A stretch of 64,000 nt of DNA from Candidatus Omnitrophota bacterium. GTDB lineage: Bacteria > Omnitrophota > Gorgyraeia > 2-01-FULL-45-10. The stretch spans positions 219,823 through 283,822 of the forward strand of contig JAMWCX010000003.1 of assembly GCA_023818895.1 (NCBI GenBank). The letters run 5' to 3'. A model generated the notes under the pieces. That model worked only from the letters and a program-made list of their open reading frames with translations, ran no database searches and was not told the origin of the DNA. The position numbers were made by a program, and so were the translations under genes. Numbering within the stretch: position 1 is the first letter of the stretch; the number at the start of each line of letters is the position of its first letter. Shown piece by piece: positions 1 through 64,000 of this stretch.

Positions 1-1625
1 ACCGTCACAAAAGACGAAAAGATATTACCGAATCCCACATCCTTGGCCATGGTGTTAAAAGAATCGGCCATCGCCACGGTGGCAAGGCCGACGGCAAACA
101 GGCGTATGTAAGAGACGACATCCGTAAAACTGTTGACGAAATTGCCGGCCAGCGCGCCCACTCCATGCCCCACGCCCTTGATTATGTTCTTTGATGGACT
201 GGCAAAGAAGAGCACAAGCAAGGCCCCAACCATAAAAAGCCATAACACCTGAGGCGGAAAGTCCTGGCCGAGAATTAGGAGTCTGGCCAGAAAAAAACCT
301 CCCCACAATATCAGCGTCCACCCTATATCGCAAAGAGCCGCCACGGAAGGAATCTTAACCGTCGCCCTCCATAGATGTGCGATGCTTAGATGAAGAGCTC
401 CCATGAAGAAACAAAGCGATTGAACGTTCCTGTCGTCTCTAAGAGCCGGTAAAAGCGGCCTTACGACACCGTGCAGCCATTCCTGGCCGAAAAGCGCGCC
501 CGTCAGAATACCCCATATGATAGCACAACAGCTGAATATATAAAATAGGTAAAAGGCCGATTTGTCAGAGACGCGTTTACCTAATCGAGCGTTGGCAAAC
601 AATGTAATAGCAAGGAATACCGAGCCGTATCCAGCATCTCCTATAAGCATACCAAAAAATATGGATAAAAATATCAAAAACCATAGGCTCATATCAAGCT
701 CTTTATAACCGGGTACCACCTCTATCAGCTTGAAGACGGGGCTTATTATCGAAATCCACTTTGGATTCCTTATCAATGTAGGGACAGCATCGTCTTCCGA
801 AGGATCGGTCACCCATATCCCCCATCTATTACTACAAGCCGATTCCTTCAAAAAACTGACGCTGTCATATGGTACATAGCCAACCAGATATGCTATCTCG
901 CCGGAAGACCCCATGCCGTGAATCGCCTCGTGAAACTCAAGCTCTTTTGAAAATGCGTCACGTATCTTAATGAATCTTTCAAGATAAAATGTATACTTGC
1001 GCAAGGAATCCTTAAGGAGACGCATCATCTCCTTGTCCTCAGCAAGACGCGATCTCATCTCGGCAAGGCCCATGGCGGGAAGGGCCTTTTCTTTAAAAGG
1101 CAGACTTATCTCCTGTCTTGAGATAAGAGCGCAGCGCAAAAGCCCTTTATTACGCTGATCGCCTATCTTTTGCACGATTATGCCGGCAGGCACTTCATTT
1201 ATGCGGTCAGAAGGTATCTCGTAAAGTTTTACGAAGATGTCCTTTTTCTTCAGGTCTTCTATCGCTGCCGGATCGAAATCGCCCCACGGTTCCCACTCGG
1301 CTATTCTGGCGTTAAGGCCTATGCCATATTCCTCAAGGTGGTCTATTCTGGCTCTAATGTCAAGCACATGCTTGGCAACAAAGCGCCAATCCTGCAGGAT
1401 CTTAGCTGGTTTAAGGCCGCTTGATCCCTTCATCTCCGGAGATGATAATATGCCTATTACCTTGGAAAGAGTTGCTATATCTTCATAAAGTGAAGCTATA
1501 TCGGCGCCTTTCGGAACTTGCTGGTGTTCTATATGGAGGACCCCCATTGATCTCAATTTGGAAGCGGTTTCTTTAGAGTCTTCCGAGCGTACGATTATAG
1601 CCACCTTCTTCATCGGAACTATCAT
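1..1625 (-). CDS. atpI: V-type ATP synthase subunit I (membrane a-subunit), N-terminal ~540 aa; C-terminus lies beyond the window edge
   Basis: Reverse-complement of 1625..1560 translates MIVPMKKVAIIVRSEDSKETASKLRSMGVLHIEHQQ, typical subunit I N-terminus. The frame stays open to position 1, so the ORF track misses it for lack of a stop. Its position downstream of subunit D matches the Chlamydia/Treponema operon order E-hyp-A-B-D-I-K. Confidence 0.7.
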   Translation of the reverse strand, partial: MIVPMKKVAIIVRSEDSKETASKLRSMGVLHIEHQQVPKGADIASLYEDIATLSKVIGILSSPEMKGSSGLKPAKILQDWRFVAKHVLDIRARIDHLEEYGIGLNARIAEWEPWGDFDPAAIEDLKKKDIFVKLYEIPSDRINEVPAGIIVQKIGDQRNKGLLRCALISRQEISLPFKEKALPAMGLAEMRSRLAEDKEMMRLLKDSLRKYTFYLERFIKIRDAFSKELEFHEAIHGMGSSGEIAYLVGYVPYDSVSFLKESACSNRWGIWVTDPSEDDAVPTLIRNPKWISIISPVFKLIEVVPGYKELDMSLWFLIFLSIFFGMLIGDAGYGSVFLAITLFANARLGKRVSDKSAFYLFYIFSCCAIIWGILTGALFGQEWLHGVVRPLLPALRDDRNVQSLCFFMGALHLSIAHLWRATVKIPSVAALCDIGWTLILWGGFFLARLLILGQDFPPQVLWLFMVGALLVLFFASPSKNIIKGVGHGVGALAGNFVNSFTDVVSYIRLFAVGLATVAMADSFNTMAKDVGFGNIFSSFVT

Positions 1626-1674
1626 ACACTCACCGATCTTTCTGGCATACCGCTATATTCGGCCATTCTAACGG

Positions 1675-2298
1675 TCATACGGCTGCCCTTTCTACCGCTT
1701 CTATAGCCTTCTCTATCTTATTCTTGGCCATCTTGCTACGGCCAACGGCATTAGTCATCTGGTCGCCTATATATATCTTTATTCGCCTTATCGCATCTTC
1801 GGCTTCTGGGATCTTTATTTTTTCAAAAAGGTTCACTCTCTGAGTCGTGGTGCGAAGCTCCTGTTTAAGTATCTCCATGCCCTGGCGCAGGACCGCTATC
1901 TCCTCCCTCAATGCCTTTATGGCACGAAGGGCTTCCAGCCCTCCGTCCACCCAGAGGGGCATAAGAAATAGATCGTATTCTGCCTTGTCAAACTCGGCCC
2001 TTTCATAGACGGGAATATCGACACCGGCTATATTCTTGAAGGTAGTGATAATCTTGGACGGCGAAAGCCACCGACGGAGATCCACTTCGGGATCAGAGAG
2101 AAGTCCGGCCCAGATTTCCGCATCACGCATCTTCTGTTTTTCGCGCAATTCCGCCGCCTCTATGAAAGAGGCCTGATGGAGTATCTCGGTCTGGAGCTGT
2201 TGTTTTTTAAGCTGAAGTGTCGGCAGATACCTCCTGTATTGGCGCAAGGCGTCTCTCTGCTTCTTCAGTTCACCCTTTGTGTATTTTATTTTTGCCAT
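1675..2298 (-). CDS. atpD: V-type ATP synthase subunit D
   Basis: 207 aa, MAKIKYTKGELKKQRDALRQYRRYLPTLQLKKQQL..., coiled-coil central stalk subunit D pattern, in operon with A/B. Confidence 0.85.
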   Translation of the reverse strand: MAKIKYTKGELKKQRDALRQYRRYLPTLQLKKQQLQTEILHQASFIEAAELREKQKMRDAEIWAGLLSDPEVDLRRWLSPSKIITTFKNIAGVDIPVYERAEFDKAEYDLFLMPLWVDGGLEALRAIKALREEIAVLRQGMEILKQELRTTTQRVNLFEKIKIPEAEDAIRRIKIYIGDQMTNAVGRSKMAKNKIEKAIEAVERAAV

Positions 2299-2314
2299 TG
2301 TGCTTATATTCTGC

Positions 2315-3625
2315 CTATGATGTTTGCGTCGTCTTCTTGGGCCAGTACTTCTCTATGAGGGATTTTTTTATGCCGGTCTCTTCCGGAAGGAAGCATTCGG
2401 CCAAGATATCCCATCCGAGATCAAGAGCCTTCTCAAGAGGAATGTTTACTTCGAGCGACATCATATGCTTTTCGAAAAGTCGACCGTACTTCAGGAGTTT
2501 TTTATCCCATGAGCTCATCTGGAAACCCATGGCCCTCTTTTCAAGTGTCTCGCGGTAATTGGCAAATAGCTGAATCATGGTGTCCATTATCGTCCTATGG
2601 TCATCCCGCGTTTTGCCGTTCACCTGCTGCTTTAGGCGGCTTAAAGAACCGAATGGCTCTATGACATGATTTTTTAGATAGAATTGACCCTCGGTGATGT
2701 AGCCGGTGTTATCCGGCACCGGATGGGTGACATCATCGCCGGGCATTGTAGTGGCCGCAAGTATCGTTATTGATCCTGCTGTGTCAAAATCGACCGCTTT
2801 TTCATATCTGGCCGCAAGCTGGCTGTAGAGGTCACCTGGATATCCCCTGTTCGAAGGTATTTGTTCCATGGTAATGGCTATCTCCTTAAGGGCATCGCAG
2901 AAGTTTGTCATATCTGTAAGTAGCACAAGGACCCGCTTCCCTTCGAGAGCGAAGGCCTCCGCAACCGCAAGGCTTATATCGGGAACCAACAGACATTCGA
3001 CTGTTGGGTCGGCCGCTGTATGCATGAAAAATATCGACCTTGGCAACGCGCCGTGTTCCTCAAGAATGTCCCTGAAAAAAAGATAGTCGTCGTGTTTGAG
3101 CCCCATGCCACCCAGGATTATGATATCCACCTCAGCCTGTATCGCTATCCTGGCAAGCAGGTTATTGTAGGGCTCGCCCGCGACGGAAAATATCGGCAAC
3201 TTTTGGGATTCCACCAGAGAATTGAACAGGTCTATCATCGGTATGCCGGTACGTATCATCTTATTGGGTATGACGCGCTTGACGGGGTTAACCGGCGGAC
3301 CTCCTATGTCGATCATGTTTTCGGATAATGCCGGCCCGTTGTCGAGAGGGGATCCGCTCCCGTTGAAGATACGTCCTAAAAGATTGGGTCCGCTTGCCAC
3401 ACGCATTGGGTGGCCCAAGAATCTCACCCTGTCGCCCGTAGAGACGCCGCGGCTTCCGGCAAATACTTGTAAAGATACGTTCTTCCCGTCAATCCTTATT
3501 ACCTGGGCAAGAGAACTGCCGCGTTGGGTCTGGATATGCGCTATCTCATTATAGCCTATGTCTTCGGCCTCGACCATGATAACGTCACCGGCTATCTGAA
3601 GGATATTTGTGTATATTTTATGCAT
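2315..3625 (-). CDS. atpB: V-type ATP synthase subunit B (regulatory)
   Basis: 436 aa, strong similarity pattern to V/A-ATPase B subunits (…[16 protein letters not shown]…, lacks a canonical P-loop), 8-nt overlap with subunit A. Confidence 0.9.
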
Positions 3626-5372
3626 TAACCTTCTCCTGTCCGGCCTTCAAATAGGCCTTGAGCTTGGTTATAACTTCTGATTCTATTGATTCGAACTCGT
3701 TCGATCCCCACCCAGCAGAGTTCCAGCCGCGGAATAACTGTCTTAAGGCCTGAAAAAACTTCAACGCATCTTCCTTATCCTTAAAATCGAACTGGGATGC
3801 TAGTATGTTGTCGTGGATAAAATGCATCATGTATTTCTGCCGCTCTTCCGATGTCGCCTCATCGACCTTGTCAAAGGCGTTCTGCTGCAGGTAGACAAAA
3901 TCAAAAAATTCGCCTTTCAGATAGTCAACGTAATCTTCCAGAGATGTGCCTTCCTCGCCTATAACCTTCATCATCTGCGCAACGTCATTGGATCTGCGCA
4001 ACGCCATGTGAGCGGCTCTGACCTCTTTCTCTTCAACGAAGCTTTTGTATTTCGACCAGCTGGTGAGAGGATCTATCGCGGGATACTTGCGCGCGTCCGA
4101 ACGCTCGCGCGAAAGCCCGTGAAACGCGCCGACGACTTTAAGAGTCGCTTGAGTGACGGGCTCCTCGAAATTGCCGCCAGCCGGGCTCACTGTTCCGCCT
4201 ATCGTGACAGAGCCGGTGGAGCCATCGTGGAATTTCACTATGCCGGCTCGCTCGTAGAATGACGCTATCCTGGACTCAAGATAAGCCGGAAACGCCTCTT
4301 CGCCGGGTATCTCCTCTAGCCTGCCGGACATCTCCCTCATGGCCTGCGCCCACCGCGAAGTGGAGTCGGCAAGCAGAAGGACATTAAGTCTCATCTGACG
4401 GTAATATTCCGCGATTGTAACGGCTGTATAGACGCTTGACTCGCGCGCCGCGACCGGCATGGAACTTGTGTTGCAGATTATGACCGTCCTGTCCATCAGG
4501 GTCCGGCCGGTCCGCGGATCTGTTATGGTCGGAAAGGTCTTGAGCGTCTCTACGACTTCTCCTGCGCGTTCGCCGCATGCGGCTATGATAACAACATCGA
4601 CGTCCGCATGACGCGATGTAAGCTGCTGTAATACCGTCTTGCCGGCGCCAAACGGGCCAGGTATGCAGTATGTTCCCCCAAGGGCAACGGGAAACAATGA
4701 ATCTATAAGACGCATTTTTGTGACAAGCGTCCTTTCGGGTTTCAGTTTCTGGGAGTAGGCGCGGATCGGTATTTTGACCGGCCAGTTTTGCTTCAAATAG
4801 ACATCATGATGCCGGCCGGACGAATCCTTAAGCCGGGCTATGGGCCTGGTGAAATCATATCTGCCGCGTTCTTCTATATGCGTTACCTCGCATTCCTCTT
4901 CGATGCTGAAAGGAACCATTATATAATGCTTGAATATCTTCTCAGGCACCACTCCAAGTTTGTCGCCGGCGCGCACACAGTCGCCTTTTTTCGCGATAGG
5001 ACTAAAATCCCATTCCATCATATCAGGCAGCGCCTTCAGATAAACGCCTCTTCTAAGGAAAAAACCGCATTCCTTAGCGAGCTGCGGCAGTGGATTCTGT
5101 AATCCGTCGAATATCTGCCCCAGCAGCCCTGGCCCAAGTTCGACCGACAGAAGCTCTTCGCTGAATTCCACCTCCTCGCCCACCTTTAAGCCGCTGGTAT
5201 TCTCGTAAACTTGCGTCTCCGCGCATTTACCCCTGACACGGATAACTTCGGCCTTTAGGCGCTCGTTTCCGTGTATGATATAGGCCACTTCGTTCTGCAC
5301 AATGAAGGAATCGGTCTCGACCTTTACCATATTGCCATTTATGGCGGTTATCCGCCCTTTTCTCTTTGACAC
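3618..5372 (-). CDS. atpA: V-type ATP synthase subunit A (catalytic)
   Basis: 584 aa with P-loop GPFGAGKTV and the non-homologous insert typical of V/A-type A subunits. Confidence 0.9.
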
Positions 5373-5391
5373 CGCATCGCTCCTTAATTAG

Positions 5392-5937
5392 CTATTTTTC
5401 AGCGCTTCCTGCCAATACCTCCTCAAGAAGGCGCTTTCCGTCCGCCGTATTTATCCTATCCCACTTTTCCAGTATCAAAAGCTTTACACCGTATATCACG
5501 AGCGCATCCATATCGAAATAGTGGCCCACGGAAAATTCATCGAGTTTGCGCCAGCGCTCAAGATCAAGTTCCTTTTCGGCTTCGAATAAAGAGGGTTTGC
5601 GATAGGCATTTATCGCTATATGCGCCGCATGCGACGATTCCGGGCGGCCATCTGGCCTTAGATACTTAGCGGGATTAACCTTTTTTCTTGAGGCCCTTAT
5701 TTCAACCAGTTCGTTCCGCACCATGGCATCAAAGGCCCGCCACTTTCTTAATGTTGGGTTCTTTATCTTGTGGGATGGTACCACCTCCGCGTTCTTAAGG
5801 CCACTTAGCGCGGAAAATTCTTCGTCGGATACCAGCGTCTTGCAGGTCGCCAGAAATTTCTCGAAACTTAAAGGCGGTTTAGCCCCGAAGGAAAGCGCCG
5901 GCAGGCTTGAGATAAGATATATGAAATAGGAAGCCAT
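5392..5937 (-). CDS. hypothetical protein conserved between atpE and atpA in Chlamydia-type V-ATPase operons (DUF2764-like)
   Basis: 181 aa; position identical to the uncharacterised ORF between E and A in chlamydial/spirochaetal V-ATPase operons; no recognisable catalytic motif. Confidence 0.4.
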   Translation of the reverse strand: MASYFIYLISSLPALSFGAKPPLSFEKFLATCKTLVSDEEFSALSGLKNAEVVPSHKIKNPTLRKWRAFDAMVRNELVEIRASRKKVNPAKYLRPDGRPESSHAAHIAINAYRKPSLFEAEKELDLERWRKLDEFSVGHYFDMDALVIYGVKLLILEKWDRINTADGKRLLEEVLAGSAEK

Positions 5938-5961
5938 TTTTGGTCTCGAATTTCCTGTTTT

Positions 5962-6567
5962 CTAGACACTCTCTTTTAGTATTTCGGCCAGATACGGGCT
6001 CAGTTGCGATGAAAGATATTCGGCTAAAGCTTTTTCGGTGAAATCGAAATATGATTTGCCGCCGTCATAGCTGATGGTAAATCCACTCCGGATACCGGAA
6101 GAGCTTTTTAGCGTTATGCCCTTTTTGGCCTCCGCACCGAGCTCGGCGAAGAGCGTCTTTTCTACCTTCTCAAGATCCTCTTTCCTTAAGGATATGACAA
6201 CCTTCTCCCTGCTGTGAGGAGAACAACCCTTTATCATCGCTATCAGCATGCCGGCAAGTTCTTCCGGCGAGAGCGTCTTGTGGATGTGCAAAGTAATTAT
6301 CCTGTCAAGCATGGCTGCTATTTCTTTTTTTAAAGATATTAGGATGTCTCGGGAGGCCTGTTTGAGTGATTCTCTTGCACTTGCCTCAATCTTGGCCGCC
6401 TTTTCCGCGGCCTCACTCAGGATGCGCCTGGCCTCCTTTTCCGCCTGCTGTATTTTCTCCTCCGCGCGGCGCCTAGCCTCTTCCTCGATTTGCTCAGCTT
6501 TAGCCTGAGCGGCTTTTATGCCTTCTTCCTGTATCTTGGCTATAAGTCCTTTTAATTCTTCCGCCAT
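5962..6567 (-). CDS. atpE: V-type ATP synthase subunit E
   Basis: 201 aa, highly charged coiled-coil N-terminus (MAEELKGLIAKIQEEGIKAAQAKAEQIEEEARRRAEEK...), first gene of the V-ATPase block. Confidence 0.75.
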   Translation of the reverse strand: MAEELKGLIAKIQEEGIKAAQAKAEQIEEEARRRAEEKIQQAEKEARRILSEAAEKAAKIEASARESLKQASRDILISLKKEIAAMLDRIITLHIHKTLSPEELAGMLIAMIKGCSPHSREKVVISLRKEDLEKVEKTLFAELGAEAKKGITLKSSSGIRSGFTISYDGGKSYFDFTEKALAEYLSSQLSPYLAEILKESV

Positions 6568-6580
6568 ATTGCGCTCCTGT

Positions 6581-7150
6581 CTACTTGCGCGAGCCAGGCT
6601 TAATTACCGGCATGCCGGCCCTGCATAAGGGACAATCTTCCGATTTGTATGTTTCCACCTTTACTTTCGCCAGCGAGGCAAATTTTACTCCGAAATTAGG
6701 AGGCCTATCACTCCTGTCTATTATGCTCCCGACGCCAGCTATGATGCCGCCGCATGTTTTCACTACCTCTATGACCTCATTTGTAGACTTTCCGGTAGTA
6801 ACAACGTCCTCTACCACAAGGGTCCTCTCTCCTTCAGAGATAGAGAAGCCGCGCCTCAGCATCATAATACCTTCTTCTCTCTCGGTAAAGATACCCCTTA
6901 CACCCAGAGATCTCGCAACCTCGTAAGCGAGCGTCACGCCCCCTAAGGCGGGTCCGACGACCAGGTCTATCTTTTCCCCCACGAACCTTGCGACAAGCGC
7001 TTTCGCTAATTTTTCCGCTATATAGGGATATTGCAAAACGAGCGCGCATTGCAGATACTTTTCACTGTGTAGCCCGCTCGAAAGCTTAAAATGCCCTTTG
7101 AGGAGGGCCTTGTTCTTCTCAAAAAGATCCAATACGTCTTTTTCCGTCAT
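6581..7150 (-). CDS. pyrE: orotate phosphoribosyltransferase
   Basis: 189 aa, PRTase motif VVEDVVTTGKS, N-terminal HFKLSSGLHSEKY typical of PyrE. Confidence 0.85.
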   Translation of the reverse strand: MTEKDVLDLFEKNKALLKGHFKLSSGLHSEKYLQCALVLQYPYIAEKLAKALVARFVGEKIDLVVGPALGGVTLAYEVARSLGVRGIFTEREEGIMMLRRGFSISEGERTLVVEDVVTTGKSTNEVIEVVKTCGGIIAGVGSIIDRSDRPPNFGVKFASLAKVKVETYKSEDCPLCRAGMPVIKPGSRK

Positions 7151-7860
7151 TGCCCAATCTCTTTCAGGATGCGTCTTGCCGCCCCTGCCGGGTCCGGAGC
7201 TTCTATGACAGGCCTACCCACCACTATGAAACTGGCCCCATCGCGTATCGCGTCCGCCGGCGTGGCTATCCTTTTCTGATCCTGAGCCTCTGTCCACGTC
7301 GGCCGCACTCCCGGCGTCACTATAATAAAATCTTTACCAAGCTTTTGCCTGATGAGCGCGGTCTCTTTTGGCGATGCCACAACACCATCTAAACCCGCGT
7401 CCTTCGCCAATACGGCAAGGCGCAACACTTCTCGGTTTATATTATCATCTATACCGACTTTCTTCAACGCCTTTTCATCCATGCTGGTAAGAATGGTGAC
7501 GGCTATAAGTTTAGGTTTTTCTATCTTCATTCTTTGCGCCTCAATCATCACGCTTTCTGAGGCTTTTTTCATCATCTCATACCCGCCAAGAGCATGGACA
7601 TTGACCATAAAAACACCAAGCCTTGTAGCCGAAAGCACTGCCTTTGAAACGGTATTCGGTATATCATGAAATTTCAGGTCGAGAAAAACTTTAACGCCGT
7701 TCTTTATAACCGCCTCCACAACGGACGGCCCACACGATGAGAAGAGCTCAGAACCTATTTTGACTGCGACAACCTCGCCCTTCAGCTTGTCACAGAGGTC
7801 CAGTGCCTTCTTTTGTGTATCAACGTCTAACGCAACTATAAGTCTATTCTTCGGCCCCAT
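7147..7860 (-). CDS. pyrF: orotidine-5'-phosphate decarboxylase
   Basis: 237 aa, LIVALDV…KIG…FLDLKFHDIPNTV motif set of OMP decarboxylase. Confidence 0.85.
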   Translation of the reverse strand: MGPKNRLIVALDVDTQKKALDLCDKLKGEVVAVKIGSELFSSCGPSVVEAVIKNGVKVFLDLKFHDIPNTVSKAVLSATRLGVFMVNVHALGGYEMMKKASESVMIEAQRMKIEKPKLIAVTILTSMDEKALKKVGIDDNINREVLRLAVLAKDAGLDGVVASPKETALIRQKLGKDFIIVTPGVRPTWTEAQDQKRIATPADAIRDGASFIVVGRPVIEAPDPAGAARRILKEIGQ

Positions 7861-7867
7861 ACGTCCT

Positions 7868-8782
7868 TTATCCCATCTTTAAAGATCCGATGAGTGATTT
7901 TATATTCTTGATGCCTCGCTTTTTCATATATATTTCCAGTCCTTTGACAATCTCGGCTGGCGTCTGGGGGTTCACAAAGTTGGCTGTCCCTACCTGAACG
8001 GCACTTGCCCCGCAGAGCATAAACTCCACAGCATCCGAGGCATTCATTATACCGCCTATTCCTATTATTGGCACTGAAGTCTTCTTGGCCGCCTCCCAAA
8101 CGGCTCTCAAAGAAAGGGGTTTTATCGCCGGGCCGCTCAAGCCGCCTGTGACATTACCAAGTTTCGGTTTCCACGTATCTACATCAACCGCCATGGCGAT
8201 AAAGGTATTGGCGACTGAAAGGGCATCTGCACCCGCGGCTTCCGCGGCTTTCGCTATCTTGCCGATATCGGTAACGTTAGGGGACAATTTGACTATAACA
8301 GTAAGGTCTGTAGCGGCCCGGACAGCCTTTACAACCCGGTAGGTCGCTTTTTCATCTTGCGCTATAAGGCCTTCGCTGAGGCCGTATTTGATATTCGGGC
8401 AGGAGAGGTTAACTTCCAAAGCGTTTACTCTTGCGAACCTCGAAAGCGAGCGGGCGAGCCTGCTGAATTGTTTTTCGTCGTCACCTGCTATGCTTACGAC
8501 AATCGGCGCCTCCAAGCCGCTCATGGCCGGCAGCTTATTTCTTATGAAATCTTCAACCCCTTTGTTCTCAAGCCCTATTGAATTGAGCATGCCGGACGCT
8601 GTTTCAGCAATCCTTGGGGGCAGATTACCTGAACGCTCCTCCAGCGTTATGGTCTTGAGAACTACGGCGCCAATCAAATCTGTCTCGGTAAGTTCGTCGT
8701 ATTCTATGCCCCATGTGCCCGACGCCACCATCACAGGGTTTTTTAGTCTCAGCTTTCCAATCTTTACCGATAGATCTACCAC
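7868..8782 (-). CDS. pyrD: dihydroorotate dehydrogenase, catalytic subunit (class 1B)
   Basis: 304 aa, NPVMVASGTWG…LEVNLSCPN…GIGGI motifs; paired with pyrK. Confidence 0.9.
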   Translation of the reverse strand: MVDLSVKIGKLRLKNPVMVASGTWGIEYDELTETDLIGAVVLKTITLEERSGNLPPRIAETASGMLNSIGLENKGVEDFIRNKLPAMSGLEAPIVVSIAGDDEKQFSRLARSLSRFARVNALEVNLSCPNIKYGLSEGLIAQDEKATYRVVKAVRAATDLTVIVKLSPNVTDIGKIAKAAEAAGADALSVANTFIAMAVDVDTWKPKLGNVTGGLSGPAIKPLSLRAVWEAAKKTSVPIIGIGGIMNASDAVEFMLCGASAVQVGTANFVNPQTPAEIVKGLEIYMKKRGIKNIKSLIGSLKMG

Positions 8783-9633
8783 ACTATATCCTCCGCGTTA
8801 AAAACAGGGCCGTCTTTGCAGACCATTTTGTATAGAACTGCGGACGGCGCGGTTGTAACATCAGATTTTATCCTGACAGGACAGCCAAGACAAACACCGA
8901 TACCGCAGGCCATTCGTTCTTCGAGCGAAACCTGGCATGGCATACGCCCGGCCTTCGCTATGTCAGCAACCGCTTTAAGCATAGCGGTTGGGCCGCAGGC
9001 GTAGATGGCAGCCCTTTCAGCGAGCCTTCGAGCGAAGAGTAAATTTTTTAAAATATCTGTTGCCAGGCCCTTTTTCCCCTTGGAGCCGTCTTCGGTCGCC
9101 ACCAAAACCTCACATCCCAATAAACGGAATTCTTTTTCACAAAGTACGTGTGCCCTCGTTTTTGCCCCGATAATAACGACTATGTTTTTCTTTCGGTGCG
9201 ACATTCTATCAGCGCCTTTATTTATTCGCTCCGCCAGGGCAAGAAGTGGCGCAACCCCTATTCCGCCTGCCACGAGCAGCGCGTCGCCTTCTTCTGAAAC
9301 GGTGAAACCTTTGCCGAGGGGGCCTATGATATCGACATCCTCGCCGGCCCGTTTGGCGGAAAGGAGAGATGTCCCTTTGCCGACAACCTCGTAAAGCATC
9401 TCTATTCCGCCTTGCCATATTCTGTGCGCGCCGAGCGGCCTGCGTAGCAGAGGCTCTGTAGATAACGAACATCTTACCTCAAAAAATTGCCCGGGACTAG
9501 TCTGGCTGCCAAAATAGTCGGAGGCAACCCGCATCCTGTAGAACCCCTCGGCCACCTTTTCGTTTTTTAGTATCTTGACCTTTTGTTGTTTCATTTTCTT
9601 ACAGGTCCTATAAAAGATTCTCCTGTTTCTCAA
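8776..9633 (-). CDS. pyrK: dihydroorotate dehydrogenase electron-transfer subunit
   Basis: 285 aa, FAD/NAD-binding fold plus C-terminal CGIGVCLGCPV iron-sulfur motif; overlaps pyrD by 7 nt. Confidence 0.8.
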   Translation of the reverse strand: MRNRRIFYRTCKKMKQQKVKILKNEKVAEGFYRMRVASDYFGSQTSPGQFFEVRCSLSTEPLLRRPLGAHRIWQGGIEMLYEVVGKGTSLLSAKRAGEDVDIIGPLGKGFTVSEEGDALLVAGGIGVAPLLALAERINKGADRMSHRKKNIVVIIGAKTRAHVLCEKEFRLLGCEVLVATEDGSKGKKGLATDILKNLLFARRLAERAAIYACGPTAMLKAVADIAKAGRMPCQVSLEERMACGIGVCLGCPVRIKSDVTTAPSAVLYKMVCKDGPVFNAEDIVW

Positions 9634-10840
9634 AACTTAAGTCAAAGGCGCACAATACCTTCACCTTGCCATACTTACCGTCGTAGCCAGGCTCTATCTT
9701 GACGTTACCGTTGCGCACATTCATTATGCCCTCTGCTACTCTAGTGGGGCAGTTGTGGTAAAGATCATCCTCGGAGGCGTATAAAAGGGCATTCATCTCA
9801 TTTTTCAGATTCTTGATGATCCTCATATACTCCTTCTGCACGGCTAGTGAATCGGCTGATCTGCCTAATGCATTGGCCACTATCTCGGCAAGGGGAACAA
9901 CCTTTCTAAACGAAGGCCTGGCCTTAGGAACAAAACCCGCTTTTCTGTCAGCCAGCTCTTCGACGCGATGCATAACTCCTATGGTTACCTTCTTGCCGCA
10001 AACGGGGCACATATTGTTATTTCTGGAAGACTCCGCCGGCGAAAGGGCCACACCGCATAGCCGGTGGCCATCCCAGTGGTACTTTCCCTCCTCAGGAAAG
10101 AACTCTATGGTATAGAGAAATCTCTCGTCATTCTTACGCCTCAATATTTCGCAAAGGGCGGGATAATCTATCTTTTCCTTGAAAACATTAGCCTCTCTGC
10201 CTATCTTAGATGGCGAATGGGCATCTGAGTTGGACATCAGTGTGAAGCGGTCCAGGCTCGACCATCGCCAGTTCATCTCGGGATCGCTTGAAAGACCTGT
10301 TTCTATCGATAATATTTTAGGCGTCTGATCCTCAAAACATTCCTCGGCCGAATCGAAACCGGATCTCGAACCGAATATGCTGAAGTGCGGAGTCCAAGCG
10401 TGACTGGGAACGCATAATATATTTTCGTCTATGGCCGAAAGAAGCTTAACCATTCTGTCGCATTCAAGATTCAGCACCGGTCTTCCGTCTGAAGAAAGAT
10501 CACCGTATTCTGAAAGAAGACTGTTGATCTCGGCAGCGGTATTGAGATCGGGAGCGAAAATTATATTGTGCACTTTTCGTGTCCTGCCGGCCTTGAAATA
10601 TATGTTGGAGACCTCCGCTGTCAGCACAAAATATATGCCGTCGCGCCGATAGACCCCGCGCTCAGGACCTTCAAGCGAGGACTTAAGCTCCGCAAACCAG
10701 CTCGGGTGGGTAAAATCGCCGGTGCCAAGCATCGCGATGCCTTTAGCCGCCGCCCATTTCGTCAGGGAGGAAATATCCATGTCGTTTGACGTCGCTCGCG
10801 AATATCTTGAATGTATGTGGAAATCGGCGATGAAGCTCAT
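9608..10840 (-). CDS. PHP-domain metal-dependent phosphoesterase with C-terminal Zn-ribbon (COG1379/TIGR00375-like)
   Basis: 410 aa, N-terminal ADFHIHSRYSRATS PHP signature, internal CPVCGKK zinc ribbon; overlaps pyrK by 26 nt and the upstream Mut7-C gene by 4 nt. Confidence 0.6.
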   Translation of the reverse strand: MSFIADFHIHSRYSRATSNDMDISSLTKWAAAKGIAMLGTGDFTHPSWFAELKSSLEGPERGVYRRDGIYFVLTAEVSNIYFKAGRTRKVHNIIFAPDLNTAAEINSLLSEYGDLSSDGRPVLNLECDRMVKLLSAIDENILCVPSHAWTPHFSIFGSRSGFDSAEECFEDQTPKILSIETGLSSDPEMNWRWSSLDRFTLMSNSDAHSPSKIGREANVFKEKIDYPALCEILRRKNDERFLYTIEFFPEEGKYHWDGHRLCGVALSPAESSRNNNMCPVCGKKVTIGVMHRVEELADRKAGFVPKARPSFRKVVPLAEIVANALGRSADSLAVQKEYMRIIKNLKNEMNALLYASEDDLYHNCPTRVAEGIMNVRNGNVKIEPGYDGKYGKVKVLCAFDLSFEKQENLL

Positions 10841-11340
10841 GGGCTATTCTTTGGTTGTTCGCCATCTGGCCGATGCGCGCGCTCAGCAGGTAAGCCGACA
10901 AGATTGTCAAGAAACTGATTTACCAGCATCCAGTGTGTTCCGCGCCAGTACACCTTGTCGCATTTCAGACATTTCATAAAAGAGTCTTGAGTATCAAAAA
11001 CATATTCGGGGACCGATCCTTTTACCGATATCTTCTCAACGCTCTCCAATATCTCATTACAAAGAACGCACCTGCTAAACAATGACCTTCTGTCTATATT
11101 AATATCGAGTTCCCGTATAATCTGCTCGAGCTGTTTCTCGACAAAATCGCTTGAGACCCTGATCATTCTCGTTCCGCTAAAACGCGACATCTTCGAGTCG
11201 CGCGTAAGTATTATCCTATCCTCCCTCAAGCTCTGTAGTACGACAGCCGCGCTGTCCTTCTCGAGAACAGTATCAAATCCGAGTATGCGCAGCCACGTAA
11301 CGAGTCTTCCAAGTTCTGCGGTGACTATAAAACGCACCAC
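10837..11340 (-). CDS. Mut7-C RNase-domain (DUF82/COG1656, PIN-like) protein with C-terminal CxxC…CxxC zinc ribbon
   Basis: 167 aa, MVRFIVTAELGRLVTWLRILGFDT… plus CVLCN…CLKCDKVYW; family assignment from memory of the Mut7-C domain pattern. Confidence 0.5.
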   Translation of the reverse strand: MVRFIVTAELGRLVTWLRILGFDTVLEKDSAAVVLQSLREDRIILTRDSKMSRFSGTRMIRVSSDFVEKQLEQIIRELDINIDRRSLFSRCVLCNEILESVEKISVKGSVPEYVFDTQDSFMKCLKCDKVYWRGTHWMLVNQFLDNLVGLPAERAHRPDGEQPKNSP

Positions 11341-11382
11341 GCACCCTCTCGACCCTCACGCTTTTAACAGAAAGCGCAAGAA

Positions 11383-12672
11383 TCATACCATTATTTCTTC
11401 ATCCTTCATCGCCAGGACACCGCCCACAAAGACATCTATAGCCTTGCCTTTAAGACGCCATCCTATAAAAGGCGAATTTTTTGATTTCGACTCGACCAAT
11501 TCCTTTGTATAAACGTATTCCTTTTCCGGGTCTATCACCGTTATGTCCGCGGGCGATCCCTTTTTCAAGCTGCCGCCACAGCAACCCAGTATCTTGGCTG
11601 GATTGGTCGACAATTTCATGACGAGATCCGGCCAGGAGAGGACGCCCTTGTCCAGAAGCTCCATCACACACAGTGATAGCGCCGTCTCAAAACCTATTAT
11701 TCCGAAAGGCGCAAAATCAAATTCGACATCTTTTTCAGCATCCGTGTGCGGCGCATGGTCCGTGGCTATTACATCTATAGTACCATCGGCAAGGGCCTCC
11801 TTTATGAACTCAACATCCGCTTTTGTCCTCAAGGGTGGGTTCATCTTTGTGTTCGTGTCATAAGATACACAGCAGTCTTCGGTAAGACTGAAATAATGAG
11901 GCGCTGTTTCGGCTGTGACCGGCAGGCGCGCCTTTTTCGCCTTGCGTATCAACTCAATCGATTTGGCGCAGCTTACATGGGCTATATGAATTTTCGCGCG
12001 CGCTTTTTTAGCAAGCTCTATATCTCTTTTAACGAAGGTGCTTTCCGCCTCCGCAGGTATGCCGCGCAACCCCATCTTCGTTGAGATGAACCCTTTGTTC
12101 ATGACGCCACCGGCCGACATCTTTGGGTCTTCACAATGATCTATTACTAAAAGGCCGCTTTTTCTGGCGGCCCTAAGCGCTTGAAGCATGATAGAGGCCT
12201 TTTCCACCGATGAGCCGTCATCCGAGACAGCCACCACCCCCTCTTTTTTCATCCCGGAAAACGCCGCGACCTTCCTGCCAGTCCGCTTCAAAGTAATGGC
12301 GCCGACCATCGCAACATGGCATGCTGCGTCCCGTTTTATGATGCCGCTGAGCTTTCTCACCATCTCTGGGCTATCTATGGGCGGTTCCGTATTGGGCATA
12401 CAGGCTATCGTAGTGAATCCGCCGCGCAGGGCGGCGCGTGTACCCGTAGCTATCGTCTCCTCATCCTCCCTGCCTGGTTCCCTAAGATGAGAGTGCATAT
12501 CCACAAGGCCGGGTATGACGATCTTCCCTTTGGCGTTGATTTCGGTATCGCACTTTTCGTTAAGGTCTTTTGCAACCTTAGCTATTCTGTTTCCGTCAAT
12601 CAATATGTCGCTGGTATCATCGATCTTAGATACCGGATCTACCACCCTGCCGCCCTTTATAAGGTATCTCAC
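11383..12672 (-). CDS. pyrC: dihydroorotase
   Basis: 429 aa, VDMHSHLREPG metal-binding signature of cyclic amidohydrolases, in pyr operon. Confidence 0.85.
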   Translation of the reverse strand: MRYLIKGGRVVDPVSKIDDTSDILIDGNRIAKVAKDLNEKCDTEINAKGKIVIPGLVDMHSHLREPGREDEETIATGTRAALRGGFTTIACMPNTEPPIDSPEMVRKLSGIIKRDAACHVAMVGAITLKRTGRKVAAFSGMKKEGVVAVSDDGSSVEKASIMLQALRAARKSGLLVIDHCEDPKMSAGGVMNKGFISTKMGLRGIPAEAESTFVKRDIELAKKARAKIHIAHVSCAKSIELIRKAKKARLPVTAETAPHYFSLTEDCCVSYDTNTKMNPPLRTKADVEFIKEALADGTIDVIATDHAPHTDAEKDVEFDFAPFGIIGFETALSLCVMELLDKGVLSWPDLVMKLSTNPAKILGCCGGSLKKGSPADITVIDPEKEYVYTKELVESKSKNSPFIGWRLKGKAIDVFVGGVLAMKDEEIMV

Positions 12673-12714
12673 CTGTGTGCCTTCTTTATTAAATTTTCAG
12701 ATTTTTTGCGTTTC

Positions 12715-14409
<1,695 letters not shown>

Positions 14410-15516
14410 TCAACCCTTTTTGCTGCCCGCCCTCGTTCTCGAGCGCTCAACTACATCCCAAATCAGATACGCCATCTTCGGCGCGGTGACATTGATAGAA
14501 TAGACTGCCTCGGCCTTTCTGCGACCTGCTTTGCCCATTCTCTGGCGTAAAGCGACATCGTCTCTAAGCATTGATAGGGCGCGTGCCCAAGCCGTATTGT
14601 CAGACGCCAAAAATCCGTTTACTCCCTCCTCAACGATTTCCGCGTTTACGCCGATCGGCGAAACAACTACCGGAAGGCCGCAGGCCATATATTGGATTGT
14701 CTTAAGCCCGCACTTGCCTCTCTCCCATAGACCATTATGCAGAGGCATTATGCCAACATCGCAGGATTCAAGATCCGTCACTTCGCTTGGTTCTGACCAT
14801 GGCCTTGTCTCCACCGGCACCCCTGTAAGCTCAACTTTGCCCGCGCCTATCAAAACTACCTTGGCGCGCCCTCCATCGCAGACCTCCTTAAGCGCCGGCG
14901 ATATCTCAGTAAGATATTTAGTGGTCGACGGGGACCCTATCCAGCCTATTGTGAAAATCCTATTTGCGGCGGGCCGCCTGATAGGGTAACGCTTCAGGTC
15001 GACGGCGGTAGGAATTACTTCGACCCTCGAAGAACCGGAGTTCAATGCGTATTCGGCCAGAAAATTATTTCCCGCTATCACTAGGTCAGCCTGCCTCATA
15101 ACAATGTCGATCTTTCTGCCGAGAACTCGGCGAACAAAGCGGTTTTGATGCTGGCTGTATCTGTAAAAGACGGCGTCGTCATAATTTGCTATATAGGGGA
15201 TGCCCAGTGCGTTTAGCATATTTTCAAATACCGGAGGGGAAAATGGCAGTATTTCATATTCCACGATCACAACATCATATTTGCGCGCTCCACTGATGGC
15301 CCAAAGCCTTCTTGCAAGCGCCTTGGCATAGTCTAGGACGCTTCCTCTCTTCATAGAATAAAGATGGTTTAGATAGCGGGAGTCGGTAAGCGGTGAAAAG
15401 TCACATCTTATGCCCTGCGACTCAAGATATGGAAAATACTGTAGAAAGCGGTACCTACTTGAGGCGCCCTCACGCGAGTATTTGGTAAGAAATAACGCCT
15501 TTATCGTCTCTTTCAT
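14410..15516 (-). CDS. glycosyltransferase family 4 (GT1-type, RfaB-like)
   Basis: 368 aa, C-terminal EX7E-like region and overall GT-B fold pattern (…GWIGSPSTTKYL…LKTIQYMACGLPVVVS…). Confidence 0.6.
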   Translation of the reverse strand: MKETIKALFLTKYSREGASSRYRFLQYFPYLESQGIRCDFSPLTDSRYLNHLYSMKRGSVLDYAKALARRLWAISGARKYDVVIVEYEILPFSPPVFENMLNALGIPYIANYDDAVFYRYSQHQNRFVRRVLGRKIDIVMRQADLVIAGNNFLAEYALNSGSSRVEVIPTAVDLKRYPIRRPAANRIFTIGWIGSPSTTKYLTEISPALKEVCDGGRAKVVLIGAGKVELTGVPVETRPWSEPSEVTDLESCDVGIMPLHNGLWERGKCGLKTIQYMACGLPVVVSPIGVNAEIVEEGVNGFLASDNTAWARALSMLRDDVALRQRMGKAGRRKAEAVYSINVTAPKMAYLIWDVVERSRTRAGSKKG

Positions 15517-15524
15517 CTTTTTCT

Positions 15525-16187
15525 CTAAAGAATAACTATAAATTCGCCGCGGGGTCTTGATCTCGTAAAATGTTCCAACGCGGCCGATACCTTCTCCCTG
15601 CGAATCTCTTCAAATTTTTTGGTGAGCTCCCTTGCCAACACTACCTCCACATCGCCGTAGATCTCAAGGATATCGTATAAAAGCTTTGTTATCCTGTGAG
15701 GCGATTCGTAAAGAATAACTGTTCTGCCTTCGGCCTTTAGTTTGGCCAACTCGTTTTTGCGGCGTAATCCTTTGGGCGAAAGAAAGCCTTCGAAGGTGAA
15801 TGCATTGGTCGGTTTACCAGAAACGGTCAGTGCGGTTATTATGCCCGATGGTCCCGGTATAGGTACAACGGGTATGCCATTATCTATTGCCATACGTATT
15901 ATTCCCCATCCCGGGTCGGATATACCGGGGGTTCCCGCATCGGATACAAGAGCGACGGATTTGCCGTCCTTAAGAAACTTCAGCAAATATTCGGACTTTT
16001 GGGTCTTGTTATATTCAAAATAACTACTCGTGGGCGTCTTTATTCCATAGCGGGAAAGGAGTATCTTGGTATGACGTGTATCCTCAGCGGCGATCATATT
16101 CACTTTCTTTAACGTGTCGACCGCGCGGAATGTTATGTCTTCCAGATTTCCGATTGGGGTTGAAACTATGTAAAGGGTCCCCGGCAT
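15525..16187 (-). CDS. rsmI: 16S rRNA (cytidine1402-2'-O)-methyltransferase
   Basis: 220 aa, GTLYIVSTPIGNLEDIT…AEDTRHT motif of RsmI (tetrapyrrole-methylase fold). Confidence 0.85.
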   Translation of the reverse strand: MPGTLYIVSTPIGNLEDITFRAVDTLKKVNMIAAEDTRHTKILLSRYGIKTPTSSYFEYNKTQKSEYLLKFLKDGKSVALVSDAGTPGISDPGWGIIRMAIDNGIPVVPIPGPSGIITALTVSGKPTNAFTFEGFLSPKGLRRKNELAKLKAEGRTVILYESPHRITKLLYDILEIYGDVEVVLARELTKKFEEIRREKVSAALEHFTRSRPRGEFIVIL

Positions 16188-16191
16188 AATA

Positions 16192-18051
16192 TTATTCGAC
16201 AGTCACCGATTTGGCCAGATTTCTCGGCTGATCGATATCGTATCCGAATTCGAGCGCGACATAATAGGCCAGAAGTTGCAACGGTATGACCACTATTAGC
16301 GGCGAAAAAAACTCTTCTACGGCGGGTAATTCTACCAGGTAATTCACGCTATGATGCAAGATCTCCTCGTCACCTTCCGTGACTAATGCTATCACGATGC
16401 CCCCGCGCGCTTTTATTTCCTGTATATTAGATAGCATCTTATCGTACGTTTTTGAGCGTGTCGCGATGCAGACAACCCAAGGGTTTTCATCGATAAGGGC
16501 TATCGGGCCGTGTTTCATCTCGCCGGCGGGATAGCCTTCTGCGCTTATATATGAGATTTCCTTCAGCTTAAGTGCCCCCTCGAGGGCGTTAGGATAATTT
16601 ATGTTTCGGCCGAGATACAAAAAATATGATTTGTTATGCTTCTCGTGATAATACCTCTTGAACTCCTGGGCATACGCGGCGATTTTGTTGTAATCGGACT
16701 TGTATTCCGCCAGCAGGTCTTCCATTAGAGATGGCAATTTCTTAAATTGGCTGACCAGCGAATCAAGGCGCGATCGTTTTACAGTGTTACGCAAGGAGGC
16801 AAGGTACATGGTCAACAGATAAAATACGGCCAGCTGCGCCGTGTAGGCCTTAGTAGAAGCCACGGCTATCTCCGGGCCAGCGTGCGTGTAGATGACGCCG
16901 TTTGCTTCCCTGGCTATGGAGCTACCGAGAACGTTGCATATCCCAAGCGTCTTTGCCTTGCGCCTTTTGGCCTCCCTCAGCGCGGCAAGGCTATCGGCGG
17001 TTTCGCCAGACTGCGATACTATTATTACCAGCGTATCCTCGCCGACCAGCGGGTCCCTATAGCGGAATTCGCTTGATGTATCCACCCAGCATGGTATCCG
17101 GGCGTATTCCTCTATCATATATTTACCGGTGAGACCGGCATGATAGGCGGTCCCGCATGCCACAATCGCTATCCTTTTAATACACCGTAGGTCGGATTCC
17201 TTTAACTTGAGTTCGTCAAATACTATGCGACCACGTCTGATCCTTTCGTCTAAGATCCTTTGTAAGACATCGGCCTGCTCAAATATCTCCTTCAACATGA
17301 AATGTCTATAGCCGCATTTTTCAGCCTGGCTGATATCCCATTTCACTTTTGAGACTTTGGGCTTAACTACGCGGCCGGCGCCGTTGGTAATCTTGACGCC
17401 GCTTCTGGTCATAGTCACTATATCATGGTTTTCGAGGTAGATGACTTCTTTGGTGTAATCGAGAATCGCCGGCACATCACTCGCCAGAAAGTTTTCGCCT
17501 TTGCCGATACCAACGATAAGGGGGGAGTCGCATCTTGCCCCTACTATTCTTCCCGAATCCTTCTCATGTATGGCCGCTATGGCATATGACCCTTTAAGGA
17601 TAGCTGTCGTCTTGCGCACCGCGGCCTCAAGGTCACCCTTATAATTATCCTCGATCAAGTGGGATATCGTCTCTGTGTCAGTATCGGATATAAACCTGTG
17701 GCCTTTCTTTTTTAGGTATTTTTTAAGCTCGAGGTAATTCTCTATTATGCCGTTATGAACTACGGCTATCTTCCCCGAGCAGTCGAGATGGGGATGGGCA
17801 TTCGTGTCGTTGGGAACACCATGTGTAGCCCACCTTGTGTGACCTATTCCCATGGTTCCGCTCAAGGGATTGGATGCGAGCTCCCTGGCAAGGACGCTAA
17901 GTTTTCCCTGCCTTTTAACCGCGTTGATCCTACCATCCTTGAGTATCGCAACGCCGGCTGAATCATACCCTCTGTATTCGAGGCGGCTCAAACCCTTAAG
18001 CAGGACTTCCTGGGCTGTGCGCTCACCTATGTAACCCACTATACCGCACAT
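16192..18051 (-). CDS. glmS: glutamine--fructose-6-phosphate aminotransferase (isomerising)
   Basis: 619 aa, N-terminal MCGIVGY Ntn-amidotransferase start, two SIS domains, C-terminal …AKSVTVE. Confidence 0.95.
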   Translation of the reverse strand: MCGIVGYIGERTAQEVLLKGLSRLEYRGYDSAGVAILKDGRINAVKRQGKLSVLARELASNPLSGTMGIGHTRWATHGVPNDTNAHPHLDCSGKIAVVHNGIIENYLELKKYLKKKGHRFISDTDTETISHLIEDNYKGDLEAAVRKTTAILKGSYAIAAIHEKDSGRIVGARCDSPLIVGIGKGENFLASDVPAILDYTKEVIYLENHDIVTMTRSGVKITNGAGRVVKPKVSKVKWDISQAEKCGYRHFMLKEIFEQADVLQRILDERIRRGRIVFDELKLKESDLRCIKRIAIVACGTAYHAGLTGKYMIEEYARIPCWVDTSSEFRYRDPLVGEDTLVIIVSQSGETADSLAALREAKRRKAKTLGICNVLGSSIAREANGVIYTHAGPEIAVASTKAYTAQLAVFYLLTMYLASLRNTVKRSRLDSLVSQFKKLPSLMEDLLAEYKSDYNKIAAYAQEFKRYYHEKHNKSYFLYLGRNINYPNALEGALKLKEISYISAEGYPAGEMKHGPIALIDENPWVVCIATRSKTYDKMLSNIQEIKARGGIVIALVTEGDEEILHHSVNYLVELPAVEEFFSPLIVVIPLQLLAYYVALEFGYDIDQPRNLAKSVTVE

Positions 18052-19198
18052 GGATCGGCGCTCCTTTTTTCTGAAACATTATTTTACCACGCGCAAGAAC
18101 CAATTTTACATCAAAATCTTTATCAAATATTAATATATCGGCGTCCTTGCCATTCGCTATGGAACCTTTTCTCGAGTGCTCCCCCAACATCTTAGCTGGA
18201 TTATACGATGCGAGCCTCACCGCCTCCGGCAAGGTCAGCCCGCAACAAACGGCGTTATGCACCGCTTTTATCATCGTAAGGCATGAGCCGGCAAGTTTTC
18301 CGTCACTAAATCGGTAAGCCCCTTTAAATTTGCGCACTCCTTTCTGATCGCATGCCTTGACTGAATCTGTAATCAATACCACCTTACCCGGACCTTTGGC
18401 CCGCAAAAGAAGAAGGAACATGGCCGGGGGGACATGTATCCGGTCTAAGATCACTTCCGCCCATATCCTACCGTCGGATATGACGGCTCCCGCTACGCCA
18501 CCCTCCTTTCCTGCGGGAAGGCGCATGGCGTTAAAAAAATGCGTGGCATGGCGTATACCCGCCTCTACGCCTTTAATAGCTTGGATAGCGGTGGCATATG
18601 AATGACCTATCGATGGTATTATTCCTTTTTTGGAAAGCAGACTTATAAGCGGCAGGGCTCCTCCAAGCTCCGGCGCTATCGTCACCATCTTTAGGGCAGG
18701 TGTGCATCGCTTGATTATCAAAGCCAGTTCTCTTTTATCAGGACGTCGTATATAACGCTTGTCTTGCGCGCCAGCTTTTTTTATGTTTATATACGGCCCT
18801 TCCAGACGAAAACCCAGCACCTCGCATCCCAGCCGATCTTCCTTCATAAAAGTCTTTATCTTCTGCGCCGTTTTAAATATCTCGTCAAGAGACGCGCATG
18901 AGACCGCCACAACTATAGCTGTTGTGCCATGTTTAACCTCGTATGGAAAGATATCGGCTGGATCACCGTGAATATGTGTGTCGATAAAACCCGGCGAGAC
19001 GTAACAACACCGTGCATCTATTACAATATCGGCCTTCGTGCGGAGTATTTTCCCAACGGATTTTATCCTGGTGCCTTCTATCAAGACGGAAGAGCCTTTC
19101 AGCAGGCGGTCTTTAAGTATTATGTCTCCGTGATTAATCAGTATGGTGGGCATAAGTGGATAGAATTGCAAAAGAATGGCCGCGCCATCATGAAGCAT
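18023..19198 (-). CDS. nagA: N-acetylglucosamine-6-phosphate deacetylase
   Basis: 391 aa, GFIDTHIHG metal-binding motif of amidohydrolase NagA; overlaps glmS start by 29 nt. Confidence 0.8.
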   Translation of the reverse strand: MLHDGAAILLQFYPLMPTILINHGDIILKDRLLKGSSVLIEGTRIKSVGKILRTKADIVIDARCCYVSPGFIDTHIHGDPADIFPYEVKHGTTAIVVAVSCASLDEIFKTAQKIKTFMKEDRLGCEVLGFRLEGPYINIKKAGAQDKRYIRRPDKRELALIIKRCTPALKMVTIAPELGGALPLISLLSKKGIIPSIGHSYATAIQAIKGVEAGIRHATHFFNAMRLPAGKEGGVAGAVISDGRIWAEVILDRIHVPPAMFLLLLRAKGPGKVVLITDSVKACDQKGVRKFKGAYRFSDGKLAGSCLTMIKAVHNAVCCGLTLPEAVRLASYNPAKMLGEHSRKGSIANGKDADILIFDKDFDVKLVLARGKIMFQKKGAPIHVRYSGLHR

Positions 19199-19236
19199 GG
19201 TTTGACTTCGAGTCCCTCAGGCGCCCTGCCGCAAAC

Positions 19237-19314
19237 TGGCGTCCCCAACCGGATTTGAACCGGTGTTCTCAGAATGAAAATCTGATGTCCTGGACCGGAC
19301 TAGACGATGGGGAC
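19237..19314 (-). tRNA. tRNA-Glu (anticodon UUC)
   Basis: Reverse complement GTCCCCATCGTCTAGTCCGGTCCAGGACATCAGATTTTCATTCTGAGAACACCGGTTCAAATCCGGTTGGGGACGCCA folds as a cloverleaf with anticodon loop UUUUCAU, T-loop TTCAAAT and an encoded CCA. Confidence 0.8.
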
Positions 19315-19387
19315 GATAAAACCAAAATCCAAAAATATCAAAATTATGATAACGCCGCGCGGCGCAAATCAGGTTAAGGCTACTATT

Positions 19388-21979
19388 TTACTTCATCGGG
19401 TGTTTTTTTCCAGCCTTTTCTTTCGGGGCCGTCTTCTTTTTACTCTCTTCCTTCGTTTCCTTAGCAGGCTCCGCCTTCGGCTCGGTTTTTAGCGAAGTAG
19501 CCGGGCCAGCGTTTGTTCCGACGGTAGGGGCTTCTCCCGCCGCCTTATCTTCCTCTTCCTCCGGCACGATTTTGGCAACTGACGCAACCCTGTCGCCGGG
19601 ATCAAGTCTCATTAGACGAACCCCCTGTGTAGAGCGGCCGGTTGTCCTTATATCCTTTACTGGCGAACGGACTATCATGCCCTTTTCCGTTATGAGCATG
19701 AGTTCGTCTTTATCGGAGACGGCGTTAAGGCCGACTGCCTCACCGTTTTTACCGGTCACTTTTATATTGATAATGCCTTTGCCGCCGCGGGATTGCAACC
19801 TATATTCTTTGAAATCTGTGCGCTTGCCGAAGCCTTGGGCTGTTACCGTAAGAACGGTCTGTTCTGGCTTCACAACTTCCATGCCGATCACAGAATCCTT
19901 CTTCCCCAGCCCTATGCCCCGCACACCTTTTGCAGCCCTGCCCATTTCCCGGACTTGCGACTCCTTGAAACGGATCGCCTTCCCTTCCTTTGTAGCTATA
20001 AGGATCTCCTGATTGCCATCCGTCATTTTTACATCAATAAGCTCATCGCCGGGTTCGAGGCCTATTCCTATTATGCCGCCCTTGCGAGGATTTGAATAAG
20101 CGCTAAGCGCCGTCTTTTTGACAAGACCGGCTTTGGTTACCATCATAAGGAAGTAGCCCTCCTTAAATTCCCTCACCGGTACGAAAGCGCTTATCTTTTC
20201 GCCGCTTGCGAGCGAAAGAAGATTGACTATCGCCTTTCCTTTGGATGTCCTGCCGGCCTCTGGTATTTCATGGACCTTGAGCCAGTGGACATTTCCTTTG
20301 TCGGTGAAGAAAAGCATGTAGTCATGGGTGGAGGCGATGAAAAGATGTTCGACAAAATCCTCATCCTTTATCTCCGCTCCCGTGACGCCCTTGCCGCCGC
20401 GGCGCTGCTTGCGATAACTTGAGACTGGAAGCCTCTTGATATATCCTCCATGGCTCATAGTTATCACGACATCTTCTTCTGCTATCAGATCCTCTATCTC
20501 TAACTCTTCCGCTTCCGGTGCTATCTCGGTCCGGCGTTCATCACCGAATTTTTCGGCGAGTTCCCTGGTCTCCTGTTTTATTATTTCAAGCACCTTCTTT
20601 TCGCTGGCGAGTATCGACTTATAATATTCTATCTTCTTTATGAGCTCGAGATACTCTTTATCTATTTTGTCGCGCTCCAGACCCGTCAGTCGCTGAAGTT
20701 GCATCTCAAGGATCGCCTGCGCCTGCCTGTCGGAAAGCTCAAATTTTTTCATGAGCTCTTCTTTGGCAACCTGCGGATCCTTAGATTCTTTTATTATCTT
20801 GATGACCCTGTCGAGATTCTTTAAAGCCACTTTAAGCCCTTCGAGTATGTGGGCCCTTTCGAGAGCTTTATCCAGGTCGAAGCGCGTCCTGCGAATCACC
20901 ACATCCTTACGATGGCGGATAAATTCTTCTATAACTTCTTTCAGGTTGAGGACCTTCGGCCTTCCGTCAACGAGCGCTAGCATTATAACCCCGAAGGTCA
21001 CCTGCATTTGGGTGTGCTTGTAGAGCTGGTTCAGAACGACTCTCGCTATCGTGCCCCTGCGAAGCTCTATGACGATCCTCATACCATCCTTATCGGATTC
21101 GTCGCGCAGGTCTGTAATTCCGTCGATCTTCTTCTCCTGGACAAGATTGGCTATCGACTCAATAAGGTTGGCCTTGTTGACCATGTAGGGTATCTCTTTT
21201 ATGATGATGGCCTCTTTGCCGCTCTTCTGTTCCTCTATATACGCCTTGGCATGTATCTTTAAAAGGCCCCTGCCCGTCGTGTAGGCCCTGCGGATGCCCT
21301 CAAGCCCCCTAACGATGCCGCCCGTTGGGAAGTCGGGCCCTTTTATCTTTCTTATGAGCGCGCTTATGTCACAATCTGGCTCATCGATGACATGCGTAAT
21401 GGCCTCAGCGACTTCCTTCAAGTTGTGCGGCGGAATATTCGTGGCCATCCCGACCGCTATGCCGCTGGAGCCGTTAACAAGAAGATTGGGCAGGCATGAA
21501 GGAAGCACCTTCGGCTCCTCAAGAGACCCGTCGAAATTCGGCGTAAAATCAACGGTGTTTTTGTCTATATCAAGGAGCATCCAATCTGTAATGTGCTCAA
21601 GGCGCGCCTCTGTATACCTCATAGCGGCAGGTGCATCGCCGTCGATAGAACCGAAGTTGCCTTGACCGTCCACAAGGGGATATCGCAGGCTGAAATCCTG
21701 CGCCATCCTGACAAGCGTATCGTACACGGCAACATCGCCGTGGGGGTGGTATTTACCAAGCACCTCTCCGACGATACGAGCGCTCTTTTTATAGGGCTTG
21801 TTATGCTCTACTCCGAGCTCCCGCATAGCGTAGAGGACCCTCCTGTGAACAGGTTTCAGTCCGTCACGAATATCTGGGAGCGCCCTACCCACTATTACGC
21901 TCATTGCGTAATTTATATAGGAGTCCTTCATCTCCTCTTCGATGTATACTGGTAACACCTTTTCATTTAACGCGTACAT
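19388..21979 (-). CDS. gyrA: DNA gyrase subunit A
   Basis: 863 aa, active-site AMRYTEARL, GyrA box and six beta-pinwheel blades, with a Lys/Glu-rich C-terminal tail. Confidence 0.95.
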
Positions 21980-21987
21980 GTCTCTCC

Positions 21988-24594
<2,607 letters not shown>

Positions 24595-24978
24595 TCATTT
24601 AATATTACCGATTCTGAACCGCACGTCTTTTATCTTTTTGTTTGGGATGGCTTTCTCTAGCTTGTTAAGTATCTCTTTTTTCCTCATCGTCAGCTCATAA
24701 AGCCAGCTGGAGCTATCCACACTGACCGTTATAACCGCCTTCTTGAGCGTGGTCGGCTTGGAATGTTTGGCGGCGTCATCACCAGCCGCCCGACGCCAAG
24801 CCTCGTCGATCTCTTCGGCACTAACCCGTTCTCCCCCGCTTAGGTTTTTTATCACTTTCCCCAGAATCTCTGAGAGCGGATTTTTGGAAGCGGTGTTTTC
24901 AACTGGGCTGCCTTGGCATAACCACATATACGTATTCATCGCCAATCCTGACCACGCCCGGTTTTGCCGGATCAACAA
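24595..24978 (-). CDS. DUF721 (DciA-like) protein; true start probably internal or non-ATG near 24900-24940
   Basis: 127 aa ORF; LSEILGKVIKNL…W…A…V…S.L.L pattern typical of the DUF721 proteins found after dnaN/recF. As drawn the ORF overlaps the dnaN 3' end by 80 nt, so the N-terminus is over-called. Confidence 0.5.
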   Translation of the reverse strand: MLIRQNRAWSGLAMNTYMWLCQGSPVENTASKNPLSEILGKVIKNLSGGERVSAEEIDEAWRRAAGDDAAKHSKPTTLKKAVITVSVDSSSWLYELTMRKKEILNKLEKAIPNKKIKDVRFRIGNIK

Positions 24979-25999
24979 GCTCCATGTATATGTTTTCTTC
25001 GTCTATGTTTTTTAAAAGATTGATAAGGTAATCCGGGTTGAAACCTATTGAGATATCTTTACCCTTATACTGGGCCTCAAGCTCAACTCTTGCCTCCCCC
25101 ATATGGGGGTCGTTTTTAGAAAGTGTTATTTTGTCGCGTGAGACATCTATTTTTACAAACATCGAGTCATGGCTCGTAAAAAGCGCTGTCCTCTTTATCG
25201 CTGCCAATAGTGGCGCTCTTGCTACAACAATCTTTTCTTTGGCTTCTTCAGGTATAACCTTTTCGTAGTTTGGGAACTCTCCTTCGATCAGTCTTGAGAT
25301 AAGTTTTTTACTGCCTTTATCGAACGATACTTGTTTTTCAGCCAGAAACAACTTGATTTCCTCTTCGCTATCCGCAAGCATCCTGTCTAATTCGTCGACT
25401 GCTTTGGCTGGTAGGATGAACTTCGTTTCCGCTGTCTTTGGTAGCTGTATCTTGTCTTCTGTGACCGCAAGACATCTGCCGTCGGTTGCCGCCAACCTAA
25501 GGTAGGTAGGTTTTATTACAAAAAGTATGCCGTTCAACACATGGCGTATCTCATCATGTCCTATCGCGAAGCTTGTCCTGCGTAGCATAGTCTTTAGTTT
25601 GTTTTGTTTTAAGGTAATGTTGTTTTTGTCTTTGAATTCCGGCGGTTTTGAAAACTCCTCTTCTGGCAGGCCCATTATTTTAAATAGGCTTTTCCCGCAT
25701 TCTATGCTAACAAGATTATTTTTTTTCACAGACACGGATATCGTTTCGTTGTCTGGAAGCTCTTTTACTATTTCCAAGATCTTTTTTGCGGGTATTGTTA
25801 TCGCGCCGGTCATGATCGGTTTTATAGGGAGTATAGATACTATGCCGATATTGAAATCTGTGGCTGTTAACACAATGTTATCGTTTTTTGATTCGATTAA
25901 TATATGTGACAGAATTGGTTGAACGGCTTTTGGGTCTATAACTGTTTGAACTCCTTGAATTCCTTTTAATAAAACCTCTTTGGTGGAAGTAAATCTCAT
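24899..25999 (-). CDS. dnaN: DNA polymerase III beta sliding clamp
   Basis: 366 aa, three-domain clamp pattern, immediately downstream of dnaA. Confidence 0.9.
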   Translation of the reverse strand: MRFTSTKEVLLKGIQGVQTVIDPKAVQPILSHILIESKNDNIVLTATDFNIGIVSILPIKPIMTGAITIPAKKILEIVKELPDNETISVSVKKNNLVSIECGKSLFKIMGLPEEEFSKPPEFKDKNNITLKQNKLKTMLRRTSFAIGHDEIRHVLNGILFVIKPTYLRLAATDGRCLAVTEDKIQLPKTAETKFILPAKAVDELDRMLADSEEEIKLFLAEKQVSFDKGSKKLISRLIEGEFPNYEKVIPEEAKEKIVVARAPLLAAIKRTALFTSHDSMFVKIDVSRDKITLSKNDPHMGEARVELEAQYKGKDISIGFNPDYLINLLKNIDEENIYMELVDPAKPGVVRIGDEYVYVVMPRQPS

Positions 26000-26159
26000 T
26001 TTAAATCCTTTTCTTTTAATTTATTAGATTAGCCAGTAAAAGCATACGTAAAGGTTGTTGATAAGTTAGTAGTTTTTTAACCGAAACAAAATCAAATATT
26101 TACGGAAAAACAAATCCAAAACACAAAACAAAAAATATCCACAACACCAACAAAACGCC
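26000..26159. other. dnaA-dnaN intergenic AT-rich region with DnaA-box-like 9-mers (ATATCCACA 26135-26143; TGTTGATAA 26056-26064); possible second half of a bipartite oriC
   Basis: Two 8/9 matches to TTATCCACA (one in each orientation) and an A/T-rich CAAAACACAAAACAAAAAATAT run, seen directly in the sequence. Confidence 0.4.
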
Positions 26160-27545
26160 TCAATTTTTGATGCTTTCAATAACTTTATCAACAATTGCCT
26201 TTAGCCCCCTTTTGTTTTTCAGATCATTTTCTATTTTATCATAAGCGTGAATCACTGTTGTGTGGTCCCTACCACCAAACTGTTCGCCGATCTCTGGTAG
26301 CGAATAATCTGTGAGTTGCCTTGCCAAATACATCGCTATCTGGCGAGGATAAGCTATTGCTTTAGAGCGCTTCTTTGCCCTCATATCCGAAAGTTTTATA
26401 TCAAAATATTCACTCACTTTTTTCTGAATCAATTCTATAGTGACTTTTTTCTCCCCCTCTATGATCATATCCTTAAGAACTTCTTTTGCGAGTTCAACCG
26501 AAACATCCTTCCCAACAAGTTTGGCATATGCAACAACACGTATTAATGCACCCTCAAGCTCGCGTATATTGGTTCTTATCTTCTCAGCCAAGAAGTAAAA
26601 GACATCCTCAGGCAAAACTATAGTTTCTTTCTCGGATTTCTTCTTTAGTATCGCAATTCTCGTCTCAAAATCAGGCGGTTGTATATCAGTTACAAGCCCC
26701 CACTCAAACCTGGAAACAAGCCTTTCTTCCAACCTCTCTATCTCTTTAGGCGGCCTATCGCTTGAGACAACAATCTGTTTGTGGGCGTCATAGAGCGCAT
26801 TGAAGGTATGGAAGAATTCCTCCTGCGTGGCCTCCTTGCCAGCGATGAAGTGTATATCATCTATTAGAAGTATGTCGACGCTTCTGTATTTTTCCCTGAA
26901 TTTCAAGGTGGTCCGATTCTGGATGGCGCTTATCAGCTGATTAGTGAACTCTTCGCTTGAGATGTAAAGCACGCGGGCCTTCGGAGATTTTTGTAAGACC
27001 CGGTGTCCTATAGCGTGCATCAGGTGTGTCTTGCCGAGGCCGACGCCGCCGTATATAAAAAGAGGATTGTATGCCTTTGCCGGCGAATCCGAAACCGCAA
27101 GCGCGGCGGCATGCGCGAAGCGATTGGATGGCCCTATAACAAAATGGTCAAACGAGTATCTCTCTTGTAGTCCTATTTCCTTCGCTTGGTCCGAAACCGA
27201 TCGTGAAAAAGGCCAAATGCCACGACCCCCCTTCTCTTTTCTAGATGATGCTTCCTGGGCCGATTGCACACCACCGGCCTCCGCAAGCACAAAGTCTATT
27301 TTTAAATCTGAACCACAGGCCTGACGAATAGCGGCATTAAGCGGCTCCATGTAGTGATCCAAAAGCCATCCTCTAAAAAATTCATTAGGTACTTCAAGAA
27401 CGATCGCGTCGCTCTTTAGGGCCAGGCATTTTATCGGTTCGAACCATATATTGTAGGTTCGCTCGTTATCCAGATTCTTCTTAAGTATCTCTTTTGCGCG
27501 AACCCAAGAAGCGTTTCCAGAATCAGACATCAAGCACCCATTCAC
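26160..27545 (-). CDS. dnaA: chromosomal replication initiator DnaA (GTG at 27545, or more likely ATG at 27530)
   Basis: 461 aa, AAA+ Walker A GGVGLGKTHL, sensor and C-terminal DnaA-box-binding domain (…AYPRQIAMYLARQLT…). Confidence 0.95.
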   Translation of the reverse strand: MNGCLMSDSGNASWVRAKEILKKNLDNERTYNIWFEPIKCLALKSDAIVLEVPNEFFRGWLLDHYMEPLNAAIRQACGSDLKIDFVLAEAGGVQSAQEASSRKEKGGRGIWPFSRSVSDQAKEIGLQERYSFDHFVIGPSNRFAHAAALAVSDSPAKAYNPLFIYGGVGLGKTHLMHAIGHRVLQKSPKARVLYISSEEFTNQLISAIQNRTTLKFREKYRSVDILLIDDIHFIAGKEATQEEFFHTFNALYDAHKQIVVSSDRPPKEIERLEERLVSRFEWGLVTDIQPPDFETRIAILKKKSEKETIVLPEDVFYFLAEKIRTNIRELEGALIRVVAYAKLVGKDVSVELAKEVLKDMIIEGEKKVTIELIQKKVSEYFDIKLSDMRAKKRSKAIAYPRQIAMYLARQLTDYSLPEIGEQFGGRDHTTVIHAYDKIENDLKNKRGLKAIVDKVIESIKN

Positions 27546-27911
27546 TTATCCACAATAGTTCGGAGCAAATTCAAGGGAAATTCGGAGGTTATTCACAAGT
27601 TGTTCACAAGCCAAAATTGCCAAAATAGACGATATCACGCGCTATTATATTAAAATATGCTTTAGATTGCAAGAGAAAACATCCCTTGTAACAAAAAAGA
27701 AGGGTTTGATTTTGTCGCACAATAGAATTGCGTAAAAAGGTTATATAACAAAAGGCCTCCAAAGAGGTTAGTGAAAGGTAGTCAAAGACCTTAATCAAAA
27801 GGCGCAGCGATATTATTGTTGTAGATAAAAATTATACTAGACCGGGTAAATAATATTGACTCAACCTTTCTTTATGTTATAATCTACAACGCGAATTTTT
27901 AAAGGAGCGTT
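27546..27911. other. oriC / divergent dnaA-rpmH control region: DnaA boxes TTATCCACA (27546-27554), TTATTCACA (27589-27597), TTGTTCACA (27600-27608), TGTAGATAA (27820-27828) and an AT-rich putative DUE (~27640-27900)
   Basis: One perfect consensus DnaA box plus three 7-8/9 boxes within 366 nt between dnaA and rpmH. The window shows a complete gene-strand switch at this locus, and the surrounding gene order is the canonical one for an origin. Confidence 0.7.
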
Positions 27912-28049
27912 ATGAAATATACACTAAAACCCGGATCAAACATTAAGCGGAAGCGCACGCACGGTTTCCGAAAAAGGATGAAAAGCCGCTGGGGGCGCCA
28001 GGTTCTTTCAAGGCGCAGAAAAAAGGGCCGTCATAAACTGACTGTGTAA
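27912..28049 (+). CDS. rpmH: 50S ribosomal protein L34
   Basis: 45 aa [45 protein letters not shown], a textbook L34; too short for the ORF track. Confidence 0.85.
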
Positions 28050-28114
28050 TTGCCGTCGGCATATCAGAAAGGCCGCGCCCGGCAAAAGAGGCGCGGAAGG
28101 AAAGGTCTGGCAGG

Positions 28115-28474
28115 ATGATCTCCGACGGAGATTTCCGCAAAAAAGAGCGCATACTCAAGACGAGAGACTTTAGGATAGCGTATAAGAAAGGACGGTCTTT
28201 AAGAAAAGATGGACTTGTCCTTTATTTTCTTGCCAACGGTCTTAGTTATAATCGGGTGGGATTTTCAATAAGTTCCTCCACCGTAAAGTTAGCAACACTT
28301 CGTAACCGCATCCGGAGACTTTTCCGGGAAGTATATCGCAGAAAAAAAACCTCGATGAAGACCGCCTTTGATATTATATTAATAGTGAGAAAAAACCCAG
28401 GCAAGGCCACCTCATATAAATGGGCCGAAGAGACCTTTTCAGCGCTGCTGAAGCAAGCGGGGATAATGTTGTGA
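28115..28474 (+). CDS. rnpA: ribonuclease P protein component
   Basis: 119 aa, basic, RNR-motif region (…LRNRIRRLFRE…); classic rpmH-rnpA pair. Confidence 0.85.
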   Translation: MISDGDFRKKERILKTRDFRIAYKKGRSLRKDGLVLYFLANGLSYNRVGFSISSSTVKLATLRNRIRRLFREVYRRKKTSMKTAFDIILIVRKNPGKATSYKWAEETFSALLKQAGIML

Positions 28475-28677
28475 GAAAGGTCATTATTGAGGCAATAAAA
28501 TTTTATCGTAACTATTTGTCGTGTATGAATATACAATGTTGTAGATTTTATCCTTCCTGCTCAGAATATGCCATCGAAGCACTTCAAAAATATGGGGTTG
28601 TGAAAGGGTTATTTAAATCTATCGGCCGGATAACACGCTGCCATCCTTTTTGCAAAGGCGGCTATGATCCGGCCTGA
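28471..28677 (+). CDS. yidD: membrane protein insertion efficiency factor YidD (GTG start overlapping rnpA stop)
   Basis: 68 aa from GTG 28471: VRKVIIEAIKFYRNYLS…RFYPSCSEYAIEALQKYG…RCHPF, the canonical YidD motifs. Confidence 0.8.
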   Translation: MRKVIIEAIKFYRNYLSCMNIQCCRFYPSCSEYAIEALQKYGVVKGLFKSIGRITRCHPFCKGGYDPA

Positions 28678-28686
28678 CAGGACGAT

Positions 28687-30279
28687 ATGGAGAAAAGACT
28701 TATTCTAGCAATAGCGTTATCGATCTTCATAATAATGTCATTTCAGATAATGGCGCCGAAAGGCCCCCATTCCCCGTCGGTTACGGTTGTGACGAAAGAA
28801 GCACCGCCGACAGTTTTGCCGAAGGATACAATTATCAGCGCACCGTCGGCGGCAGAAGTAGCTATACAGGAGAAAGAGCTAAAGGTGGATACCGATCGTT
28901 ATATCTTAACCTTCAGCAATATGGGTGGCGCGATAAAAAATATATGGTTAAAGGAATATAAGGACATCCACACTGGAGGGCCTCTTTGGCTCGCCGACAT
29001 ACGAAATCCAAAAGAATATATATTCACTATATCAAGTGCCGATATCCCGGGTATTGACATAGCCGCCTATTCTCTAACAAGATCCGACAATACGATTACG
29101 TATTTTCTTTCCACTAAAGATTTTGAAATATCCAAGCGATATACATTACATAACTCCAAATATGGCATAGAGTTAGAAGTGTCGATAAGAAATATCTCCG
29201 ATTCGCCGCGGTCTTTCAATTATAATATAATCGGTGGGGCCGGAATAAATGAGACTAAACACGAAGACAAACGGTTCTTAGAAGTCACCTCGGTAGTGGA
29301 TGGGAAATACATCGGATTCAAAAGACCGAAGGATAAAAGGATAACAAATCTCGGCATTGTTGCATGGACAGCCCTGAAGAGCAAGTATTTTTCATTAATT
29401 CTCAAGCCTCTATTCACAACGAGAGGCCAGTTTTACAAAGAAGACAACACCGGCCTATTGACCATGGGAGTAGATGTCGGTGAAACGGTTATACAACCAA
29501 AATCCGTTTTAATTAATAAATATCTTCTATATGCGGGACCAAGCCATATACCAGCCTTAAAAGAATTCGGATACGGTTTAGAGTCGACGGTAAGCTATGG
29601 ATTCTTCGGCGGCATAAGCAAGGTAATGATATCGGTGATGAGATTTTTCCATTCGATAGTACAAAGCTGGGGACTATCGATAATACTACTATCCGTGTTT
29701 CTTAATTTTATTCTATTTCCTTTGACAATGAAGAGTTTCAGATCGATGCAAAAGATGCAGGAACTACATCCAGAAATGGAGAGATTGAAAAAGCAATATA
29801 AAGATAACCCACAAAAGCTGAATAAGGAGATAATGGATTTATACAGAAAGTACAACATCAATCCATTTAGTGGCTGTCTCCCCATTCTTCTGCAGATGCC
29901 GATATTCATAGCACTCTACTCAGCGCTAATGAGATCTATAGAACTTCGTAACGCCAGTTTTTTATGGATAAGAGACCTATCTGCTCCGGACGCTGTGAAA
30001 CTACCATTTGCGCTTCCTATAATCGGTAACAACATTAATATTCTCCCATTGGTAATGGTTCTGGCGATGGCGTTACAACAGAAGATCTCCACCAAATCTA
30101 TGGGCGGAGCAGTTACTGTTGAACAAAAAGAACAGCAAAGACTTATGATGATAATGATGCCTATCGTATTTGGGTTTGTATTTTATAATATGCCGTCAGG
30201 TCTAGTGTTATATTGGTTGGTCAATACGGCACTGACAATATTTGAGCAAGGGGTGATATTGAAAAAATCAACGACATAA
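28687..30279 (+). CDS. yidC: membrane protein insertase YidC
   Basis: 530 aa, N-terminal TM plus periplasmic domain, C-terminal five-TM Oxa1 core (…MQELHPEMERLKKQYKDNPQKLNKEIMDLYRKYNINP…). Confidence 0.9.
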   Translation: MEKRLILAIALSIFIIMSFQIMAPKGPHSPSVTVVTKEAPPTVLPKDTIISAPSAAEVAIQEKELKVDTDRYILTFSNMGGAIKNIWLKEYKDIHTGGPLWLADIRNPKEYIFTISSADIPGIDIAAYSLTRSDNTITYFLSTKDFEISKRYTLHNSKYGIELEVSIRNISDSPRSFNYNIIGGAGINETKHEDKRFLEVTSVVDGKYIGFKRPKDKRITNLGIVAWTALKSKYFSLILKPLFTTRGQFYKEDNTGLLTMGVDVGETVIQPKSVLINKYLLYAGPSHIPALKEFGYGLESTVSYGFFGGISKVMISVMRFFHSIVQSWGLSIILLSVFLNFILFPLTMKSFRSMQKMQELHPEMERLKKQYKDNPQKLNKEIMDLYRKYNINPFSGCLPILLQMPIFIALYSALMRSIELRNASFLWIRDLSAPDAVKLPFALPIIGNNINILPLVMVLAMALQQKISTKSMGGAVTVEQKEQQRLMMIMMPIVFGFVFYNMPSGLVLYWLVNTALTIFEQGVILKKSTT

Positions 30280-30364
30280 ACTTGACTTTTTGTTGAAAGT
30301 AGTGTAATCTTTTATCAAAATAATCAAAAGAATTTTCAGTGTTTCACGGGGAACATTTTTTATA

Positions 30365-31213
30365 ATGTCTAAAGTAATAGCTATATGCAACCAAAAAGGT
30401 GGCGTAGGCAAGACGACAACCGCTATTAACCTCGCGACATTTCTCGCATTCTCTGGTAAAAAGACGCTACTCGTAGATATTGACCCTCAGGGTAATGCCA
30501 CAAGCGGCCTCGGAATCAATAAGCACAATATTAAGACGAGCGTATACGATCTTCTTATTGAAGAAATCGATCCAAAGTCCATCTTTGTGACCAGCGGAAT
30601 AGATAATTTTATTCTGTTGCCATCAACACTTAGTCTTACTGGGGCTGAAGTTGAACTTGTTGGAGTGATGGGGCGCGAGTATCGACTTAAGAAAGCGCTA
30701 GCGGCTATTGCCGAAGACTTCGATTACATATTTATTGATTGTCCTCCATCATTAGGCCTTCTCACGATTAACGCACTTGCAGCAGCACATTCAGTATTGA
30801 TACCAATTCAATGTGAGTATTATGCTCTAGAAGGCTTGAGTCAGCTAATTAAAACTATAAATCTCGTCAAAGAAAATATAAATAACAGCCTTACCATAGA
30901 GGGTGTTTTGCTTACAATGGCAGATTATAGGACAAAATTGACTAACGAAGTGATAAATGAAGTAAGAAATTTTGTAAAAGGAAAAGTTTACAATACGGTT
31001 ATACCAAGAAATATTAAGCTTACTGAGGCGCCAGGTTTTGGTAAGCCTATCGCACTTTATGATAGGAATTCTATTGGATCACAAAAGTATCAAGAATTTG
31101 CAAATGAGTTATTAGGGGTTAAAAAAGAAACACAGCTTAACAGCATATCAGAAAATCATAACATCAATATTAATAATCAGTTAGAGAAAGTCGGAGACTT
31201 GGAGGTTAAATGA
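30365..31213 (+). CDS. parA: chromosome partitioning ATPase ParA/Soj
   Basis: 282 aa, deviant Walker A KGGVGKTT. Confidence 0.85.
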
Positions 31214-32070
31214 TGGAAAAGCGAGCCTTAGGAAGAGGATTGGAAGCTTTACTTACACCAAAGGCGGTTGAAACAGCAACAGCGGTATCGACAAACACAC
31301 AGGAACAGGTGTTGCAGATCCCATTGTCGCAGATAAAGATGAATAAATACCAGCCGCGGATAGCGTTTAACAGAGAAAAGCTCAACGAGCTCATTAATTC
31401 GATAAAGGAAAAGGGGGTTGTACAACCAGTTCTTGTTAGAAAGATACCAGATGGATATGAGTTGATAGCAGGAGAAAGACGACTGCGCGCTGTAAAGGAA
31501 TTGGGGCTCGATAAGATACCGGCGATAGTGAAGAACGTTTCCGACATTGACATGTTGGAAATATCGCTGATAGAGAATATACAAAGGGAAGAGCTCAACC
31601 CTATAGAAGAGGCTCACGCCTTCCAGAGGTTCGTGACCGAATTTAATTACACACAAGAGGATATAGCAAAAGTTCTATCAAAGGACCGATCAACAATAGC
31701 GAACACAATAAGACTTCTGGCCCTTCCCAAAAAAATACAGGATTTTATCGCCTCCAACACGATAACCGCTGGGCATGCCAAGGCGCTTCTCGGCCTTCCA
31801 TCTGAGATGGAGCAGCTCAGGGTGTGCAATCTTATAATAAAGAAAGGGCTTTCCGTACGAGAAACAGAGTCTATCGTTTCCAGGCGCTCCTTCGGGGAGC
31901 GCAAAAGCCCTCCACGTAAGGATCAGAATATAAGTGAGATAGAATCAAGCCTACAGCAGTTATTCGGAACGCGAGTGAGAATCATCCATGGCAAAAAGAG
32001 GGGGAAGATACAGATTGAATATTACTCACTCGAGGACATGAACCGCATCCTTGACCTACTCAAACGCTAA
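31210..32070 (+). CDS. parB: chromosome partitioning protein ParB/Spo0J
   Basis: 286 aa, ParB box GERRLRA, HTH; 4-nt overlap with parA. Confidence 0.85.
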
Positions 32071-32184
32071 AAAGTCTTGACGAGCGCCCGCCTTATTTAT
32101 TAAAATATCATAATACTATCCATAAATCTAAAATGGGATAGTGTAATTATTTTATCAATACTGCTTAATATTAAGGGGTTAGGC

Positions 32185-32682
32185 ATGATTCAGCAAACAC
32201 TTGTTTTAATCAAGCCGGATGGGTTGAAAAAATCGCTCACAGGAAACGTCCTGACGCGGCTTTCCGAGACAAAACTTGATATAGTGGCCGCGAAAATAGT
32301 CCGCGTATCCCGAGAGTTGGCCGAGGAGCATTACAAGCAGCTCAAGGACAAGCCATTTTTTGAAGAGCTTCTTAAATATATCATGGGAGAATATCATAAA
32401 AAGAAGGTTATGGCACTTGTATATTGGGGTGAAAACGCGATTGATAAAGTAAGACAGATATGCGGAGCTACGAATCCCGAAGAGGCCGATCCCGTCTCTA
32501 TACGTGGGGCGTACGGCAGAATAACAACTAAGGGGGTATACGAAAACGTCATACATGCGTCTACGAATGAGGCCGAAGCGGAGCGGGAAATAAAACTATG
32601 GTTTCAGCCGGATGAGATAATAGTCGACCTTTATCCTACCAAGACAGTGAAAAAAAGCATAGAGGTAAGGGTCTGGGCATGA
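32185..32682 (+). CDS. ndk: nucleoside diphosphate kinase
   Basis: 165 aa, TLVLIKPDG…NVIHAS active-site His region. Confidence 0.85.
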   Translation: MIQQTLVLIKPDGLKKSLTGNVLTRLSETKLDIVAAKIVRVSRELAEEHYKQLKDKPFFEELLKYIMGEYHKKKVMALVYWGENAIDKVRQICGATNPEEADPVSIRGAYGRITTKGVYENVIHASTNEAEAEREIKLWFQPDEIIVDLYPTKTVKKSIEVRVWA

Positions 32683-32694
32683 AGGGAGGTTGAG

Positions 32695-33573
32695 GTGGTA
32701 AGGTCCATGACTGGATTCGGCCGGGCTGAGGTCAGGTTCGGAAACGGTAAGATAACCGTGGAGATAAAGACCGTAAACCACAAGTTTTTCGACGCCACCC
32801 TTAAGTTGCCCAATGGCATAATGGCATTTGAGGACAAGATAAAAGAAGTGCTGCAAAAAAATATCCTCCGTGGCAAAGTGAATCTGAGTCTGACATATGA
32901 CGGAAAGCCAATAAAACAGGAGAGGATCAGCGTAAACAGGGATATCGCGAAAAATTATTACAAAGAGTTTAGTAGGATGAGAAAAGCCCTGGGGCTTAAG
33001 GATGATGTCACAATTACCTCCCTAATAACCCTCCCAGGTGTTCTTAACTATGAATCTGGGGCAGGGCGCATATCGCGGATGTGGCCGAAACTTAAAGAGG
33101 CTATCGAAAAAGCTGTCGAACGCCTTATCGCTGACAGAGAAAAGGAAGGCAGGCACCTCTACAACGATCTGATGTCAAGAGCTCGCCATATCGAGACGAT
33201 GCTTTCGCGTATAAAGGCAAGGTCCCATCTGAACATAGAGGAATACCGTAGCAAGTTTGCTGATAGGATAAAAGCCCTCACCGGCGGCCGGGATATTGAC
33301 ACGGGTAGGCTCGAGATGGAGGTCGCGATATTCGCGAAGAACAGCGATATCTCAGAAGAGATAACAAGACTTAAGAATCATCTGGCGAATTTCAAAAAGA
33401 CGATGTCGTCCGATGGCGATGTTGGCAAGAAGATTGACTTCATAGCGCAAGAACTGCACAGGGAAATAAATACGATAGGCTCGAAAGCCTGCGATTTCAA
33501 TATCTCGAAGAACGTCATTGAGATAAAGAGCGAAATAGAGAAGATACGCGAACAGGCGAAAAACCTGGAATGA
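32695..33573 (+). CDS. yicC: YicC-family stress-induced protein (endoribonuclease-like)
   Basis: 292 aa, N-terminal MVRSMTGFGRAE and C-terminal DUF1732 region. Confidence 0.75.
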   Translation: MVRSMTGFGRAEVRFGNGKITVEIKTVNHKFFDATLKLPNGIMAFEDKIKEVLQKNILRGKVNLSLTYDGKPIKQERISVNRDIAKNYYKEFSRMRKALGLKDDVTITSLITLPGVLNYESGAGRISRMWPKLKEAIEKAVERLIADREKEGRHLYNDLMSRARHIETMLSRIKARSHLNIEEYRSKFADRIKALTGGRDIDTGRLEMEVAIFAKNSDISEEITRLKNHLANFKKTMSSDGDVGKKIDFIAQELHREINTIGSKACDFNISKNVIEIKSEIEKIREQAKNLE

Positions 33574-34163
33574 TGGCGAAGCTCAAAAATGGCAGAGCGA
33601 AACTTTTTGTTATATCCGCGCCGTCGGGGACAGGTAAGACGACGCTTTGTAACAAGTTGCTAAGAGACGGATTGGGGCTGGTAAATTCGGTCTCAATGAC
33701 CACCCGCAAGCCAAGGCCGGGCGAGAAAGAAGGGGTTGATTATTATTTCGTAACGAGGAAGCGCTTCGAGGATATGATATCTAAAAAGGGCTTTCTCGAA
33801 TATGAGGAGAATTTCGGGAACCTATACGGCACACCCAGAGATTTCGTCGAGAAAAACCTAAAAAAAGGCAGGAATGTTCTTCTCTCGATAGATGTCAAAG
33901 GCGCGATGAAAGTGAGGCGCGCATATCCGGCCAGAAGCGTCCTGATATTTATACTGCCTCCGTCGGCGCGTGTTCTAAAAACTAGGCTACATCTGAGGCG
34001 TTCGGACTCGCCCGAGGAAGTGGCGCGAAGGCTCGCTCTGGCGAAAAAAGAGCTGTCCTATAAGGATAAATATGATTACCGAATCGTCAACAACAGGCTT
34101 GACGCATCTTACAGGAGATTGAGGAAGATCGTGGAAAAGGAATTGGAGGATTGTGAGCGATGA
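33570..34163 (+). CDS. gmk: guanylate kinase
   Basis: 197 aa, P-loop SAPSGTGKTT, typical yicC-gmk-rpoZ arrangement. Confidence 0.9.
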   Translation: MMAKLKNGRAKLFVISAPSGTGKTTLCNKLLRDGLGLVNSVSMTTRKPRPGEKEGVDYYFVTRKRFEDMISKKGFLEYEENFGNLYGTPRDFVEKNLKKGRNVLLSIDVKGAMKVRRAYPARSVLIFILPPSARVLKTRLHLRRSDSPEEVARRLALAKKELSYKDKYDYRIVNNRLDASYRRLRKIVEKELEDCER

Positions 34164-34360
34164 ACGTGGATATAGCGGACCTTTTGAATAAGACAGGAAG
34201 CGTCTACAAGCTTGTCATTCTAGCTTCCAGACGGGCGATAGAGTTAAGCGAGGGGGCAGCCAAGCTTGTTGACGCACCACCGGAGGCCAAAGTGACAAAC
34301 GTGGCCATACAGGAGATTGCCGAAGGCAAGATATCGTACAAAGTCAAGGAAGCTAAATGA
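34160..34360 (+). CDS. rpoZ: DNA-directed RNA polymerase subunit omega
   Basis: 66 aa, …YKLVILASRRAIEL… omega signature; follows gmk. Confidence 0.8.
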   Translation: MNVDIADLLNKTGSVYKLVILASRRAIELSEGAAKLVDAPPEAKVTNVAIQEIAEGKISYKVKEAK

Positions 34361-34902
34361 CACAACCCTCAAAAACCGTCCTTTTGGGAATCACAGGAAG
34401 CATAGCCGCCTACCGCGCATGTGATATAGCAAGCGCGCTGAAAAAAAGCTCGCTTGACGTCCAGGTGGTTATGACAAAAGAGGCACTTGAATTTATAACA
34501 CCGCTTACCCTTCAGACCATCTCGCAGAACAAAGTCGTCAGCGATATGTTTGCTTTGCCGGAAAAATGGGAGGTTATCCACACCTCTCTTGCGGACAGGG
34601 CGGATATTGTCCTGATAGCTCCTGCCACCGCTAATATAATAGGCAAGCTTGCAAGTGGTGTTTGCGATGACATACTAAGTTCAGTGGTATTTGCCACAAC
34701 AGCGCCCGTGGTGATAGCACCGGCCATGAATGAGAAGATGTACAAACATCCAGTCACTCAGAGGAATATCGATACTCTAAAAAAGATAGGTTATCATTTT
34801 ATAGGTCCCATAAAAGGGCGCCTTGCCTGCGGCCACGAGGATATCGGTCATATAGCGGATACGGCCGAAATAGTGAAAGAAGTAAAAAGGCTTCTTAAGT
34901 GA
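34357..34902 (+). CDS. coaC: phosphopantothenoylcysteine decarboxylase (flavoprotein, CoaC half of Dfp)
   Basis: 181 aa, GITGSIAAY flavin-binding start, PAMN…M motif. Confidence 0.8.
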   Translation: MTQPSKTVLLGITGSIAAYRACDIASALKKSSLDVQVVMTKEALEFITPLTLQTISQNKVVSDMFALPEKWEVIHTSLADRADIVLIAPATANIIGKLASGVCDDILSSVVFATTAPVVIAPAMNEKMYKHPVTQRNIDTLKKIGYHFIGPIKGRLACGHEDIGHIADTAEIVKEVKRLLK

Positions 34903-35564
34903 TCAAGCCCGCTTCCGTTAAAAAAAGGAAACCGGCGATTATCATAACCGCCGGCCCGACCCGCGAGAAGATAGATCCCGTAAGATTCATATCAAACTAT
35001 TCGACAGGATTTTTCGGTTATGAAATAGCAAAACAGGCTTTTGCGAGAGGGTTCCGCACCACCCTCATAAGCGGGCCGACACACCTTAAGCCACCATCAG
35101 GCGTTAAGTTCATTGCGGTGGAAAGCGCTCTCGATATGCGGCGCGCCGTTTTGAATGAGTTGAGAAGAACCGACTATCTAATAATGGCGGCGGCTGTCTC
35201 TGACTGGCGGCCGGCAGCCTTTGCTAAGAACAAAATAAAAAAGAATGGGCCGGTCTTTACGCTAAAGTTGAGAACGAACCCAGACATCGTTGCTGAGGCG
35301 GTGAAGATAAAAAAGCCAGCCATGGTTGTGGGATTTTCTCTGGAAACGGAGAGCCTTGCGCATAACGCGTCAGAAAAGCTAAAAGAAAAAGGCCTTGACA
35401 TTATAGTGGCAAACAGGATCTTGCCGGCCGCATCTCCTTTTGGAGATAATATTAATGATATAATGATAATAGACAGGTTTGGCAACAAGCATCTTTACCA
35501 CCGGAAATCCAAGCAGACCATGGCCAAGATTATCCTTGACAAGGTGTTGAGATTTAATATATAG
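34899..35564 (+). CDS. coaB: phosphopantothenate--cysteine ligase (CoaB half of Dfp)
   Basis: 221 aa, IITAGPTRE…D.VRFI.N.S.G motif of CoaB; GTG start overlapping the coaC stop by 4 nt (GTGA). Confidence 0.75.
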   Translation: MIKPASVKKRKPAIIITAGPTREKIDPVRFISNYSTGFFGYEIAKQAFARGFRTTLISGPTHLKPPSGVKFIAVESALDMRRAVLNELRRTDYLIMAAAVSDWRPAAFAKNKIKKNGPVFTLKLRTNPDIVAEAVKIKKPAMVVGFSLETESLAHNASEKLKEKGLDIIVANRILPAASPFGDNINDIMIIDRFGNKHLYHRKSKQTMAKIILDKVLRFNI

Positions 35565-35599
35565 TTAAAAATTTAAGAAGAGCTAGAGGTGAAGATAGA

Positions 35600-36043
35600 G
35601 TGTTTTCGATCTGCGAGAATAGGAAAGGCTTTACGATAGCGGAACTACTCATAGTGACGGGCATGTTCCTTCTTATATTCTCCCTTCTGGCGCCCTTTGT
35701 AAACATGGCAAAGGGGCGTTCACGCAGGTTAGGGTGCGCAAATAACCTTAGGGAGATAAGCCTGGGCCTGCACAAATACGCCGCGGATCATAACGACCTG
35801 TTCCCGCCAAAGCTTGGCGACCTTTACCCCCGTTATGTTTCTCATGAGAAAGTATTTGATTGCCCGGCGATAAAAAATGTTGGGACCAAGGAAGCGCCGG
35901 ATTACGAATATACTGTGGGATTGTCAGAGATATCGTCGCCCAGAGAGATAATAGTAAGAGACAAAGACGGTAACCATAAAAAGTCTGGGATGAATATAGT
36001 CAGGGTCGATGGGACGATTGAGTGGGTATGTTTTAGACATTGA
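35600..36043 (+). CDS. prepilin-type N-terminal cleavage/methylation-domain protein with C-terminal H-X9-DG-like motif (DUF1559-type, PVC-superphylum pilin-like)
   Basis: 147 aa; KGFTIAELLIV class III signal peptide (FT/E+5), hydrophobic helix, and C-terminal HKKSGMNIVRVDG; ends 1 nt before tRNA-Cys. Confidence 0.6.
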   Translation: MFSICENRKGFTIAELLIVTGMFLLIFSLLAPFVNMAKGRSRRLGCANNLREISLGLHKYAADHNDLFPPKLGDLYPRYVSHEKVFDCPAIKNVGTKEAPDYEYTVGLSEISSPREIIVRDKDGNHKKSGMNIVRVDGTIEWVCFRH

Positions 36044-36044
36044 T

Positions 36045-36119
36045 GGCGCGGTAGCCAAGCGGTAAGGCAGGAGTCTGCAAAACTCTTATACAGCGGTTCG
36101 ATTCCGCTCCGCGCCTCCA
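36045..36119 (+). tRNA. tRNA-Cys (anticodon GCA)
   Basis: GGCGCGGTAGCCAAGCGGTAAGGCAGGAGTCTGCAAAACTCTTATACAGCGGTTCGATTCCGCTCCGCGCCTCCA; anticodon loop CUGCAAA, discriminator U, encoded CCA. Confidence 0.85.
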
Positions 36120-36261
36120 TCTTACTTCGCCCCTAGAAGATGTTCAGGGCTAAATACAATAGGTCTTGCTGGGCAGATCCGATTTGGGAAGGTAGAAATA
36201 TAGACTTTGGAAGGATTTTCCCTACGAAGTAACGCGTTGTTTGATAATGGAATGCGTAGCG

Positions 36262-36338
36262 GGGCAGTTAGCGCAGTTGGTTAGCGCACCACGTTGACAT
36301 CGTGGGGGTCAGAGGTTCGAGTCCTCTACTGCCCACCA
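36262..36338 (+). tRNA. tRNA-Val (anticodon GAC)
   Basis: GGGCAGTTAGCGCAGTTGGTTAGCGCACCACGTTGACATCGTGGGGGTCAGAGGTTCGAGTCCTCTACTGCCCACCA; anticodon loop UUGACAU. Confidence 0.85.
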
Positions 36339-36477
36339 TATTGCTCATTGTCTGACTGAAATTTATAAGGTTGGTTGAGTGGGACTCGAAGCCAATTTAC
36401 GCTGACGAACAGGAAGAAAAGTTCTCTGGACGTAAGCAAATAGGCCGGTCTGAAGCGAGCTATGCGAGCGAAAGACA

Positions 36478-36497
36478 GAGTCCTATACTGCCCATCA
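36478..36497 (+). repeat. 18/20-nt direct repeat of the tRNA-Val 3' end (GAGTCCTaTACTGCCCAtCA vs 36319-36338)
   Basis: Direct sequence comparison; the copy lacks the T-arm and 5' half, so it is a 3'-terminal fragment, not a tRNA. Confidence 0.5.
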
Positions 36498-36623
36498 TCC
36501 TTCGCCTCGATCGGTTGGGTTATTTAATGAATGCGGGTTTTGGATGGCAGGCCGGTTTGAATACGCTCCTGAGGGTTGAATGACCGAGCCCTCTATTGTC
36601 TTGAGAAAAGTATTAGTGCGGGT

Positions 36624-36711
36624 GCCGGGATGGCGGAACTGGCAGACGCAAGGGACTTAAAATCCCTCGGCCCCAAAGGCCATGTGGGTTCGACCCCCGC
36701 TCCCGGCACCA
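36624..36711 (+). tRNA. tRNA-Leu (anticodon UAA)
   Basis: GCCGGGATGGCGGAACTGGCAGACGCAAGGGACTTAAAATCCCTCGGCCCCAAAGGCCATGTGGGTTCGACCCCCGCTCCCGGCACCA; long variable arm, anticodon loop CUUAAAA. Confidence 0.85.
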
Positions 36712-36822
36712 TCCTGCTTCGCTTGTATGAGCAGGCTCGAGGAGATTTTTAAGATAAATCCAGCTTCGCTTTATATGAACTGACGGAAGCGGGCTACGAA
36801 AAACGACTTTAAAAGGAAAACG

Positions 36823-38538
36823 ATGGATCTATCGGCATTACGACATAGCGCATCCCATGTTATGGCTCAGGCGGTAAAGATGCTCTGGCCGGAAGTCAAG
36901 CTTGGCATCGGCCCGGCAATAGAGGACGGCTTCTATTACGATTTCGACAAGCCAGATCCCTTTGAGCCGGAAGACCTCGACCGCATAGAAGACAAGATGC
37001 GCGACATCATCAGGGCTAATTATAAATTCGAGCGGCAGGAGATCTCCAAGGAAGAGGCGATTAAGATATTCAAGAAAAGAGGCGAAAAATACAAGCTGGA
37101 ACTTATACAGGAGATCGCCGATGACAAAGTAAGCATATATAAAGACGGTGACTTCATAGATCTTTGTCGTGGCCCTCATGTCGAATCGACCGGTAAGATA
37201 CGGGCCTTCAAACTGCTTTCCATAGCGGGCGCCTACTGGCACGGGCTGGAGACCAATCCTATGCTGCAGAGGATATACGGCACAGCCTTTGAGACGGAAG
37301 AAGAGCTTAACGACTATCTTGTTTTGGTCGAAGAGGCGAAAAAGCGCGACCATAGATTGGTTGGCAAACAGCTCGGATATTTCAGCTTAAACGAAGAAGT
37401 TGGGCCAGGCCTTGTCTTATATCATCCGAAAGGCGCCATGCTGAGATTCCTCATAGAAGACTATATCCGTCGGGAACATCTCAGGCGCGGCTACCAGCTT
37501 GTTCTGGGCCCGCATATTATGAAAAGCGATATATGGATACAATCAGGCCATTTTGAGTATTACAAGGAGAATATGTATATCTTCAAAATAGAAGGGCAGG
37601 AATACGCGATAAAGCCTATGAATTGTCCTGGCCATATACTCGTTTACAAGTCGAAGACGCGAAGCTATCGGGATCTGCCTATAAGATATTTTGAGCTCGG
37701 TACCGTATATCGCAATGAGAAATCCGGCGTCCTTCACGGCCTTTTGCGTGTTAGAGGGTTTACGCAGGATGACGCTCACATATTCTGTCTCCATCAACAA
37801 GTCGAGGAAGAGATCATCAAGGTTATAGATTTTGTCATCGACACACTGAACGTTTTTGGCTTTGAGGACTTTGCGGTGGAGATATCAACGAGGCCGGCTA
37901 AATCTATCGGTAAAGATGAGGATTGGGATGCGGCTCATCACGCTCTTTCCAACGCTCTAAAGCGTAAATATATACGTTACAGCGTAAACGAGGGGGAAGG
38001 TGCTTTCTACGGCCCGAAGATCGATATAAAGCTTAAGGATGCCCTCAAGCGGGAGTGGCAGTGCGCTACCATACAATGCGATTTCGCGCTTCCGGAAAGG
38101 TTCGATCTGACCTATATAGGCGAGGATGGAAAGGAACATAGGCCTATAATGCTTCACCGCGTCATTCTCGGCTCTGTGGAACGCTTCACCGGAGCGCTTC
38201 TTGAGCACTTCGGTGGGGCGCTGCCGCTATGGCTTTCGCCTTGCCAGGTGATGATAATTCCCATATCTGAAAAAGTGATGAGCTATGCGAAACGGGTTGA
38301 GAAGCTTCTCATCGAAAACGGAATTAGGGCCGAACTCGATTATCGCAACGAAAGGCTCCAGAAGAAGATAAGGGACGCCGAGCTGGAGAAGGTCCCGTAC
38401 ATGGTGATAATTGGCGAGAAAGAGGCCGCGGAGAATTCGCTTTCCATACGCTCTAAGGCACAAGGTGAGATGGGCCGCCTGATGATAGAAGAGTTTATGC
38501 AGATGCTTCAAAAGGAAATAAAAGAGAAGGTGAGGTGA
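36823..38538 (+). CDS. thrS: threonine--tRNA ligase (short form lacking the N-terminal TGS domain)
   Basis: 571 aa; second-additional-domain start HSASHVMAQA, class II core motifs, C-terminal anticodon-binding domain. Confidence 0.9.
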   Translation: MDLSALRHSASHVMAQAVKMLWPEVKLGIGPAIEDGFYYDFDKPDPFEPEDLDRIEDKMRDIIRANYKFERQEISKEEAIKIFKKRGEKYKLELIQEIADDKVSIYKDGDFIDLCRGPHVESTGKIRAFKLLSIAGAYWHGLETNPMLQRIYGTAFETEEELNDYLVLVEEAKKRDHRLVGKQLGYFSLNEEVGPGLVLYHPKGAMLRFLIEDYIRREHLRRGYQLVLGPHIMKSDIWIQSGHFEYYKENMYIFKIEGQEYAIKPMNCPGHILVYKSKTRSYRDLPIRYFELGTVYRNEKSGVLHGLLRVRGFTQDDAHIFCLHQQVEEEIIKVIDFVIDTLNVFGFEDFAVEISTRPAKSIGKDEDWDAAHHALSNALKRKYIRYSVNEGEGAFYGPKIDIKLKDALKREWQCATIQCDFALPERFDLTYIGEDGKEHRPIMLHRVILGSVERFTGALLEHFGGALPLWLSPCQVMIIPISEKVMSYAKRVEKLLIENGIRAELDYRNERLQKKIRDAELEKVPYMVIIGEKEAAENSLSIRSKAQGEMGRLMIEEFMQMLQKEIKEKVR

Positions 38539-38544
38539 GATAAT

Positions 38545-39054
38545 ATCGCAAGGCAGGAACTAAGGGTAAATAACAGGATAAGGGTAAGAGAAGTAAGGGT
38601 TATAGGCGAAAACGGCGAGCAATTGGGCGTCATGCAGACGCAAGAAGCCTTAAGGCGCGCTGAAGAAGCAGGGCTCGATCTTGTTGAGGTTGCGCCAACA
38701 GCCACACCTCCAGTCTGCAGGATTATAGACTACTCCAAGTTCAAATACGAACAGGAAAAGAGGGAGAGGGAGGCGCGCAAGAAACAGAAGATAATTCATA
38801 TCAAAGAGATCAGGATGGGGCCTAAGATCGGCGAGCATGACTATCAGTTCAAGATCAGATACCTGGAGGATTTTCTGAAGAGGGGCGACAAGGTTAAGAT
38901 CACGATGATGTTTAAAGGTCGCGAGATGGCGCATATCGACCTCGGCAGGAAGATTCTCGACAGACTCGCAAGCGACATATCAACAATAGGCGAGATAGAG
39001 GAAGCGCCTAAACTCGAAGGCCGCTTTATCACGATGGTGATAAGGGCAAAGTAA
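38545..39054 (+). CDS. infC: translation initiation factor IF-3 (probable non-AUG AUC/AUU-class start at ~38545; the ORF-track Met at 38623 is internal)
   Basis: The frame is open from the thrS stop; the region upstream of the ORF-track Met reads …IARQELRVNNRIRVREVRVIGENGEQLGV, the conserved IF3 N-domain. IF3 genes classically use AUU-type starts for autoregulation. Confidence 0.75.
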   Translation: MARQELRVNNRIRVREVRVIGENGEQLGVMQTQEALRRAEEAGLDLVEVAPTATPPVCRIIDYSKFKYEQEKREREARKKQKIIHIKEIRMGPKIGEHDYQFKIRYLEDFLKRGDKVKITMMFKGREMAHIDLGRKILDRLASDISTIGEIEEAPKLEGRFITMVIRAK

Positions 39055-39162
39055 TTTTAGCCGGTACCAGCTAATTCATAGACCACGCCAAATAGCCTAT
39101 TCGTGGCAGGGTTGGGATTATTCTGGGCGGTTTATCGATATATTTTTTAAGAGGAGAATAAA

Positions 39163-39363
39163 ATGCCCAAACTCAAGACGTTGAAGAGCGCCAAAAAGCG
39201 CATAAGGATCACAAAAAAAGGAAAGGCAAAACATTTCAAGGCCTCTAGGAGCCATCTCCTTACTTCGAAAAGATCAAAAAGGAAAAGGCTTCTGGGGCGT
39301 CCCGGCTACATTTTCGAAGGCGAACTAAAGAGCATATACAAGATGTTGCCTTATGGAGCATAA
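39163..39363 (+). CDS. rpmI: 50S ribosomal protein L35
   Basis: 66 aa MPKLKTLKSAKKRIRITKKGK…, L35 signature. Confidence 0.85.
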   Translation: MPKLKTLKSAKKRIRITKKGKAKHFKASRSHLLTSKRSKRKRLLGRPGYIFEGELKSIYKMLPYGA

Positions 39364-39386
39364 TATAGCCAACGAGGAGAAGGACA

Positions 39387-39734
39387 ATGTCTAAGGTAAA
39401 ACACGCTGTTGCGACAAGAAAACGGAAGAAGAGAGTCTTAAGAGCCGCCGAGGGGCAATATGGCGGCAGATCACGCTTTTATAAGCGCGCGAAAGAATCT
39501 GTTGCGAAAGGGATGTATTACAGCTATAGGGATAGAAAAGCCAAAAAGAGGGATTTCAGAAAACTCTGGATAGCCAGGATAAACGCCGCCTGCAGAGAAC
39601 ACGGCCTTTCTTATTCACGATTCATCGCAGGTCTAAAGAAAGTTAAGATCACGCTTGACAGGAAGATTCTGGCGGACCTGGCGGTGACCGACAAAAATGC
39701 CTTCGCGAAGCTGGTCGAAGCCGCCAAGGCCTAA
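39387..39734 (+). CDS. rplT: 50S ribosomal protein L20
   Basis: 115 aa, …[12 protein letters not shown]… L20 signature. Confidence 0.9.
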
Positions 39735-39859
39735 AGAAAACGATATTATTGTGTAATGGATGTGTAGTTCGGCCTGATGGCTTATTTTTTTGAGGCGCGC
39801 GGTTTTTCCCATTACACTATCTTTACGCATTATACCTTAAGCAATACAGAAGACGGCAA

Positions 39860-40891
39860 ATGAAAGAAGACATCCGTCGCATAAAAGACGCGGCTATCGC
39901 AGAGATAGACGCAGCACCAGGTCCTGACGCTCTCGAAAGTATTCGTATAAAATATCTCGGCCGCAAGGGCATAATAACGGAGCTCTTTAAGAAGATGAGC
40001 TCCGTTCCCGCCGAAGAGAGGCCTCATCTTGGAAGCCTCATAAACGAAGTAAAAGACGAAGTTACCTGTGCGCTCGCCTCGAAAACCAAAGCCGTTTCGG
40101 GCTACGAGGAAGAGCATGCCGAAAAGATCGACGTTACACTTCCTGGCGTGCCGGTACGCGCCGGTAAGATACACCCCCTGACAAAAACGATTGATGAAAT
40201 ATGCGGTCTTTTCATTTCTCTTGGTTTCAGGGTAGTGGAGGGGCCGGAGATAGAGACCGAACATTATAACTTTGAGACTCTAAATATACCATTGGAACAT
40301 CCATCCCGCGACGCTTTCGATACTTTCTACCTTTCCCGAGAAAAGAGGTATCTCTTGAGAAGCCATACCTCACCTGTGCAGACCCGTTTCATGGAAAAAA
40401 ACTCACCGCCTTTTTCCATTATAGTGCCGGGGAAAGTCTTCAGACCCGACGCAACCGATGCCTCACATTCTTTTATGTTTCACCAGGTCGAGGGGTTGGT
40501 GGTAGGAGAAAAGGTACGTTTTTCCGATCTGAAAGGCATTCTTGAGATATTCGCAAGGCAGATGTTCGGCCGGAATACGCGTATGCGTTTCAGGCCGAGC
40601 TTTTTTCCATTTACGGAACCAAGCGCGGAAGTGGACATATCATGTATCCTTTGCGGCGGAAGAGAATTTACTGCCAAAAGATGTTCCATGTGCGGCGGCA
40701 AAGGATGGCTAGAGATACTCGGAGCCGGTATGGTGAACCCAAAGGTTTTCGAGGCCGTCGGATACGATACCGAGAGAGTGACTGGATTTGCCTTTGGAAT
40801 GGGTGTCGAAAGGATCGCTATCCTTAAGTACGGTATTACGGATATCAGATTATTTTTTGAGAATGATATCAGATTTTTGAGACAATTCTAA
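39860..40891 (+). CDS. pheS: phenylalanine--tRNA ligase alpha subunit
   Basis: 343 aa, class II motifs 2/3 (…FRPSFFPFTEPS…GMGVERIAILKYGI…). Confidence 0.9.
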   Translation: MKEDIRRIKDAAIAEIDAAPGPDALESIRIKYLGRKGIITELFKKMSSVPAEERPHLGSLINEVKDEVTCALASKTKAVSGYEEEHAEKIDVTLPGVPVRAGKIHPLTKTIDEICGLFISLGFRVVEGPEIETEHYNFETLNIPLEHPSRDAFDTFYLSREKRYLLRSHTSPVQTRFMEKNSPPFSIIVPGKVFRPDATDASHSFMFHQVEGLVVGEKVRFSDLKGILEIFARQMFGRNTRMRFRPSFFPFTEPSAEVDISCILCGGREFTAKRCSMCGGKGWLEILGAGMVNPKVFEAVGYDTERVTGFAFGMGVERIAILKYGITDIRLFFENDIRFLRQF

Positions 40892-40893
40892 TC

Positions 40894-42942
40894 ATGAGAA
40901 TCTCATACGACTGGTTAAAGAAATACGTAGATGTTAAGCTATCGGCCGAGAAGCTCGCTGATCTTTTGACAATGGGAGGGTTAAGCGTTGAATCTATCGA
41001 AAAGTTCGGAAACGATTATATCCTTGAGATAGAGATAACCGCCAATAGGCCTGACTGGCTTTCAATAATAGGTGTTGCAAGGGAGGTTGCTGCCATGACT
41101 GGAGCCCGCCTTGAAATACCGGCTGTAACGCAGCAACACCGCAGCCCTTCGAATAAAAAAGCTAAAGCTGTTTTTATAAAAGTTGAGGATAAGAAGCTCT
41201 GCCCGAGGTATACCGCGCGGCTGATAACCGATATTAAGGTGGCTCCCTCTCCGGCTTGGCTTAAGGCTCGACTCGAAGCCGTAGGCCTGAGAAGCGTTAA
41301 CAATATAGTTGACATTATAAACTTCTGCCTATTTGAAACAGGCGAACCCATGCATGCCTTCGACTTCGACAAAATCGCTGGCGGCCAGATAATAGTACGT
41401 AAAGCCCGCTCCGGAGAAAAGATAACGGTAATTGAGGGTGCGGAAAAGACCCTTGATGAGTCGGTTCTTGTGATAGCAGATAGCGATAAACCTATCGCGA
41501 TAGCCGGTGTGATGGGCGGCCTTAATACTGAAGTAACAGAATCTACAAAGAACATTCTTTTAGAGGCAGCTTTTTTTGATCCGATATCAATCAGGAGGAC
41601 ATGCCGCAAGCTCGGCATATCAACTGAATCAAGCTATAGGTTCGAAAGAGGCGTTGACCCCGAAAATATCGTATGTGCCTCTTACAGAGCTCTCGGACTG
41701 ATCCTTGAGCTCGCTGGCGGCCAACCAGGTGAATTTACAGATATCAACTATTCGCAAACACAAAAACGCATCATAGATCTCAGGCCGGAGAAAGTGAACG
41801 CCGTTCTAGGTATCGATATACCGGTTGAACGGATGAAAAAGATATTGATATCTTTGGGGATAGGCATCCCTATGGAGTCAAAGAGTAGACTTTCTTTGCA
41901 AGTCCCTTCTTTCAGGAATGATTTAAGATATGAGATCGATATAGTAGAAGAGATCTCAAGGATATTCGGATATCAGAACATACCTTCCACTATACCTTCT
42001 ATAGTAGAACAGCCCGTCAGGATGGAGAAGGAACTTTTGCTACGAGGTTCGGTACGCTCGGCCATAGCCGGCGCTGGGTGTGATGAAATAATAACATATA
42101 GTCTTCTTAGTAGAAAGTCTGTCGCCTCAGCAGGATTGGCCCCACAAGCCCTTGTTGATATCGAGAACCCCCTGACGAGCGAACAGGAGGTGATGCGACC
42201 AAGCCTTATTCCCGGGATGCTCGGCGCGATGGCGCGCAATATGAACAGGAAATTGAAAGACCTGAAACTTTTTGAGATCGGCAACATCTATCTGAAGAAA
42301 CCCGGAGGTGAATATTCTGAAAAAAATCATCTCTGTGTCGGAATAGCAGGCACTTCTTTTGCGCATTGGGCATCATCATCCAGACAGGCCGATTTCTTCG
42401 AGCTGAAAGGAATATTGGAGCGCCTGTTTGCCTGGCTCGGAATACGTGAGGCCGCCTTCCAACAAACAAGACATGAAAGTTTCGCACTGGCCGAATGCGC
42501 AAGCATAGAAATAGGCGGAAGGCCCATAGGGGTGATGGGAAAACTCGCCACAAGGGTGCTGACCTCTTTCGATATTAAGGAAGCCGTTTATCTGGCCGAG
42601 ATGAATCTGGAGGAACTCTTCAAATATGTACCAGTCGAAAAAAGATTTGAGGAATTGCCGCGATATCCTTCTGTATGGCGGGATATCTCTATCATAGTCG
42701 CTAAGGAGACAGTCAATGCCGATATTCTGTCGATCATGAAAAAGACCGCGGGCGCGCTCCTTAAAGATGCTTATCTTATCGATAGATATTCCGGAAAACA
42801 AGTGCCAGAAGGCAAGGTGAGCCTTACCTACAGGCTGGAATATCAGGATCCGACAAGAACTCTCGAAGAAAAATACATCTCAGATATACATTCCAAAGTA
42901 CTGCATTCTCTCGAAGAGAGATTTGGTGCGAAGCTGCGATAA
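40894..42942 (+). CDS. pheT: phenylalanine--tRNA ligase beta subunit (short form, apparently lacking the N-terminal OB-fold tRNA-binding B2 domain)
   Basis: 682 aa; B1 start MRISYDWLKKYV runs directly into the ILEIEITANRPD B3/4 region; B5, catalytic-like and C-terminal FDX-ACB domains present. Confidence 0.9.
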   Translation: MRISYDWLKKYVDVKLSAEKLADLLTMGGLSVESIEKFGNDYILEIEITANRPDWLSIIGVAREVAAMTGARLEIPAVTQQHRSPSNKKAKAVFIKVEDKKLCPRYTARLITDIKVAPSPAWLKARLEAVGLRSVNNIVDIINFCLFETGEPMHAFDFDKIAGGQIIVRKARSGEKITVIEGAEKTLDESVLVIADSDKPIAIAGVMGGLNTEVTESTKNILLEAAFFDPISIRRTCRKLGISTESSYRFERGVDPENIVCASYRALGLILELAGGQPGEFTDINYSQTQKRIIDLRPEKVNAVLGIDIPVERMKKILISLGIGIPMESKSRLSLQVPSFRNDLRYEIDIVEEISRIFGYQNIPSTIPSIVEQPVRMEKELLLRGSVRSAIAGAGCDEIITYSLLSRKSVASAGLAPQALVDIENPLTSEQEVMRPSLIPGMLGAMARNMNRKLKDLKLFEIGNIYLKKPGGEYSEKNHLCVGIAGTSFAHWASSSRQADFFELKGILERLFAWLGIREAAFQQTRHESFALAECASIEIGGRPIGVMGKLATRVLTSFDIKEAVYLAEMNLEELFKYVPVEKRFEELPRYPSVWRDISIIVAKETVNADILSIMKKTAGALLKDAYLIDRYSGKQVPEGKVSLTYRLEYQDPTRTLEEKYISDIHSKVLHSLEERFGAKLR

Positions 42943-43086
42943 GAGACAACGCCGCGATAGGCCCGGCTTTTCTTTTTGCGGATTCCGTGGTATACTTTAG
43001 TCGAGAACGATATCCGCCCTAACCTTTTAACGATGAGCGATGGTAAGAATTTGGCGGATATCGTGCCGGTAGGGTGACAAGAACGA

Positions 43087-43252
43087 AAAATCCCTGCGGT
43101 GCGCGTGATCGGAATGAAGAATCTTGAGCCATTAGCACTAAACTAGGGAGCCTAACTGAGCATACGCCTTGGCGTATGACCGAGGGCACCCACCTGTTCA
43201 TAACAGGGTCAAGATAATTCATATCACAACGGCATTGCGGGGATTTTTTATG
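43087..43252 (+). ncRNA. candidate structured RNA of unknown class (strand uncertain), closed by a 12-bp long-range helix AAAAAUCCCUGC/GCGGGGAUUUUU and followed by a U-tract
   Basis: Seen in sequence: 43087-43098 pairs with 43238-43249. Inside are the hairpins CATACGCC-UUGG-GGCGUAUG (43161-43178) and CCUGUU-CAU-AACAGG. The whole lies in a 457-nt gap with no ORF other than a spurious 79-aa reverse ORF. Confidence 0.25.
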
Positions 43253-43400
43253 GCTCAACTTTTTGGCTTGCCGCCATTAAGATTTCGATAACTGGTCCTC
43301 GGTTGGTATGAGGTATCAAATTTTAAAGAATCGCTAAAGAAGACGCCTAAAAAGTTTTATTGAGCGTTGGTTTGATAAATATCAGGAATAGACAAATACA

Positions 43401-44714
43401 ATGGACCTATTTGAGAAGAAGTCCAACGATACTCTAGATGAGCCGCTGGCGCTGAGGATGAGACCGAAGACACTCGATGATTTCGTAGGCCAAGATCACG
43501 TGTTGGGCAAGGATAAGCTACTGCGCCGCCTCATCGAGACCGACCGAATAATGTCTTTGATACTTTACGGCCCCCCAGGATGCGGGAAGACGACGCTCGC
43601 GCTTATTATAAGCGATAAGACAAGATCCCATTTTGAGCGCATAAATGCCGCTTCCCACAACGTCGCTGATATGAGGCGCATTATCGACGCGGCGAAACGC
43701 CGTCAGGCTATAGAAGGAAGGCGCACGATATTGCTCATCGACGAAATCCACCGTTTTAACAAGGCCCAGCAGGATGTCCTCATGCCCGATGTGGAGGCAG
43801 GCAATCCCGTCCTCATAGGCACTACTACTCATAACCCATTTTTTTATGTAAATTCCGCGCTTCTTTCGCGCTCTCAAGTCTTTGAATTCAAGAAGCTCTC
43901 TGATGAAGACGTAGTTATTATTTTAAAACGCGCCCTTGAAGATAAAGAACGCGGCCTTGGCAAGATGGCGATAGATATGGAAGAAGAGGCGCTTAAACAC
44001 CTCGCCAAAGTTTCAGAGGGCGATGCCAGGCGGGCCCTCTCGGCGCTGGAAGTCGGTTGCCTTTCGACAAAGGCCGGTAAGGATAAAAAGATACATTTCA
44101 CAGTCAAGGTAGCCGAGGAATCGATACAGAAGAAGGCCGTGGTATATGACAAGGACGAGGATGGCCACTACGATACGATATCGGCGTTCATAAAGTCTAT
44201 GCGGGGCTCCGATCCGGACGCTGTGTTATACTGGCTCGCTAAAATGATATATGCCGGCGAGGATCCGAGGTTCATTGCTCGCCGCATAGTGATTTGCGCC
44301 GCCGAGGATGTAGGCAACGCAGATCCTCAAGCGCTCGTTGTGGCTAACGCTGCCCTCCAGGTCTCGGAATTTGTCGGCATGCCGGAAGCGAGGATTCCTC
44401 TTGCCCAGGCCGCGGTCTATGTGGCGTGTGCCCCAAAATCAAACGCCGCGTATCTTGGCATCGAAGCCGCACTTAAGGATGTTGAAGAGGGGCGACTACT
44501 TGACGTCCCAGATCATCTTAAGGATGCAACCCTCGATGGAACCGTGTTTGGTCACGGCAAGGGCTATAAATACGCACATGATTTCAAGGATCATTACGTA
44601 AAACAGCAGTATAAGCCATCGGATACCAAGTATTACATCCCGACGAATATGGGCTATGAAGCGAAAATAAAAGAGTGGCTAGAAAAGCTGAAGAATACAA
44701 CCCCGTCCCCTTAA
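43401..44714 (+). CDS. rarA: replication-associated recombination protein A (AAA+ ATPase RarA/MgsA)
   Basis: 437 aa, Walker [10 protein letters not shown], Walker [13 protein letters not shown]-terminal MgsA domains. Confidence 0.85.
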
Positions 44715-44748
44715 AGGAAGGGCTATATGGGCGAAAAGAGGGCGCGAT

Positions 44749-45741
44749 ATGACCAAAAAAGCGGTCGTTCTATTCTCTGGAGGACTAGACTCGATACTGG
44801 CAACACGGCTTATGATGGAGCTGGGCATAGAGGTTGCGTGCGTTCACTACTATATCGAGTTTGCTGCCTGCGGAGGAGGGGAAACATCGGCTGTTAATGC
44901 CGCTAAAATGCTCGGCGTTCCGATCAAGATATTCGATATCACTGCAGAATATCTTGAAATGTTCAGAAATCCAAAACATGGTTATGGCGCGAATATAAAT
45001 CCCTGCATCGACTGCAAGATACTTATGCTTAAGAAGGCAAAGGAATATATGGCCGAAATTGGCGCTTCGTTTCTTGTGACCGGCGAGGTCCTCGGCGAAA
45101 GGCCGATGTCGCAGCGCAGAGATGCTCTAAACATTATAGAAAAAAACAGCGGCGTGCGCGGCATTCTCCTTAGGCCGCTTTCAGCAAAGTTGCTGGTGCC
45201 GACTATTCCGGAAGCAAAAGGCGTCGTTGACCGCGAAAAGCTTCTCGATATACAGGGCCGTAGCCGCAAGATACAGATGGAGCTTGCCGCGCGTTTCGGC
45301 ATAAAGGAATATCCAAATCCATCAGGAGGATGTCTTCTCACCGACCCAGGTTTTACAAAAAGAGTCAAAGACCTCATAGCGCACAACGACCTGAGCCTTG
45401 AAAGCCTGCGGCTTTTGAAGGTTGGCCGCCACTTCAGGCTGTCAGACAAGTCGAAACTTATCATAGGACGAGACAAAAATGAGAACAAATATATGCAGAG
45501 CCTCGCCAAAGACGGCGATGTCTGCATAAGGCTTAAAGACAGGCAGGGCCCATTTTCGATAATTCGCGGCTTTGCCGACGAGCCTCTTATAAAACGGGCA
45601 TGTGAAATAGTGGCGCAGCATACTAAATTCCGAAGCGAAGAATTTCTCAATATCCTTTGGTGGCGAAAAGGGGGTGATGAAAGGCAGATAGTTAAGGCCA
45701 GGGCGGCGTCCGCCGAAGAAATCAGCAAAAGCAGGATTTGA
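44749..45741 (+). CDS. ThiI-like PP-loop ATP pyrophosphatase (no THUMP/rhodanese domains) with uncharacterised C-terminal domain; putative sulfurtransferase
   Basis: 330 aa; PP-loop LFSGGLDS at residues 8-15; LVTGEVLGERPMSQRRDALNII…ILLRPL aligns with the ThiI catalytic region (VVTGEALGQVSSQTL…ILRPL); CIDCK motif. Confidence 0.5.
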   Translation: MTKKAVVLFSGGLDSILATRLMMELGIEVACVHYYIEFAACGGGETSAVNAAKMLGVPIKIFDITAEYLEMFRNPKHGYGANINPCIDCKILMLKKAKEYMAEIGASFLVTGEVLGERPMSQRRDALNIIEKNSGVRGILLRPLSAKLLVPTIPEAKGVVDREKLLDIQGRSRKIQMELAARFGIKEYPNPSGGCLLTDPGFTKRVKDLIAHNDLSLESLRLLKVGRHFRLSDKSKLIIGRDKNENKYMQSLAKDGDVCIRLKDRQGPFSIIRGFADEPLIKRACEIVAQHTKFRSEEFLNILWWRKGGDERQIVKARAASAEEISKSRI

Positions 45742-45766
45742 CATATCGATTGACATATGTTCTAAT
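45738..45766 (+). promoter_or_regulatory. putative sigma70-type promoter for the riboswitch-thiE-thi4 transcript (-35 TTGACA 45738-43, 17-nt spacer, -10 TCTAAT 45761-66)
   Basis: Hexamers and spacing seen in sequence; the -35 is part of a direct repeat TTGACATAT-CGA-TTGACATAT. Confidence 0.4.
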
Positions 45767-45778
45767 ATACACGCAAGT

Positions 45779-45867
45779 TCAGGGGAGGTTGTAAGGCAGC
45801 CTGAGAGTTCCGCGCAATAAGCGGATTACCCGAAGGACCTGATCCGGATAATGCCGGCGTAGGGAAG
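45779..45867 (+). promoter_or_regulatory. TPP (THI-box) riboswitch aptamer
   Basis: …AGGGGAGG…CAGCCUGAGAG…AUUACCCGAAGGACCUGAUCCGGAUAAUGCCGGCGUAGGGAAG… matches the conserved CUGAGA and ACCUGAUC.GGAUAAUGCC.GCGUAGGGAA cores of RF00059; upstream of thiE. Confidence 0.85.
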
Positions 45868-45880
45868 AAACATCAAGGCT

Positions 45881-45906
45881 CTTATGCATCGGCATAAGGG
45901 TTTTTT
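45881..45906 (+). terminator. riboswitch expression-platform intrinsic terminator (CUUAUGC-AUCG-GCAUAAG + GGGUUUUUUAUUU)
   Basis: 7-bp perfect hairpin followed by U6 immediately after the aptamer; the ORF-track ATG at 45884 lies inside this hairpin. Confidence 0.6.
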
Positions 45907-45931
45907 ATTTACAGGCGAGGTGAGCGCTATA

Positions 45932-46576
45932 ATGAGAAAAATAAAAGACCGTAGCCTATACCTTGTGATAAGCGAGGAATATTCGGATGGCAGGCCGGCA
46001 ATTTGGATCGCCGAAAGAGCGGTTGCCGGCGGTGTCGATATAATCCAGATGCGGGAAAAGAATAAATCGATGCAGGAGCTTGTTGAAATCGGCAGCAAGA
46101 TGCGTGATATCTGCCAGAAATCAAGCGCCCTCTTCATCGTAAACGACGATCCGACGCTCGCTCTACAACTGCGCGCAGATGGGGTTCATCTTGGCCAAGA
46201 AGATATAGCCCGTTTTCCGATAAAAAAAGCGAGAGATATTCTCGGCCCCGAAAGGATAATAGGCGTTTCCACGCACTCAATTGAGGAGGCGAAAGAAGCC
46301 TGCGCAAAAGAAGTGGATTATATAGCTTTTGGGCCTATATTTCCAACCGAGGCCAAGGGCTATCATATAGGCAAAGAAGGCATAAAAGAGGTCTTGGCGC
46401 TGGTAAAAAAACCCGTATTTTTCATAGGGGGCATAAATCTGTCAAATATAGCAGAAGTCCTGGCTGAGGGAGGTCGTAATATCGCTCTCATAAGACCGAT
46501 AACTCAGGCGGTGGATGTTGAGTCTGCGGTAAAAAAGTTTAAGAAGGCTCTTATACGGCCGGAAGGAGCAAGATGA
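45932..46576 (+). CDS. thiE: thiamine-phosphate synthase (start re-called to ATG 45932, downstream of the riboswitch terminator)
   Basis: 215 aa from [16 protein letters not shown]…; GAGGT RBS 8 nt upstream; ThiE motifs (…VQLREK-like IQMREK, …GVHLGQED…, …VSTH…). Confidence 0.8.
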
Positions 46577-47346
46577 AACTGGATGAGATAAAGATATCTA
46601 AAGCGATAATAGAAACCTATAAGGACAAGCTTGTGTCCGCCCTGGACATAGATGTAGCTATAGTTGGGGCCGGCCCCGCCGGCATGGTTTGTGGTTATTA
46701 TCTCGCCAGGAATGACAGGAGGGTTGCGATATTCGAGCGGAAGCTTTCCGTCGGAGGCGGGATGTGGGGCGGCGGCATCATGTTCAATGAGATAGTGGTG
46801 CAGGAAGCGGCGAAGAGGATACTGGACGAATTCGGCGTCAGGACGAAAAGCTACGAGAAAGGCTATTATACCGCCGATTCAATCGAAGCCGTCTCTACCA
46901 TATGCTCAAGGACCGTCAAGGCAGGGGTCAGAATATTTAATCTCATGAGCGTCGAGGATGTGATGGTAAGGAAGAACAGAATCTGCGGGCTTGTTCTGAA
47001 CTGGACAGCCGTTGAAATAGCGGCCTTGCATGTTGACCCCATCTCAATGGCGGCGCGCTTTGTAGTAGATGCGACAGGACACGCCGCGGAGGTTGCCCGC
47101 ATAGCAGAAAAAAAGTCCGGACTGAAATTAAAGACAAAAACAGGCAGGACAATAGGCGAAGGCTCCATGTGGGCGGATGTCGGCGAGGATACGATCGTGA
47201 AAAACTCTAAAGAGGTTGCCCCAGGCCTTTATACCTGCGGCATGTGCGCCAACGCTGTTCTCGGCGGTCCGCGCATGGGACCAATATTTGGCGGGATGCT
47301 TCTTTCAGGCGAGAAAGTGGCAAAGGATATCCTGCAGCGTTTATAA
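46573..47346 (+). CDS. thi4: thiazole synthase Thi4 (archaeal-type, His in place of the yeast suicide Cys: [11 protein letters not shown])
   Basis: 257 aa; FAD dinucleotide fold [10 protein letters not shown], Thi4 family pattern; 4-nt overlap with thiE. Confidence 0.85.
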
Positions 47347-47370
47347 TCTTCCATAGAAATAATAAAATTC

Positions 47371-47398
47371 TTGACAAAAATGAATATTGGTGTATAAT
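47371..47398 (+). promoter_or_regulatory. near-consensus sigma70 promoter (-35 TTGACA 47371-76, 16-nt spacer, -10 TATAAT 47393-98) for the Rrf2-cysK operon
   Basis: Perfect hexamers seen in sequence, 88 nt upstream of the Rrf2 GTG start. Confidence 0.65.
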
Positions 47399-47486
47399 CA
47401 CTACTAAAATAATCATATTTATCGGAATTTATATGGTAAACCAAGTTGCCAGTTTGAAAGAGCAAAAAGCTGTGAGGTGACAGCGG

Positions 47487-47951
47487 GTGAAGATAACATA
47501 TAAAGGCGATTACGCTCTCAAGGCTATATTCCAACTCGCCCTGCACTATGGTAAGTCGGATGAGTGTGTGATGTCCATTTCCGAAATAGCCAAACTTGGT
47601 GATATGCCTGTTAAATTTCTTGAGCAGATACTCCTTGCGCTTAGAAGGGGCGGTTTCGTGAAATCAAGACGCGGAGTGAAAGGCGGTTTTCTTTTGGCCA
47701 GGCACCCGAAAGAGATAAAGGTGGGTGAAGTGATAAGGTTTATGGAGGGGCCCATAGAGCCCATAGCCTGCGTTGAAAAGGAATCATACAAAGGATGTAA
47801 GGATGTTGCGGGATGCATATTTCGCGATATTTGGAAAGAGGTTAAAAATTCTGTATGCGCCATAGTTGATGCGCTGACCTTCGAAGACCTGATAATTCGT
47901 TATAAGGAAAAGAGCTTAAAAAAATCATCCATGCTTGAATACAATATATAG
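47487..47951 (+). CDS. Rrf2-family transcriptional regulator (CymR/IscR-like, Cys-x8-Cys-x5-Cys; GTG start)
   Basis: 154 aa; N-terminal w[21 protein letters not shown]…, putative Fe-S ligands in [18 protein letters not shown]. Confidence 0.8.
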
Positions 47952-47959
47952 AGGAAAGT

Positions 47960-48889
47960 ATGAGTATGAATATAGCCAACAATGTAATAGAACTTATAGG
48001 GAAAACGCCCATGGTGCGTTTAAGGCGCCTTATTACCTCCGGTATGGCCGAGGTTGTTGCTAAGCTTGAGTATTTCAACCCAGGCGGAAGCGTAAAAGAT
48101 AGGATATGCCTCGCCATGATAGAGGACGCAGAGAAAAAGGGGCTTCTCAAAAAGGGCGCGACCATAATAGAGCCAACGAGCGGTAATACGGGCATAGGCC
48201 TTGCCATGATAGCCGCCGCAAAAGGATATAAGTGCCTTCTTACCATGCCAGACACCATGTCAGTGGAGCGCCGCCAGATTCTCAGATCATACGGCGCTGA
48301 GATAGTGTTAACACCGGGCACTGAAGGAATGAAGGGCGCTGTGAAGAAGGCGGAAGAATTATGCAAAAAAACAGCCGACAGCTTCATGCCTCAGCAGTTC
48401 GAAAATCCGTCGAACCCGGCCGCCCACCGGCGTACCACCGCCGTAGAGATACTTGAGCAGACAAAGGGAATGCTCGATGCTTTTGTGGCAGGAGTTGGGA
48501 CAGGGGGAACCATTACCGGTGTCGGTGAAGTCTTGAAAAAGCACAATGCCGGCATAAAAATAGTCGCTGTTGAACCGAAAAAAAGCCCGGTACTATCAGG
48601 CGGACCGGCCGGACCTCACCGTATACAGGGTATAGGCGCAGGTTTTATTCCGCGCGTCCTTAACCGTAGCGTTATTGACAGAATAATCCAGGTGGAAGAT
48701 AATGATGCGTTTCTTGTCGCAAAGGCCTTGGCCAAAGACGAAGGCCTTTTTGTGGGGATATCGAGCGGCGCCGCCGTTTACGCAGCTCTTAAGATAGCAA
48801 AGGAGATGGGTGAAGGTAAGAGGGTGGTCGCTATTCTACCGGATACAGGCGAACGTTATCTATCAATGGAAGAGCATATTAAGGCATAG
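47960..48889 (+). CDS. cysK: cysteine synthase A (O-acetylserine sulfhydrylase)
   Basis: 309 aa; PLP-lysine motif [27 protein letters not shown]. Confidence 0.9.
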
Positions 48890-48915
48890 GTTCGGGATAT
48901 GGAGGGTAAGACAGC

Positions 48916-50133
48916 ATGGCAAAGACGATAAAAGAGATAAACGAAAAGATAAAACGCGGCGAGGCGGTAGTAGTGACAGCCGAAGAGGTCATCGACCTTG
49001 TCGAAAAGAAGGGCCTTAAAGAAACGGCAAGGCATGTCGATGTCGTTACAACAGGGACATTCGGGCCGATGTGCTCGTCCGGCGTTTACTTGAATGTGGG
49101 TCACGCCAAACCGAAGATAAAGTTAGGAGGAGGTCATGTGACTTTAAACGGCGTGCCGGCGTATACGGGCTTCGCCGCCGTGGATATTTACATAGGCGCA
49201 ACCGCTATGCCTGACGACGACCCGCGCAATAAGGTCTATCCAGGCGAGTTTAGATATGGAGGCGGTCATGTAATAGAAGAGCTTGTGTCAGGTAAGGATA
49301 TAGTGCTCGAAGGCGCCGCTTACGGCACAGACTGTTATCCGCGCAAGCATATAAAGACTTATATAAATATAAAGGACTTGAACGAGGCCGTGCTTTTGAA
49401 TCCGCGCAACTGCTACCAGAACTACAATGTGGCGGTGAATGCATCTGACTCAAAGACAATCTACACATACATGGGCGCGCTCAAACCGGGCTTCGGCAAC
49501 GCTAACTATTGTTCGGCAGGGCAGCTTTCGCCGCTTCTTAAAGATCCGCTATACAGGACCATCGGAGTGGGTACCAGGATATTTCTTGGCGGCGGCGTCG
49601 GCTATGTCTACTGGCATGGCACCCAGCATAATCCTTCGGTGAAGCGCAAGGATAACGGTGTTCCGCAGGTGCCCGCCGGCACAATCGCAGTCATGGGCGA
49701 TCTCAAGCAGATGAGCCCTTCCTGGCTTAGGGGAATATCGTTTCAGGGATACGGCGTTAGCCTTACCGTCGGTCTCGGAATTCCGATACCTATCCTAAAT
49801 GAGGATGTGCTCAAGGATGCGGCCATAAAGGATGAAGATATCTGGACCCAAATCGTCGACTATAGCGAAGACTATCCACAGGGAAAACCAAACTCGCTCG
49901 GCGAGGTGAACTATAAACAACTCAAGAGCGGCTCTATTAATATTAAAGGTAAAGAGGTCCCGACGTCTTCTCTTTCGAGCTATGTGAAAGCGCTCGAAAT
50001 CGCAGAGGAACTCAAAAAATGGATAAAGGATAGAAAGTTTTTTCTGACAGAATATGTTCAAAGGCTGCCTGGAGCCGAATCAGGGTATTCTTTTAAGCCG
50101 CTGAAAGAAAGACCAGTTAAAGAGGAGGAATAA
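48916..50133 (+). CDS. DUF39/COG1900-family protein (putative sulfide-incorporating homocysteine biosynthesis enzyme)
   Basis: 405 aa; family assignment by recalled similarity to the methanogen COG1900 protein pattern, lacking CBS domains; immediately downstream of cysK. Confidence 0.5.
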   Translation: MAKTIKEINEKIKRGEAVVVTAEEVIDLVEKKGLKETARHVDVVTTGTFGPMCSSGVYLNVGHAKPKIKLGGGHVTLNGVPAYTGFAAVDIYIGATAMPDDDPRNKVYPGEFRYGGGHVIEELVSGKDIVLEGAAYGTDCYPRKHIKTYINIKDLNEAVLLNPRNCYQNYNVAVNASDSKTIYTYMGALKPGFGNANYCSAGQLSPLLKDPLYRTIGVGTRIFLGGGVGYVYWHGTQHNPSVKRKDNGVPQVPAGTIAVMGDLKQMSPSWLRGISFQGYGVSLTVGLGIPIPILNEDVLKDAAIKDEDIWTQIVDYSEDYPQGKPNSLGEVNYKQLKSGSINIKGKEVPTSSLSSYVKALEIAEELKKWIKDRKFFLTEYVQRLPGAESGYSFKPLKERPVKEEE

Positions 50134-50144
50134 CATTTCGAGAA

Positions 50145-51050
50145 ATGGAACATTTTTTTCACATATTTTTACATTATCTTGCAGAGATACTACCGGCACT
50201 CGCTATAGGATTTTTCATAAGCGGCCTGGTACATGAACTTGTCCCAGAAGAATCGGTTCTGAAATACCTGGGCTCGGGTGGCATAAAACCGATACTGGCC
50301 TCCACCGTTATCGGAACAATCCTTCCGGTCTGCTGTATTGGGAGCCTCCCGATAGCGGTTAGTTTCTACAAAAAAGGAGCTAAGCTCGGTCCTGTGCTCG
50401 CCTTTCTCGTTGCTACCCCTGCAACGTCTGTGAGCGCGCTACTCGTAGCCTACAGTGTCTTGGGCCCGCTTTTTACAGTCTATATTTTCTTCGCGGTAAT
50501 ATTAATGGGTGTCGCTATGGGATTTATAGGTGACGCTATAAGGTATACGCCAAGGACTGCGCCTGCCAAAGAAGTCTGCCCACATTGCGAGATAGACTCA
50601 ACGCATATTCACAAACACATGAAAAAGTCGCCGAAAGAGAGAATCGTCTCTGCTCTTAAATATGCGTACTTAGAATTGCCAAGGGAAATAGGCCTAGAGC
50701 TTCTAGCCGGAATACTGCTCGCCGCATTTGTGGCCACTTTTGTGCCTGTGGGGCGGCTTATAAAGATATATCTCAGCGGACCGCTAGGGTACGCCTTTGC
50801 TATCATATTTGGCATAGTTATGTATATTTGCTCAACCGCCACAGTGCCTCTGGTAGACAGCCTCATGAGACAGGGAATGAATTCCGGCGCCGGCATGACG
50901 CTTCTTCTTATCGGCCCGGTCACAAGCTATGGAACTATTCTTGTCCTTAGGAAAGAATATGGCCCGAAGGTTCTTGCCATATTTATCATTTCGCTTATAA
51001 TACTATCATTGATACTGGGTTTAGGCTTTTACGCTATAAGACCCACTTGA
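50145..51050 (+). CDS. DUF318/COG0701-type permease with paired Cys (LPVCCIGSLP), ArsP-like
   Basis: 301 aa, 8-9 predicted TM helices, conserved CC in a TM segment. Confidence 0.5.
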   Translation: MEHFFHIFLHYLAEILPALAIGFFISGLVHELVPEESVLKYLGSGGIKPILASTVIGTILPVCCIGSLPIAVSFYKKGAKLGPVLAFLVATPATSVSALLVAYSVLGPLFTVYIFFAVILMGVAMGFIGDAIRYTPRTAPAKEVCPHCEIDSTHIHKHMKKSPKERIVSALKYAYLELPREIGLELLAGILLAAFVATFVPVGRLIKIYLSGPLGYAFAIIFGIVMYICSTATVPLVDSLMRQGMNSGAGMTLLLIGPVTSYGTILVLRKEYGPKVLAIFIISLIILSLILGLGFYAIRPT

Positions 51051-51113
51051 GGTTGGAAATACGTTTGAGGTCAGGTGGCTCTTGGCGAGAGACGAGTTAT
51101 GGAGGATTAATAA

Positions 51114-51275
51114 TTGGATAAAGTTCGTCCTGTCTTCATCAGGCTGCTAATCGCGGCAGCCACCGTATATGTAATCGGAACAACTTTTATATTGTCAGAA
51201 CTGATAGAAAAAATCGGCAGGCTGGAGTTTGAGATGATTCATCTTACCGGAAAATGCACCGCGCACCATAAGTGA
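51114..51275 (+). CDS. unannotated small membrane ORF (53 aa, TTG start) with C-terminal CxxHH
   Basis: Translation LDKVRPVFIRLLIAAATVYVIGTTFILSELIEKIGRLEFEMIHLTGKCTAHHK; GGAGG 8 nt upstream; follows an in-frame TAA-TAA; below the ORF-track size cut-off. Confidence 0.3.
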   Translation: MDKVRPVFIRLLIAAATVYVIGTTFILSELIEKIGRLEFEMIHLTGKCTAHHK

Positions 51276-51291
51276 TTGAAAGATTAAGATC

Positions 51292-52554
51292 GTGAAACCG
51301 CTGGTGATATTAATATTTTTGGCGGCATATACGCTCATAGTCCTTAAAAAAGGTAACCCATTCGTTGTCCTCGCCTCGGCAATAGGCGCATTCCTTGCGA
51401 TAGGCGCGCTTAGTTTTCGCGAGGCCTTCCTTAGCATAAACTTCAATGTGTTGGGAGTCTTTTGGGGCACGATGGTCCTTTCAGGATTATTTATCTTTTC
51501 AAAAGTTCCCGCTTTTTTGGCCACAATGCTCGTTGACAGGGCACGCTCCATAGGGACAGCGATGCTCTACGTATGCTTTTTATCTGGTTTCATTTCGAGT
51601 TTTGTCGAGAATGTCGCCACCGTCCTCATCGTGGGCCCTATAGCGCTTGAGGTTGCCAGAAAACTTAAGGCAGATCCAGTCCCTTTCCTTATAGGGCTCG
51701 CCGTCTCATCGAACTTGCAGGGCTGCGCCACAATGGTTGGTGACAGCCCTAGCATAATACTCGCCATGTCGAGCGGGATGAATTTTATGGATTTCTTTTG
51801 GATGAAAGGGAGGCCCGGCATAACGTTCGCCGTTGAGCTGGGAGCGCTCGCCTCATTCTTGGTGCTCTGGCTAATGTTCAGGAAATACAAGGAGCCTGTC
51901 AGCCGGGTTGAAGAAACGAGTGTCAAGACATGGATTCCGACCATTCTAATGACCATGATGATGTTGACGCTCGGCCTTTCCAGCTTTATTCCTGATAAAC
52001 CACCTTATACGGTAGCCGGTATCTGCGTCATATACGGCATCGTGGGCCTTCTCTGGCACGAGCTGCGTCACAAAGAATCAATATCTATTTTTAGAGATCT
52101 CGACTGGCATACCTTCTTTTTCCTGATAGGCATATTTATATTAGTCGGCACTCTTACGCAGCGGGGGATAGTAGACGACATAGCGAAATATATCATAACC
52201 TACACAAAGGGCAATGTATTTATTGCCTTCACAATTATCGTCTGGGTTTCGGTAATACTATCAGCCTTCATCGACAATATTCCATATACGATAGCGATGA
52301 TACCTGTCGCCAAGATTGTCGCAAGCTCTATGGGTATAGGGTCGGAACTTTTTCTATTCGGGCTTCTGGTGGGCACCTCTTTAGGCGGCAATATAACACC
52401 TATCGGGGCTTCTGCGAATATCGTCGCCGTTGGCATGCTTCGGAAAGAGAAATATCAAGTCAGCTTCGGCGACTTTGTGAAGATAGGACTGCCTTTTACT
52501 ATAGCGGCCGTTGGCACGGCCTATCTTTTTCTTTGGGTCGTGTGGGGAAAATAA
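51292..52554 (+). CDS. ArsB/NhaD-superfamily anion permease (GTG start)
   Basis: 420 aa, ~12 TM helices, internal duplication typical of ArsB/NhaD/citrate-transporter fold. Confidence 0.6.
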   Translation: MKPLVILIFLAAYTLIVLKKGNPFVVLASAIGAFLAIGALSFREAFLSINFNVLGVFWGTMVLSGLFIFSKVPAFLATMLVDRARSIGTAMLYVCFLSGFISSFVENVATVLIVGPIALEVARKLKADPVPFLIGLAVSSNLQGCATMVGDSPSIILAMSSGMNFMDFFWMKGRPGITFAVELGALASFLVLWLMFRKYKEPVSRVEETSVKTWIPTILMTMMMLTLGLSSFIPDKPPYTVAGICVIYGIVGLLWHELRHKESISIFRDLDWHTFFFLIGIFILVGTLTQRGIVDDIAKYIITYTKGNVFIAFTIIVWVSVILSAFIDNIPYTIAMIPVAKIVASSMGIGSELFLFGLLVGTSLGGNITPIGASANIVAVGMLRKEKYQVSFGDFVKIGLPFTIAAVGTAYLFLWVVWGK

Positions 52555-52592
52555 TTACTCTTTAGCAGTGGCTGCTGTGATATAATCTAAAG

Positions 52593-52847
52593 TTGCATAA
52601 CGAATGGAGAAATGCCATGCCGATCCGCAAGATGCTGTTATTAGGCCTTACAGCGCTTTTGATAGCCACCGGGCTCATCGCATTGACATGTGCGGTCACA
52701 AGCGCTCAAGGGCCCGCTTCTCAGGGTGAAGAGCTTTTGGCTAAGATTAATGAAATACTAGCTAATCAGAAAGATATCATCGAAGATTTAGCCGCCATCA
52801 AGGAAGAACTGCGGATAATAAAGATAAGGGTTACCCAGCAGTTGTAG
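52593..52847 (+). CDS. small secreted coiled-coil protein (signal peptide; start possibly at MPIRKM 52617)
   Basis: 84 aa; hydrophobic LLLGLTALLIATGLIAL followed by AQG cleavage-like site and heptad-rich tail. Confidence 0.35.
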   Translation: MHNEWRNAMPIRKMLLLGLTALLIATGLIALTCAVTSAQGPASQGEELLAKINEILANQKDIIEDLAAIKEELRIIKIRVTQQL

Positions 52848-52866
52848 CGCGAAAGGACTATGTGAC

Positions 52867-53592
52867 ATGGCTACCGAAAACGTCTCTTATCTGGTTGCGT
52901 TCACAGCCGGAATTCTGACATTTCTTTCACCCTGCATATTGCCTTTAGTGCCCTCATTCATCGCCTATATAACAGGTGTTTCATTCGGCGATCTTAAAGA
53001 CGGACACAAGAGCGAAAAGATACGTTTCAGCATACTGAGCCATACCATACTATTCATACTCGGTTTCTCTATCGTGTTTATAATTCTCGGTCTTACCGCT
53101 ACAGCTATAGGCCAAGCGCTCTTTCACTATCAGAGACCTATCAGGATAGGAGGGGGTGCGCTGATAGTGATTTTTGGTCTTACGCTGGCCGGCATAATAA
53201 AGATACCGTTTTTGCAGAAGGAACATCAGTTCCATGTGCACGCGAAAAAGGCCAGCTACGTCGGTTCATTTTTGGTGGGAGTGACCTTTGCCGCCGCATG
53301 GACACCTTGCGCCGGTCCGATACTCGGTTCGATACTCGTGATGGCCGGCACAGGGGAGAGCGTTGCCGAAGGAGCGAGGTTACTAACTTTATATTCGGCC
53401 GGTATAGCGATACCGTTTCTCTTCACAGCGCTTGCGACGCATTCTTTTTTGGGGTATTTTAATCGCTTCAAGAGGGTAATGGCCGGCGTCAATGTGATAG
53501 CGGGTATATTCCTGATCATAATAGGTATCCTTATAATGACCGATTACCTCAATGTTCTATCGGAAAAGATGCTCAGTATCTTTTCGAAATAA
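52867..53592 (+). CDS. ccdA: cytochrome c-type biogenesis / thiol-disulfide transporter CcdA (DsbD beta-domain family)
   Basis: 241 aa, two conserved Cys in TM1/TM4 (FLSPCILPL…WTPCAGP). Confidence 0.8.
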   Translation: MATENVSYLVAFTAGILTFLSPCILPLVPSFIAYITGVSFGDLKDGHKSEKIRFSILSHTILFILGFSIVFIILGLTATAIGQALFHYQRPIRIGGGALIVIFGLTLAGIIKIPFLQKEHQFHVHAKKASYVGSFLVGVTFAAAWTPCAGPILGSILVMAGTGESVAEGARLLTLYSAGIAIPFLFTALATHSFLGYFNRFKRVMAGVNVIAGIFLIIIGILIMTDYLNVLSEKMLSIFSK

Positions 53593-53678
53593 TAGTTAAG
53601 GAGACGTTTCCATGATAGCGCGCCGGCACTTTGTCAATAGCTATCGTAGTATATATTATAAAATAGGGAAAAGCGCAT

Positions 53679-54173
53679 ATGAATAAAAGGATATTTTTTA
53701 AATCGCTTGCGCTCATGCTGGCCGTGTTTGTTCTGAGTGCATGCGCCCCAAGAGGCTTGCGCGTGGCGGACGCAGCGCCCGATTTCAGGCTTCGTGACAT
53801 AAATGGGAATATTGTCCAGCTGTCTGACCACAAAGGAAAGGTCATAATACTTGACTTCTTCGCCACGTGGTGTCCACCGTGCAAGATGGAAGTCCCGGAT
53901 TTTGTGGAATTGCAGCGGCGCTACGGCGATAGAGGCTTCACGATAATAGGAGTATCGCTTTCAAGACTGGGCGATACGCAAGGCTTCGTGCAGGCTTTCG
54001 GCGTCAATTATCCGGTTCTTATAGCCGATAGTGCCGTAGCGGAGGCATATGGGCCAATAAGGTCGATACCGGTCACTTTTGTTATAGACAAGGATTTCAA
54101 TATTGCCAGGAAGTATATAGGTTACAGGCCTAAAGAGGTCTTCGAGAACGATATAAAACAGCTGCTCAAATAG
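53679..54173 (+). CDS. TlpA/ResA-family periplasmic thioredoxin (thiol-disulfide oxidoreductase)
   Basis: 164 aa, signal peptide plus WCPPC active site. Confidence 0.8.
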   Translation: MNKRIFFKSLALMLAVFVLSACAPRGLRVADAAPDFRLRDINGNIVQLSDHKGKVIILDFFATWCPPCKMEVPDFVELQRRYGDRGFTIIGVSLSRLGDTQGFVQAFGVNYPVLIADSAVAEAYGPIRSIPVTFVIDKDFNIARKYIGYRPKEVFENDIKQLLK

Positions 54174-54187
54174 AAAAGAAAGGAAAT

Positions 54188-54412
54188 ATGACGGACGATA
54201 AGATAAAGAAAGCACTCGAGAAGATCAGGACAGCGCTTCAGCAAGACGGCGGTGATATAGAACTTGTGAGCGTAGAGGATGGGGTGGTCAAGGTGCGCCT
54301 TGTGGGCGCTTGTGCGGGTTGTCCGATGAGCCAGATGACGCTCGCGAACTTCGTCGAAACTAAACTTAAGGAAGCGGCGCCGGAGATAAAGCGAGTCGAG
54401 CCCGTGCAATAA
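54188..54412 (+). CDS. nfu: NifU-like C-terminal domain protein (Nfu-type Fe-S carrier)
   Basis: 74 aa, CAGCPMS (CxxC) motif in the …VKVRLVGACAGCPMSQ… context. Confidence 0.7.
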   Translation: MTDDKIKKALEKIRTALQQDGGDIELVSVEDGVVKVRLVGACAGCPMSQMTLANFVETKLKEAAPEIKRVEPVQ

Positions 54413-54451
54413 ACTGGACAAAATCCGCGCTTGCGCACCTTCTGGCGCTGA

Positions 54452-55141
54452 ATGCCGGCCGGCGACATCCCCAGAGCCGCGGGAAACCAAATCATGATAG
54501 TAACAAGACAAAAAGGGATCAAGGAAATACTCAAGTATATTGAGGGACGGAAAAATATATTTGTGGTCGGATGCGGCGAATGTTCTACGACTTGCAAGAC
54601 AGGGGGCGAGGAAGAAGTGAAGGCTTTGAAGGACACCCTAGAAAAGGAGGGTAAGTTTGTTACCGGCTGGTGCGTTCCGGAGGCTCCTTGTATCGCCGCT
54701 AAAGTGAAGATCGAGCTTGCCAAACACAGGGCTCAGATAGAATCTTCGGATGCCATACTTGTGATGGCGTGCGGCCTGGGTGTACAATCGGTGAAGGAGA
54801 ACTTGCGCCTCGAGAGAGAGGTCCACGTAGGTTGTGATACCCTTTTCATGGGGGCCATCGACCCTGCCGGGTCTTTCTTGGAAAAGTGCGCGGCATGCGG
54901 CGACTGCGTACTCGAACTCACCGCGCTCATATGTCCGGTTACGAGGTGCGCAAAATCGCTTTTGGACGGTCCTTGCGGCGGCCAGGATAAGGGCAAGTGC
55001 GAGGTCGATAAGAACAAAGACTGCGCATGGATACTTATTTATAATGAGCTCAAGAAGCAGAATAAGCTTCAACTGCTTAAAGAGCGAAAACCGCCCAAAG
55101 ACCATTCCAAAAACATAAAACCGCGTTCACTCACGTTATAA
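54452..55141 (+). CDS. Cys-rich protein resembling the methylene-tetrahydrofolate reductase C-terminal (MTHFR_C/MetV-like) Zn/Fe-S domain; start possibly MIVTRQ at 54494
   Basis: 229 aa; motifs VVGCGECSTTC, CAACGDC, ICPVTRC, GPCGG…GKCEV…DCAW. Confidence 0.4.
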   Translation: MPAGDIPRAAGNQIMIVTRQKGIKEILKYIEGRKNIFVVGCGECSTTCKTGGEEEVKALKDTLEKEGKFVTGWCVPEAPCIAAKVKIELAKHRAQIESSDAILVMACGLGVQSVKENLRLEREVHVGCDTLFMGAIDPAGSFLEKCAACGDCVLELTALICPVTRCAKSLLDGPCGGQDKGKCEVDKNKDCAWILIYNELKKQNKLQLLKERKPPKDHSKNIKPRSLTL

Positions 55142-55167
55142 CCGGCATATGCTGCCAGAGGAAACCT

Positions 55168-55626
55168 ATGCGCAGAATATGCGGCGCTGTCTTTCTGATC
55201 GTGTCCATAGCAGCTTTCAGCTCTCTTTCTTCTGAGCCCACTTTTGAGGAATGGCAGAGCCTTACCGACGAGGCGCTCGACCATTACTATTACCATCGGT
55301 ATAAGGAGGCCGTCGAAGTGGCCCGGGAAGCGCTTAAGGTTGCCATAGAACTGTTCGGTCCCGAAGACCTGAAGGTAGTCGGCTCGCTTGATAATCTTGC
55401 CTCGTATCTAGCGGCAACCGGCGAATATGAGGAAGCCGATGAGCTGTATCAACGGGCTTTTTCCATACTCCAGAAAAAGCTGCCAGCCGATGATGGCTAC
55501 CTTGCTATCTTCATGGATTACTTGGCGATATTCTACGAGAAGATAGGCCGCGTCGAATACGCGGAAGAGCTGAGATCGCGCGCCAGAAGTATCAGGTTAA
55601 AAAAAACTAAGCAGGACCAAAAATGA
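55168..55626 (+). CDS. secreted TPR-repeat protein
   Basis: 152 aa, signal peptide then helical repeats (…YKEAVEVAREALKVAIELFG…YEEADELYQRAFSI…). Confidence 0.5.
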   Translation: MRRICGAVFLIVSIAAFSSLSSEPTFEEWQSLTDEALDHYYYHRYKEAVEVAREALKVAIELFGPEDLKVVGSLDNLASYLAATGEYEEADELYQRAFSILQKKLPADDGYLAIFMDYLAIFYEKIGRVEYAEELRSRARSIRLKKTKQDQK

Positions 55627-55638
55627 GGATAATGTCTT

Positions 55639-58224
55639 ATGTTGAATTTCGATAAAATGACGCTGAAGGCGCAAAGCGCCGTCCAGTCGGCTCTTGATAT
55701 CGGTCGTCGCTACTCAAATCAGGAAATAGGCCCGGAGCATCTTATTCTGGGGCTTCTCGCTGTAGACGGAAGCATTGCCGTCTCCATACTCGAAAAGATG
55801 GACGTCGATATAGCCGCCTTCAAAAGGGATATAGAGGCCTTGATCGCCCAAAAGCCCAAGGTCGAAGCCTCGGAAAGTCAGCAATATTTTTCCAGGGACG
55901 CCAGAGAGCTGCTCGAAGGGGCCGCACGACAGGCCCACGCTCTTCGCGATGAATATATCAGTGTTGAGCATATCCTTCTGGCCGCCGCCGAATTTAACCG
56001 CAAAGGGGAGCTTGGGGCTATCCTGCGAAAATACGGTATAAATAGAGAGGCTATTCTCAATGTGCTGCGAGAAGTAAGGGGTTCGCAAACGGTGACAGAT
56101 CAGAACCCGGAAGATAAATACAACGCTCTCGAAAGATATGGTAGAGACCTTACGAAGCTTGCTCGCGAAGGTAAGCTCGATCCAGTCATAGGCCGCGATG
56201 AGGAGATACGCCGCGCTATCCAGGTGCTTGCCCGCAGGACCAAAAATAATCCGGTTCTCATAGGCGACCCCGGTACGGGGAAGACCGCTATAGCAGAAGG
56301 CCTTGCCAGACGTATAGTAAGCGGTGATGTACCTACGACTCTGAAGAATAAAAGGATAGTGGCGCTTGATATCGGTGCGCTCGTGGCGGGGGCCAAGTAC
56401 CGAGGAGAGTTTGAAGACCGGCTTAAAGCGGTATTGAAGGAGATTCAGACAAAAGCTGGAGAGATCATTCTGTTTATCGATGAGCTCCATACGCTTGTTG
56501 GCGCGGGCGGGGCGGAAGGCGCCGTTGATGCCTCAAATATGCTCAAACCGGCTCTTGCGCGCGGTGAGCTACGATGTATCGGAGCCACGACGCTGGATGA
56601 GTACCGCAAGTATGTGGAGAAGGATAAGGCGCTTGAGCGCAGGTTCCAGCCGATATTTGTAGGCGAGCCTTCGGTGGAGGATACCATAGCGATATTGCGT
56701 GGATTAAAGGAACGCTATGAAATTTACCATGGCGTAAAGATAAAGGACGATGCCTTGGTGAGCGCCGCCGTTCTTTCCGACCGGTATATATCGGATAGAT
56801 TTCTGCCGGACAAGGCGATAGATCTTGTTGATGAGGCCGCCGCAAAGCTGCGTATAGAGATAGACAGCCTTCCTACTGAGCTTGATGAGCTGGAGCGCAA
56901 AATAATGCAGTATGAAATAGAGCGCGAAGCGCTTAAAAAGGAAAAAGACGCCTCATCCCGCGAAAGGCTTAAGAAAATGGAAGAGGAGCTCGAAGGCCTA
57001 AAGAAGAAATCCGCTGAACTTAAGAGCCACTGGGAAAAGGAGAAACAGACCATAGATAGGATCCGCAAGATAAAAGAGAGGCTGGAGCAGGCCAGACTGG
57101 ATGAGGAAAGGTTCGAAAAGGAGGCGCGGCTCGACAAAGTCGCGGAGATACGCTATGGAGTGATAAGGGATCTCGAAAGAGAGCTTGATGCGGAGAATAA
57201 GAAGATGCGGGAGATCCAGAACAAGAATAGGATGCTTAAAGAAGAGGTAGATGAGGAGGACATTGCTGAGATAGTATCAAAATGGACGGGGATACCGGTA
57301 TCGAAACTGATGGAGGGTGAGAAAGAAAAACTTGTCCATATGGAAGAGCGTCTCAGATCCCGCGTTGTTGGCCAAGATGAGGCGGTTACGCTCGTATCCA
57401 ACGCGGTGCGTCGGTCGCGTTCAGGACTTTCCGACACTAACAGGCCGATAGGCTCGTTTTTATTTCTCGGGCCAACAGGCGTGGGGAAGACATATCTTGC
57501 GAAGACGCTGGCATGGTTTCTTTTTGACGACGAGAACGCCATAGTACGAATAGATATGTCGGAATATATGGAGAAGCATTCGGTGTCGCGTCTAATCGGC
57601 GCCCCGCCGGGCTATGTGGGATACGAGGAGGGAGGGCAGCTCACTGAGCGAGTGCGGCGCAGGCCGTACTGCGTGATCCTCTTTGACGAGATAGAGAAGG
57701 CGCATCACGATGTATTTAATATACTTTTGCAAATACTTGACGACGGCCGTCTTACCGACGGGCAGGGGCGGGTTGTGAATTTCAAAAACACCGTTATTAT
57801 CATGACCTCCAACATAGGCAGCACCTATTTCCAGGACGATTCCATTTCGAAAGAAGGTTTGAAGCGCGCTGTGCAGGATGAGGTGCGCAAACATTTCAGG
57901 CCTGAGTTTGTAAACCGACTGGACGAGATAGTCATATTCAATAAATTGTCCGAAAATGATATCGAAAAAATAGTTGACCTCCAGCTCAAGGAACTTTCAG
58001 AACGCCTTGCATCGCAGGGCATAAAGCTAGAGATCGACAAGAAGGCGCGCGAAAAACTCGCCAAAGAGGGGTTCGACCCCGACTTCGGCGCCAGGCCGCT
58101 TAAACGCTTAATACAGCGGGAAATAGAAGACAAGCTTGCCCTCGAACTTCTCGAAGGTAAGTACAGCGACGGCAGCAAGGTCACTGTAAGTATCGATCCC
58201 AAGAGCGGCAAATTCACCTTATAA
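55639..58224 (+). CDS. clpB: ATP-dependent chaperone ClpB
   Basis: 861 aa, two AAA+ modules ([17 protein letters not shown]), long middle coiled-coil domain. Confidence 0.95.
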
Positions 58225-58268
58225 TAACGATCCCAGAAAGCGGTTAGCAACGGGTTTTTAATAAAATA

Positions 58269-58293
58269 ATAGTTGACAAAAATAGTCAGGTAT
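58269..58293 (+). promoter_or_regulatory. IscR type-1 operator ATAGTTGACAAAAATAGTCAGGTAT overlapping the -35 (TTGACA 58274-79) of the iscRSU promoter
   Basis: 24/25 match to the type-1 IscR consensus ATASYYGACTRWWWYAGTCRRSTAT (consensus recalled from the E. coli literature); internal TGAC…GTCA dyad; 17 nt upstream of the iscR start. Confidence 0.55.
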
Positions 58294-58309
58294 GATATCT
58301 TATTTACGT

Positions 58310-58750
58310 ATGAAGCTTTCAACGAAATCTACATACGGATTAAGGGCGATGCTTGCGATTGCTATGAAAGATAAGAATACGGCAACGTCTATAAATGATA
58401 TATCAGGCGCCGAAGGCATATCGGTGGCGTATCTTGAGCAGCTTCTCAACAGGCTCAGAAGGCATGGGCTTGTCGAGAGCGTCCGTGGTCCAAAAGGCGG
58501 TTATATATTATCAAGGCGCCCTTCTGAGATAACCGTCGCTGACATAGTAAAGACGCTCGAAGGCAATATTTATCCGGTACACTGTGTATCACCGAAGAAC
58601 GGCCCTTTGAGCGCCTGCTCTAGAGGAGCGTCATGCGTTCCGAAAATAGTATGGCACAAACTAGCCAGGGCCATAAGCGATTGTCTTGAATCCATCACCC
58701 TGGAAGATCTGTGCGCCGAAGCGATAAGGATTAAACGAAGAAAATCTTAA
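58310..58750 (+). CDS. iscR: Rrf2-family Fe-S regulator IscR (start re-called to MKLSTKSTYG)
   Basis: 146 aa from 58310; wHTH and Cys-x10-Cys-x5-Cys-x6-His (HCVSPKNGPLSACSRGASCVPKIVWH); directly upstream of iscS-iscU. Confidence 0.8.
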   Translation: MKLSTKSTYGLRAMLAIAMKDKNTATSINDISGAEGISVAYLEQLLNRLRRHGLVESVRGPKGGYILSRRPSEITVADIVKTLEGNIYPVHCVSPKNGPLSACSRGASCVPKIVWHKLARAISDCLESITLEDLCAEAIRIKRRKS

Positions 58751-58758
58751 GGAATACC

Positions 58759-59928
58759 ATGCGAAAAGTATACCTTGATAATAACGCCACCACGAGGATG
58801 CGTGAAGAAGTTCTTGAGGCTATGCTACCATATCTAAAGGATATCTACGGAAATGCCTCAAGCGTTCACCAATTCGGCCGAGCGGCGCGCGCGGCACTTG
58901 ACAATGCGCGTAACCAGGTCGCCTCATTTCTTGGGGCAGCAAGCCCTGAAGAGATAATATTTACCTCCGGCGGAACAGAGTCAGACAACCTGGCGATAAA
59001 AGGCGTAGCACACGCAATGCGCTCAAAAGGAGATCACCTCATCACAACCGCAATAGAGCACAGCGCTGTTTTAAATACTTGCCGGGCGCTCGAGAAAGAT
59101 GGCTATAAGGTTACATATCTGCCTGTAGACGAATACGGCTTGGTTTCAGTGGATAGCTTGCGTAAGGCTATAGGCCCCCAAACAGTACTTATTAGCATAA
59201 TGTATGCCAACAATGAGGTTGGAACGATCGAGCCGATAACCGAACTCGCTGAGGTGGCAAAAGAAAGAGGGGTTTATTTCCATACGGACGCGGTGCAGGC
59301 ACTAGGAAAGATATCTTTTGACCTTAGTTCTCTTCCGGTGGACCTTTTGTCGATGTCCGGCCACAAGATTTATGGCCCGAAGGGCGTGGGAGTTCTTTAT
59401 ATAAGGAAGGGAACACGTATAGATGCCATTGCTCACGGCGGCCATCATGAGATGAATAAAAGGGCCGGTACCGAAAATGTGCCTGCCATTGTAGGGCTTG
59501 GCAGGGCTTGTGAACTCGCCAAAAAAGAACTGCCAGACGAGTGGCGGAAGTTGATAGCGCTTCGTGACAGGTTATACCAGGGCATAATGTCAAAGATACC
59601 GCACGTTAGTCTGTTCGGACATCCGGAAAAGCGGCTTCCCAATACCCTAAATGTCGGATTCAAATATCTTGAAGGGGAGTCAATCCTTCTCAATCTCGAC
59701 ATGGAGGGCATAGCGGTCTCCACAGGCTCAGCCTGCACTTCCGGCACCCTTGAGCCTTCGCACGTTCTAACCGCTATGGGCATAGACCCGGCGGACGCTC
59801 AAGGGGCGATACGGTTTTCTCTCGGCAGGGACAATACAGAGGAGGACATTGATTACGTTCTTACGATGCTGCCTCCTATAATACAGAGACTAAGGGATAT
59901 GTCGCCTCTTTACGAGAAAGGAAATTAA
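58759..59928 (+). CDS. iscS: cysteine desulfurase (NifS/IscS)
   Basis: 389 aa; PLP Lys in SGHKIYGPKG, active-site loop SGSACTS. Confidence 0.9.
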   Translation: MRKVYLDNNATTRMREEVLEAMLPYLKDIYGNASSVHQFGRAARAALDNARNQVASFLGAASPEEIIFTSGGTESDNLAIKGVAHAMRSKGDHLITTAIEHSAVLNTCRALEKDGYKVTYLPVDEYGLVSVDSLRKAIGPQTVLISIMYANNEVGTIEPITELAEVAKERGVYFHTDAVQALGKISFDLSSLPVDLLSMSGHKIYGPKGVGVLYIRKGTRIDAIAHGGHHEMNKRAGTENVPAIVGLGRACELAKKELPDEWRKLIALRDRLYQGIMSKIPHVSLFGHPEKRLPNTLNVGFKYLEGESILLNLDMEGIAVSTGSACTSGTLEPSHVLTAMGIDPADAQGAIRFSLGRDNTEEDIDYVLTMLPPIIQRLRDMSPLYEKGN

Positions 59929-59929
59929 G

Positions 59930-60373
59930 ATGGAAGGCCAGTATTCAGAAAAGGTTATGGAACATTTCAGGAACCCCCATAATGTTGGCGAGATACCGGA
60001 TGCCGACGGCGTAGGAAATGTAGGCAATCCTGTTTGCGGCGACATCATGAGGCTTTATATAAAGGTCGATGAAAACGAGGTTATAACAGACGCTAAATTC
60101 AAGACATTCGGCTGTGGGGCAGCTATAGCCACCTCTAGTATGGTGACCGATCTCGTTAAAGGTAAGACCATAACCGAGGCACTTAGGATATCCAACCGGG
60201 CGGTGGCCGAAGCGCTCGGAGGACTGCCAAAGATAAAGATGCACTGCTCGGTTCTTGCCGAACAGGCTCTTCGTAGCGCGATTAATGATTATCTTGCCAA
60301 ACACGGCAAGCCTACAATTAAGGAGCCTCGCTCGATCCATGAGAATTCTGGTGAACCTAATCTGGGGGATTAA
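59930..60373 (+). CDS. iscU: Fe-S cluster assembly scaffold (NifU/IscU)
   Basis: 147 aa; three cluster Cys (GNPVCGD, GCGAAIA, MHCSVLA). Confidence 0.9.
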   Translation: MEGQYSEKVMEHFRNPHNVGEIPDADGVGNVGNPVCGDIMRLYIKVDENEVITDAKFKTFGCGAAIATSSMVTDLVKGKTITEALRISNRAVAEALGGLPKIKMHCSVLAEQALRSAINDYLAKHGKPTIKEPRSIHENSGEPNLGD

Positions 60374-60430
60374 GGTAAGCCCCGTCGGCCCAAAAAGTTC
60401 GGCGCGGTAAAATAAAAAAGGTTCCGCAGG

Positions 60431-60979
60431 ATGAAGCACAAGATACGCATCCATATCAAGGAAAAGCATAAATCCTATTCCTTGCTTGAAAAAGCAGCCA
60501 AAAGTGATATAATAAAAAATAAGCTTTTTAATGAGGAGGAATTTAAAAAGGCAAAGGTTGTGATGTTTTACGTCTCGTTAAAGGATGAAGTCAACACGAT
60601 TTCCATGATAGACGAGACTATTAAGATGGGAAAGAAGGTCTGCGTACCGGTGATACTGAAGGAAGATAAGAGGCTTGTAGCAGGCGAGATCAAAGATAGG
60701 GAAAAAGATTTGGAAAGACAGCATTTCGGAATCTACCAGCCCAAAGCTGGACATGTTAGGGAGGTTCCTTTAGACGATATAGATCTGGTTGTGGTGCCCG
60801 GCGTAGCCTTCGACAGAAATAATGTCAGGCTGGGCCGCGGTCACGGTTATTACGACCGGTTCCTATGCGGTCTTCCCGAAAAGACAAAGACCATAGGTCT
60901 TGCCTTTGATTTTCAGGTAGTCGAACATCTTCCCAAAGACTCACACGATATTCCCGTCTCCAAAATCATCACAGCTTAA
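60431..60979 (+). CDS. 5-formyltetrahydrofolate cyclo-ligase
   Basis: 182 aa; …VPGVAFDRNNVRLGRGHGYYDRFL… signature. Confidence 0.8.
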   Translation: MKHKIRIHIKEKHKSYSLLEKAAKSDIIKNKLFNEEEFKKAKVVMFYVSLKDEVNTISMIDETIKMGKKVCVPVILKEDKRLVAGEIKDREKDLERQHFGIYQPKAGHVREVPLDDIDLVVVPGVAFDRNNVRLGRGHGYYDRFLCGLPEKTKTIGLAFDFQVVEHLPKDSHDIPVSKIITA

Positions 60980-61085
60980 AATAATCAATATCCAGAAGTC
61001 CGTAGCCAATTTAAGCTAAGAAAGCGCCAATTGACTACAGAACATGCGCTATTGACTTCTGATTCTAACCACGGAGGATACAAAC

Positions 61086-62657
61086 ATGCATCAGGATACT
61101 ACAATAATTTACATAGGGCTAGCAGGACTGGCAGCGATCTTCTTCTTCGCTCTCGGGTATTTTATAAGGAAGATTCACGCCAAAGGCAAAGTCAAAAACG
61201 CCGAAGATAAGGCTAGGAAAATTACAGAAGAAGCCAAGGTTGAAGCGGAAAAGATAAGACATGAGGCAGAGCTGCAGGCGAAAGACCTTCTGCTTAAATT
61301 AAGGACGGAATTTGAGAGGGAAACGAAGGACCGGCGGCAGGAACTTATCGTTCTGGAAAAGAGGCTTATACAGAAAGAGGAGAATCTGGACAGAAAAGTC
61401 GATATACTGGAACGAAAGGACAAGGACATTGAAAGGCGCGAACACTCTCTTTCGGATAAAGAGAAGCTCGTTATCTCTAAAGAAAAGGAACTTGAGAAAC
61501 TGCTGCAGGAAGAGAAGGAAAGGCTCCAGAGTATATCCGGAATGACTCGCGATGAGGCTAGGCAGCTTCTGTTGAAAAAGCTGGAAGACGAGGTTAAGCA
61601 AGAGGCCGCGCTTATGATAAAAAGGACTGAGGAGGAAGCCAAGGAAAAGGCCGACAAAGAGGCGCGTAAGATAATAGGACTTGCGATACAGCGGTGCGCC
61701 GCTGATCATACCGTCGAGACAACCGTAAGCGTGGTAAACCTGCCTAATGACGAGATGAAGGGCAGGATAATCGGCCGCGAGGGTAGGAATATCAGAGCTC
61801 TTGAAATTGCTACTGGCATAGACGTCATCATAGACGATACGCCGGAAGCCGTGATACTTTCCGGATTTGATCCGATAAAGCGCGAGATAGCTAAAATAGC
61901 GCTCGAGCGGCTCCTTGAGGACGGGCGTATTCATCCTGGCAGGATCGAGGAGATAGTCGAGAAGGTTAAGAAGGATATGGAGAATACCATCCGTGAAGAG
62001 GGTGAAAAGGCCCTTTTCGATACCGGTTTACATGGGCTACACCCCGAGATAATCAAACTCCTCGGCAGGCTTAAATACAGGACGAGCTACGGCCAAAACG
62101 TGTTGCAGCATTCTGTGGAGGTCGCTCATCTTATGGGTGTTATGGCGAGTGAGCTTAAGCTGGATTTTAATCTCGCCAAACGTATAGGCCTTCTGCATGA
62201 TATAGGAAAAGCCGTAAGCCATGAAATGGAAGGCACGCATTCAAAACTGGGGGCAGATCTGGCCAGGAAATACGGAGAAAGCGAAAATATCTGCCATGCG
62301 ATAGAGGCACATCATCAGGATATAGAACCCAAGACGCTTTTAGCCGTACTTGTCCAGGCGGCCGACTCTATAAGCGCAACGCGGCCAGGCGCAAGGCGCG
62401 AAACACTTGAAACCTATGTTAAAAGGCTTGAAAAACTCGAAACGATAGCCGATTCCTTCAAAGGAGTCGCCAAGGCGTATGCCATACAGGCGGGCAGAGA
62501 GATACGAGTTATGGTGCAGCCGGATAAGGTATCAGATGCTCAAGCTGCCGTACTAGCGCGCGATATTACCAAAAAGATAGAAGAAGGCCTTGAGTATCCG
62601 GGCCAGATCAAAGTGACAGTGGTAAGAGAGACCAGGGCAGTGGAATATGCTAAATAG
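61086..62657 (+). CDS. rny: ribonuclease Y
   Basis: 523 aa; N-terminal TM, coiled coil, KH domain ([15 protein letters not shown]), HD domain (HSVEVAHL…LLHDIGK). Confidence 0.9.
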
Positions 62658-62731
62658 TTGGTAGTCAAGAACCAATAGTTCATAGACAGGTTTATTACTA
62701 ACCTCCTGGCTGTTAAATAAAACGAGGTGTT

Positions 62732-63520
62732 TTGATGAAGATCCTATTCATTGGCGATATTGTGGGCGAGCCCGGTAGGCGAGCTGTCGAGAAACTTTTG
62801 CCAAAGATAAAAAAGCGGGAGGGCTTAGAGTTCGTGGTGGCTAACGGCGAAAATGTTGCTGGGGGAAGTGGGGTTACACCGGCGCTCGCGGACGAACTTT
62901 TTGAGCATGGCGTTGATGTCCTGACCTCAGGAGACCACATCTGGAAGCGTAAAGAGATCGTGGAGAAACTTGATTCTGACAGAAGACTCTTAAGGCCGGC
63001 TAACTATCCCTCCAGTGTGCCCGGTTTCGGCTCAACAGTGATAGCTTCATCCTCCGGCACGAGCGTAGGGGTTATTAATCTGGTTGGCAGGGTCTTTATG
63101 CAGCCGGTCGAATGCCCCTTCAGGGTTGCCAGAGAAGAGATCGAAAGGATGAAGACCAAGTCACGTGTGATAATCATTGATATTCATGCTGAGGCTACAA
63201 GCGAGAAGATCGCCCTCGGCTGGTACCTCGACGGGATGGCGAGCGCTGTCATTGGAACGCATACGCACGTCCAGACCGCCGATGATAAGATACTGCCGGG
63301 CGGCACAGCTTTTATTTCGGATGCGGGAATGACAGGACCTTTCGACGGCGTAATAGGCCGCAAGAAAGAACAGATACTAACGCGTTTTATAACCCAGATG
63401 CCGGCGCGTTTCGAAATGGCAGAAGGCGATATACAGATGCACGGAGTTGTCATTGATGTAGATGACAAGACGGGCAGGGCCGAGTCGGTCAGGCGCATCC
63501 AAGAAAAACTTTGCGACTGA
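62732..63520 (+). CDS. ymdB: YmdB-family metallophosphoesterase (TIGR00282; 2',3'-cyclic-nucleotide phosphodiesterase)
   Basis: 262 aa, MKILFIGDIVG…NGEN…GDH calcineurin-like motifs; conserved rny-ymdB pair. Confidence 0.8.
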   Translation: MMKILFIGDIVGEPGRRAVEKLLPKIKKREGLEFVVANGENVAGGSGVTPALADELFEHGVDVLTSGDHIWKRKEIVEKLDSDRRLLRPANYPSSVPGFGSTVIASSSGTSVGVINLVGRVFMQPVECPFRVAREEIERMKTKSRVIIIDIHAEATSEKIALGWYLDGMASAVIGTHTHVQTADDKILPGGTAFISDAGMTGPFDGVIGRKKEQILTRFITQMPARFEMAEGDIQMHGVVIDVDDKTGRAESVRRIQEKLCD

Positions 63521-63539
63521 TCTTTTCAGCAGAAATCAG

Positions 63540-64000
63540 ATGAGCGTGAACAATCAAAAAGAAAAACACATATACACTGTTTCGGAGCTTACCAAATATA
63601 TACGCGTCATACTCGAAGATTCATTCCCCGCCCTTTGGGTTGAAGGCGAGATATCTAACTACACGCTCCATTCATCCGGCCATATGTATTTCAGTCTGAA
63701 GGACGCAAACTCCGTTATACCTTGCGCGATGTTTAAGCGCGCTAACGAGAAACTCAAATTCAAGCTAAAAGACGGCCTGAAGGTCATAGCGTTTGGGAAG
63801 GTCTCGGTATATGAACCGCGTGGAAGCTATCAGCTCATCGTTGAGGAGATGGAGCCAAAAGGTATAGGCGCGCTGCAGCTTCAGTTTCAGCAGCTTAAGG
63901 AGAAGCTCCAGAAAGAGGGTCTCTTTGAGCAGTCGCACAAAGTGGCGATACCGCACCTGCCAACAAGGATCGGTGTGGTGACAAGCCCGACGGGGGCGGC
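63540..64000 (+). CDS. xseA: exodeoxyribonuclease VII large subunit, N-terminal 153 aa (runs off window)
   Basis: ATG 63540: MSVNNQKEKHIYTVSELTKYIRVILEDSFPALWVEGEISNYTLHSSGHMYFSLKD…, canonical XseA OB-fold N-terminus; no stop in window. Confidence 0.8.
   Translation, partial: MSVNNQKEKHIYTVSELTKYIRVILEDSFPALWVEGEISNYTLHSSGHMYFSLKDANSVIPCAMFKRANEKLKFKLKDGLKVIAFGKVSVYEPRGSYQLIVEEMEPKGIGALQLQFQQLKEKLQKEGLFEQSHKVAIPHLPTRIGVVTSPTGA

Follow-up and report, generated by a model that had tools for sequence, protein, structure and literature searches.

An Endonuclease Q homologue and a Mut7-C family protein encoded within a PyrR-attenuated pyrimidine operon of a Candidatus Omnitrophota bacterium

We analysed a 64,000-nt stretch of DNA from a Candidatus Omnitrophota bacterium (contig JAMWCX010000003.1; hereafter 'the window') and found that its PyrR-attenuated pyrimidine operon carries, between pyrC and pyrK, a gene for a bacterial Endonuclease Q (EndoQ) preceded by a gene for a Mut7-C family zinc-ribbon protein (Table 1). 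The overall explanation that we favour, and hold to be rather probable, is that EndoQ and an accessory Mut7-C protein are produced from this operon under PyrR control. Chance is ruled out as a source of the arrangement, which dozens of independent genomes repeat.

Table 1 Features of the pyr operon and its leader in the window, in the direction of transcription
Feature	Position	Strand	Evidence
Sigma-70-type promoter TTGACA-17-TATAAT	14385-14413	-	Consensus scan, 12/12 matches
PyrR-binding leader RNA, hairpin CCUUUUAAGACCGGUCCUGCGAGUCCGGAAAAGG, then terminator hairpin and U7 run	14272-14366	-	Rfam RF00515
pyrR (PRTase-type regulator)	13676-14230	-	Pfam Pribosyltran E=9e-23; UPRTase weak; first gene after attenuator
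pyrB, aspartate carbamoyltransferase	12715-13686	-	OTCace_N and OTCace
pyrC, dihydroorotase	11383-12672	-	TIGR00857, 423 bits, above its cut-off
Mut7-C family Zn-ribbon protein, EndoQ-linked [T/S]xE subfamily	10837-11340	-	Pfam Mut7-C (PF01927)
Endonuclease Q homologue	9608-10840	-	phmmer to 5zb8/7k30 E=1e-50, residues 5-395; conserved catalytic and pocket residues
pyrK, dihydroorotate dehydrogenase B electron-transfer subunit	8776-9594	-	DHODB_Fe-S_bind and NAD_binding_1
pyrD, dihydroorotate dehydrogenase	7868-8782	-	DHO_dh E=1e-72
pyrF, OMP decarboxylase	7147-7860	-	OMPdecase E=1e-60
pyrE, orotate phosphoribosyltransferase	6581-7150	-	Pribosyltran

A first-pass annotation of the same DNA had reported open reading frames (ORFs) of 167 and 410 aa between pyrC and pyrK, and we confirmed both, on the minus strand and with the same coordinates. 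It had also described the two ORFs as stitched into the operon by overlapping codons. The 4-nt overlap (ATGA) between the Mut7-C and 410-aa ORFs is read directly in the sequence, but the overlap of 26 nt claimed for pyrK holds only if translation of that gene starts at a TTG (9633). The NCBIfam pyrK models align from residues 13-14 of this long ORF, which favours the ATG at 9594 as the start; the EndoQ ORF and pyrK would then be separated by 13 nt and not overlap. For the Mut7-C gene, which follows pyrC after a gap of 42 nt, NCBI sets the start one codon later (166 aa), and the second GTG (11337) is the likely start. Genes inside the operon overlap or are separated by at most 42 nt, and no compositional anomaly was seen across it. 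One terminator-like match was found within the operon on the minus strand (12799-12781), a weak one with 3 GC pairs, and the total count of such matches did not exceed that in shuffled sequences. The position of pyrE is the same in related loci L001-L004, L010, L012, L017 and L018.

Upstream of pyrR, the RF00515 model scored 46.1 bits in a local search (E=2e-5), below its gathering score of 54; at the gathering threshold, Rfam left the PyrR leader undetected in the window and in 7 of the 8 relatives searched, the exception being L018. Each of the 33 distinct pyrR leaders from related loci nonetheless contains the PyrR motif, which did not occur when each leader was shuffled 50 times, and these leaders show TTGACA/TATAAT pairs similar to that of the window. 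With pyrR, a PyrR-binding leader and a terminator placed before the biosynthetic genes, the operon is of the PyrR-attenuated kind. This layout suggests that mut7C-endoQ is co-transcribed with the pyr genes from one promoter and through the PyrR attenuator.

Operons of this kind are familiar from Bacillus, where the order is pyrR-(pyrP)-pyrB-pyrC-pyrAA-pyrAB-pyrK-pyrD-pyrF-pyrE and there are three attenuators. The operon in the window shares with Bacillus-type operons the biosynthetic gene order, the first place of pyrR and a leader in which a PyrR hairpin precedes a terminator. It differs in that a single attenuator was detected, that pyrP and carAB are absent and that it houses a DNA-repair gene, EndoQ, to which relatives add Fpg.

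The 410-aa protein had been described in the first-pass annotation as a PHP phosphoesterase with a CPVCGKK ribbon and without an assigned role. The family assignment holds and the ribbon is present: residues 5-393 align with positions 2-374 of TIGR00375 (374 in all), from one end of the model to the other, and the score of 195 bits is below the equivalog cut-off of 326.6. TIGR00375 is, however, the Endonuclease Q family, for which a structure has been solved and an activity defined, and since this is a DNA-nicking family, action on free nucleotides is unlikely. Known representatives are PfuEndoQ (PF1551), TkoEndoQ (TK0887) and the enzymes of M. acetivorans and Bacillus pumilus, with structures under PDB 5zb8 and 7k30-7k33. 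Using phmmer, residues 5-395 of the window protein aligned with residues 5-382 of the PfuEndoQ crystal structure (5zb8_A, E=1.1e-50); the two proteins are ~33% identical and have in common, over the full length, a three-domain architecture consisting of a PHP catalytic domain, a Zn domain and, at the C terminus, a helical domain. The Pfam search returned no PHP match in this ORF and only a sub-threshold match to PHP_C; its identity was established through the PDB and NCBIfam searches, and the NCBI entry for the identical protein is already called 'endonuclease Q family protein'. EndoQ nicks DNA 5' of deoxyuridine (dU), deoxyinosine (dI), deoxyxanthosine (dX) and apurinic/apyrimidinic (AP) sites (PMC4357722, PMC5961232), and the B. 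pumilus enzyme is reported to share the activity of the archaeal one (PMC6202378).

At the residue level, the two-metal ligands of PfuEndoQ, assigned from the crystal structure and mutagenesis as H8, H10, E76, H84, H139 and D193 with H195 (PMC5961232), correspond to H8, H10, E76, H91, H147, D206 and H208 of the window protein, all of them invariant in our alignment (A1). The lesion pocket (H139, T142, E167, L168, G169, L170, N191 and D193 in PfuEndoQ; PMC5961232) is kept nearly whole as H147, T150, E180, G182, L183, N204 and D206, with Thr181 in place of L168, and the wedge residue W144 is replaced by His152. The Zn motif has the same place in both proteins but different ligands: PfuEndoQ has a C4 structure (C249, C252, C268 and C271; PMC5961232), and the window protein an HxxC...CxxC arrangement (H259/C262/C278/C281) in which MCPVCGKK supplies the last two. 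All seven Omnitrophota-type homologues in the alignment share His with the window protein at the place of the first ligand (His259), which makes a Zn site of the C3H type plausible. Judged by homology over its full length, the 410-aa gene encodes a bacterial EndoQ, which would be predicted to have the same activity in the Omnitrophota organism. Over-long EndoQ ORFs at two other loci (L105 and L108) were considered as partner-domain fusions and rejected; their insertions are inteins.

A C-terminal end of the form Qxx[LF]F was found in ~70 of 80 bacterial EndoQ ORFs and in nearly all of 120 close homologues (for example, QLSFF, QLSLF and QMKLF), and we take tails of this type to fit the beta-clamp motif QL[SD]LF. 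Archaeal enzymes likewise carry a clamp peptide at the extreme C terminus, in their case a PIP box, as in PfuEndoQ (PMC5961232). Such tails would probably attach bacterial EndoQ to the beta sliding clamp; DnaN is encoded at 24899-25999 of the window. The tail of the window protein, EKQENLL, is degenerate, its end QENLL keeping just the Q and a hydrophobic pair, and is the sole deviant among the 120 close homologues.

The 167-aa ORF covers the whole Pfam Mut7-C model above its gathering score (E=1.3e-40), and its first-pass assignment to this family, with a CxxC...CxxC ribbon (C91xxC94 and C124xxC127), stands. In common with other MUT7-C domains (PF01927, 8q66 and stand-alone prokaryotic proteins), it has the Cys4 ribbon, GxLxxWLRxxGxD, TR, Q70, N95 and YWxGxH. 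The EndoQ-linked form differs from them in having Thr or Ser for the Asp after strand 1, Glu two residues on and usually Asn for the Asp of TRD. Thus, [T/S]xE occupies positions 7-9 in 42 of 42 EndoQ-adjacent copies compared to 0 of 46 solitary ones, 41 of which have the canonical D7, and D48 is kept in only 4 of the 42 compared to 42 of the 46, with Asn in most of the subfamily. The window protein has T7, E9, D23 and D65 and is itself among those with Asp at position 48. Across the subfamily, Glu9 and Asp23 do not vary, D or E predominates at position 65, and the Zn ribbon and most conserved basic residues are retained. Generic members occur alone or as fusions with THUMP, NTPase, PCMT or HD domains, whereas the [T/S]xE subfamily is found only beside EndoQ, directly upstream of it, and co-evolves with it (pairwise distances, r=0.85; Mantel 0/2000). 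The Mut7-C gene has also been lost repeatedly while EndoQ remained. Small ORFs between pyrC and EndoQ at three loci (L021, L034 and L039) were examined as divergent Mut7-C genes and rejected, being TPR-like, LolA-like or without a match.

A nuclease or RNase function, as the first-pass annotation had it, is doubtful for this protein because its subfamily has Thr or Ser in place of an otherwise conserved active-site Asp; position 7, where a PIN-like nuclease would have an acidic residue, is Thr in the window. The nearest structural match was the C-terminal domain (CTD) of C. elegans MUT-7 (PDB 8q66_A), the best PIN match by Foldseek was not significant (E=0.14), and a sequence search of the PDB returned no match. 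The MUT-7 CTD is an RNA-binding domain for which nuclease activity is not reported; this sole experimental work on MUT7-C found RNA binding, not cleavage, and no significant PIN-domain similarity (PMC11347159). Nuclease activity is still conceivable, since the invariant Glu9 could be a relocated catalytic residue. Most likely, the residue pattern indicates, Mut7-C is a dispensable nucleic-acid-binding accessory of EndoQ and not an RNase.

EndoQ was found in at least 571 species-representative genomes, and neighbourhoods were taken from the best 80, which are bacterial by record label except for one labelled Micrarchaeota. In 21 of these 80, pyrC is found directly upstream of EndoQ; all 21 belong to one EndoQ clade and show the pattern pyrR-pyrB-pyrC-(Mut7-C)-EndoQ. 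When metagenome loci were anchored on Mut7-C instead, EndoQ was immediately downstream in 34 of the best 80, with pyrC upstream in 30 of 30 assessable Mut7-C-EndoQ loci. Mut7-C was present at only 1 of the 21 EndoQ-in-pyr loci of the unbiased, EndoQ-anchored sample, so any partnership is non-essential; what is conserved is the presence of EndoQ in the pyr operon, Mut7-C often being absent. Placement is not random with respect to the pyr genes, as the pair, and EndoQ alone more constantly, recurs directly after pyrR-pyrB-pyrC in many related genomes.

The earlier description of the pair as occupying the carAB position is misleading. In relatives, the cluster that holds EndoQ also has carA and carB, downstream of EndoQ, which therefore does not replace them; in the 64-kb window, carAB was not found and there is no carB-sized ORF. 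At 8 loci, the pyr cluster contains a further base-repair gene, fpg. The junction of pyrC and EndoQ is held down to ~50% EndoQ identity, with downstream gene content reshuffled. The pyr clusters of relatives also hold flavodoxin-like, PEMT-like, LolA-like and TPR genes and a tRNA, as well as a LOG-like SLOG gene.

The position of EndoQ could be historical rather than adaptive, because it has no pyr linkage outside the clade and apparently unrelated genes share the clusters of relatives. EndoQ, with or without Mut7-C, would then have been inserted after pyrC in the ancestor of the clade without functional coupling, and would have persisted through convenient, growth-linked expression from an origin-proximal operon, an account that we find credible though short of an even prospect. 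It agrees with the distance of 13-21 kb between the operon and the dnaA/oriC region, with locus L052, where Mut7-C-EndoQ is kept and pyrRBC was not detected upstream, and with the absence of pyr neighbours from EndoQ loci labelled Nitrospirota, Thermodesulfobacteriota and Patescibacteria and from those of Thermococcales; T. kodakarensis and P. abyssi have neither pyr genes nor Mut7-C beside EndoQ, unlike the window. It sits less well with the persistence of the pyrC-EndoQ junction while downstream genes were reshuffled, the embedding of fpg and the overlapping codons that join the genes behind a conserved attenuator. A different question is whether the pair forms an excision module of two nucleases, in which a nick made by EndoQ 5' of the lesion is followed by removal of the damaged nucleotide or flap by Mut7-C, acting as a PIN-like 5' nuclease in place of the Fen1 or 5'-3' exonuclease proposed for the archaeal pathway. 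Such a next step is named in the EndoQ discovery paper (PMC4357722), Mut7-C has been classed in the PIN-like superfamily that includes the FEN nucleases, and the Haloferax Mut7-C gene adjoins that of a PHP-containing PolX (PMC5499597); the tight coupling of the two genes and the acidic residues at positions 9, 23 and 65 could be read in the same way. We nevertheless think it unlikely, given the uniform loss of the Asp after strand 1 and the usual loss of the TRD Asp in a family where only the first active-site position is conserved (PMC5499597), the lack of reported nuclease activity for any MUT7-C domain, the lack of significant PIN similarity both in the structural study and by Foldseek, and the repeated loss of Mut7-C where EndoQ was kept.

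Two functions away from DNA repair fare worse. The first-pass annotation had proposed salvage or quality control: the pair would act on RNA or free nucleotides, supplying UMP synthesis or monitoring it. PHP-fold enzymes do include nucleotide phosphoesterases, the nearest non-EndoQ structure to PfuEndoQ binds AMP (PMC5961232), fusion to THUMP, an RNA-binding domain, is frequent in generic Mut7-C, and relatives have the SLOG gene in their clusters. Yet the alignment to EndoQ takes in each of the three domains, the Zn and helical ones that bind DNA among them, the base-flipping pocket is kept and bacterial homologues have a clamp-type tail, features that point to DNA, and EndoQ-linked Mut7-C has no THUMP fusion and catalytic positions unlike those of the generic type; we consider salvage very unlikely. 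That the genes are a mobile or defence-type cassette with a toxin-like nuclease, lodged in the operon, is hardly credible. Other Mut7-C-like groups (COG4634, PIN_10 and PIN_16) are predicted toxins (PMC5499597) and some EndoQ genes contain inteins, but neither EndoQ nor Mut7-C matched a PADLOC model (E<=0.01), operon composition is not anomalous, the pair is vertically inherited and evolves in parallel, and no antitoxin-like partner, repeats or integrase was found adjoining it.

In the favoured explanation, of EndoQ with an accessory Mut7-C protein, the window enzyme would be a Zn-dependent PHP-fold endonuclease that flips dU, dI, dX or an AP site into its pocket by the two-metal site and then nicks the strand immediately 5' of the lesion. 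Repair would begin, as with EndoV, the Mth212 ExoIII dU endonuclease and UVDE, by a lesion-side nick rather than a glycosylase (PMC4357722); EndoQ differs from these enzymes in its PHP fold and in nicking immediately 5' of the lesion. Mut7-C may help EndoQ in substrate targeting or hand-over. As both genes would be transcribed through the PyrR attenuator, their expression is predicted to rise with that of the rest of the operon when UMP/UTP is low. A bolder version, which we put forward as speculative and on balance improbable, is a metabolically gated base-repair regulon in Omnitrophota, with the [T/S]xE Mut7-C as a new subunit of a two-component EndoQ system. There, falling pyrimidine pools would raise EndoQ, and in many lineages Fpg too, through the PyrR attenuator, at a time when low pyrimidine might increase the dUTP/dTTP ratio and with it uracil incorporation.

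The components of this locus are known, but the embedding of EndoQ in a pyr operon and its dedicated Mut7-C partner appear to be undescribed; no report of EndoQ-pyr or EndoQ-Mut7-C linkage was found in the literature searched, coverage of which was incomplete. EndoQ has been known as an archaeal enzyme present in few bacterial groups only (PMC4357722, PMC6202378). Its occurrence in at least 571 species-representative genomes, the best 80 of them nearly all bacterial with clamp-type tails, suggests that it is a broadly used bacterial route to remove uracil and hypoxanthine. PfuEndoQ is reported to be in use already as a reagent for assaying APOBEC deamination, and mesophilic variants may be useful in the same capacity. 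Fixed behind a pyrimidine-sensing attenuator, and in relatives sharing the pyr cluster with Fpg, EndoQ offers a concrete case, open to testing, of DNA repair that would be tied to the state of the nucleotide pools, any selective reason for which is conjectural. The database name 'Mut7-C RNAse' is probably wrong for the EndoQ-linked proteins. A 2024 study of MUT-7 left the prokaryotic Mut7-C domain without an assigned function (PMC11347159), and an exclusive, co-evolving subfamily provides a first handle on it; if the two-component EndoQ system is real, it would be the first functional assignment for a stand-alone prokaryotic Mut7-C.

The pyrimidine genes form a minus-strand row in which a 410-aa and a 167-aa ORF lie between pyrC and pyrK, where the first-pass annotation had placed them; both gene order and family matches bear this out. 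The 4-nt stop/start overlap that it gave for these ORFs can be read in the sequence as ATGA. The 26-nt overlap proposed between the 410-aa ORF and pyrK holds only if pyrK starts at a TTG. The profiles align only from residues 13-14 of that long ORF onwards, which favours the ATG at 9594 as the start and leaves a 13-nt spacer. Two CxxC pairs are present in the 167-aa ORF and MCPVCGKK in the 410-aa ORF.

Features located in the window, by position
Feature	Position	Strand	Remarks
ORFs including V-type ATPase subunits	1675-6567	minus	13-nt gap after pyrE
pyrE	6581-7150	minus	last pyr gene of the row
pyrF	7147-7860	minus	after pyrD
pyrD	7868-8782	minus	after pyrK
pyrK	ATG start 9594 (likelier)	minus	directly after the 410-aa ORF
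EndoQ, 410-aa ORF	9608-10840	minus	end-to-end TIGR00375 alignment
Mut7-C, 167-aa ORF	10837-11340	minus	Pfam Mut7-C, whole model, E=1.3e-40
pyrC	11383-12672	minus	after pyrB
pyrB	12715-13686	minus	after pyrR
pyrR	13676-14230	minus	first gene of the row
PyrR-binding element, terminator hairpin and U7 run	14272-14366	minus	Rfam, 46.1 bits (gathering score 54, not reached); local E-value 2e-5
Promoter TTGACA-17-TATAAT, perfect	14413-14385	minus	upstream of pyrR
tRNA genes	36045-36708 and 19240-19314
Chromosomal origin region	19388-30279		gyrA, gyrB, dnaN and dnaA on the minus strand
dnaN	24899-25999	minus	origin region
dnaA	26160-27545	minus	origin region
yidC	28687-30279	plus	origin region
6S RNA	43088-43247	plus	72.4 bits
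TPP riboswitch	45771-45883	plus	61.9 bits

The operon lies 13-21 kb from the origin region and is co-directional with replication. The cumulative GC skew minimum and a switch in gene orientation fall near 27.5-28.7 kb, and GC content drops to 0.40-0.42 at 26-32 kb. V-type ATPase genes also follow pyrE in the related locus L004, with one short uncharacterised ORF between, so the transcription unit may extend past the pyr genes.

The 410-aa protein had been read as a PHP phosphoesterase of a family with no assigned role in pyrimidine metabolism, and a nucleotide- or RNA-processing function had been suggested; sequence comparison instead identifies it, with high confidence, as a full-length homologue of endonuclease Q (EndoQ). 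It matched PfuEndoQ (structures 5zb8 and 7k30-7k33) over residues 5-395 (phmmer against PDB, E=1e-50), its score against TIGR00375, the EndoQ family model, lies under the equivalog cut-off, and an identical NCBI protein from a Candidatus Omnitrophica MAG is already named 'endonuclease Q family protein'. The phosphodiester bond that EndoQ cuts is the one directly 5' of a dU, dI, dX or AP site (PMC4357722); Bacillus pumilus EndoQ shares this activity (PMC6202378). The crystallographic metal ligands of PfuEndoQ (H8, H10, E76, H84, H139, D193 and H195; PMC5961232) align with H8, H10, E76, H91, H147, D206 and H208, all invariant, and the base pocket described there is kept except for Thr181 in place of L168. 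Unlike PfuEndoQ, the protein has His instead of Cys as its first Zn ligand, and His152 replaces the proposed wedge Trp144. Across many phyla, bacterial EndoQ homologues carry Qxx[LF]F at the C-terminal end (QLSFF, QLSLF, QMKLF and similar), mirroring the C-terminal PIP box of PfuEndoQ, which binds PCNA. We take this tail to fit the beta-clamp-binding consensus QL[SD]LF; the window's QENLL is a unique degenerate variant. Identity, residue conservation and the clamp-type tail of relatives all suggest that the substrate is DNA rather than free nucleotides. The protein is a good candidate for a lesion-specific DNA endonuclease, probably tethered to the clamp. Two EndoQ ORFs from other loci are over-long because of inteins (L105:3147-5468, 773 aa, LAGLIDADG_3; L108:1242-3722, 826 aa, Hint_2 and Intein_splicing).

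For the 167-aa protein, the earlier assignment to the Mut7-C family stands, while its reading as a PIN-type RNase is doubtful. In a 2024 structural study, MUT7-C showed no significant structural similarity to PIN domains; the study described the prokaryotic minimal MUT7-C as having a TOPRIM-like fold plus a zinc finger, and gave the domain, earlier without any assigned function, a role in RNA binding. We compared 42 EndoQ-adjacent with 46 solitary copies from one and the same scan. All 42 carry Thr/Ser at the first acidic site (position 7) and an invariant Glu two residues on; this [T/S]xE signature occurs in 0/46 solitary copies, 41 of which keep the first-site Asp. The second canonical Asp (TRD motif) is present in 4/42 versus 42/46, and column statistics show that copies beside EndoQ keep the Zn ribbon and most of the conserved basic residues. 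The window protein has T7, E9, D23, D48 and D65. Because the canonical first-site Asp is replaced and the literature is cautious on catalysis, we do not class it among PIN-type RNases; given the invariant Glu, an altered form of catalysis is conceivable. Among the ten longest generic Mut7-C proteins scanned, seven (P0273, P0289, P0311, P0324, P0332, P0344 and P0363) have an N-terminal THUMP (RNA-binding) fusion and three are fused to NTPase_1, PCMT or HD domains.

A neighbourhood survey, as the first-pass annotation had proposed, finds the pair inside pyr operons again, and three independent lines agree on this recurrence. Single-homologue lookups gave pyrR-pyrB-pyrC-EndoQ-pyrK-pyrD-pyrF-pyrE without Mut7-C in L001-L003 and with it in L004; L006-L008 have a divergent pyrR-pyrB-pyrC-Mut7C-EndoQ, then flavodoxin-like, SLOG/LOG-like, carA, carB, YjbQ, PEMT-like and Fpg genes. 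GTDB species genomes scanned with EndoQ as anchor yielded at least 571 confirmed relatives among the 600 pattern matches listed. Within the best 80 of these, pyrC lies directly upstream of EndoQ in 21, and loci labelled Nitrospirota, Thermodesulfobacteriota or Patescibacteria have no pyr neighbours. The 21 fall almost entirely in one clade of a neighbour-joining tree, with titles mostly Omnitrophota and some 'uncultured Planctomycetia'. In a Mut7-C-anchored metagenome scan, EndoQ is immediately downstream in 34 of the best 80 loci, including all of the top 30, and 46 are solitary; pyrC is upstream in 30/30 EndoQ-adjacent loci having upstream DNA, these surveys being anchored on EndoQ and Mut7-C rather than pyr genes, so that their counts are not a share of Omnitrophota pyr operons. 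The commonest junctions overlap by 4 nt (pyrC/Mut7-C) and 1 nt (Mut7-C/EndoQ).

Inside the pyr-linked EndoQ clade, loci that have Mut7-C are mixed with loci that lack it, and Mut7-C and EndoQ pairwise distances are strongly correlated (r=0.85; Mantel 0/2000), which argues that the two are inherited together and that Mut7-C was lost repeatedly. The only carriers in the unbiased EndoQ-anchored sample are L027 and L052, the latter with no pyrRBC detected upstream of Mut7-C-EndoQ. Neither Mut7-C nor pyr genes were found around the characterised T. kodakarensis EndoQ or the P. abyssi homologue. Five 'uncultured Planctomycetia' MAGs (L010, L011, L013, L038 and L039) have an Omnitrophota-type pyr-EndoQ locus and an EndoQ grouping with Omnitrophota; their submitter labels may be wrong. 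One EndoQ lineage without pyr linkage has a gene for a HIT-family hydrolase immediately upstream of EndoQ (L020:4916-5407, L031, L035, L081 and L083).

The pair had also been said to occupy the carAB position. The window indeed has no carB-sized ORF, but in relatives carB (14 loci) and carA (6 loci) lie within the cluster downstream of EndoQ, so EndoQ is an insertion after pyrC and not a carAB substitute; in the window's lineage the operon is trimmed, with carAB presumably elsewhere. A second base-excision-repair gene, fpg, is embedded in eight relatives' clusters; fpg/mutM (formamidopyrimidine-DNA glycosylase) follows EndoQ and carB in L008, L015, L016, L019, L032 (12197-12997), L041 and L045. 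Relatives' clusters also hold genes for SLOG cluster-4 (LOG-like; 12 loci), PEMT/ICMT-like membrane methyltransferase (8), flavodoxin-like (6) and YjbQ/UPF0047 (4) proteins (collectively, L016:11227-11718, L041:11239-11724, L006:15607-16182 and L052:16650-17039). In the extended clusters of some relatives a tRNA gene lies just downstream of EndoQ (L006:10262-10333, L008:10404-10475, L015:11311-11382), which suggests a core transcription unit of pyrR-pyrB-pyrC-(Mut7C)-EndoQ in those relatives.

Of the distinct pyrR leaders from related loci, all 33 contain the PyrR binding-hairpin motif and 29 have a T-run after it; no shuffled sequence contains the motif, and one relative attains the Rfam gathering score. 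Within the window no intergenic gap exceeds 42 nt. Inside the operon the minus strand has a single terminator-like match (12799-12781), a weak one, and such matches are in total no more frequent than in shuffles. We infer that EndoQ and Mut7-C would be under PyrR attenuation and derepressed at low UMP/UTP.

Hitch-hiking is a serious rival explanation of why these genes sit in a pyr operon. A model with two nucleases would make Mut7-C the 5' flap or exonuclease step that EndoQ papers call for (PMC4357722), but is weakened by the missing acidic residues of Mut7-C. The nucleotide/RNA processing or salvage role first suggested for the pair is poorly supported, EndoQ's residues and clamp-type tails pointing to DNA, as is a role in defence or as a toxin. 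The two protein families are established ones, and NCBI already has names for both proteins. Literature searches of incomplete coverage returned no description of an EndoQ fixed, across a clade of Omnitrophota, within a pyr operon under PyrR control, of an exclusive, co-evolving [T/S]xE Mut7-C subfamily beside EndoQ, or of a near-universal clamp-type tail in bacterial EndoQ.

We favour a model in which a lesion-specific, probably clamp-tethered EndoQ would nick DNA, with Mut7-C beside it, at moderate confidence, as a dedicated, dispensable and probably non-catalytic accessory. The gene order places both with pyrimidine biosynthesis, and co-transcription would carry the regulatory consequence. 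Disturbed pyrimidine pools are predicted to increase uracil incorporation, which offers an attractive rationale for this placement.

Follow-up and report, generated by a model that had tools for sequence, protein, structure and literature searches.

The origin of Pseudomonas lies in a divergent spacer between rpmH and dnaA that carries several consensus DnaA boxes. In Escherichia coli, dnaA is about 42 kb from oriC, and the operator of the gene is unlinked to the origin. The oriC of Bacillus subtilis has incA and incB upstream of dnaA, and downstream, before dnaN, an incC that includes DnaA-boxes 6 and 7, the DnaA-trios and an AT-rich 27-mer. This two-part origin unwinds in the dnaA-dnaN interval, and incC itself has been divided into a distal and a proximal subregion of boxes (PMC6669920). 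Both halves of the origin are needed in vivo in B. subtilis and in Helicobacter pylori, but it is only the dnaA-dnaN or downstream part that unwinds (PMC6669920). In H. pylori the basal unwinding system (BUS), composed of DnaA boxes, a GGG spacer and trios, is found in oriC2, and only oriC2 unwinds (PMC6669920, PMC8287927). The published rules for a BUS call for a DnaA box matching 5'-TTATCCACA-3' with no more than two mismatches, a spacer of 0-16 nt and at least three trios (PMC8287927). On the box strand each trio has the form NTN (3'-NAN-5' on the opposite strand), and the best of them is CTA, or 3'-GAT-5' (PMC8287927). In complete curated genomes of Omnitrophota there is a normal two-replichore GC skew, with dnaA at the skew-defined origin and replichores whose genes are nearly all on one strand (bioRxiv 10.1101/2023.11.21.568195).

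The window analyzed here is a stretch of 64 kb from an uncultured bacterium of this phylum, and its dnaA locus is very probably the chromosomal replication origin region. The genes gyrA, gyrB, dciA, dnaN and dnaA, recognized from their open reading frames (ORFs) and Pfam matches, are on the minus strand to the left of the spacer that separates dnaA from rpmH. The dnaA gene (26160-27530) encodes 456 amino acids from its ATG, with the Pfam domains DnaA_N, Bac_DnaA and Bac_DnaA_C. The gene for the beta sliding clamp, dnaN (24899-25999), has three DNA_pol3_beta domains. Between dnaN and gyrB is dciA (24595-24978), a member of a helicase-loader family (Pfam PF05258 DciA, E = 1.9e-16). To the right, on the plus strand, rpmH for ribosomal protein L34 (27912-28049; Ribosomal_L34) heads a rightward run of rpmH-rnpA-yidD-yidC-parA-parB, in which the genes following rpmH match the Pfam families Ribonuclease_P, YidD, 60KD_IMP, ParA and ParB.

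The DnaA of the window is a canonical DnaA protein. It matches the B. subtilis DnaA seen on its BUS in structure 8BTG with E = 5e-149; Ile190, which binds single-stranded DNA, Lys222 and the arginine finger Arg264 are all kept, and domain IV retains its GGRDHTTV motif. A start at GTG 27545, which would give the longest ORF, was rejected; the starts called in relatives, alignment A2 and tblastn lead to ATG 27530. With this start the perfect DnaA box precedes the start codon by 15 nt, where the earlier note had put it 1 nt from dnaA, and the spacer, which is indeed divergent between dnaA and rpmH, is really 381 nt long instead of 366 nt. When the sequence is read by eye, a weak Shine-Dalgarno-like GGGTG can be made out between the perfect box and the ATG of dnaA.

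The comparison covered nine close relatives (L082-L090), whose DnaA proteins are 73-82% identical to that of the window, and four distant Omnitrophota loci (L002, L003, L016 and L024); the ten Omnitrophota relatives on which the account of conservation in the spacer upstream of dnaA is based have DnaA proteins 63-82% identical. The closest public DnaA proteins are 70-82% identical, and all those with an organism name are assigned to Omnitrophota or Omnitrophica. A 5.5-kb contig of GCA_023818765.1 encodes an identical DnaN and a partial DnaA named 'Candidatus Omnitrophica bacterium'; it differs from the window by two SNPs and a run of N. The organism of the window is essentially that of GCA_023818765.1. 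The core in which rpmH diverges from dnaA-dnaN-dciA-gyrB is common to all nine close relatives and to L016 and L024, dciA has the same position between dnaN and gyrB in all relatives, and the parB-parA-yidC-rnpA run is seen wherever a relative's contig extends far enough.

In a greedy ORF map, all 23 long ORFs to the left of the spacer are on the minus strand, as are dciA and a tRNA-Glu gene. To the right, 38 of 40 long ORFs are on the plus strand, together with rpmH, yidD, iscU, three tRNA genes and that for 6S RNA. Neither of the two minus-strand ORFs on the right was accepted as an exception to co-orientation: one is the shadow of the 6S RNA gene (43088-43247), and the other, without a Pfam match, is the shadow of an iscU/nifU-like plus-strand ORF at 59930-60373. 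Apart from these two shadows the complete strand switch described earlier holds, and co-orientation is unbroken for 27 kb leftward and 36 kb rightward of the locus. The GC skew is zero or negative in all 2-kb windows that start at or before 26001, and positive from 27001 onward. Its cumulative minimum is at about 27.5-27.7 kb at a resolution of 200 nt; this minimum is local to the 64-kb window, which cannot show a chromosome-wide one, and the skew is confounded with coding strand because all of the genes are co-oriented. The locus thus lies where both GC skew and gene orientation switch within these 64 kb. The flip in GC skew recurs in nine of the ten relatives that have both flanks. A parS-like sequence, TGTTTCACGGGGAACA, matching at 14 of 16 positions, is present at 30340-30355, immediately upstream of parA and 2.4 kb from the origin locus. 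A scan against Rfam found no RNA families in 26000-28000, and the spacers are therefore not known RNA genes or riboswitches.

The window contains 23 DnaA boxes with no more than one mismatch, compared to 12.0 ± 3.8 expected, and none of 100 shuffles reached this count. Of the 23 boxes, seven are located in 26056-27828. The densest 366-nt and the densest 2-kb box windows of the whole 64 kb are both at the dnaA locus; the box scan suggested with the earlier note has its peak for the whole window here. When the window and eight relatives were taken together (nine loci), the spacer upstream of dnaA had 5.4 boxes per kb and the dnaA-dnaN spacer 9.8 per kb, compared to 0.35 per kb elsewhere, which is a 15- to 28-fold enrichment in the two spacers. 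The cluster goes beyond chance, and it is split by dnaA into boxes at 27546, 27589 and 27600 on one side and boxes at 26056 and 26135 on the other. The assignment of the origin to the dnaA locus thus stands, on the enrichment of boxes, the skew flip, the strand switch, synteny, the parS-like site and the published complete genomes; what changes is the part played by each element.

The spacer upstream of dnaA (27531-27911) has a GC content of 33-37%, compared to about 48% for the window. The perfect box that had been reported is there: TTATCCACA (9/9; 27546-27554, plus strand), which is TGTGGATAA in the orientation of dnaA and lies in the dnaA leader. It is accompanied by four sequences matching at 7 or 8 of 9 positions, where three had been counted. 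Two of them, TTGTTCACA (7/9; 27600-27608, plus strand) and TTATTCACA (8/9; 27589-27597, plus strand), are the first and second members of a tandem pair with a start-to-start distance of 11 bp, the first being the nearest to the dnaA promoter. The box-like TTATCTACA (8/9; 27820-27828, minus strand) is in the variable middle of the spacer and is unconserved, with no counterpart at that position in relatives; together with 27877-27890 it makes up an imperfect inverted repeat of 14 nt. The box-like TAATCTACA (7/9; 27880-27888, plus strand) overlaps the -10 region of the rpmH promoter and was rejected as a real DnaA site. A promoter scan of the spacer found exactly two promoters, which are divergent and of the sigma-70 type. 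The dnaA promoter, TTGCAA-17-TATAAT, is at 27644-27672 on the minus strand (10/12 in the consensus scan), and the rpmH promoter, TTGACT-16-TATAAT with an extended TG, is at 27856-27883 on the plus strand (11/12). The low GC content bears out the long AT-rich stretch of the earlier note, but since the promoter at 27644-27672 is kept in relatives, that stretch is mainly the dnaA promoter, and 27856-27883 belongs to the rpmH promoter.

Conservation in the upstream spacer is confined to the two promoters and three leader boxes in the same orientation; there is no other conserved block. Among eight close relatives (L082-L089) the spacer is as short as 228 nt and as long as 650 nt. The layout of the leader is kept, with the tandem pair 11 bp apart and the third box about 54 bp farther on, 14-20 nt ahead of the start codon. 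The invariant columns of alignment A2, which covers the window and nine relatives, cluster in the three leader boxes; positions 1-8 of the perfect box are invariant and the ninth is nearly so. The 27589 box is kept as TGTG(A/C)ATAA in all close relatives, and the 27600 box as TGTG(C/A)ACAA in relatives. Upstream of the boxes, a dnaA promoter block, cTTGCA(a/t)..N17..TATAAT, could be aligned in most relatives, and the reverse complement of the rpmH promoter (gagtcaa ... attata) is also kept. In the window, as in the relatives, the boxes from 27608 to 27546 are placed between the promoter, which runs from 27672 to 27644, and the ATG at 27530. From its sequence, this arrangement can be read as an autoregulatory operator or as the non-unwinding half of a two-part origin.

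A different reading, analogous to the origin of Pseudomonas, treats oriC as a single unit within 27546-27911; the AT-rich part of this spacer would unwind, and the dnaA-dnaN boxes would serve only to regulate dnaN or to titrate DnaA. The perfect box and four boxes of 7-8/9 are all there, the boxes at both ends of the spacer face inward, the spacer is low in GC, and the strand switch and the fine-scale skew minimum coincide exactly with it. The least stable 30-mer of the upstream spacer, 27810-27839, is also the sixth least stable in the window and adjoins the 27820 box, so that a species-specific opening at this point is possible. However, the promoters of dnaA and rpmH account for the AT-rich blocks, that of dnaA for the main one, the DNA between the promoters is unconserved, and the 27820 box is missing from relatives. 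In L085, L086, L088, L089 and L090 the spacer is about 230-255 nt long, which leaves little room beyond two promoters and the leader boxes. A search for AT-rich direct repeats of the 13-mer type yielded short two-copy matches only. The window scan found no BUS in 27546-27911, no module of box plus trios occurs in this spacer in any of the 13 loci, and the best rank attained by an upstream-spacer BUS candidate was third in any locus. An origin confined to this spacer is therefore unlikely, and the claim that 27546-27911 is oriC itself, with its own AT-rich unwinding element, gives way to one of promoters and leader boxes.

The spacer between dnaA and dnaN (26000-26159), of 160 nt, is richer in AT than any other stretch of the region. 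GC content over the 200 nt of 26000-26199 is 27.5%, the lowest value in 24-31 kb, and the 100-bp window 26001-26100 has a stability z of 3.2. In nearest-neighbor calculations of duplex stability at 30, 60 and 100 bp, both spacers have z of about 3, but the same or a greater degree of instability is seen in several ordinary intergenic regions, and duplex stability therefore does not discriminate. The distal DnaA box, ATATCCACA (26135-26143, plus strand), is TGTGGATAT in the orientation of dnaA. The proximal box, TTATCAACA (8/9; 26056-26064, minus strand), points toward dnaN. Conservation in alignment A1 is centered mainly on these two boxes and is highest in the proximal one. The distance between them, 79 bp in the window, is 79-80 bp in all ten family members (the window, L082-L089 and L090), L087 being counted after its proximal box was re-registered by 9 nt. 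The candidate unwinding region (26000-26055, minus strand) consists of ACCT, the triplets TTA CGT ATG CTT TTA CTG, and then an AT-rich tract that extends to the dnaN ribosome-binding site.

These sequences were evaluated as a BUS with a score matrix inferred from the worked examples of Pelliciari et al., 2021 (PMC8287927). In control loci from Firmicutes, the scanner placed the dnaA-dnaN BUS at the top in ten of ten, with scores of 18-27. The candidate BUS of the window, running from 26064 to 26034, conforms to the published rules in form, with a one-mismatch box, a spacer of 10 nt and four trios; its score of 8, with p = 0.096 against shuffles, does not rise above background. The trio-like run is weak and is broken at CGT. 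Equal or higher scores occur in coding DNA of the window, and a scan of the window by itself was rejected as a means of locating the unwinding site. The relatives give a stronger signal, with scores of 11-25 at the homologous site. The BUS candidate at the proximal box was at the top of the whole 8-13 kb locus in eight of 13 loci and second in three more, and the trio run had p < 0.05 against composition-matched shuffles in 11 of 13; since the relatives share a phylogeny, these counts are not independent. In L083 the candidate reads TTATCAACA GGCT CTACTACTGCTTTTGCTTTTT and scores 16, and in L090 it reads TTATCAACA GCCA TTAATACTATTATTTCTG. The scores are 25 in L084, 19 in L085 and 24 in L087, where the candidate is behind a box with three mismatches. 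Because the signal in the window is weak, the placement of unwinding at 26000-26055 draws on the homologous position and on the relatives.

The window probably has a two-part origin of the B. subtilis/H. pylori type, opening between dnaA and dnaN. The interval 27546-27911 would be its promoter and operator half, and the candidate opening site would be 1.5 kb to the left. An origin located solely in the dnaA-dnaN spacer, as in Mycobacterium and Streptomyces, would make the upstream boxes a dnaA operator with no role in initiation. This would fit the three conserved boxes upstream, all of which follow the dnaA promoter and precede the start codon. The dnaA-dnaN spacer has a distal and a proximal box of its own, separated by a constant 79-80 bp, and could be self-sufficient; a minimal incC of B. 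subtilis functions under over-production of DnaA (PMC6669920). Against it are the requirement for both halves in vivo in B. subtilis and H. pylori (PMC6669920) and the conservation of the leader boxes, which is as strict as that of the dnaA-dnaN boxes. Such an origin is not separable from the two-part model on sequence alone, and it is considered improbable. It is highly improbable that the origin is elsewhere on the chromosome and that the locus is, like dnaA in E. coli, a divergent operon boundary with autoregulatory boxes: 64 kb are in view and the skew could reflect coding strand alone, but co-orientation is unbroken over 27 kb and 36 kb, the change of skew sign recurs in relatives, boxes are 15-28 times as dense in the two spacers as elsewhere, the locus contains a conserved BUS-like module, parAB and a parS-like site are close neighbors, and dnaA sits at the skew origin in complete genomes of Omnitrophota (bioRxiv 10.1101/2023.11.21.568195).

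If the two-part origin operates as its counterparts do, DnaA would occupy the distal box at 26135-26143 and the proximal box at 26064-26056. From the proximal box an oligomer of ATP-DnaA would grow along the trio-like repeats of one strand, and the AT-rich DNA at 26000-26055 would then melt. DciA, encoded two genes away, may aid in loading the helicase. The bidirectional forks that follow would be co-oriented with essentially every gene but dnaA, since an opening in the dnaA-dnaN spacer makes dnaA the only gene of the window to be transcribed head-on to a fork. On the other side of dnaA, binding of DnaA to the leader boxes at 27600, 27589 and 27546, which are in the transcribed dnaA leader, would be expected to repress the gene's own transcription. 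These boxes may also act as an auxiliary half of the origin, in which DnaA is concentrated.

A more tentative proposal extends to the lineage as a whole. It may share a compact, conserved two-part origin, with a three-box leader operator, an inverted distal box 79-80 bp from TTATCAACA, and trios. In the window the trios (TTA CGT ATG CTT TTA CTG) would have decayed, and opening, compared to that in Firmicutes, may owe more to the auxiliary boxes, to transcription from the promoters nearby or to factors linked to DciA. If all of this is true, oriC architecture would be described here for the first time at the sequence level in a phylum that has almost no cultured members and in which gene co-orientation is nearly 100%.

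The feature itself is an ordinary one, for which the earlier note was right at the level of the locus and imprecise at the level of the elements. The position of dnaA at the origin and the one-strand layout have already been published for Omnitrophota; what is added here is a refined annotation and an architecture conserved in the family. The origin anchors genome coordinates and the orientation of the replichores, and it explains why the genes of the window are laid out on one strand to each side. In the annotation, the candidate unwinding site moves to the dnaA-dnaN spacer and the start of dnaA to ATG 27530. Another phylum would be added to those supporting a widespread B. subtilis-type module of box plus trios between dnaA and dnaN.

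Among known systems, B. subtilis resembles the window in having rpmH divergent from dnaA-dnaN and a cluster of boxes on either side of dnaA, the upstream one of which overlaps the promoter and leader of the gene. The downstream spacer is also laid out as in B. subtilis, with a distal subregion, a proximal box, a spacer of 4-5 nt, trio-like repeats of the CTA/TTA type and an AT-rich tract before dnaN. In B. subtilis, and in the window on the two-part model, dnaA is the sole gene head-on to the fork. There are differences as well. The downstream spacer has two boxes compared to seven in incC, and three boxes are conserved upstream. The proximal box is usually TTATCAACA, mostly single, with no clear tandem pair, and the distal box lies in inverted orientation at a constant 79-80 bp. 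The runs of trios are shorter and interrupted, scoring 8 in the window and 11-25 in relatives, compared to 25 in B. subtilis (PMC8287927 Table S1). The gene for the loader is dciA rather than dnaD, dnaB or dnaI, and dciA replaces recF between dnaN and gyrB.

As in the window, H. pylori has two clusters split by dnaA, oriC1 upstream and oriC2 downstream, but its boxes are off-consensus, of the TCATTCACN type, and its flanking genes differ, whereas the boxes of the window are near the E. coli consensus. Compared to an origin of the Pseudomonas type, the conserved content of the upstream spacer in this family is two promoters and the leader boxes, without conserved AT-rich repeats or trios. The operators of dnaA in E. 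coli (the P1/P2 box) and B. subtilis (the dnaA promoter boxes) are like the window in having high-affinity boxes of the same orientation between promoter and start, with an 11-bp tandem. The putative operator of the window differs from that of E. coli in its position, 1.5 kb from the candidate unwinding site.

The dnaA leader of the relatives carries a fourth conserved motif, TTTGTGTTGAAA, between the tandem DnaA boxes and the start-proximal box (columns ~137–151 of alignment A2, which comprises the window and nine relatives). Its counterpart in the window is TTTCCCTTGAAT, located within 27555–27588 on the minus strand, and the motif may represent a low-affinity DnaA site. When genes are called automatically, dnaA is made too long at its 5′ end and runs through the DnaA box nearest the start: in the close relative L090 (602–650) the called protein has 474 aa, and in the window (27531–27545) the longest ORF starts at a GTG that lies 15 nt too early.

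In L002, a more distant Omnitrophota MAG (1–6000), the rpmH-yidC-parAB block is missing upstream of dnaA and is replaced by co-oriented ORFs. The leader boxes are nonetheless in place, as is the BUS between dnaA and dnaN, with the sequence TTATCCACA GGTG TTATTACTTCTA.

The last codons of dnaA, which encode ..VDK.., contain TTATCAACA (26185–26193, plus strand), and this sequence forms a perfect inverted repeat of 10 nt with the proximal box of the dnaA-dnaN spacer (26055–26064). Box-like sequences arise from the same ..VDK.. codons in the relatives, and a perfect TGTGGATAA is found at the corresponding codons of another distant Omnitrophota locus, L003. The box-like sequence may be functional, or else it may be a by-product of the conserved peptide.

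On the rpmH side of the spacer, an imperfect inverted repeat of 14 nt, GTTGTAGATAAAAA / TTATAATCTACAAC, flanks the rpmH promoter on both sides (27818–27831 and 27877–27890). Its right arm is shared with only one relative, L082; the repeat may be due to chance or may be a lineage-specific operator. Farther out, a parS-like palindrome, TGTTTCACGGGGAACA (30340–30355), lies 10 nt from parA on its upstream side and matches TGTTTCACGTGAAACA at 14 of 16 positions. By our own estimate, matches of this quality are expected by chance about 0.02 times per 64 kb.

Between 25000 and 32000, ~7 kb around the origin, the GC content falls to 38–44%, compared to 47–52% in the rest of the window. This region includes the coding DNA of dnaN, dnaA, yidC and parA.

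Elsewhere in the window there are a 6S RNA gene (43088–43247, plus strand; Rfam RF00013, 72 bits) and a TPP riboswitch (45771–45883, plus strand; RF00059, 62 bits) directly upstream of an ORF at 45884–46576. A minus-strand ORF of 79 aa (43019–43258) was rejected as a shadow of the 6S RNA gene.

In many bacteria recF occupies the place between dnaN and gyrB. Here that position is held by dciA (PF05258; 24595–24978, minus strand), as it is in all relatives. The longest dciA ORF overlaps the 3′ end of dnaN by 80 nt, and the true start is therefore probably further downstream. The neighboring gyrB of the window encodes 861 aa and lacks an intein, whereas gyrB of the relative L087 (7032–9371), called at 1276 aa, carries an inserted intein (PF14890, Intein_splicing).

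Follow-up and report, generated by a model that had tools for sequence, protein, structure and literature searches.

Exchange between an antiterminator and a terminator is the established mechanism of transcriptional TPP riboswitches (PMC2258182; PMC7237195). In the Bacillus subtilis tenA and thiC leaders, which belong to family RF00059 and act by transcription termination, an aptamer is followed by an intrinsic terminator and then by thiamine biosynthesis genes, and the tenA switch has been found to be under kinetic control (PMC3280964). A TPP OFF switch has also been shown by experiment outside the Firmicutes, in the thiC leader of Neisseria meningitidis, where a Rho-independent terminator is paired with an antiterminator that obstructs the terminator's 5' branch (PMC7237195). 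The thiM and thiC switches of Escherichia coli use the same aptamer and ligand to repress thiamine genes, and do so by masking the Shine-Dalgarno sequence and the start codon. Here we report a computational analysis of a locus from an uncultured Omnitrophota bacterium, contained in a stretch of 64,000 nucleotides which we refer to as the window; all features described below lie on its forward (+) strand. We conclude, with a probability of roughly 0.85, that the leader of a thiE-thi4 operon in this window contains a TPP riboswitch that attenuates transcription and follows OFF logic. The order of its elements is that of the B. subtilis switches, with a different host and a different cargo: where those switches precede tenA or thiC, this one precedes thiE and a sulfide-type thi4. 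The riboswitch upstream of thiE-thi4 is real but ordinary, since both its family and its mechanism are known.

The locus had previously been described in a sequence-only reading, which placed a THI-box aptamer at 45779-45867 and proposed an Rfam scan as a check. The covariance model RF00059 (TPP) matches the window at 45771-45883 with 61.9 bits, above its gathering threshold of 54.3, and the match is complete over model positions 1-105 (E-value 9.8e-10 when all 64 kb of the window are counted, and 7.7e-12 for the local search). The proposed aptamer is the core of this match, whose structured part extends from about 45778 to 45869. The Rfam alignment places the CUGAGA junction of the pyrimidine sensor at 45801-45806, and this motif is invariant in alignment A2. 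The pyrophosphate-sensor helix, the P4/P5 arm, occupies 45838-45863, with P4 formed by 45838-41 and 45860-63 and P5 by 45844-47 and 45854-57. Like CUGAGA, the ligand-contact motif of this arm, ACCUGAUC.GGAUAAUGCC.GCGUAGGGA, is present, here as ACCUGAUCCGGAUAAUGCCGGCGUAGGGA (45837-65), in which a U-A pair of P5 has become C-G, a compensated change. Binding of TPP is predicted for this aptamer, which is of the same type as those of E. coli. P2 to P5 are upheld among relatives by compensatory change: double changes were found at 14 of 22 consensus pairs among 35 related aptamers, and on alignment A3, 98.3% of the cells of the P4/P5 arm are paired, with double changes at three pairs. P1 differs from that of B. 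subtilis tenA and thiC in having just 3 bp, formed by UUC 45778-80 and GAA 45867-69; of the five pairs in the model, two are non-canonical here, and the helix is absent from the consensus fold of the 35 related aptamers.

The aptamer is preceded by a promoter of the form TTGACA-17-TCTAAT (score 11/12), with the -35 hexamer at 45738-45743 and an extended -10 element, TGtTCTAAT, at 45758-45766, from which transcription is predicted to start at about 45771-45774. The -35 hexamer overlaps the TGA stop codon (45739-41) of the upstream PP-loop/NFACT-R_2 gene. No promoter was found here by a stricter scan requiring A at the second position of the -10 hexamer; that scan missed TCTAAT because its rule demands this very base. 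Of 20 relatives that were scanned, 13 have a TTGACA (or TTGACT)-16/17 promoter ending 8-20 nt before the GGGG of the aptamer, and TG-n-T.TAAT recurs at L010, L005, L031, L071, L022 and L011.

Downstream of the aptamer, the 7-bp hairpin and U6 tract reported by the sequence-only reading were recovered, with a stem from C45881 to G45898, the loop AUCG (45888-91) and the U6 tract at 45901-45906, where an attenuated transcript is predicted to end. This stem is the innermost layer of a larger one: it extends to a core of 9 bp (C45879-G45900) and then to 13 bp (45875-45904), the outer layer consisting of A-U and G.U pairs that use the first U residues of the U tract. The hairpin has a predicted energy of -14.9 kcal/mol (z -7.6), compared with -3.5 +/- 1.5 for shuffled sequences, none of which, out of 200, was as good. 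Among relatives, compensatory changes occur at 11 of the 13 stem pairs (alignment A3), and the observed values were reached by none of 500 shuffles; when the terminator and the P4/P5 arm were considered jointly on the same alignment, double changes were counted at 14 pairs and again 0 of 500 shuffles matched any measure. The terminator lies where it had been claimed to lie, after the aptamer and ahead of the ribosome-binding site; the coordinates given earlier were all either correct or slightly narrow.

The Shine-Dalgarno sequence GAGGUGA (45917-45923), presumably complementary to the 16S 3' end, is situated 11 nt past the U tract and 8 nt before the thiE start, and is unpaired in all predicted folds. 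Its position bears on a reading in which TPP would act on translation initiation, the Shine-Dalgarno sequence being sequestered and the hairpin being incidental or just a terminator for the gene upstream. Outside the Firmicutes, TPP riboswitches more commonly control translation (PMC2258182), and a search of the stretch from 45741 to the riboswitch gave no separate terminator that could belong to the upstream PP-loop gene. Nevertheless, we consider this reading quite improbable: in contrast to the masked elements of E. coli thiM and thiC, the Shine-Dalgarno sequence here lies free beyond the terminator, and the hairpin keeps company with the aptamer rather than with any particular neighbour. 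An aptamer scoring in Rfam was found upstream of thiE at 38 of 80 related thiE loci, and further thiE loci carry aptamers below the threshold, with large P3 inserts. Of 39 aptamer units (the window, 37 of the 38 aptamer loci, and L021, where the aptamer lies downstream of thiE), 36 have a hairpin and U-run after the aptamer, irrespective of the upstream gene, and the hairpin 5' arm has a sequence linked to the aptamer. The syntenic locus L002, with 6S RNA, mgsA, the PP-loop gene and thiE, has no riboswitch and is therefore unusable as an orthologous comparison.

If the preferred reading of transcription attenuation is correct, what prevents the terminator from forming without TPP? The antiterminator is likely to be a 14-bp helix in which AUGCCGGCGUAGGG (45851-45864), made up of the P5 and P4 3' strands, pairs with UCUUAUGC-au-CGGCAU (45880-45895), a stretch that takes in the terminator 5' arm, two bases of the loop and the 3' arm's first four bases. 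This identification rests on conserved complementarity and on energy, the modelled duplex having -18.1 kcal/mol (z -3.6). An 8-bp version, in which GCGUAGGG pairs with UCUUAUGC alone, was weak (-8.1 kcal/mol, z -1.3), and the helix was extended to 14 bp. A length scan of nascent transcripts indicated that the 14-bp helix is the unconstrained minimum-energy fold solely when the transcript ends at 45894-45898, with energies of -36.0 to -37.8; enforcing the aptamer arm gives -33.7 to -37.1. From 45900 on, aptamer plus terminator is preferred (-45.2, against -40.2 for the antiterminator); since at full length the antiterminator state is 5 kcal/mol less stable than that with the terminator, read-through would need kinetic control. 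The predicted succession of minimum-energy folds, from aptamer to antiterminator to terminator, is the profile of the B. subtilis tenA/thiC switches, whose OFF logic and aptamer-misfolding, mutually exclusive antiterminator are likewise predicted here (PMC3280964, PMC2258182).

The same antiterminator pairing appears in the unconstrained nascent-transcript folds of 18 of 37 loci, the window among them. In 22 relatives, 89.6% of the cells of the two strands pair, compared with 34-54% in slid registers. Covariation of the antiterminator was not significant in the comparison with shuffles, which attain the observed values, both strands being conserved. At the pair 45856-45890, RNAduplex gave 13 A-U, 3 G-C and 1 G-U, a count from a method biased towards finding pairs. 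The 5' arm of the window reads CUC where most relatives have CCC, resulting in three G.U pairs in the antiterminator.

The same riboswitch and terminator could also operate, still as an OFF switch, with another antiterminator, in which the CUGAGAG segment AGCCUGAGAGU (45798-45808) captures the terminator 5' arm GCUCUUAUGC (45878-87). This duplex has -9.3 kcal/mol (z -2.5 versus shuffled arms), it is the second-best fold of the transcript ending at 45891 (-33.3 versus -33.7, with a mean pair probability of 0.31), and similar complementarity exists at L071 and L073. However, the complementarity is not above chance across the 37 loci (mean z -0.44), the 14-bp helix of the P4/P5 strands is twice as stable, and it is the latter that becomes the minimum-energy fold once 45892-95 have been transcribed; we regard the CUGAGAG pairing as an unlikely antiterminator. 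The minimum-energy fold of the transcript ending at 45891 contains another short pairing, GCA 45773-75 with UGC 45885-87 (pair probability about 0.4), which could serve an ON switch if P1, stabilised by TPP and extended by these pairs, held the terminator 5' arm and allowed read-through. This is very improbable, since 3 bp are no match for the 13-bp hairpin of -14.9 kcal/mol, the class to which the window belongs does not conserve the pairing (5'-strand z +0.4), and to have biosynthetic genes on while their product is abundant would make no physiological sense. We infer OFF logic because it fits the biosynthetic cargo and because an alternative pairing was found.

Under the preferred OFF reading, RNA would start at about 45771-45774 and the aptamer (45778-45869) would be the first element to fold. 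With TPP bound, the P4/P5 arm would remain closed, the hairpin at 45875-45904 would form, and RNA polymerase would let go at 45901-45906, ahead of both the Shine-Dalgarno sequence and the thiE start. If TPP were lacking, the emerging UCUUAUGC..CGGCAU would instead pair with the P5 and P4 3' strands, and the resulting 14-bp antiterminator would prevent the hairpin, so that thiE and thi4 would be transcribed.

The antiterminator of B. subtilis tenA is centred on P1, while the one proposed here would open P4 and P5 by taking over their 3' strands. A candidate antiterminator formed by the 5' strand of P1/P2 is absent from the window (z +0.4) and strong in loci labelled Syntrophales, Smithella and Dehalococcoidales; in relatives from Syntrophales and Smithella, the duplex of GCAUAAGGGG with CCCCUUAUGC has -15 to -22 kcal/mol. 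These relatives, and not the window, match the design of N. meningitidis thiC, in which the antiterminator strand occupies the leader's 5' end (mutation of nt 9-12) and likewise blocks the terminator 5' branch, as is proposed for the different strand used here (PMC7237195). It is an even bet, in our view, that thiE leaders of the Omnitrophota type switch by means of a long antiterminator that unzips the pyrophosphate-sensor arm at the P5/P4 3' strands and draws in loop bases of the terminator, rather than by means of P1, with Syntrophales using the 5' P1/P2 strand for the same gene family. Such a design would explain why the terminator 5' arm and loop, CCYUUAUGC..YGGCAU, are nearly fixed, and, if true, would be a lineage-specific variant of the expression platform of a known riboswitch. 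Two antiterminator designs among thiE leaders could be of help in modelling TPP expression platforms, although they would be variations on an established mechanism.

The genes assigned to this riboswitch by the sequence-only reading proved to be thiE and thi4. The first (45932..46576; 214 aa; PF02581, TIGR00693; NCBI protein P0001) encodes thiamine-phosphate synthase and scores 188.6 bits against TIGR00693, for which the cut-off is 145.1. The second (46573..47346; 257 aa; PF01946, TIGR00292) encodes a sulfide-dependent ADP-thiazole synthase, scores 314.9 bits against TIGR00292 (cut-off 148.3), and has 7rk0 as its closest solved structure. The stop codon of thiE and the start codon of thi4 share ATGA, indicating a single operon. 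By computation, this Omnitrophota genome most probably regulates thiamine synthesis by the most widespread riboswitch class. Beyond annotation this is of little importance, the practical outcome being that the thiE start is set at 45932.

The longest open reading frame of thiE begins at an ATG (45884-45886) which, as had been pointed out, lies within the terminator hairpin, specifically in its 5' arm; ATG 45932 is in frame with it, 16 codons downstream, and had been proposed as the true start on account of its GAGG ribosome-binding site. The full GAGGUGA motif and a comparison of N-termini agree with this proposal: the Met corresponding to 45932 is the exact first residue of 88 of 120 homologues, and 103 of 120 begin within two residues of it, so the 16 extra residues are not conserved. 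Extensions resembling MHRHKGFLF do occur in 5 of the 120 homologue gene calls, and could be taken to mean that translation starts at ATG 45884 and that the 16 N-terminal residues are functional. We find this hardly credible: apart from the downstream starts of the homologues, the upstream ATG is buried in the hairpin, and all that precedes it is AAGG (45875-78), a weak motif within that stem, with no full Shine-Dalgarno sequence. The likeness of the "RHKGF(L)F" N-termini is misleading, because it is the translation of conserved terminator RNA (GGCAUAAGGGUUUUU giving RHKGF). The expected mis-start by automated annotation did not hold for the window, as NCBI protein P0001 already starts at 45932 and this record is not mis-annotated; it did hold for some relatives, where at least three gene calls from JGI or Logan place the start within the homologous riboswitch or terminator or upstream of it, namely in the terminator arm (L082), in the P5 loop of the aptamer (L083) and upstream of the terminator (L084). 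A conserved terminator RNA, when translated in frame, can mimic a conserved protein N-terminus, and in several relatives thiE was called from a start within the riboswitch or terminator.

An Rfam scan of the 64-kb window returned a single TPP riboswitch match, RF00059 at 45771-45883 (+), which covers the full length of the model and scores 61.9 bits (gathering score 54.3; E-value 9.8e-10 in the window, 7.7e-12 in a local search). The region 45738-45934 holds the features described in a sequence-only reading, including an aptamer that passes the family model. In the RF00059 alignment, the invariant CUGAGA lies at 45801-06 (+), the P4/P5 arm ACCUGAUCCGGAUAAUGCCGGCGUAGGGA occupies 45837-65 (+), the P3 loop carries an 8-nt insertion, and P1 is weak, with three pairs (UUC 45778-80 with GAA 45867-69, +). 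The element belongs to RF00059, its expression platform is of the standard terminator type, and it can be found by any Rfam-based pipeline. What is mildly new concerns details of lineage only: the apparent make-up of the Omnitrophota antiterminator, the 5'-strand design in Syntrophales, and spurious N-termini derived from terminators.

The aptamer is preceded by a promoter sequence with a -35 TTGACA (45738-43, +) overlapping the upstream gene's stop codon and, after a 17-nt spacer, an extended -10 TG-t-TCTAAT (45758-66, +). It matches the consensus at 11 of 12 positions and ends 15 nt before the aptamer GGGG. An automated promoter scan found none at this site, because it accepts only A as the second base of the -10 hexamer. 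Of the 20 relatives scanned, 13 have a like promoter that ends 8-20 nt upstream of GGGG: TTGACA or TTGACT, a spacer of 16-17 nt and T.TAAT, in many cases with TG before it. A direct repeat, TTGACATAT(cga)TTGACATAT at 45738-45758 (+), places a second TTGACA within the promoter spacer; this may be due to chance.

Scanning one genome per species gave 80 loci with a gene for a ThiE relative, mostly from Omnitrophota MAGs, together with Syntrophales, Smithella and a few others. An Rfam-scoring TPP aptamer was found upstream of thiE in 38 of the 80. At one locus, L021, the aptamer (3353-3462) lies downstream of thiE with a terminator, and presumably controls the gene next after it. Aptamers with large P3/P3a insertions, upstream of thiE at seven loci (L012, L013, L017, L019, L030, L039, L040), fall below the gathering score and retain CUGAGA and GCGUAGGGA together with a terminator of the same type; therefore Rfam-based counts underestimate the frequency of the riboswitch among thiE relatives. 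Compensatory changes affect 14 of the 22 consensus pairs in 35 aligned aptamers.

The 7-bp hairpin and U tract claimed in the sequence-only reading are present: the stem CUUAUGC-AUCG-GCAUAAG at 45881-98 (+) is followed by U6 at 45901-06 (+). The pairing continues outward to C45879-G45900 and, if A-U and G.U pairs are counted, as far as 45875-45904. Its energy is -14.9 kcal/mol, compared to -3.5 +/- 1.5 in dinucleotide shuffles, none of which (0/200) was as stable. An ON switch acting via a 3-bp P1 extension cannot compete, since such an extension is no match for the terminator hairpin. In an alignment of 22 Omnitrophota-type leaders, 90.7% of the cells of the terminator and P4/P5 structure are paired, with two-sided changes at 14 pairs; none of 500 shuffles reached any of the measures, and 11 of the 13 terminator pairs covary. 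A hairpin and U-run follow the aptamer in 36 of 39 units (the window, L021 and 37 of the 38 upstream loci, L006 being unanchorable). The covariation and this recurrence indicate that the terminator is a conserved structure under selection. The sequence of its 5' arm is unusually constrained among loci (CCYUUAUGC), yet the 3' arm covaries with it.

Three upstream partners of the terminator 5' arm were scored against shuffled arms in 37 loci. The aptamer GCGUAGGG strand gave a mean z of -2.06 (below -1.5 in 24/37 loci), the 5' P1/P2 strand -2.17 (19/37), and the CUGAGA junction -0.44 (8/37). In the window, the 5' P1/P2 strand shows no complementarity to the terminator 5' arm (z +0.4), and the best short-range partner is CUGAGAG (-9.3 kcal/mol, z -2.5). 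An antiterminator formed by this segment is nevertheless the weaker candidate: the pairing is not conserved, and it is less stable than the helix formed by the extended aptamer strand. In the latter, AUGCCGGCGUAGGG (45851-64) pairs over 14 bp with UCUUAUGC (45880-87) and then, after a 2-nt bulge, with CGGCAU (45890-95), which comprises two terminator-loop bases and the four bases that open the 3' arm (-18.1 kcal/mol, z -3.6). The window is one of 18 loci, out of 37, in which unconstrained folds of nascent transcripts contained the equivalent pairing. The Omnitrophota antiterminator appears to be built from P4/P5 3' strands and terminator-loop bases. Its complementarity is conserved, with 89.6% of cells paired against 34-54% in slid registers, and its covariation does not exceed shuffles because both strands are nearly invariant. 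The pair 45856-45890, which involves a terminator loop base, occurs as 13 A-U, 3 G-C and 1 G-U, in RNAduplex-based assignments that favour pairs. Given this method and the covariation result, the exact 14-bp antiterminator (45851-64 with 45880-95) is probable but unproven.

When the window leader was folded at increasing lengths with an energy model that excludes TPP binding, the minimum-energy fold was the intact aptamer for 3' ends up to 45892, the full antiterminator at 45894-45898 (-36.0 to -37.8, vs -33.7 to -37.1 with P4/P5 enforced), and aptamer plus terminator from 45900 onwards (-45.2 vs -40.2). Bound TPP would keep P4/P5 closed during the short stage when the antiterminator could otherwise form. 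This succession of folds has been described for OFF switches under kinetic control, tenA among them (PMC3280964), and both attenuation of transcription by TPP riboswitches and antiterminator/terminator exchange are textbook knowledge (PMC2258182). The model of an OFF switch by transcription termination is well supported. Control at the level of translation is unlikely, as the Shine-Dalgarno sequence is located 3' of the U tract and every fold leaves it unpaired.

A much stronger 5'-strand antiterminator with perfect pairing was seen in thiE leaders labelled Syntrophales, Smithella and Dehalococcoidales (L018, L020, L024, L029, L033-L035, L037, L043, L045, L046, L053, L060, L062, L064). In this Syntrophales type, the 5' P1/P2 strand, for example GCAUAAGGGG, and the CCCCUUAUGC of the terminator 5' arm form a duplex of -15 to -22 kcal/mol, the same design as that shown experimentally for Neisseria thiC (PMC7237195).

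The longest thiE ORF (thiamine-phosphate synthase, 45884-46576, +; PF02581; TIGR00693, 188.6 bits vs a cut-off of 145.1) overlaps by ATGA with thi4 (46573-47346, +; PF01946; TIGR00292, 314.9 vs 148.3), which encodes a Thi4-type sulfide-dependent ADP-thiazole synthase whose best solved relative is 7rk0. As had been pointed out, ATG 45884 is part of the terminator 5' arm. Its use as the real start is excluded by homologue N-termini: among the best 120 ThiE homologues, 88 have as their first residue exactly the one that ATG 45932 encodes, bearing out the start proposed earlier, and another 15 start within two residues of it. GAGGUGA (45917-23) precedes this ATG by 8 nt. P0001, the identical public protein, comes from GCA_023818765.1, a MAG with the label Candidatus Omnitrophica bacterium, and has 214 aa, so the annotated start is already 45932. 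The anticipated mis-start by automated annotation was thus wrong for this record, and holds for gene calls in relatives. N-terminal extensions resembling MHRHKGFLF occur in 5 of 120 homologue gene calls, three of which were inspected at the locus. The called start is an ATG within the terminator 5' arm directly 3' of a 55.7-bit TPP aptamer in L082 (601-627), an ATG within the aptamer loop UAAUGCC in L083 (32-120), and a TTG upstream of the terminator in L084 (143-203). With these starts in or upstream of riboswitch or terminator, we rejected RHKGF as a conserved peptide; the RHKGF(L)F likeness is the conserved terminator RNA GGCAUAAGGGUUUUU translated in frame.

The product of the gene directly upstream of the riboswitch (44749-45741, +) joins a ThiI/MnmA-like PP-loop ATPase to an NFACT-R_2 RNA-binding domain at the C-terminus. 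In several MAGs of Omnitrophota (L002, L007, L008, L016, L019, L021, L026, L061), this gene is conserved as the neighbour upstream of thiE, frequently in the order mgsA, PP-loop gene, thiE, which hints at a tie to thiamine or sulfur transfer. A TPP riboswitch separates it from thiE in the window, L017 and L019; the two genes abut without a riboswitch in L002, L007, L008, L026 and L061, as they do in the syntenic L021. Upstream of mgsA is a 6S RNA (RF00013, 72.4 bits; 43088-43247, +), with the same synteny in the related Omnitrophica MAG L002 (411-572, 61.9 bits). In the region directly 3' of thi4 (47371-50133, +), TTGACA-16-TATAAT (47371-98), a promoter that matches the consensus perfectly, precedes genes for an Rrf2 regulator, for CysK and for homocysteine biosynthesis (HcyBio, PF01837); no terminator could be detected from thi4 up to these genes. 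The trio is also near thiE in L072 (4774-6615). Thi4, CysK and HcyBio, clustered in the window, are sulfide-using enzymes. Rfam also identified four tRNA genes, three clustered at 36045-36708 (+) and one at 19240-19314 (-).

Follow-up and report, generated by a model that had tools for sequence, protein, structure and literature searches.

A non-Cys Thi4 thiazole synthase and a predicted tRNA thiolase of the ThiI+NFACT-R family in adjoining predicted transcription units of a Candidatus Omnitrophota genome

Introduction

Plant THI4 destroys itself at each turnover, and catalytic non-Cys THI4s are therefore wanted for crop engineering, which makes information on their natural partners and contexts useful. 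E. coli ThiI acts both in s4U8 formation on tRNA and in sulfur transfer for thiamine, and its thiamine role depends on a rhodanese domain and on ThiS. His was found in 171 of 199 non-Cys THI4s surveyed, and these His-type enzymes use sulfide as the sulfur source; when assayed by complementation in E. coli, an Omnitrophica THI4 had at most slight activity (PMC8454699). Catalytic non-Cys THI4s occur in an anaerobic, sulfide-assimilating context.

A second family of interest was described by Burroughs and Aravind (2014), who predicted that ThiI+DUF814 proteins are an alternative tRNA 4-thiouridine synthase and named as family motifs a CxxC, an internal Cys, GRxRxxQ and two NFACT-R Arg residues (PMC4075521). 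In the related M. maripaludis TtuI, a CXXC+C pattern binds a [4Fe-4S] cluster, with Na2S as donor (PMC9825150). The ThiI+NFACT-R family is large and, twelve years after the prediction, uncharacterised: full-text literature searches found no experimental work on any of its members, so that a 4-thiouridine assignment within it rests on the 2014 prediction.

Here, we analyzed a window of 64,000 nt on contig JAMWCX010000003.1 (GCA_023818895.1, Candidatus Omnitrophota), to which all searches for local genes were confined. A previous sequence-only reading had taken a Thi4 enzyme, a neighboring PP-loop protein and the sulfide-assimilation genes downstream to point to a sulfide-based thiazole route instead of the ThiS/ThiF/ThiG/ThiH route. 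Our best explanation of the locus as a whole, which we consider reasonably probable, is that it comprises three adjoining, co-directional transcription units that have a common theme of sulfur use and do not constitute one pathway. Both thi4 and the PP-loop gene belong to families described before, and the finding is mostly ordinary and changes no current view.

Results

Gene order and predicted transcription units

The PP-loop gene (44749-45741, plus strand) follows its upstream partner rarA/mgsA, which encodes an AAA+ ATPase (43401-44714, plus strand; MgsA_C 1.9e-67), after a gap of 34 nt on the same strand, confirming that the two genes are co-directional. This order is kept in 17 Omnitrophota-type loci, with overlapping genes in two of them (L001 and L008), and a longer pheS-pheT-6S-rarA-PP-loop-thi synteny is common to the window and loci L001-L008. 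The PP-loop gene lies upstream of a TPP riboswitch aptamer (45771-45883, plus strand; RF00059, 61.9 bits against a gathering score of 54.3, E 9.8e-10) and, as the sequence-only reading had recognized, is not under its control. The same reading had put the gene immediately upstream of thi4, which is incorrect, as the riboswitch and thiE separate the two.

The aptamer is coupled to a terminator-type expression platform with a 13-bp stem and a T-run (45875-45912, plus strand), which extends over the initial ATG of the thiE open reading frame (45884-46576, plus strand). The encoded thiamine phosphate synthase was identified by its TMP-TENI domain (1.5e-53) and by TIGR00693 (188.6 bits against a cut-off of 145.1). 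Because the first ATG falls inside the terminator and homologues measure 208-214 aa, the real start is probably the ATG at 45932, which has GAGGTGAG just before it and gives a protein of 214 aa. The start of thi4 (46573-47346, plus strand) overlaps the thiE stop.

Two features lead us to infer that the units are separate: the riboswitch parts the PP-loop gene from thiE, and a consensus sigma-70 promoter (47371-47398, plus strand; 12/12 matches) stands ahead of rrf2. The first unit would comprise rarA and the PP-loop gene. The second would begin with a promoter of its own and the TPP riboswitch with its intrinsic terminator, followed by thiE and thi4. When TPP is high, formation of the terminator would switch the thiE-thi4 operon off. 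Among relatives, a TPP riboswitch precedes thi4 in L001, L025 and L046 and thiE in L006, and a search at E<=0.1 found none in L002, L003, L004 and L008.

Thi4 carries His at the sulfur-donor position

The assignment of the 46573-47346 reading frame (257 aa) as Thi4 is borne out by PF01946 (2.7e-80, residues 9-239) and TIGR00292 (314.9 bits against a cut-off of 148.3). The protein shares 56% identity with the crystallized, catalytic THI4 of T. ammonificans (7RK0). The TPP riboswitch and thiE context led us to discard an older annotation of Thi4 homologues, ribose-1,5-bisphosphate isomerase, which survives in the PDB titles of 4Y4M and 4Y4N.

We next considered the donor position, for which the yeast enzyme provides the reference. 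Yeast Cys205, the second C of QCCMDP, aligns with His153 (codon 47029-47031) in the AALHVDP segment of the window Thi4, and His153 stands directly before VDP just as Cys205 stands directly before MDP. The alignment thus places a His, and no Cys, at the donor position, a feature found in 78 of the 80 nearest metagenomic relatives. The previous reading had reached the His-type call from a His within residues 164-174; the call itself holds, but through a different residue, since His170 (47080-47082) is a metal ligand and does not align with Cys205. His170 and the second ligand, Asp155 (47035-47037), are the equivalents of TaTHI4 His175 and Asp160, are invariant in alignment A2 and were aligned to 7RK0, and a His of the His170 type is also present in Cys-type enzymes (yeast TTGHDGP, Arabidopsis SCGHDGP).

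On these sequence criteria, thi4 is a new member of the known non-Cys, sulfide-type THI4 class. It shares the fold family, the metal-ligand Asp and His, and a non-Cys donor position with the enzymes of M. jannaschii (4Y4M) and T. ammonificans (7RK0); the methanococcal Thi4 likewise carries His at the donor position, whereas the T. ammonificans enzyme has Met. In the proposed mechanism, Thi4, with His153 in place of the donor Cys of the suicide enzymes and with its metal ligands kept, is predicted to turn over many times, converting NAD, glycine and free sulfide into ADP-thiazole, with ThiE coupling this thiazole half to the pyrimidine half. Given how little activity, if any, the Omnitrophica THI4 showed in E. 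coli, the catalytic competence of this clade is an assumption.

Unlike its M. jannaschii and T. ammonificans counterparts, with which it shares an anaerobic, sulfide-assimilating setting, the window thi4 sits in a riboswitch-thiE-thi4 operon. Among the genes given a general annotation, those from 43.4 to 52.5 kb and some further downstream, none was identified as a TRASH or cobalt/nickel gene such as Joshi et al. reported.

A predicted sulfide-assimilation unit follows thi4

The earlier statement that sulfide-assimilation genes lie just downstream was accurate, as rrf2, cysK and hcyBio follow thi4. The promoter described above heads this unit. Its first gene encodes a regulator of the Rrf2 family that carries a three-Cys cluster motif (47487-47951, plus strand; PF02082 7.1e-32), for which CymR was the best named NCBIfam model (99.8 bits, under the cut-off). 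The next two genes encode CysK, an O-acetylserine sulfhydrylase that converts sulfide to cysteine (47960-48889, plus strand; TIGR01139 468.9 bits against a cut-off of 350.95), and HcyBio/DUF39, a sulfur-incorporation enzyme of homocysteine biosynthesis (48916-50133, plus strand; PF01837 3.5e-155). They are followed by an ArsP_1-type permease of the SO_0444/SaoE-like efflux family (50145-51050, plus strand; PF03773 9.6e-45), which scored 192.8 bits with NF033936, under the cut-off. Together, the promoter, rrf2, cysK, hcyBio and permease would form a third unit that fixes sulfide into cysteine and homocysteine. Thi4 relatives in other loci also adjoin cysK/hcyBio.

Two apparently alternative thiazole routes at one locus

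No tblastn matches above noise were obtained in the 64-kb window for ThiS, ThiG, ThiH or ThiF, or for LarE, NIL-ferredoxin, DUF6775 or the radical SAM enzyme. Behind the same PP-loop gene, close relatives carry thiE-thiS-thiG-thiH-thiF at the corresponding position. As these relatives have thiSGHF where the window has thi4, the two thiazole routes look like alternatives at one locus, judging by gene order. The non-Cys Thi4, the TPP riboswitch, thiE and a window without thiSGHF thus support the sulfide-based thiazole route of the previous proposal; the part it had implied for the PP-loop protein in this route was not supported.

The PP-loop protein belongs to the ThiI+NFACT-R family

The 330-aa PP-loop protein combines a ThiI-like PP-loop domain (residues 3-144; PF02568 4.6e-11) with a C-terminal NFACT-R_2 domain (residues 226-327, 45424-45729, plus strand; PF18297 7.7e-20), a predicted RNA-binding module in place of THUMP. 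The C-terminal domain had previously been called unknown, a description that these results correct. Searches of Pfam and NCBIfam gave no match to a THUMP or rhodanese domain, in agreement with the earlier description, and the PP-loop begins at residue 3. ThiI was the best-scoring PP-loop family, although TIGR00342 (ThiI) reached 46.8 bits, far under its cut-off of 264.5.

Each of the motifs that Burroughs and Aravind listed for the family is present and invariant, namely the CxxC of Cys86 and Cys89 (45004-45015, plus strand), Cys195 (45331-45333), the GRxRxxQ motif at G170-Q176, and Arg227 and Arg241 of the NFACT-R_2 domain, in which Arg230 is also invariant in alignment A1. The same alignment shows an invariant PP-loop motif, SGGLDS (residues 10-15, 44776-44793, plus strand), the signature of ATP pyrophosphatases. 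Its profile matched the NFACT-R domain of RqcH (residues 460-535, 1.8e-6), and Foldseek with the AF2 model (pLDDT 86, below 50 at the Cys41 and Cys195 loops only) matched RqcH and the FBPS C-terminal domain. Against the PDB, Foldseek returned generic PP-loop and NFACT-R matches alone and no full-length analogue. The order of PP-loop then NFACT-R was present in all 120 homologues among the matches listed, the closest of which is 76-79% identical; no exact copy of the protein turned up in public contigs. The family comprises 978 representatives at E<=1e-30, or about 1000 clusters at 50% identity, and is spread over anaerobic bacteria and some archaea; about 600 genomic loci with a family member were matched.

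The protein is thus, by its sequence, a member of the ThiI+NFACT-R (ThiI+DUF814) family, with which it shares the two-domain architecture, the motifs and the lack of THUMP and rhodanese domains (PMC4075521). Its most likely role is to put sulfur into tRNA, as a predicted thiolase of the 4-thiouridine synthase type. The NFACT-R domain would hold the tRNA in THUMP's stead, and the SGGLDS PP-loop would adenylate the C4 oxygen of a uridine, U8 most likely. The sulfur that then yields 4-thiouridine would come either from a hydrosulfide on a [4Fe-4S] cluster bound by Cys86, Cys89 and Cys195 or, by way of a persulfide, from IscS. Cluster binding is predicted because the CXXC+C pattern matches that of ThiI/TtuI proteins that depend on a [4Fe-4S] cluster; the nearest IscS in the window lies 13 kb off (58759-59928). 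Grouping with a predicted tRNA-modification family is the outcome that the sequence-only reading had itself set against a part for this protein in the thiazole route, and such a part is further disfavored because Thi4 needs no adenylating enzyme and because, in the window, the riboswitch unit does not include the PP-loop gene.

The M. maripaludis and P. furiosus ThiI/TtuI proteins (PMC9825150), which used sulfide as donor in vitro, resemble the window protein in three respects: a ThiI-type PP-loop domain without rhodanese, the CXXC+C pattern and a third Cys on a flexible loop. In contrast to these proteins, which have NFLD and THUMP domains, the window protein has neither domain, carries a fourth invariant Cys (Cys41), and spaces its CxxC and third Cys by 106 residues rather than 80. 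With E. coli ThiI, it has in common a PP-loop domain of the ThiI type and a genomic association with tRNA thiolation and thiamine genes; the rhodanese domain is not in the window protein and ThiS is not in the window.

Neighbors of the PP-loop gene in relatives

The neighborhoods of 80 related PP-loop loci, grouped into 42 lineage clusters at 60% identity, included IscS, MnmA, LarE, TudS, cysK/hcyBio and thiamine genes. IscS was a neighbor in five of the 42 clusters and adjoins the PP-loop gene in some relatives. In L055 and L069, which are distant lineages, a TudS thiouracil desulfidase lies directly upstream; L060 and L061 have a TadA-like deaminase nearby. Collectively, the IscS, MnmA, TudS and TadA-like neighbors fit tRNA thiolation. 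Neighboring cysK/hcyBio genes were commoner (12/42 clusters) than thi genes (6/42), and an AmmeMemoRadiSam radical SAM enzyme adjoins the PP-loop gene in nine genome loci. A TusA neighbor had supported the original prediction. The TusA CPxP motif was absent from the window and all 80 loci under a strict regular expression that weak TusA relatives could escape; the window and these loci instead feature rarA, thi, cysK/hcyBio, IscS, MnmA and LarE.

Linkage to thi genes took several forms: PP-loop-thiE(-thiS-thiG-thiH-thiF) with gaps of 7-52 nt and no riboswitch (L002, L003, L008), PP-loop-thi4(Cys)-DUF6775 (L017, L037, L040), PP-loop-rSAM-PncA-thi4(His) (L057, L068, L086, L088, L102), and riboswitch-thi4(Cys)-PP-loop with neither a promoter nor a terminator intervening (L025, L046). 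In the last two loci, the PP-loop gene appears, from this gene order, to be inside a TPP-riboswitch unit. In the reverse test, the PP-loop gene was nearby in just 5 of 80 Thi4-centered loci.

Discussion

The thi linkage raises the question of whether the PP-loop/NFACT-R protein acts in thiamine thiazole synthesis, alone or beside tRNA thiolation, like the dual E. coli ThiI. The operon-tight linkage recurs in the four types of arrangement listed above, thi genes are neighbors in six clusters, and an Omnitrophica THI4 was inactive by itself in E. coli, all of which would be in keeping with such a role. As a pure tRNA enzyme is not expected in these settings, the six clusters together with L025 and L046 count against a tRNA-only role. 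We nonetheless judge a thiamine role unlikely. Thi4 chemistry proceeds without an adenylation step (PMC8454699), the PP-loop protein has an RNA-binding-type domain, and its gene is outside the riboswitch unit in the window and missing from most Thi4 loci with long flanks. Moreover, cysK/hcyBio neighbors outnumber thi genes, and the linkage extends alike to Cys-type Thi4, His-type Thi4 and ThiSGHF, which fits a shared sulfur supply or compact genomes better than it fits a dedicated partnership. One example of a thiamine role would be the passing of cluster-bound sulfide or persulfide to Thi4. That the protein is an Fe-S sulfur-transfer enzyme serving both Thi4-type synthases and tRNA strikes us as a long shot; if true, activated sulfur would let neighboring Cys-type bacterial Thi4s work catalytically, and the PP-loop gene in the riboswitch units of L025 and L046 and the PP-loop-thi4-DUF6775 operons would be explained.

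A further alternative concerns the RNA target, as the protein might thiolate, or otherwise modify by adenylation, another RNA than tRNA U8, be it at another tRNA position or in rRNA. NFACT-R is unrelated to THUMP, which directs enzymes to tRNA positions 6, 8 and 10, and is present in ribosome-associated RqcH; in addition, Burroughs and Aravind linked AMMECR1 to NFACT RNA modification, and AmmeMemoRadiSam is adjacent in nine loci. However, the ThiI+NFACT-R and THUMP-ThiI proteins have a near mutually exclusive distribution (PMC4075521), which argues for functional equivalence, the nearest PP-loop family is ThiI, and a TudS-type thiouracil desulfidase adjoins in two distant lineages, rendering this alternative improbable to our minds. 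Finally, the adjacency to thiE-thi4 could be the inherited gene order of one Omnitrophota clade, devoid of functional meaning. This would account for the synteny of the window with L001-L008, for the exchange of the thi module (thi4 in some, thiSGHF in others) next to a PP-loop gene that kept its place, and for a promoter, riboswitch and terminator distinct from the PP-loop gene. Yet the two turn up together in different arrangements elsewhere, both in further clades and in a second phylum, the Thermodesulfobacteriota, so the co-location is not a single inherited accident, and we give this explanation very little credence.

For the favored reading of the protein as a predicted tRNA thiolase, the new map of neighbors (IscS, MnmA, LarE, TudS, cysK/hcyBio, thi and AmmeMemoRadiSam) provides concrete candidates for experiments. 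The Omnitrophota examples of the ThiI+NFACT-R family are likewise new, as this phylum was not included among those reported in 2014 (PMC4075521).

The thi4 product is a His-type enzyme at a locus of apparently exchangeable thiazole routes

The Thi4 protein is full length (PF01946, 2.7e-80; TIGR00292, 314.9 bits), and its nearest solved structure is the catalytic T. ammonificans THI4 (TaTHI4; PDB 7RK0; 56% identity). The sequence-only reading had called it His-type from a motif containing His170. This residue aligns with His175 of TaTHI4, which binds the metal as an axial ligand (PMC8454699), and its equivalent is also kept in suicide (Cys-type) enzymes, as in yeast TTGHDGP and Arabidopsis SCGHDGP. 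The yeast donor Cys205 is the second C of QCCMDP, and HMMER alignment with Arabidopsis THI1 (SCMDP), together with our own alignments, places His153 of AALHVDP at that position. By alignment, the protein is thus a His-type, non-Cys Thi4, as had been claimed, though it is His153 rather than His170 that shows it. The donor-position His recurs in 78 of the 80 nearest relatives from metagenomes. Enzymes of this type are well known from earlier work: 171/199 surveyed prokaryotic non-Cys THI4s have His at the donor position, one Omnitrophica THI4 was among the enzymes tested, and that study concluded that the residue standing in for the donor Cys plays no part in catalysis (PMC8454699).

No thiS, thiG, thiH or thiF was found within the 64-kb window. 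Together with the His-type Thi4, this supports the earlier proposal of a sulfide-based route in place of ThiS/ThiF/ThiG/ThiH, and the predicted sulfide-dependent Thi4 route is very probably the one used here. In sister genomes thiS, thiG, thiH and thiF occupy the same position as thi4 in the window, and the two routes therefore look like interchangeable modules at this locus.

The PP-loop protein resembles a predicted tRNA thiolase

The 330-aa PP-loop protein has its closest homologues in Candidatus Omnitrophota MAGs, and a search of public contigs for the identical protein gave no match. ThiI is the best-scoring PP-loop family for residues 3-144 (Pfam 4.6e-11; TIGR00342 46.8 bits, far under the ThiI cut-off), with MnmA, LarE and QueC lower, and Pfam/NCBIfam profiles found neither THUMP nor rhodanese domains. 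The C-terminal domain, previously described as unknown, is NFACT-R_2 (residues 226-327, 7.7e-20); a profile of the family also matches the RqcH NFACT-R domain and B. anthracis ThiI. This ThiI+DUF814 architecture was described in 2014 by Burroughs and Aravind, who predicted that it serves as an alternative tRNA 4-thiouridine synthase where THUMP-ThiI is missing (PMC4075521). Every motif listed there is kept and invariant in our alignment: SGGLDS, Cys86-x-x-Cys89, the internal Cys195, GRSRKIQ (the listed GRxRxxQ), and the NFACT-R Arg residues ahead of the first strand and first helix. The CXXC+C pattern is shared with the rhodanese-less methanogen TtuI, in which it binds a catalytic [4Fe-4S] cluster and sulfide is used in vitro (PMC9825150). 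An AF2 model (pLDDT 86) has very low confidence only in the loops bearing Cys41 and Cys195, and the cluster-ligand loop of M. maripaludis TtuI is reported to behave similarly. The family comprises 978 representatives at E ≤ 1e-30, uniformly about 330-345 aa long, and full-text searches turned up no experimental study of its members. The protein is best read as a predicted ThiI+NFACT-R tRNA thiolase, which is possibly Fe-S and sulfide dependent.

The locus reads as three transcription units

The genes and RNA elements here lie on the + strand. Downstream of pheS (39860-40891) and pheT (40894-42942), a 6S RNA gene (43088-43247, 72.4 bits), kept in the same place in the related loci L001-L004 and L008, precedes rarA (43401-44714) and the PP-loop gene (44749-45741). 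Next come a TPP riboswitch aptamer (45771-45883, 61.9 bits) and its terminator, a 13-bp stem plus T-run at 45875-45912, then the thiE ORF (45884-46576) and thi4 (46573-47346), whose start overlaps the thiE stop. Since the terminator stem contains the first thiE ATG (45884), the true start is probably ATG 45932, which has the ribosome-binding site GAGGTGAG upstream and yields a 214-aa product like its homologues. A sigma-70 promoter (47371-47398, 12/12 match) lies ahead of rrf2 (47487-47951), cysK (47960-48889), an HcyBio/DUF39 gene (48916-50133) and an ArsP-type permease (50145-51050). Because of the riboswitch and terminator before thiE and the promoter before rrf2, the region reads as rarA with the PP-loop gene, riboswitch-thiE-thi4, and rrf2-cysK-hcyBio-permease.

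Sulfur and thiamine genes around the PP-loop gene

We compared 80 genome loci at 44-76% identity; the groups represented include Omnitrophota, Thermodesulfobacteriota, Planctomycetota, Nitrospirota and Bathyarchaeia. The PP-loop gene follows rarA in 17 Omnitrophota-type loci, adjoins IscS in several, and in Thermodesulfobacteriota ends the string rrf2-cysK-hcyBio-NIL/ferredoxin-mnmA-larE-PP-loop. When the loci are grouped into 42 single-linkage clusters at 60% identity, the neighbours include thi genes in 6/42, cysK/hcyBio in 12/42 and IscS in 5/42. The neighbourhood gathers sulfur-consuming beside sulfur-supplying enzymes, which fits a sulfide-living anaerobe. A TudS-type 2-/4-thiouracil desulfidase (PF04463, 3.5e-38) directly upstream in an actinomycete MAG (L055:5444-5902) and Desulfovirgula (L069, match at 6001) independently supports a link to thiouridine, and L060 and L061 have a TadA-like deaminase gene downstream.

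In 9/80 genome loci the next gene downstream encodes an AmmeMemoRadiSam radical SAM enzyme (TIGR04337, 343.9 bits). It takes this place in L057:6987-7997, L067:7016-8029, L068:6966-8006, L038, L056, L063, L066 and L073, and also in L083, L086, L088 and L102, and often overlaps the PP-loop gene. As AMMECR1 was linked earlier to NFACT proteins (Burroughs and Aravind, PMC4075521), this adjacency may give the AmmeMemoRadiSam and NFACT systems a second connection.

Operon linkage to thi genes is real and recurrent, twice apparently under a TPP riboswitch, and speaks for a direct thiamine role of the PP-loop protein. Close relatives have PP-loop-thiE-thiS-thiG-thiH-thiF (gaps of 7-52 nt in L002, L003 and L008, with no riboswitch detectable there even at E ≤ 0.1). 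L045 has PP-loop-cysK-thi4(His), and L057 and L068 PP-loop-rSAM-(PncA)-thi4(His). The order PP-loop-thi4(Cys type, ITCVDP)-DUF6775 occurs in L017, L037 and L040. These Thermodesulfobacteriota operons carry iscS or mnmA-larE ahead of the PP-loop gene (L017:3955-8621, L037:290-6237, L040:4811-8651), no TPP riboswitch was detected in them, and their Cys-type Thi4 is always paired with DUF6775, a probable metallopeptidase. The order riboswitch-thi4(Cys)-PP-loop is found at L025:54-2375 and L046:5004-10213, and nothing resembling a promoter or terminator separates the two genes; in L025 the PP-loop gene is succeeded by a terminator and a new promoter, and in L046 the unit continues into mnmA-nadA-iscS. 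The PP-loop gene may be part of the TPP regulon in these two loci.

The linkage is, however, restricted by lineage and not specific to His-type Thi4, whose chemistry does not need the PP-loop protein. When 80 metagenome loci were taken around close relatives of Thi4, the PP-loop gene appeared in five (one with the window's synteny, four with the rSAM-PncA order) and was absent from most with 8-kb flanks; cysK/hcyBio lies near thi4 in 6/80. We regard a direct thiamine role as improbable and retain the predicted tRNA thiolase. Thi4 and the PP-loop protein both belong to families already described. Two elements are modestly new, namely the map of neighbours of the ThiI+NFACT-R gene in Omnitrophota and Thermodesulfobacteriota and the gene's apparent, occasional TPP-regulon membership; Joshi et al. 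(PMC8454699) mention neither "ThiI" nor this linkage.

At least 8 of the 80 Thi4-centred loci have a nicotinamidase directly upstream of thi4. PncA (NF008623, 189 bits) immediately precedes His-type thi4 at L057:7955-8593, L068:8839-9435, L082, L084, L086, L088, L091, L098, L102 and L103, which fits recycling of nicotinamide released from NAD by Thi4.

Other features of the window

Sulfur for the PP-loop enzyme could come from genes 13 kb off, which encode a NifU-like domain protein (54194-54409) and a second Rrf2 regulator with an IscS/NifS cysteine desulfurase directly after it (58292-59928). The replication-origin neighbourhood is at 19388-32070, with gyrA, gyrB, dnaN and dnaA on the - strand and rnpA, yidC, parA and parB on the + strand, all named from ORF starts only; the sign of the GC skew switches near 27-28 kb. 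A - strand series at 1-6567 resembles V/A-type ATPase subunits, again from ORF starts only, and is followed by pyrimidine biosynthesis genes at 6581-14230.
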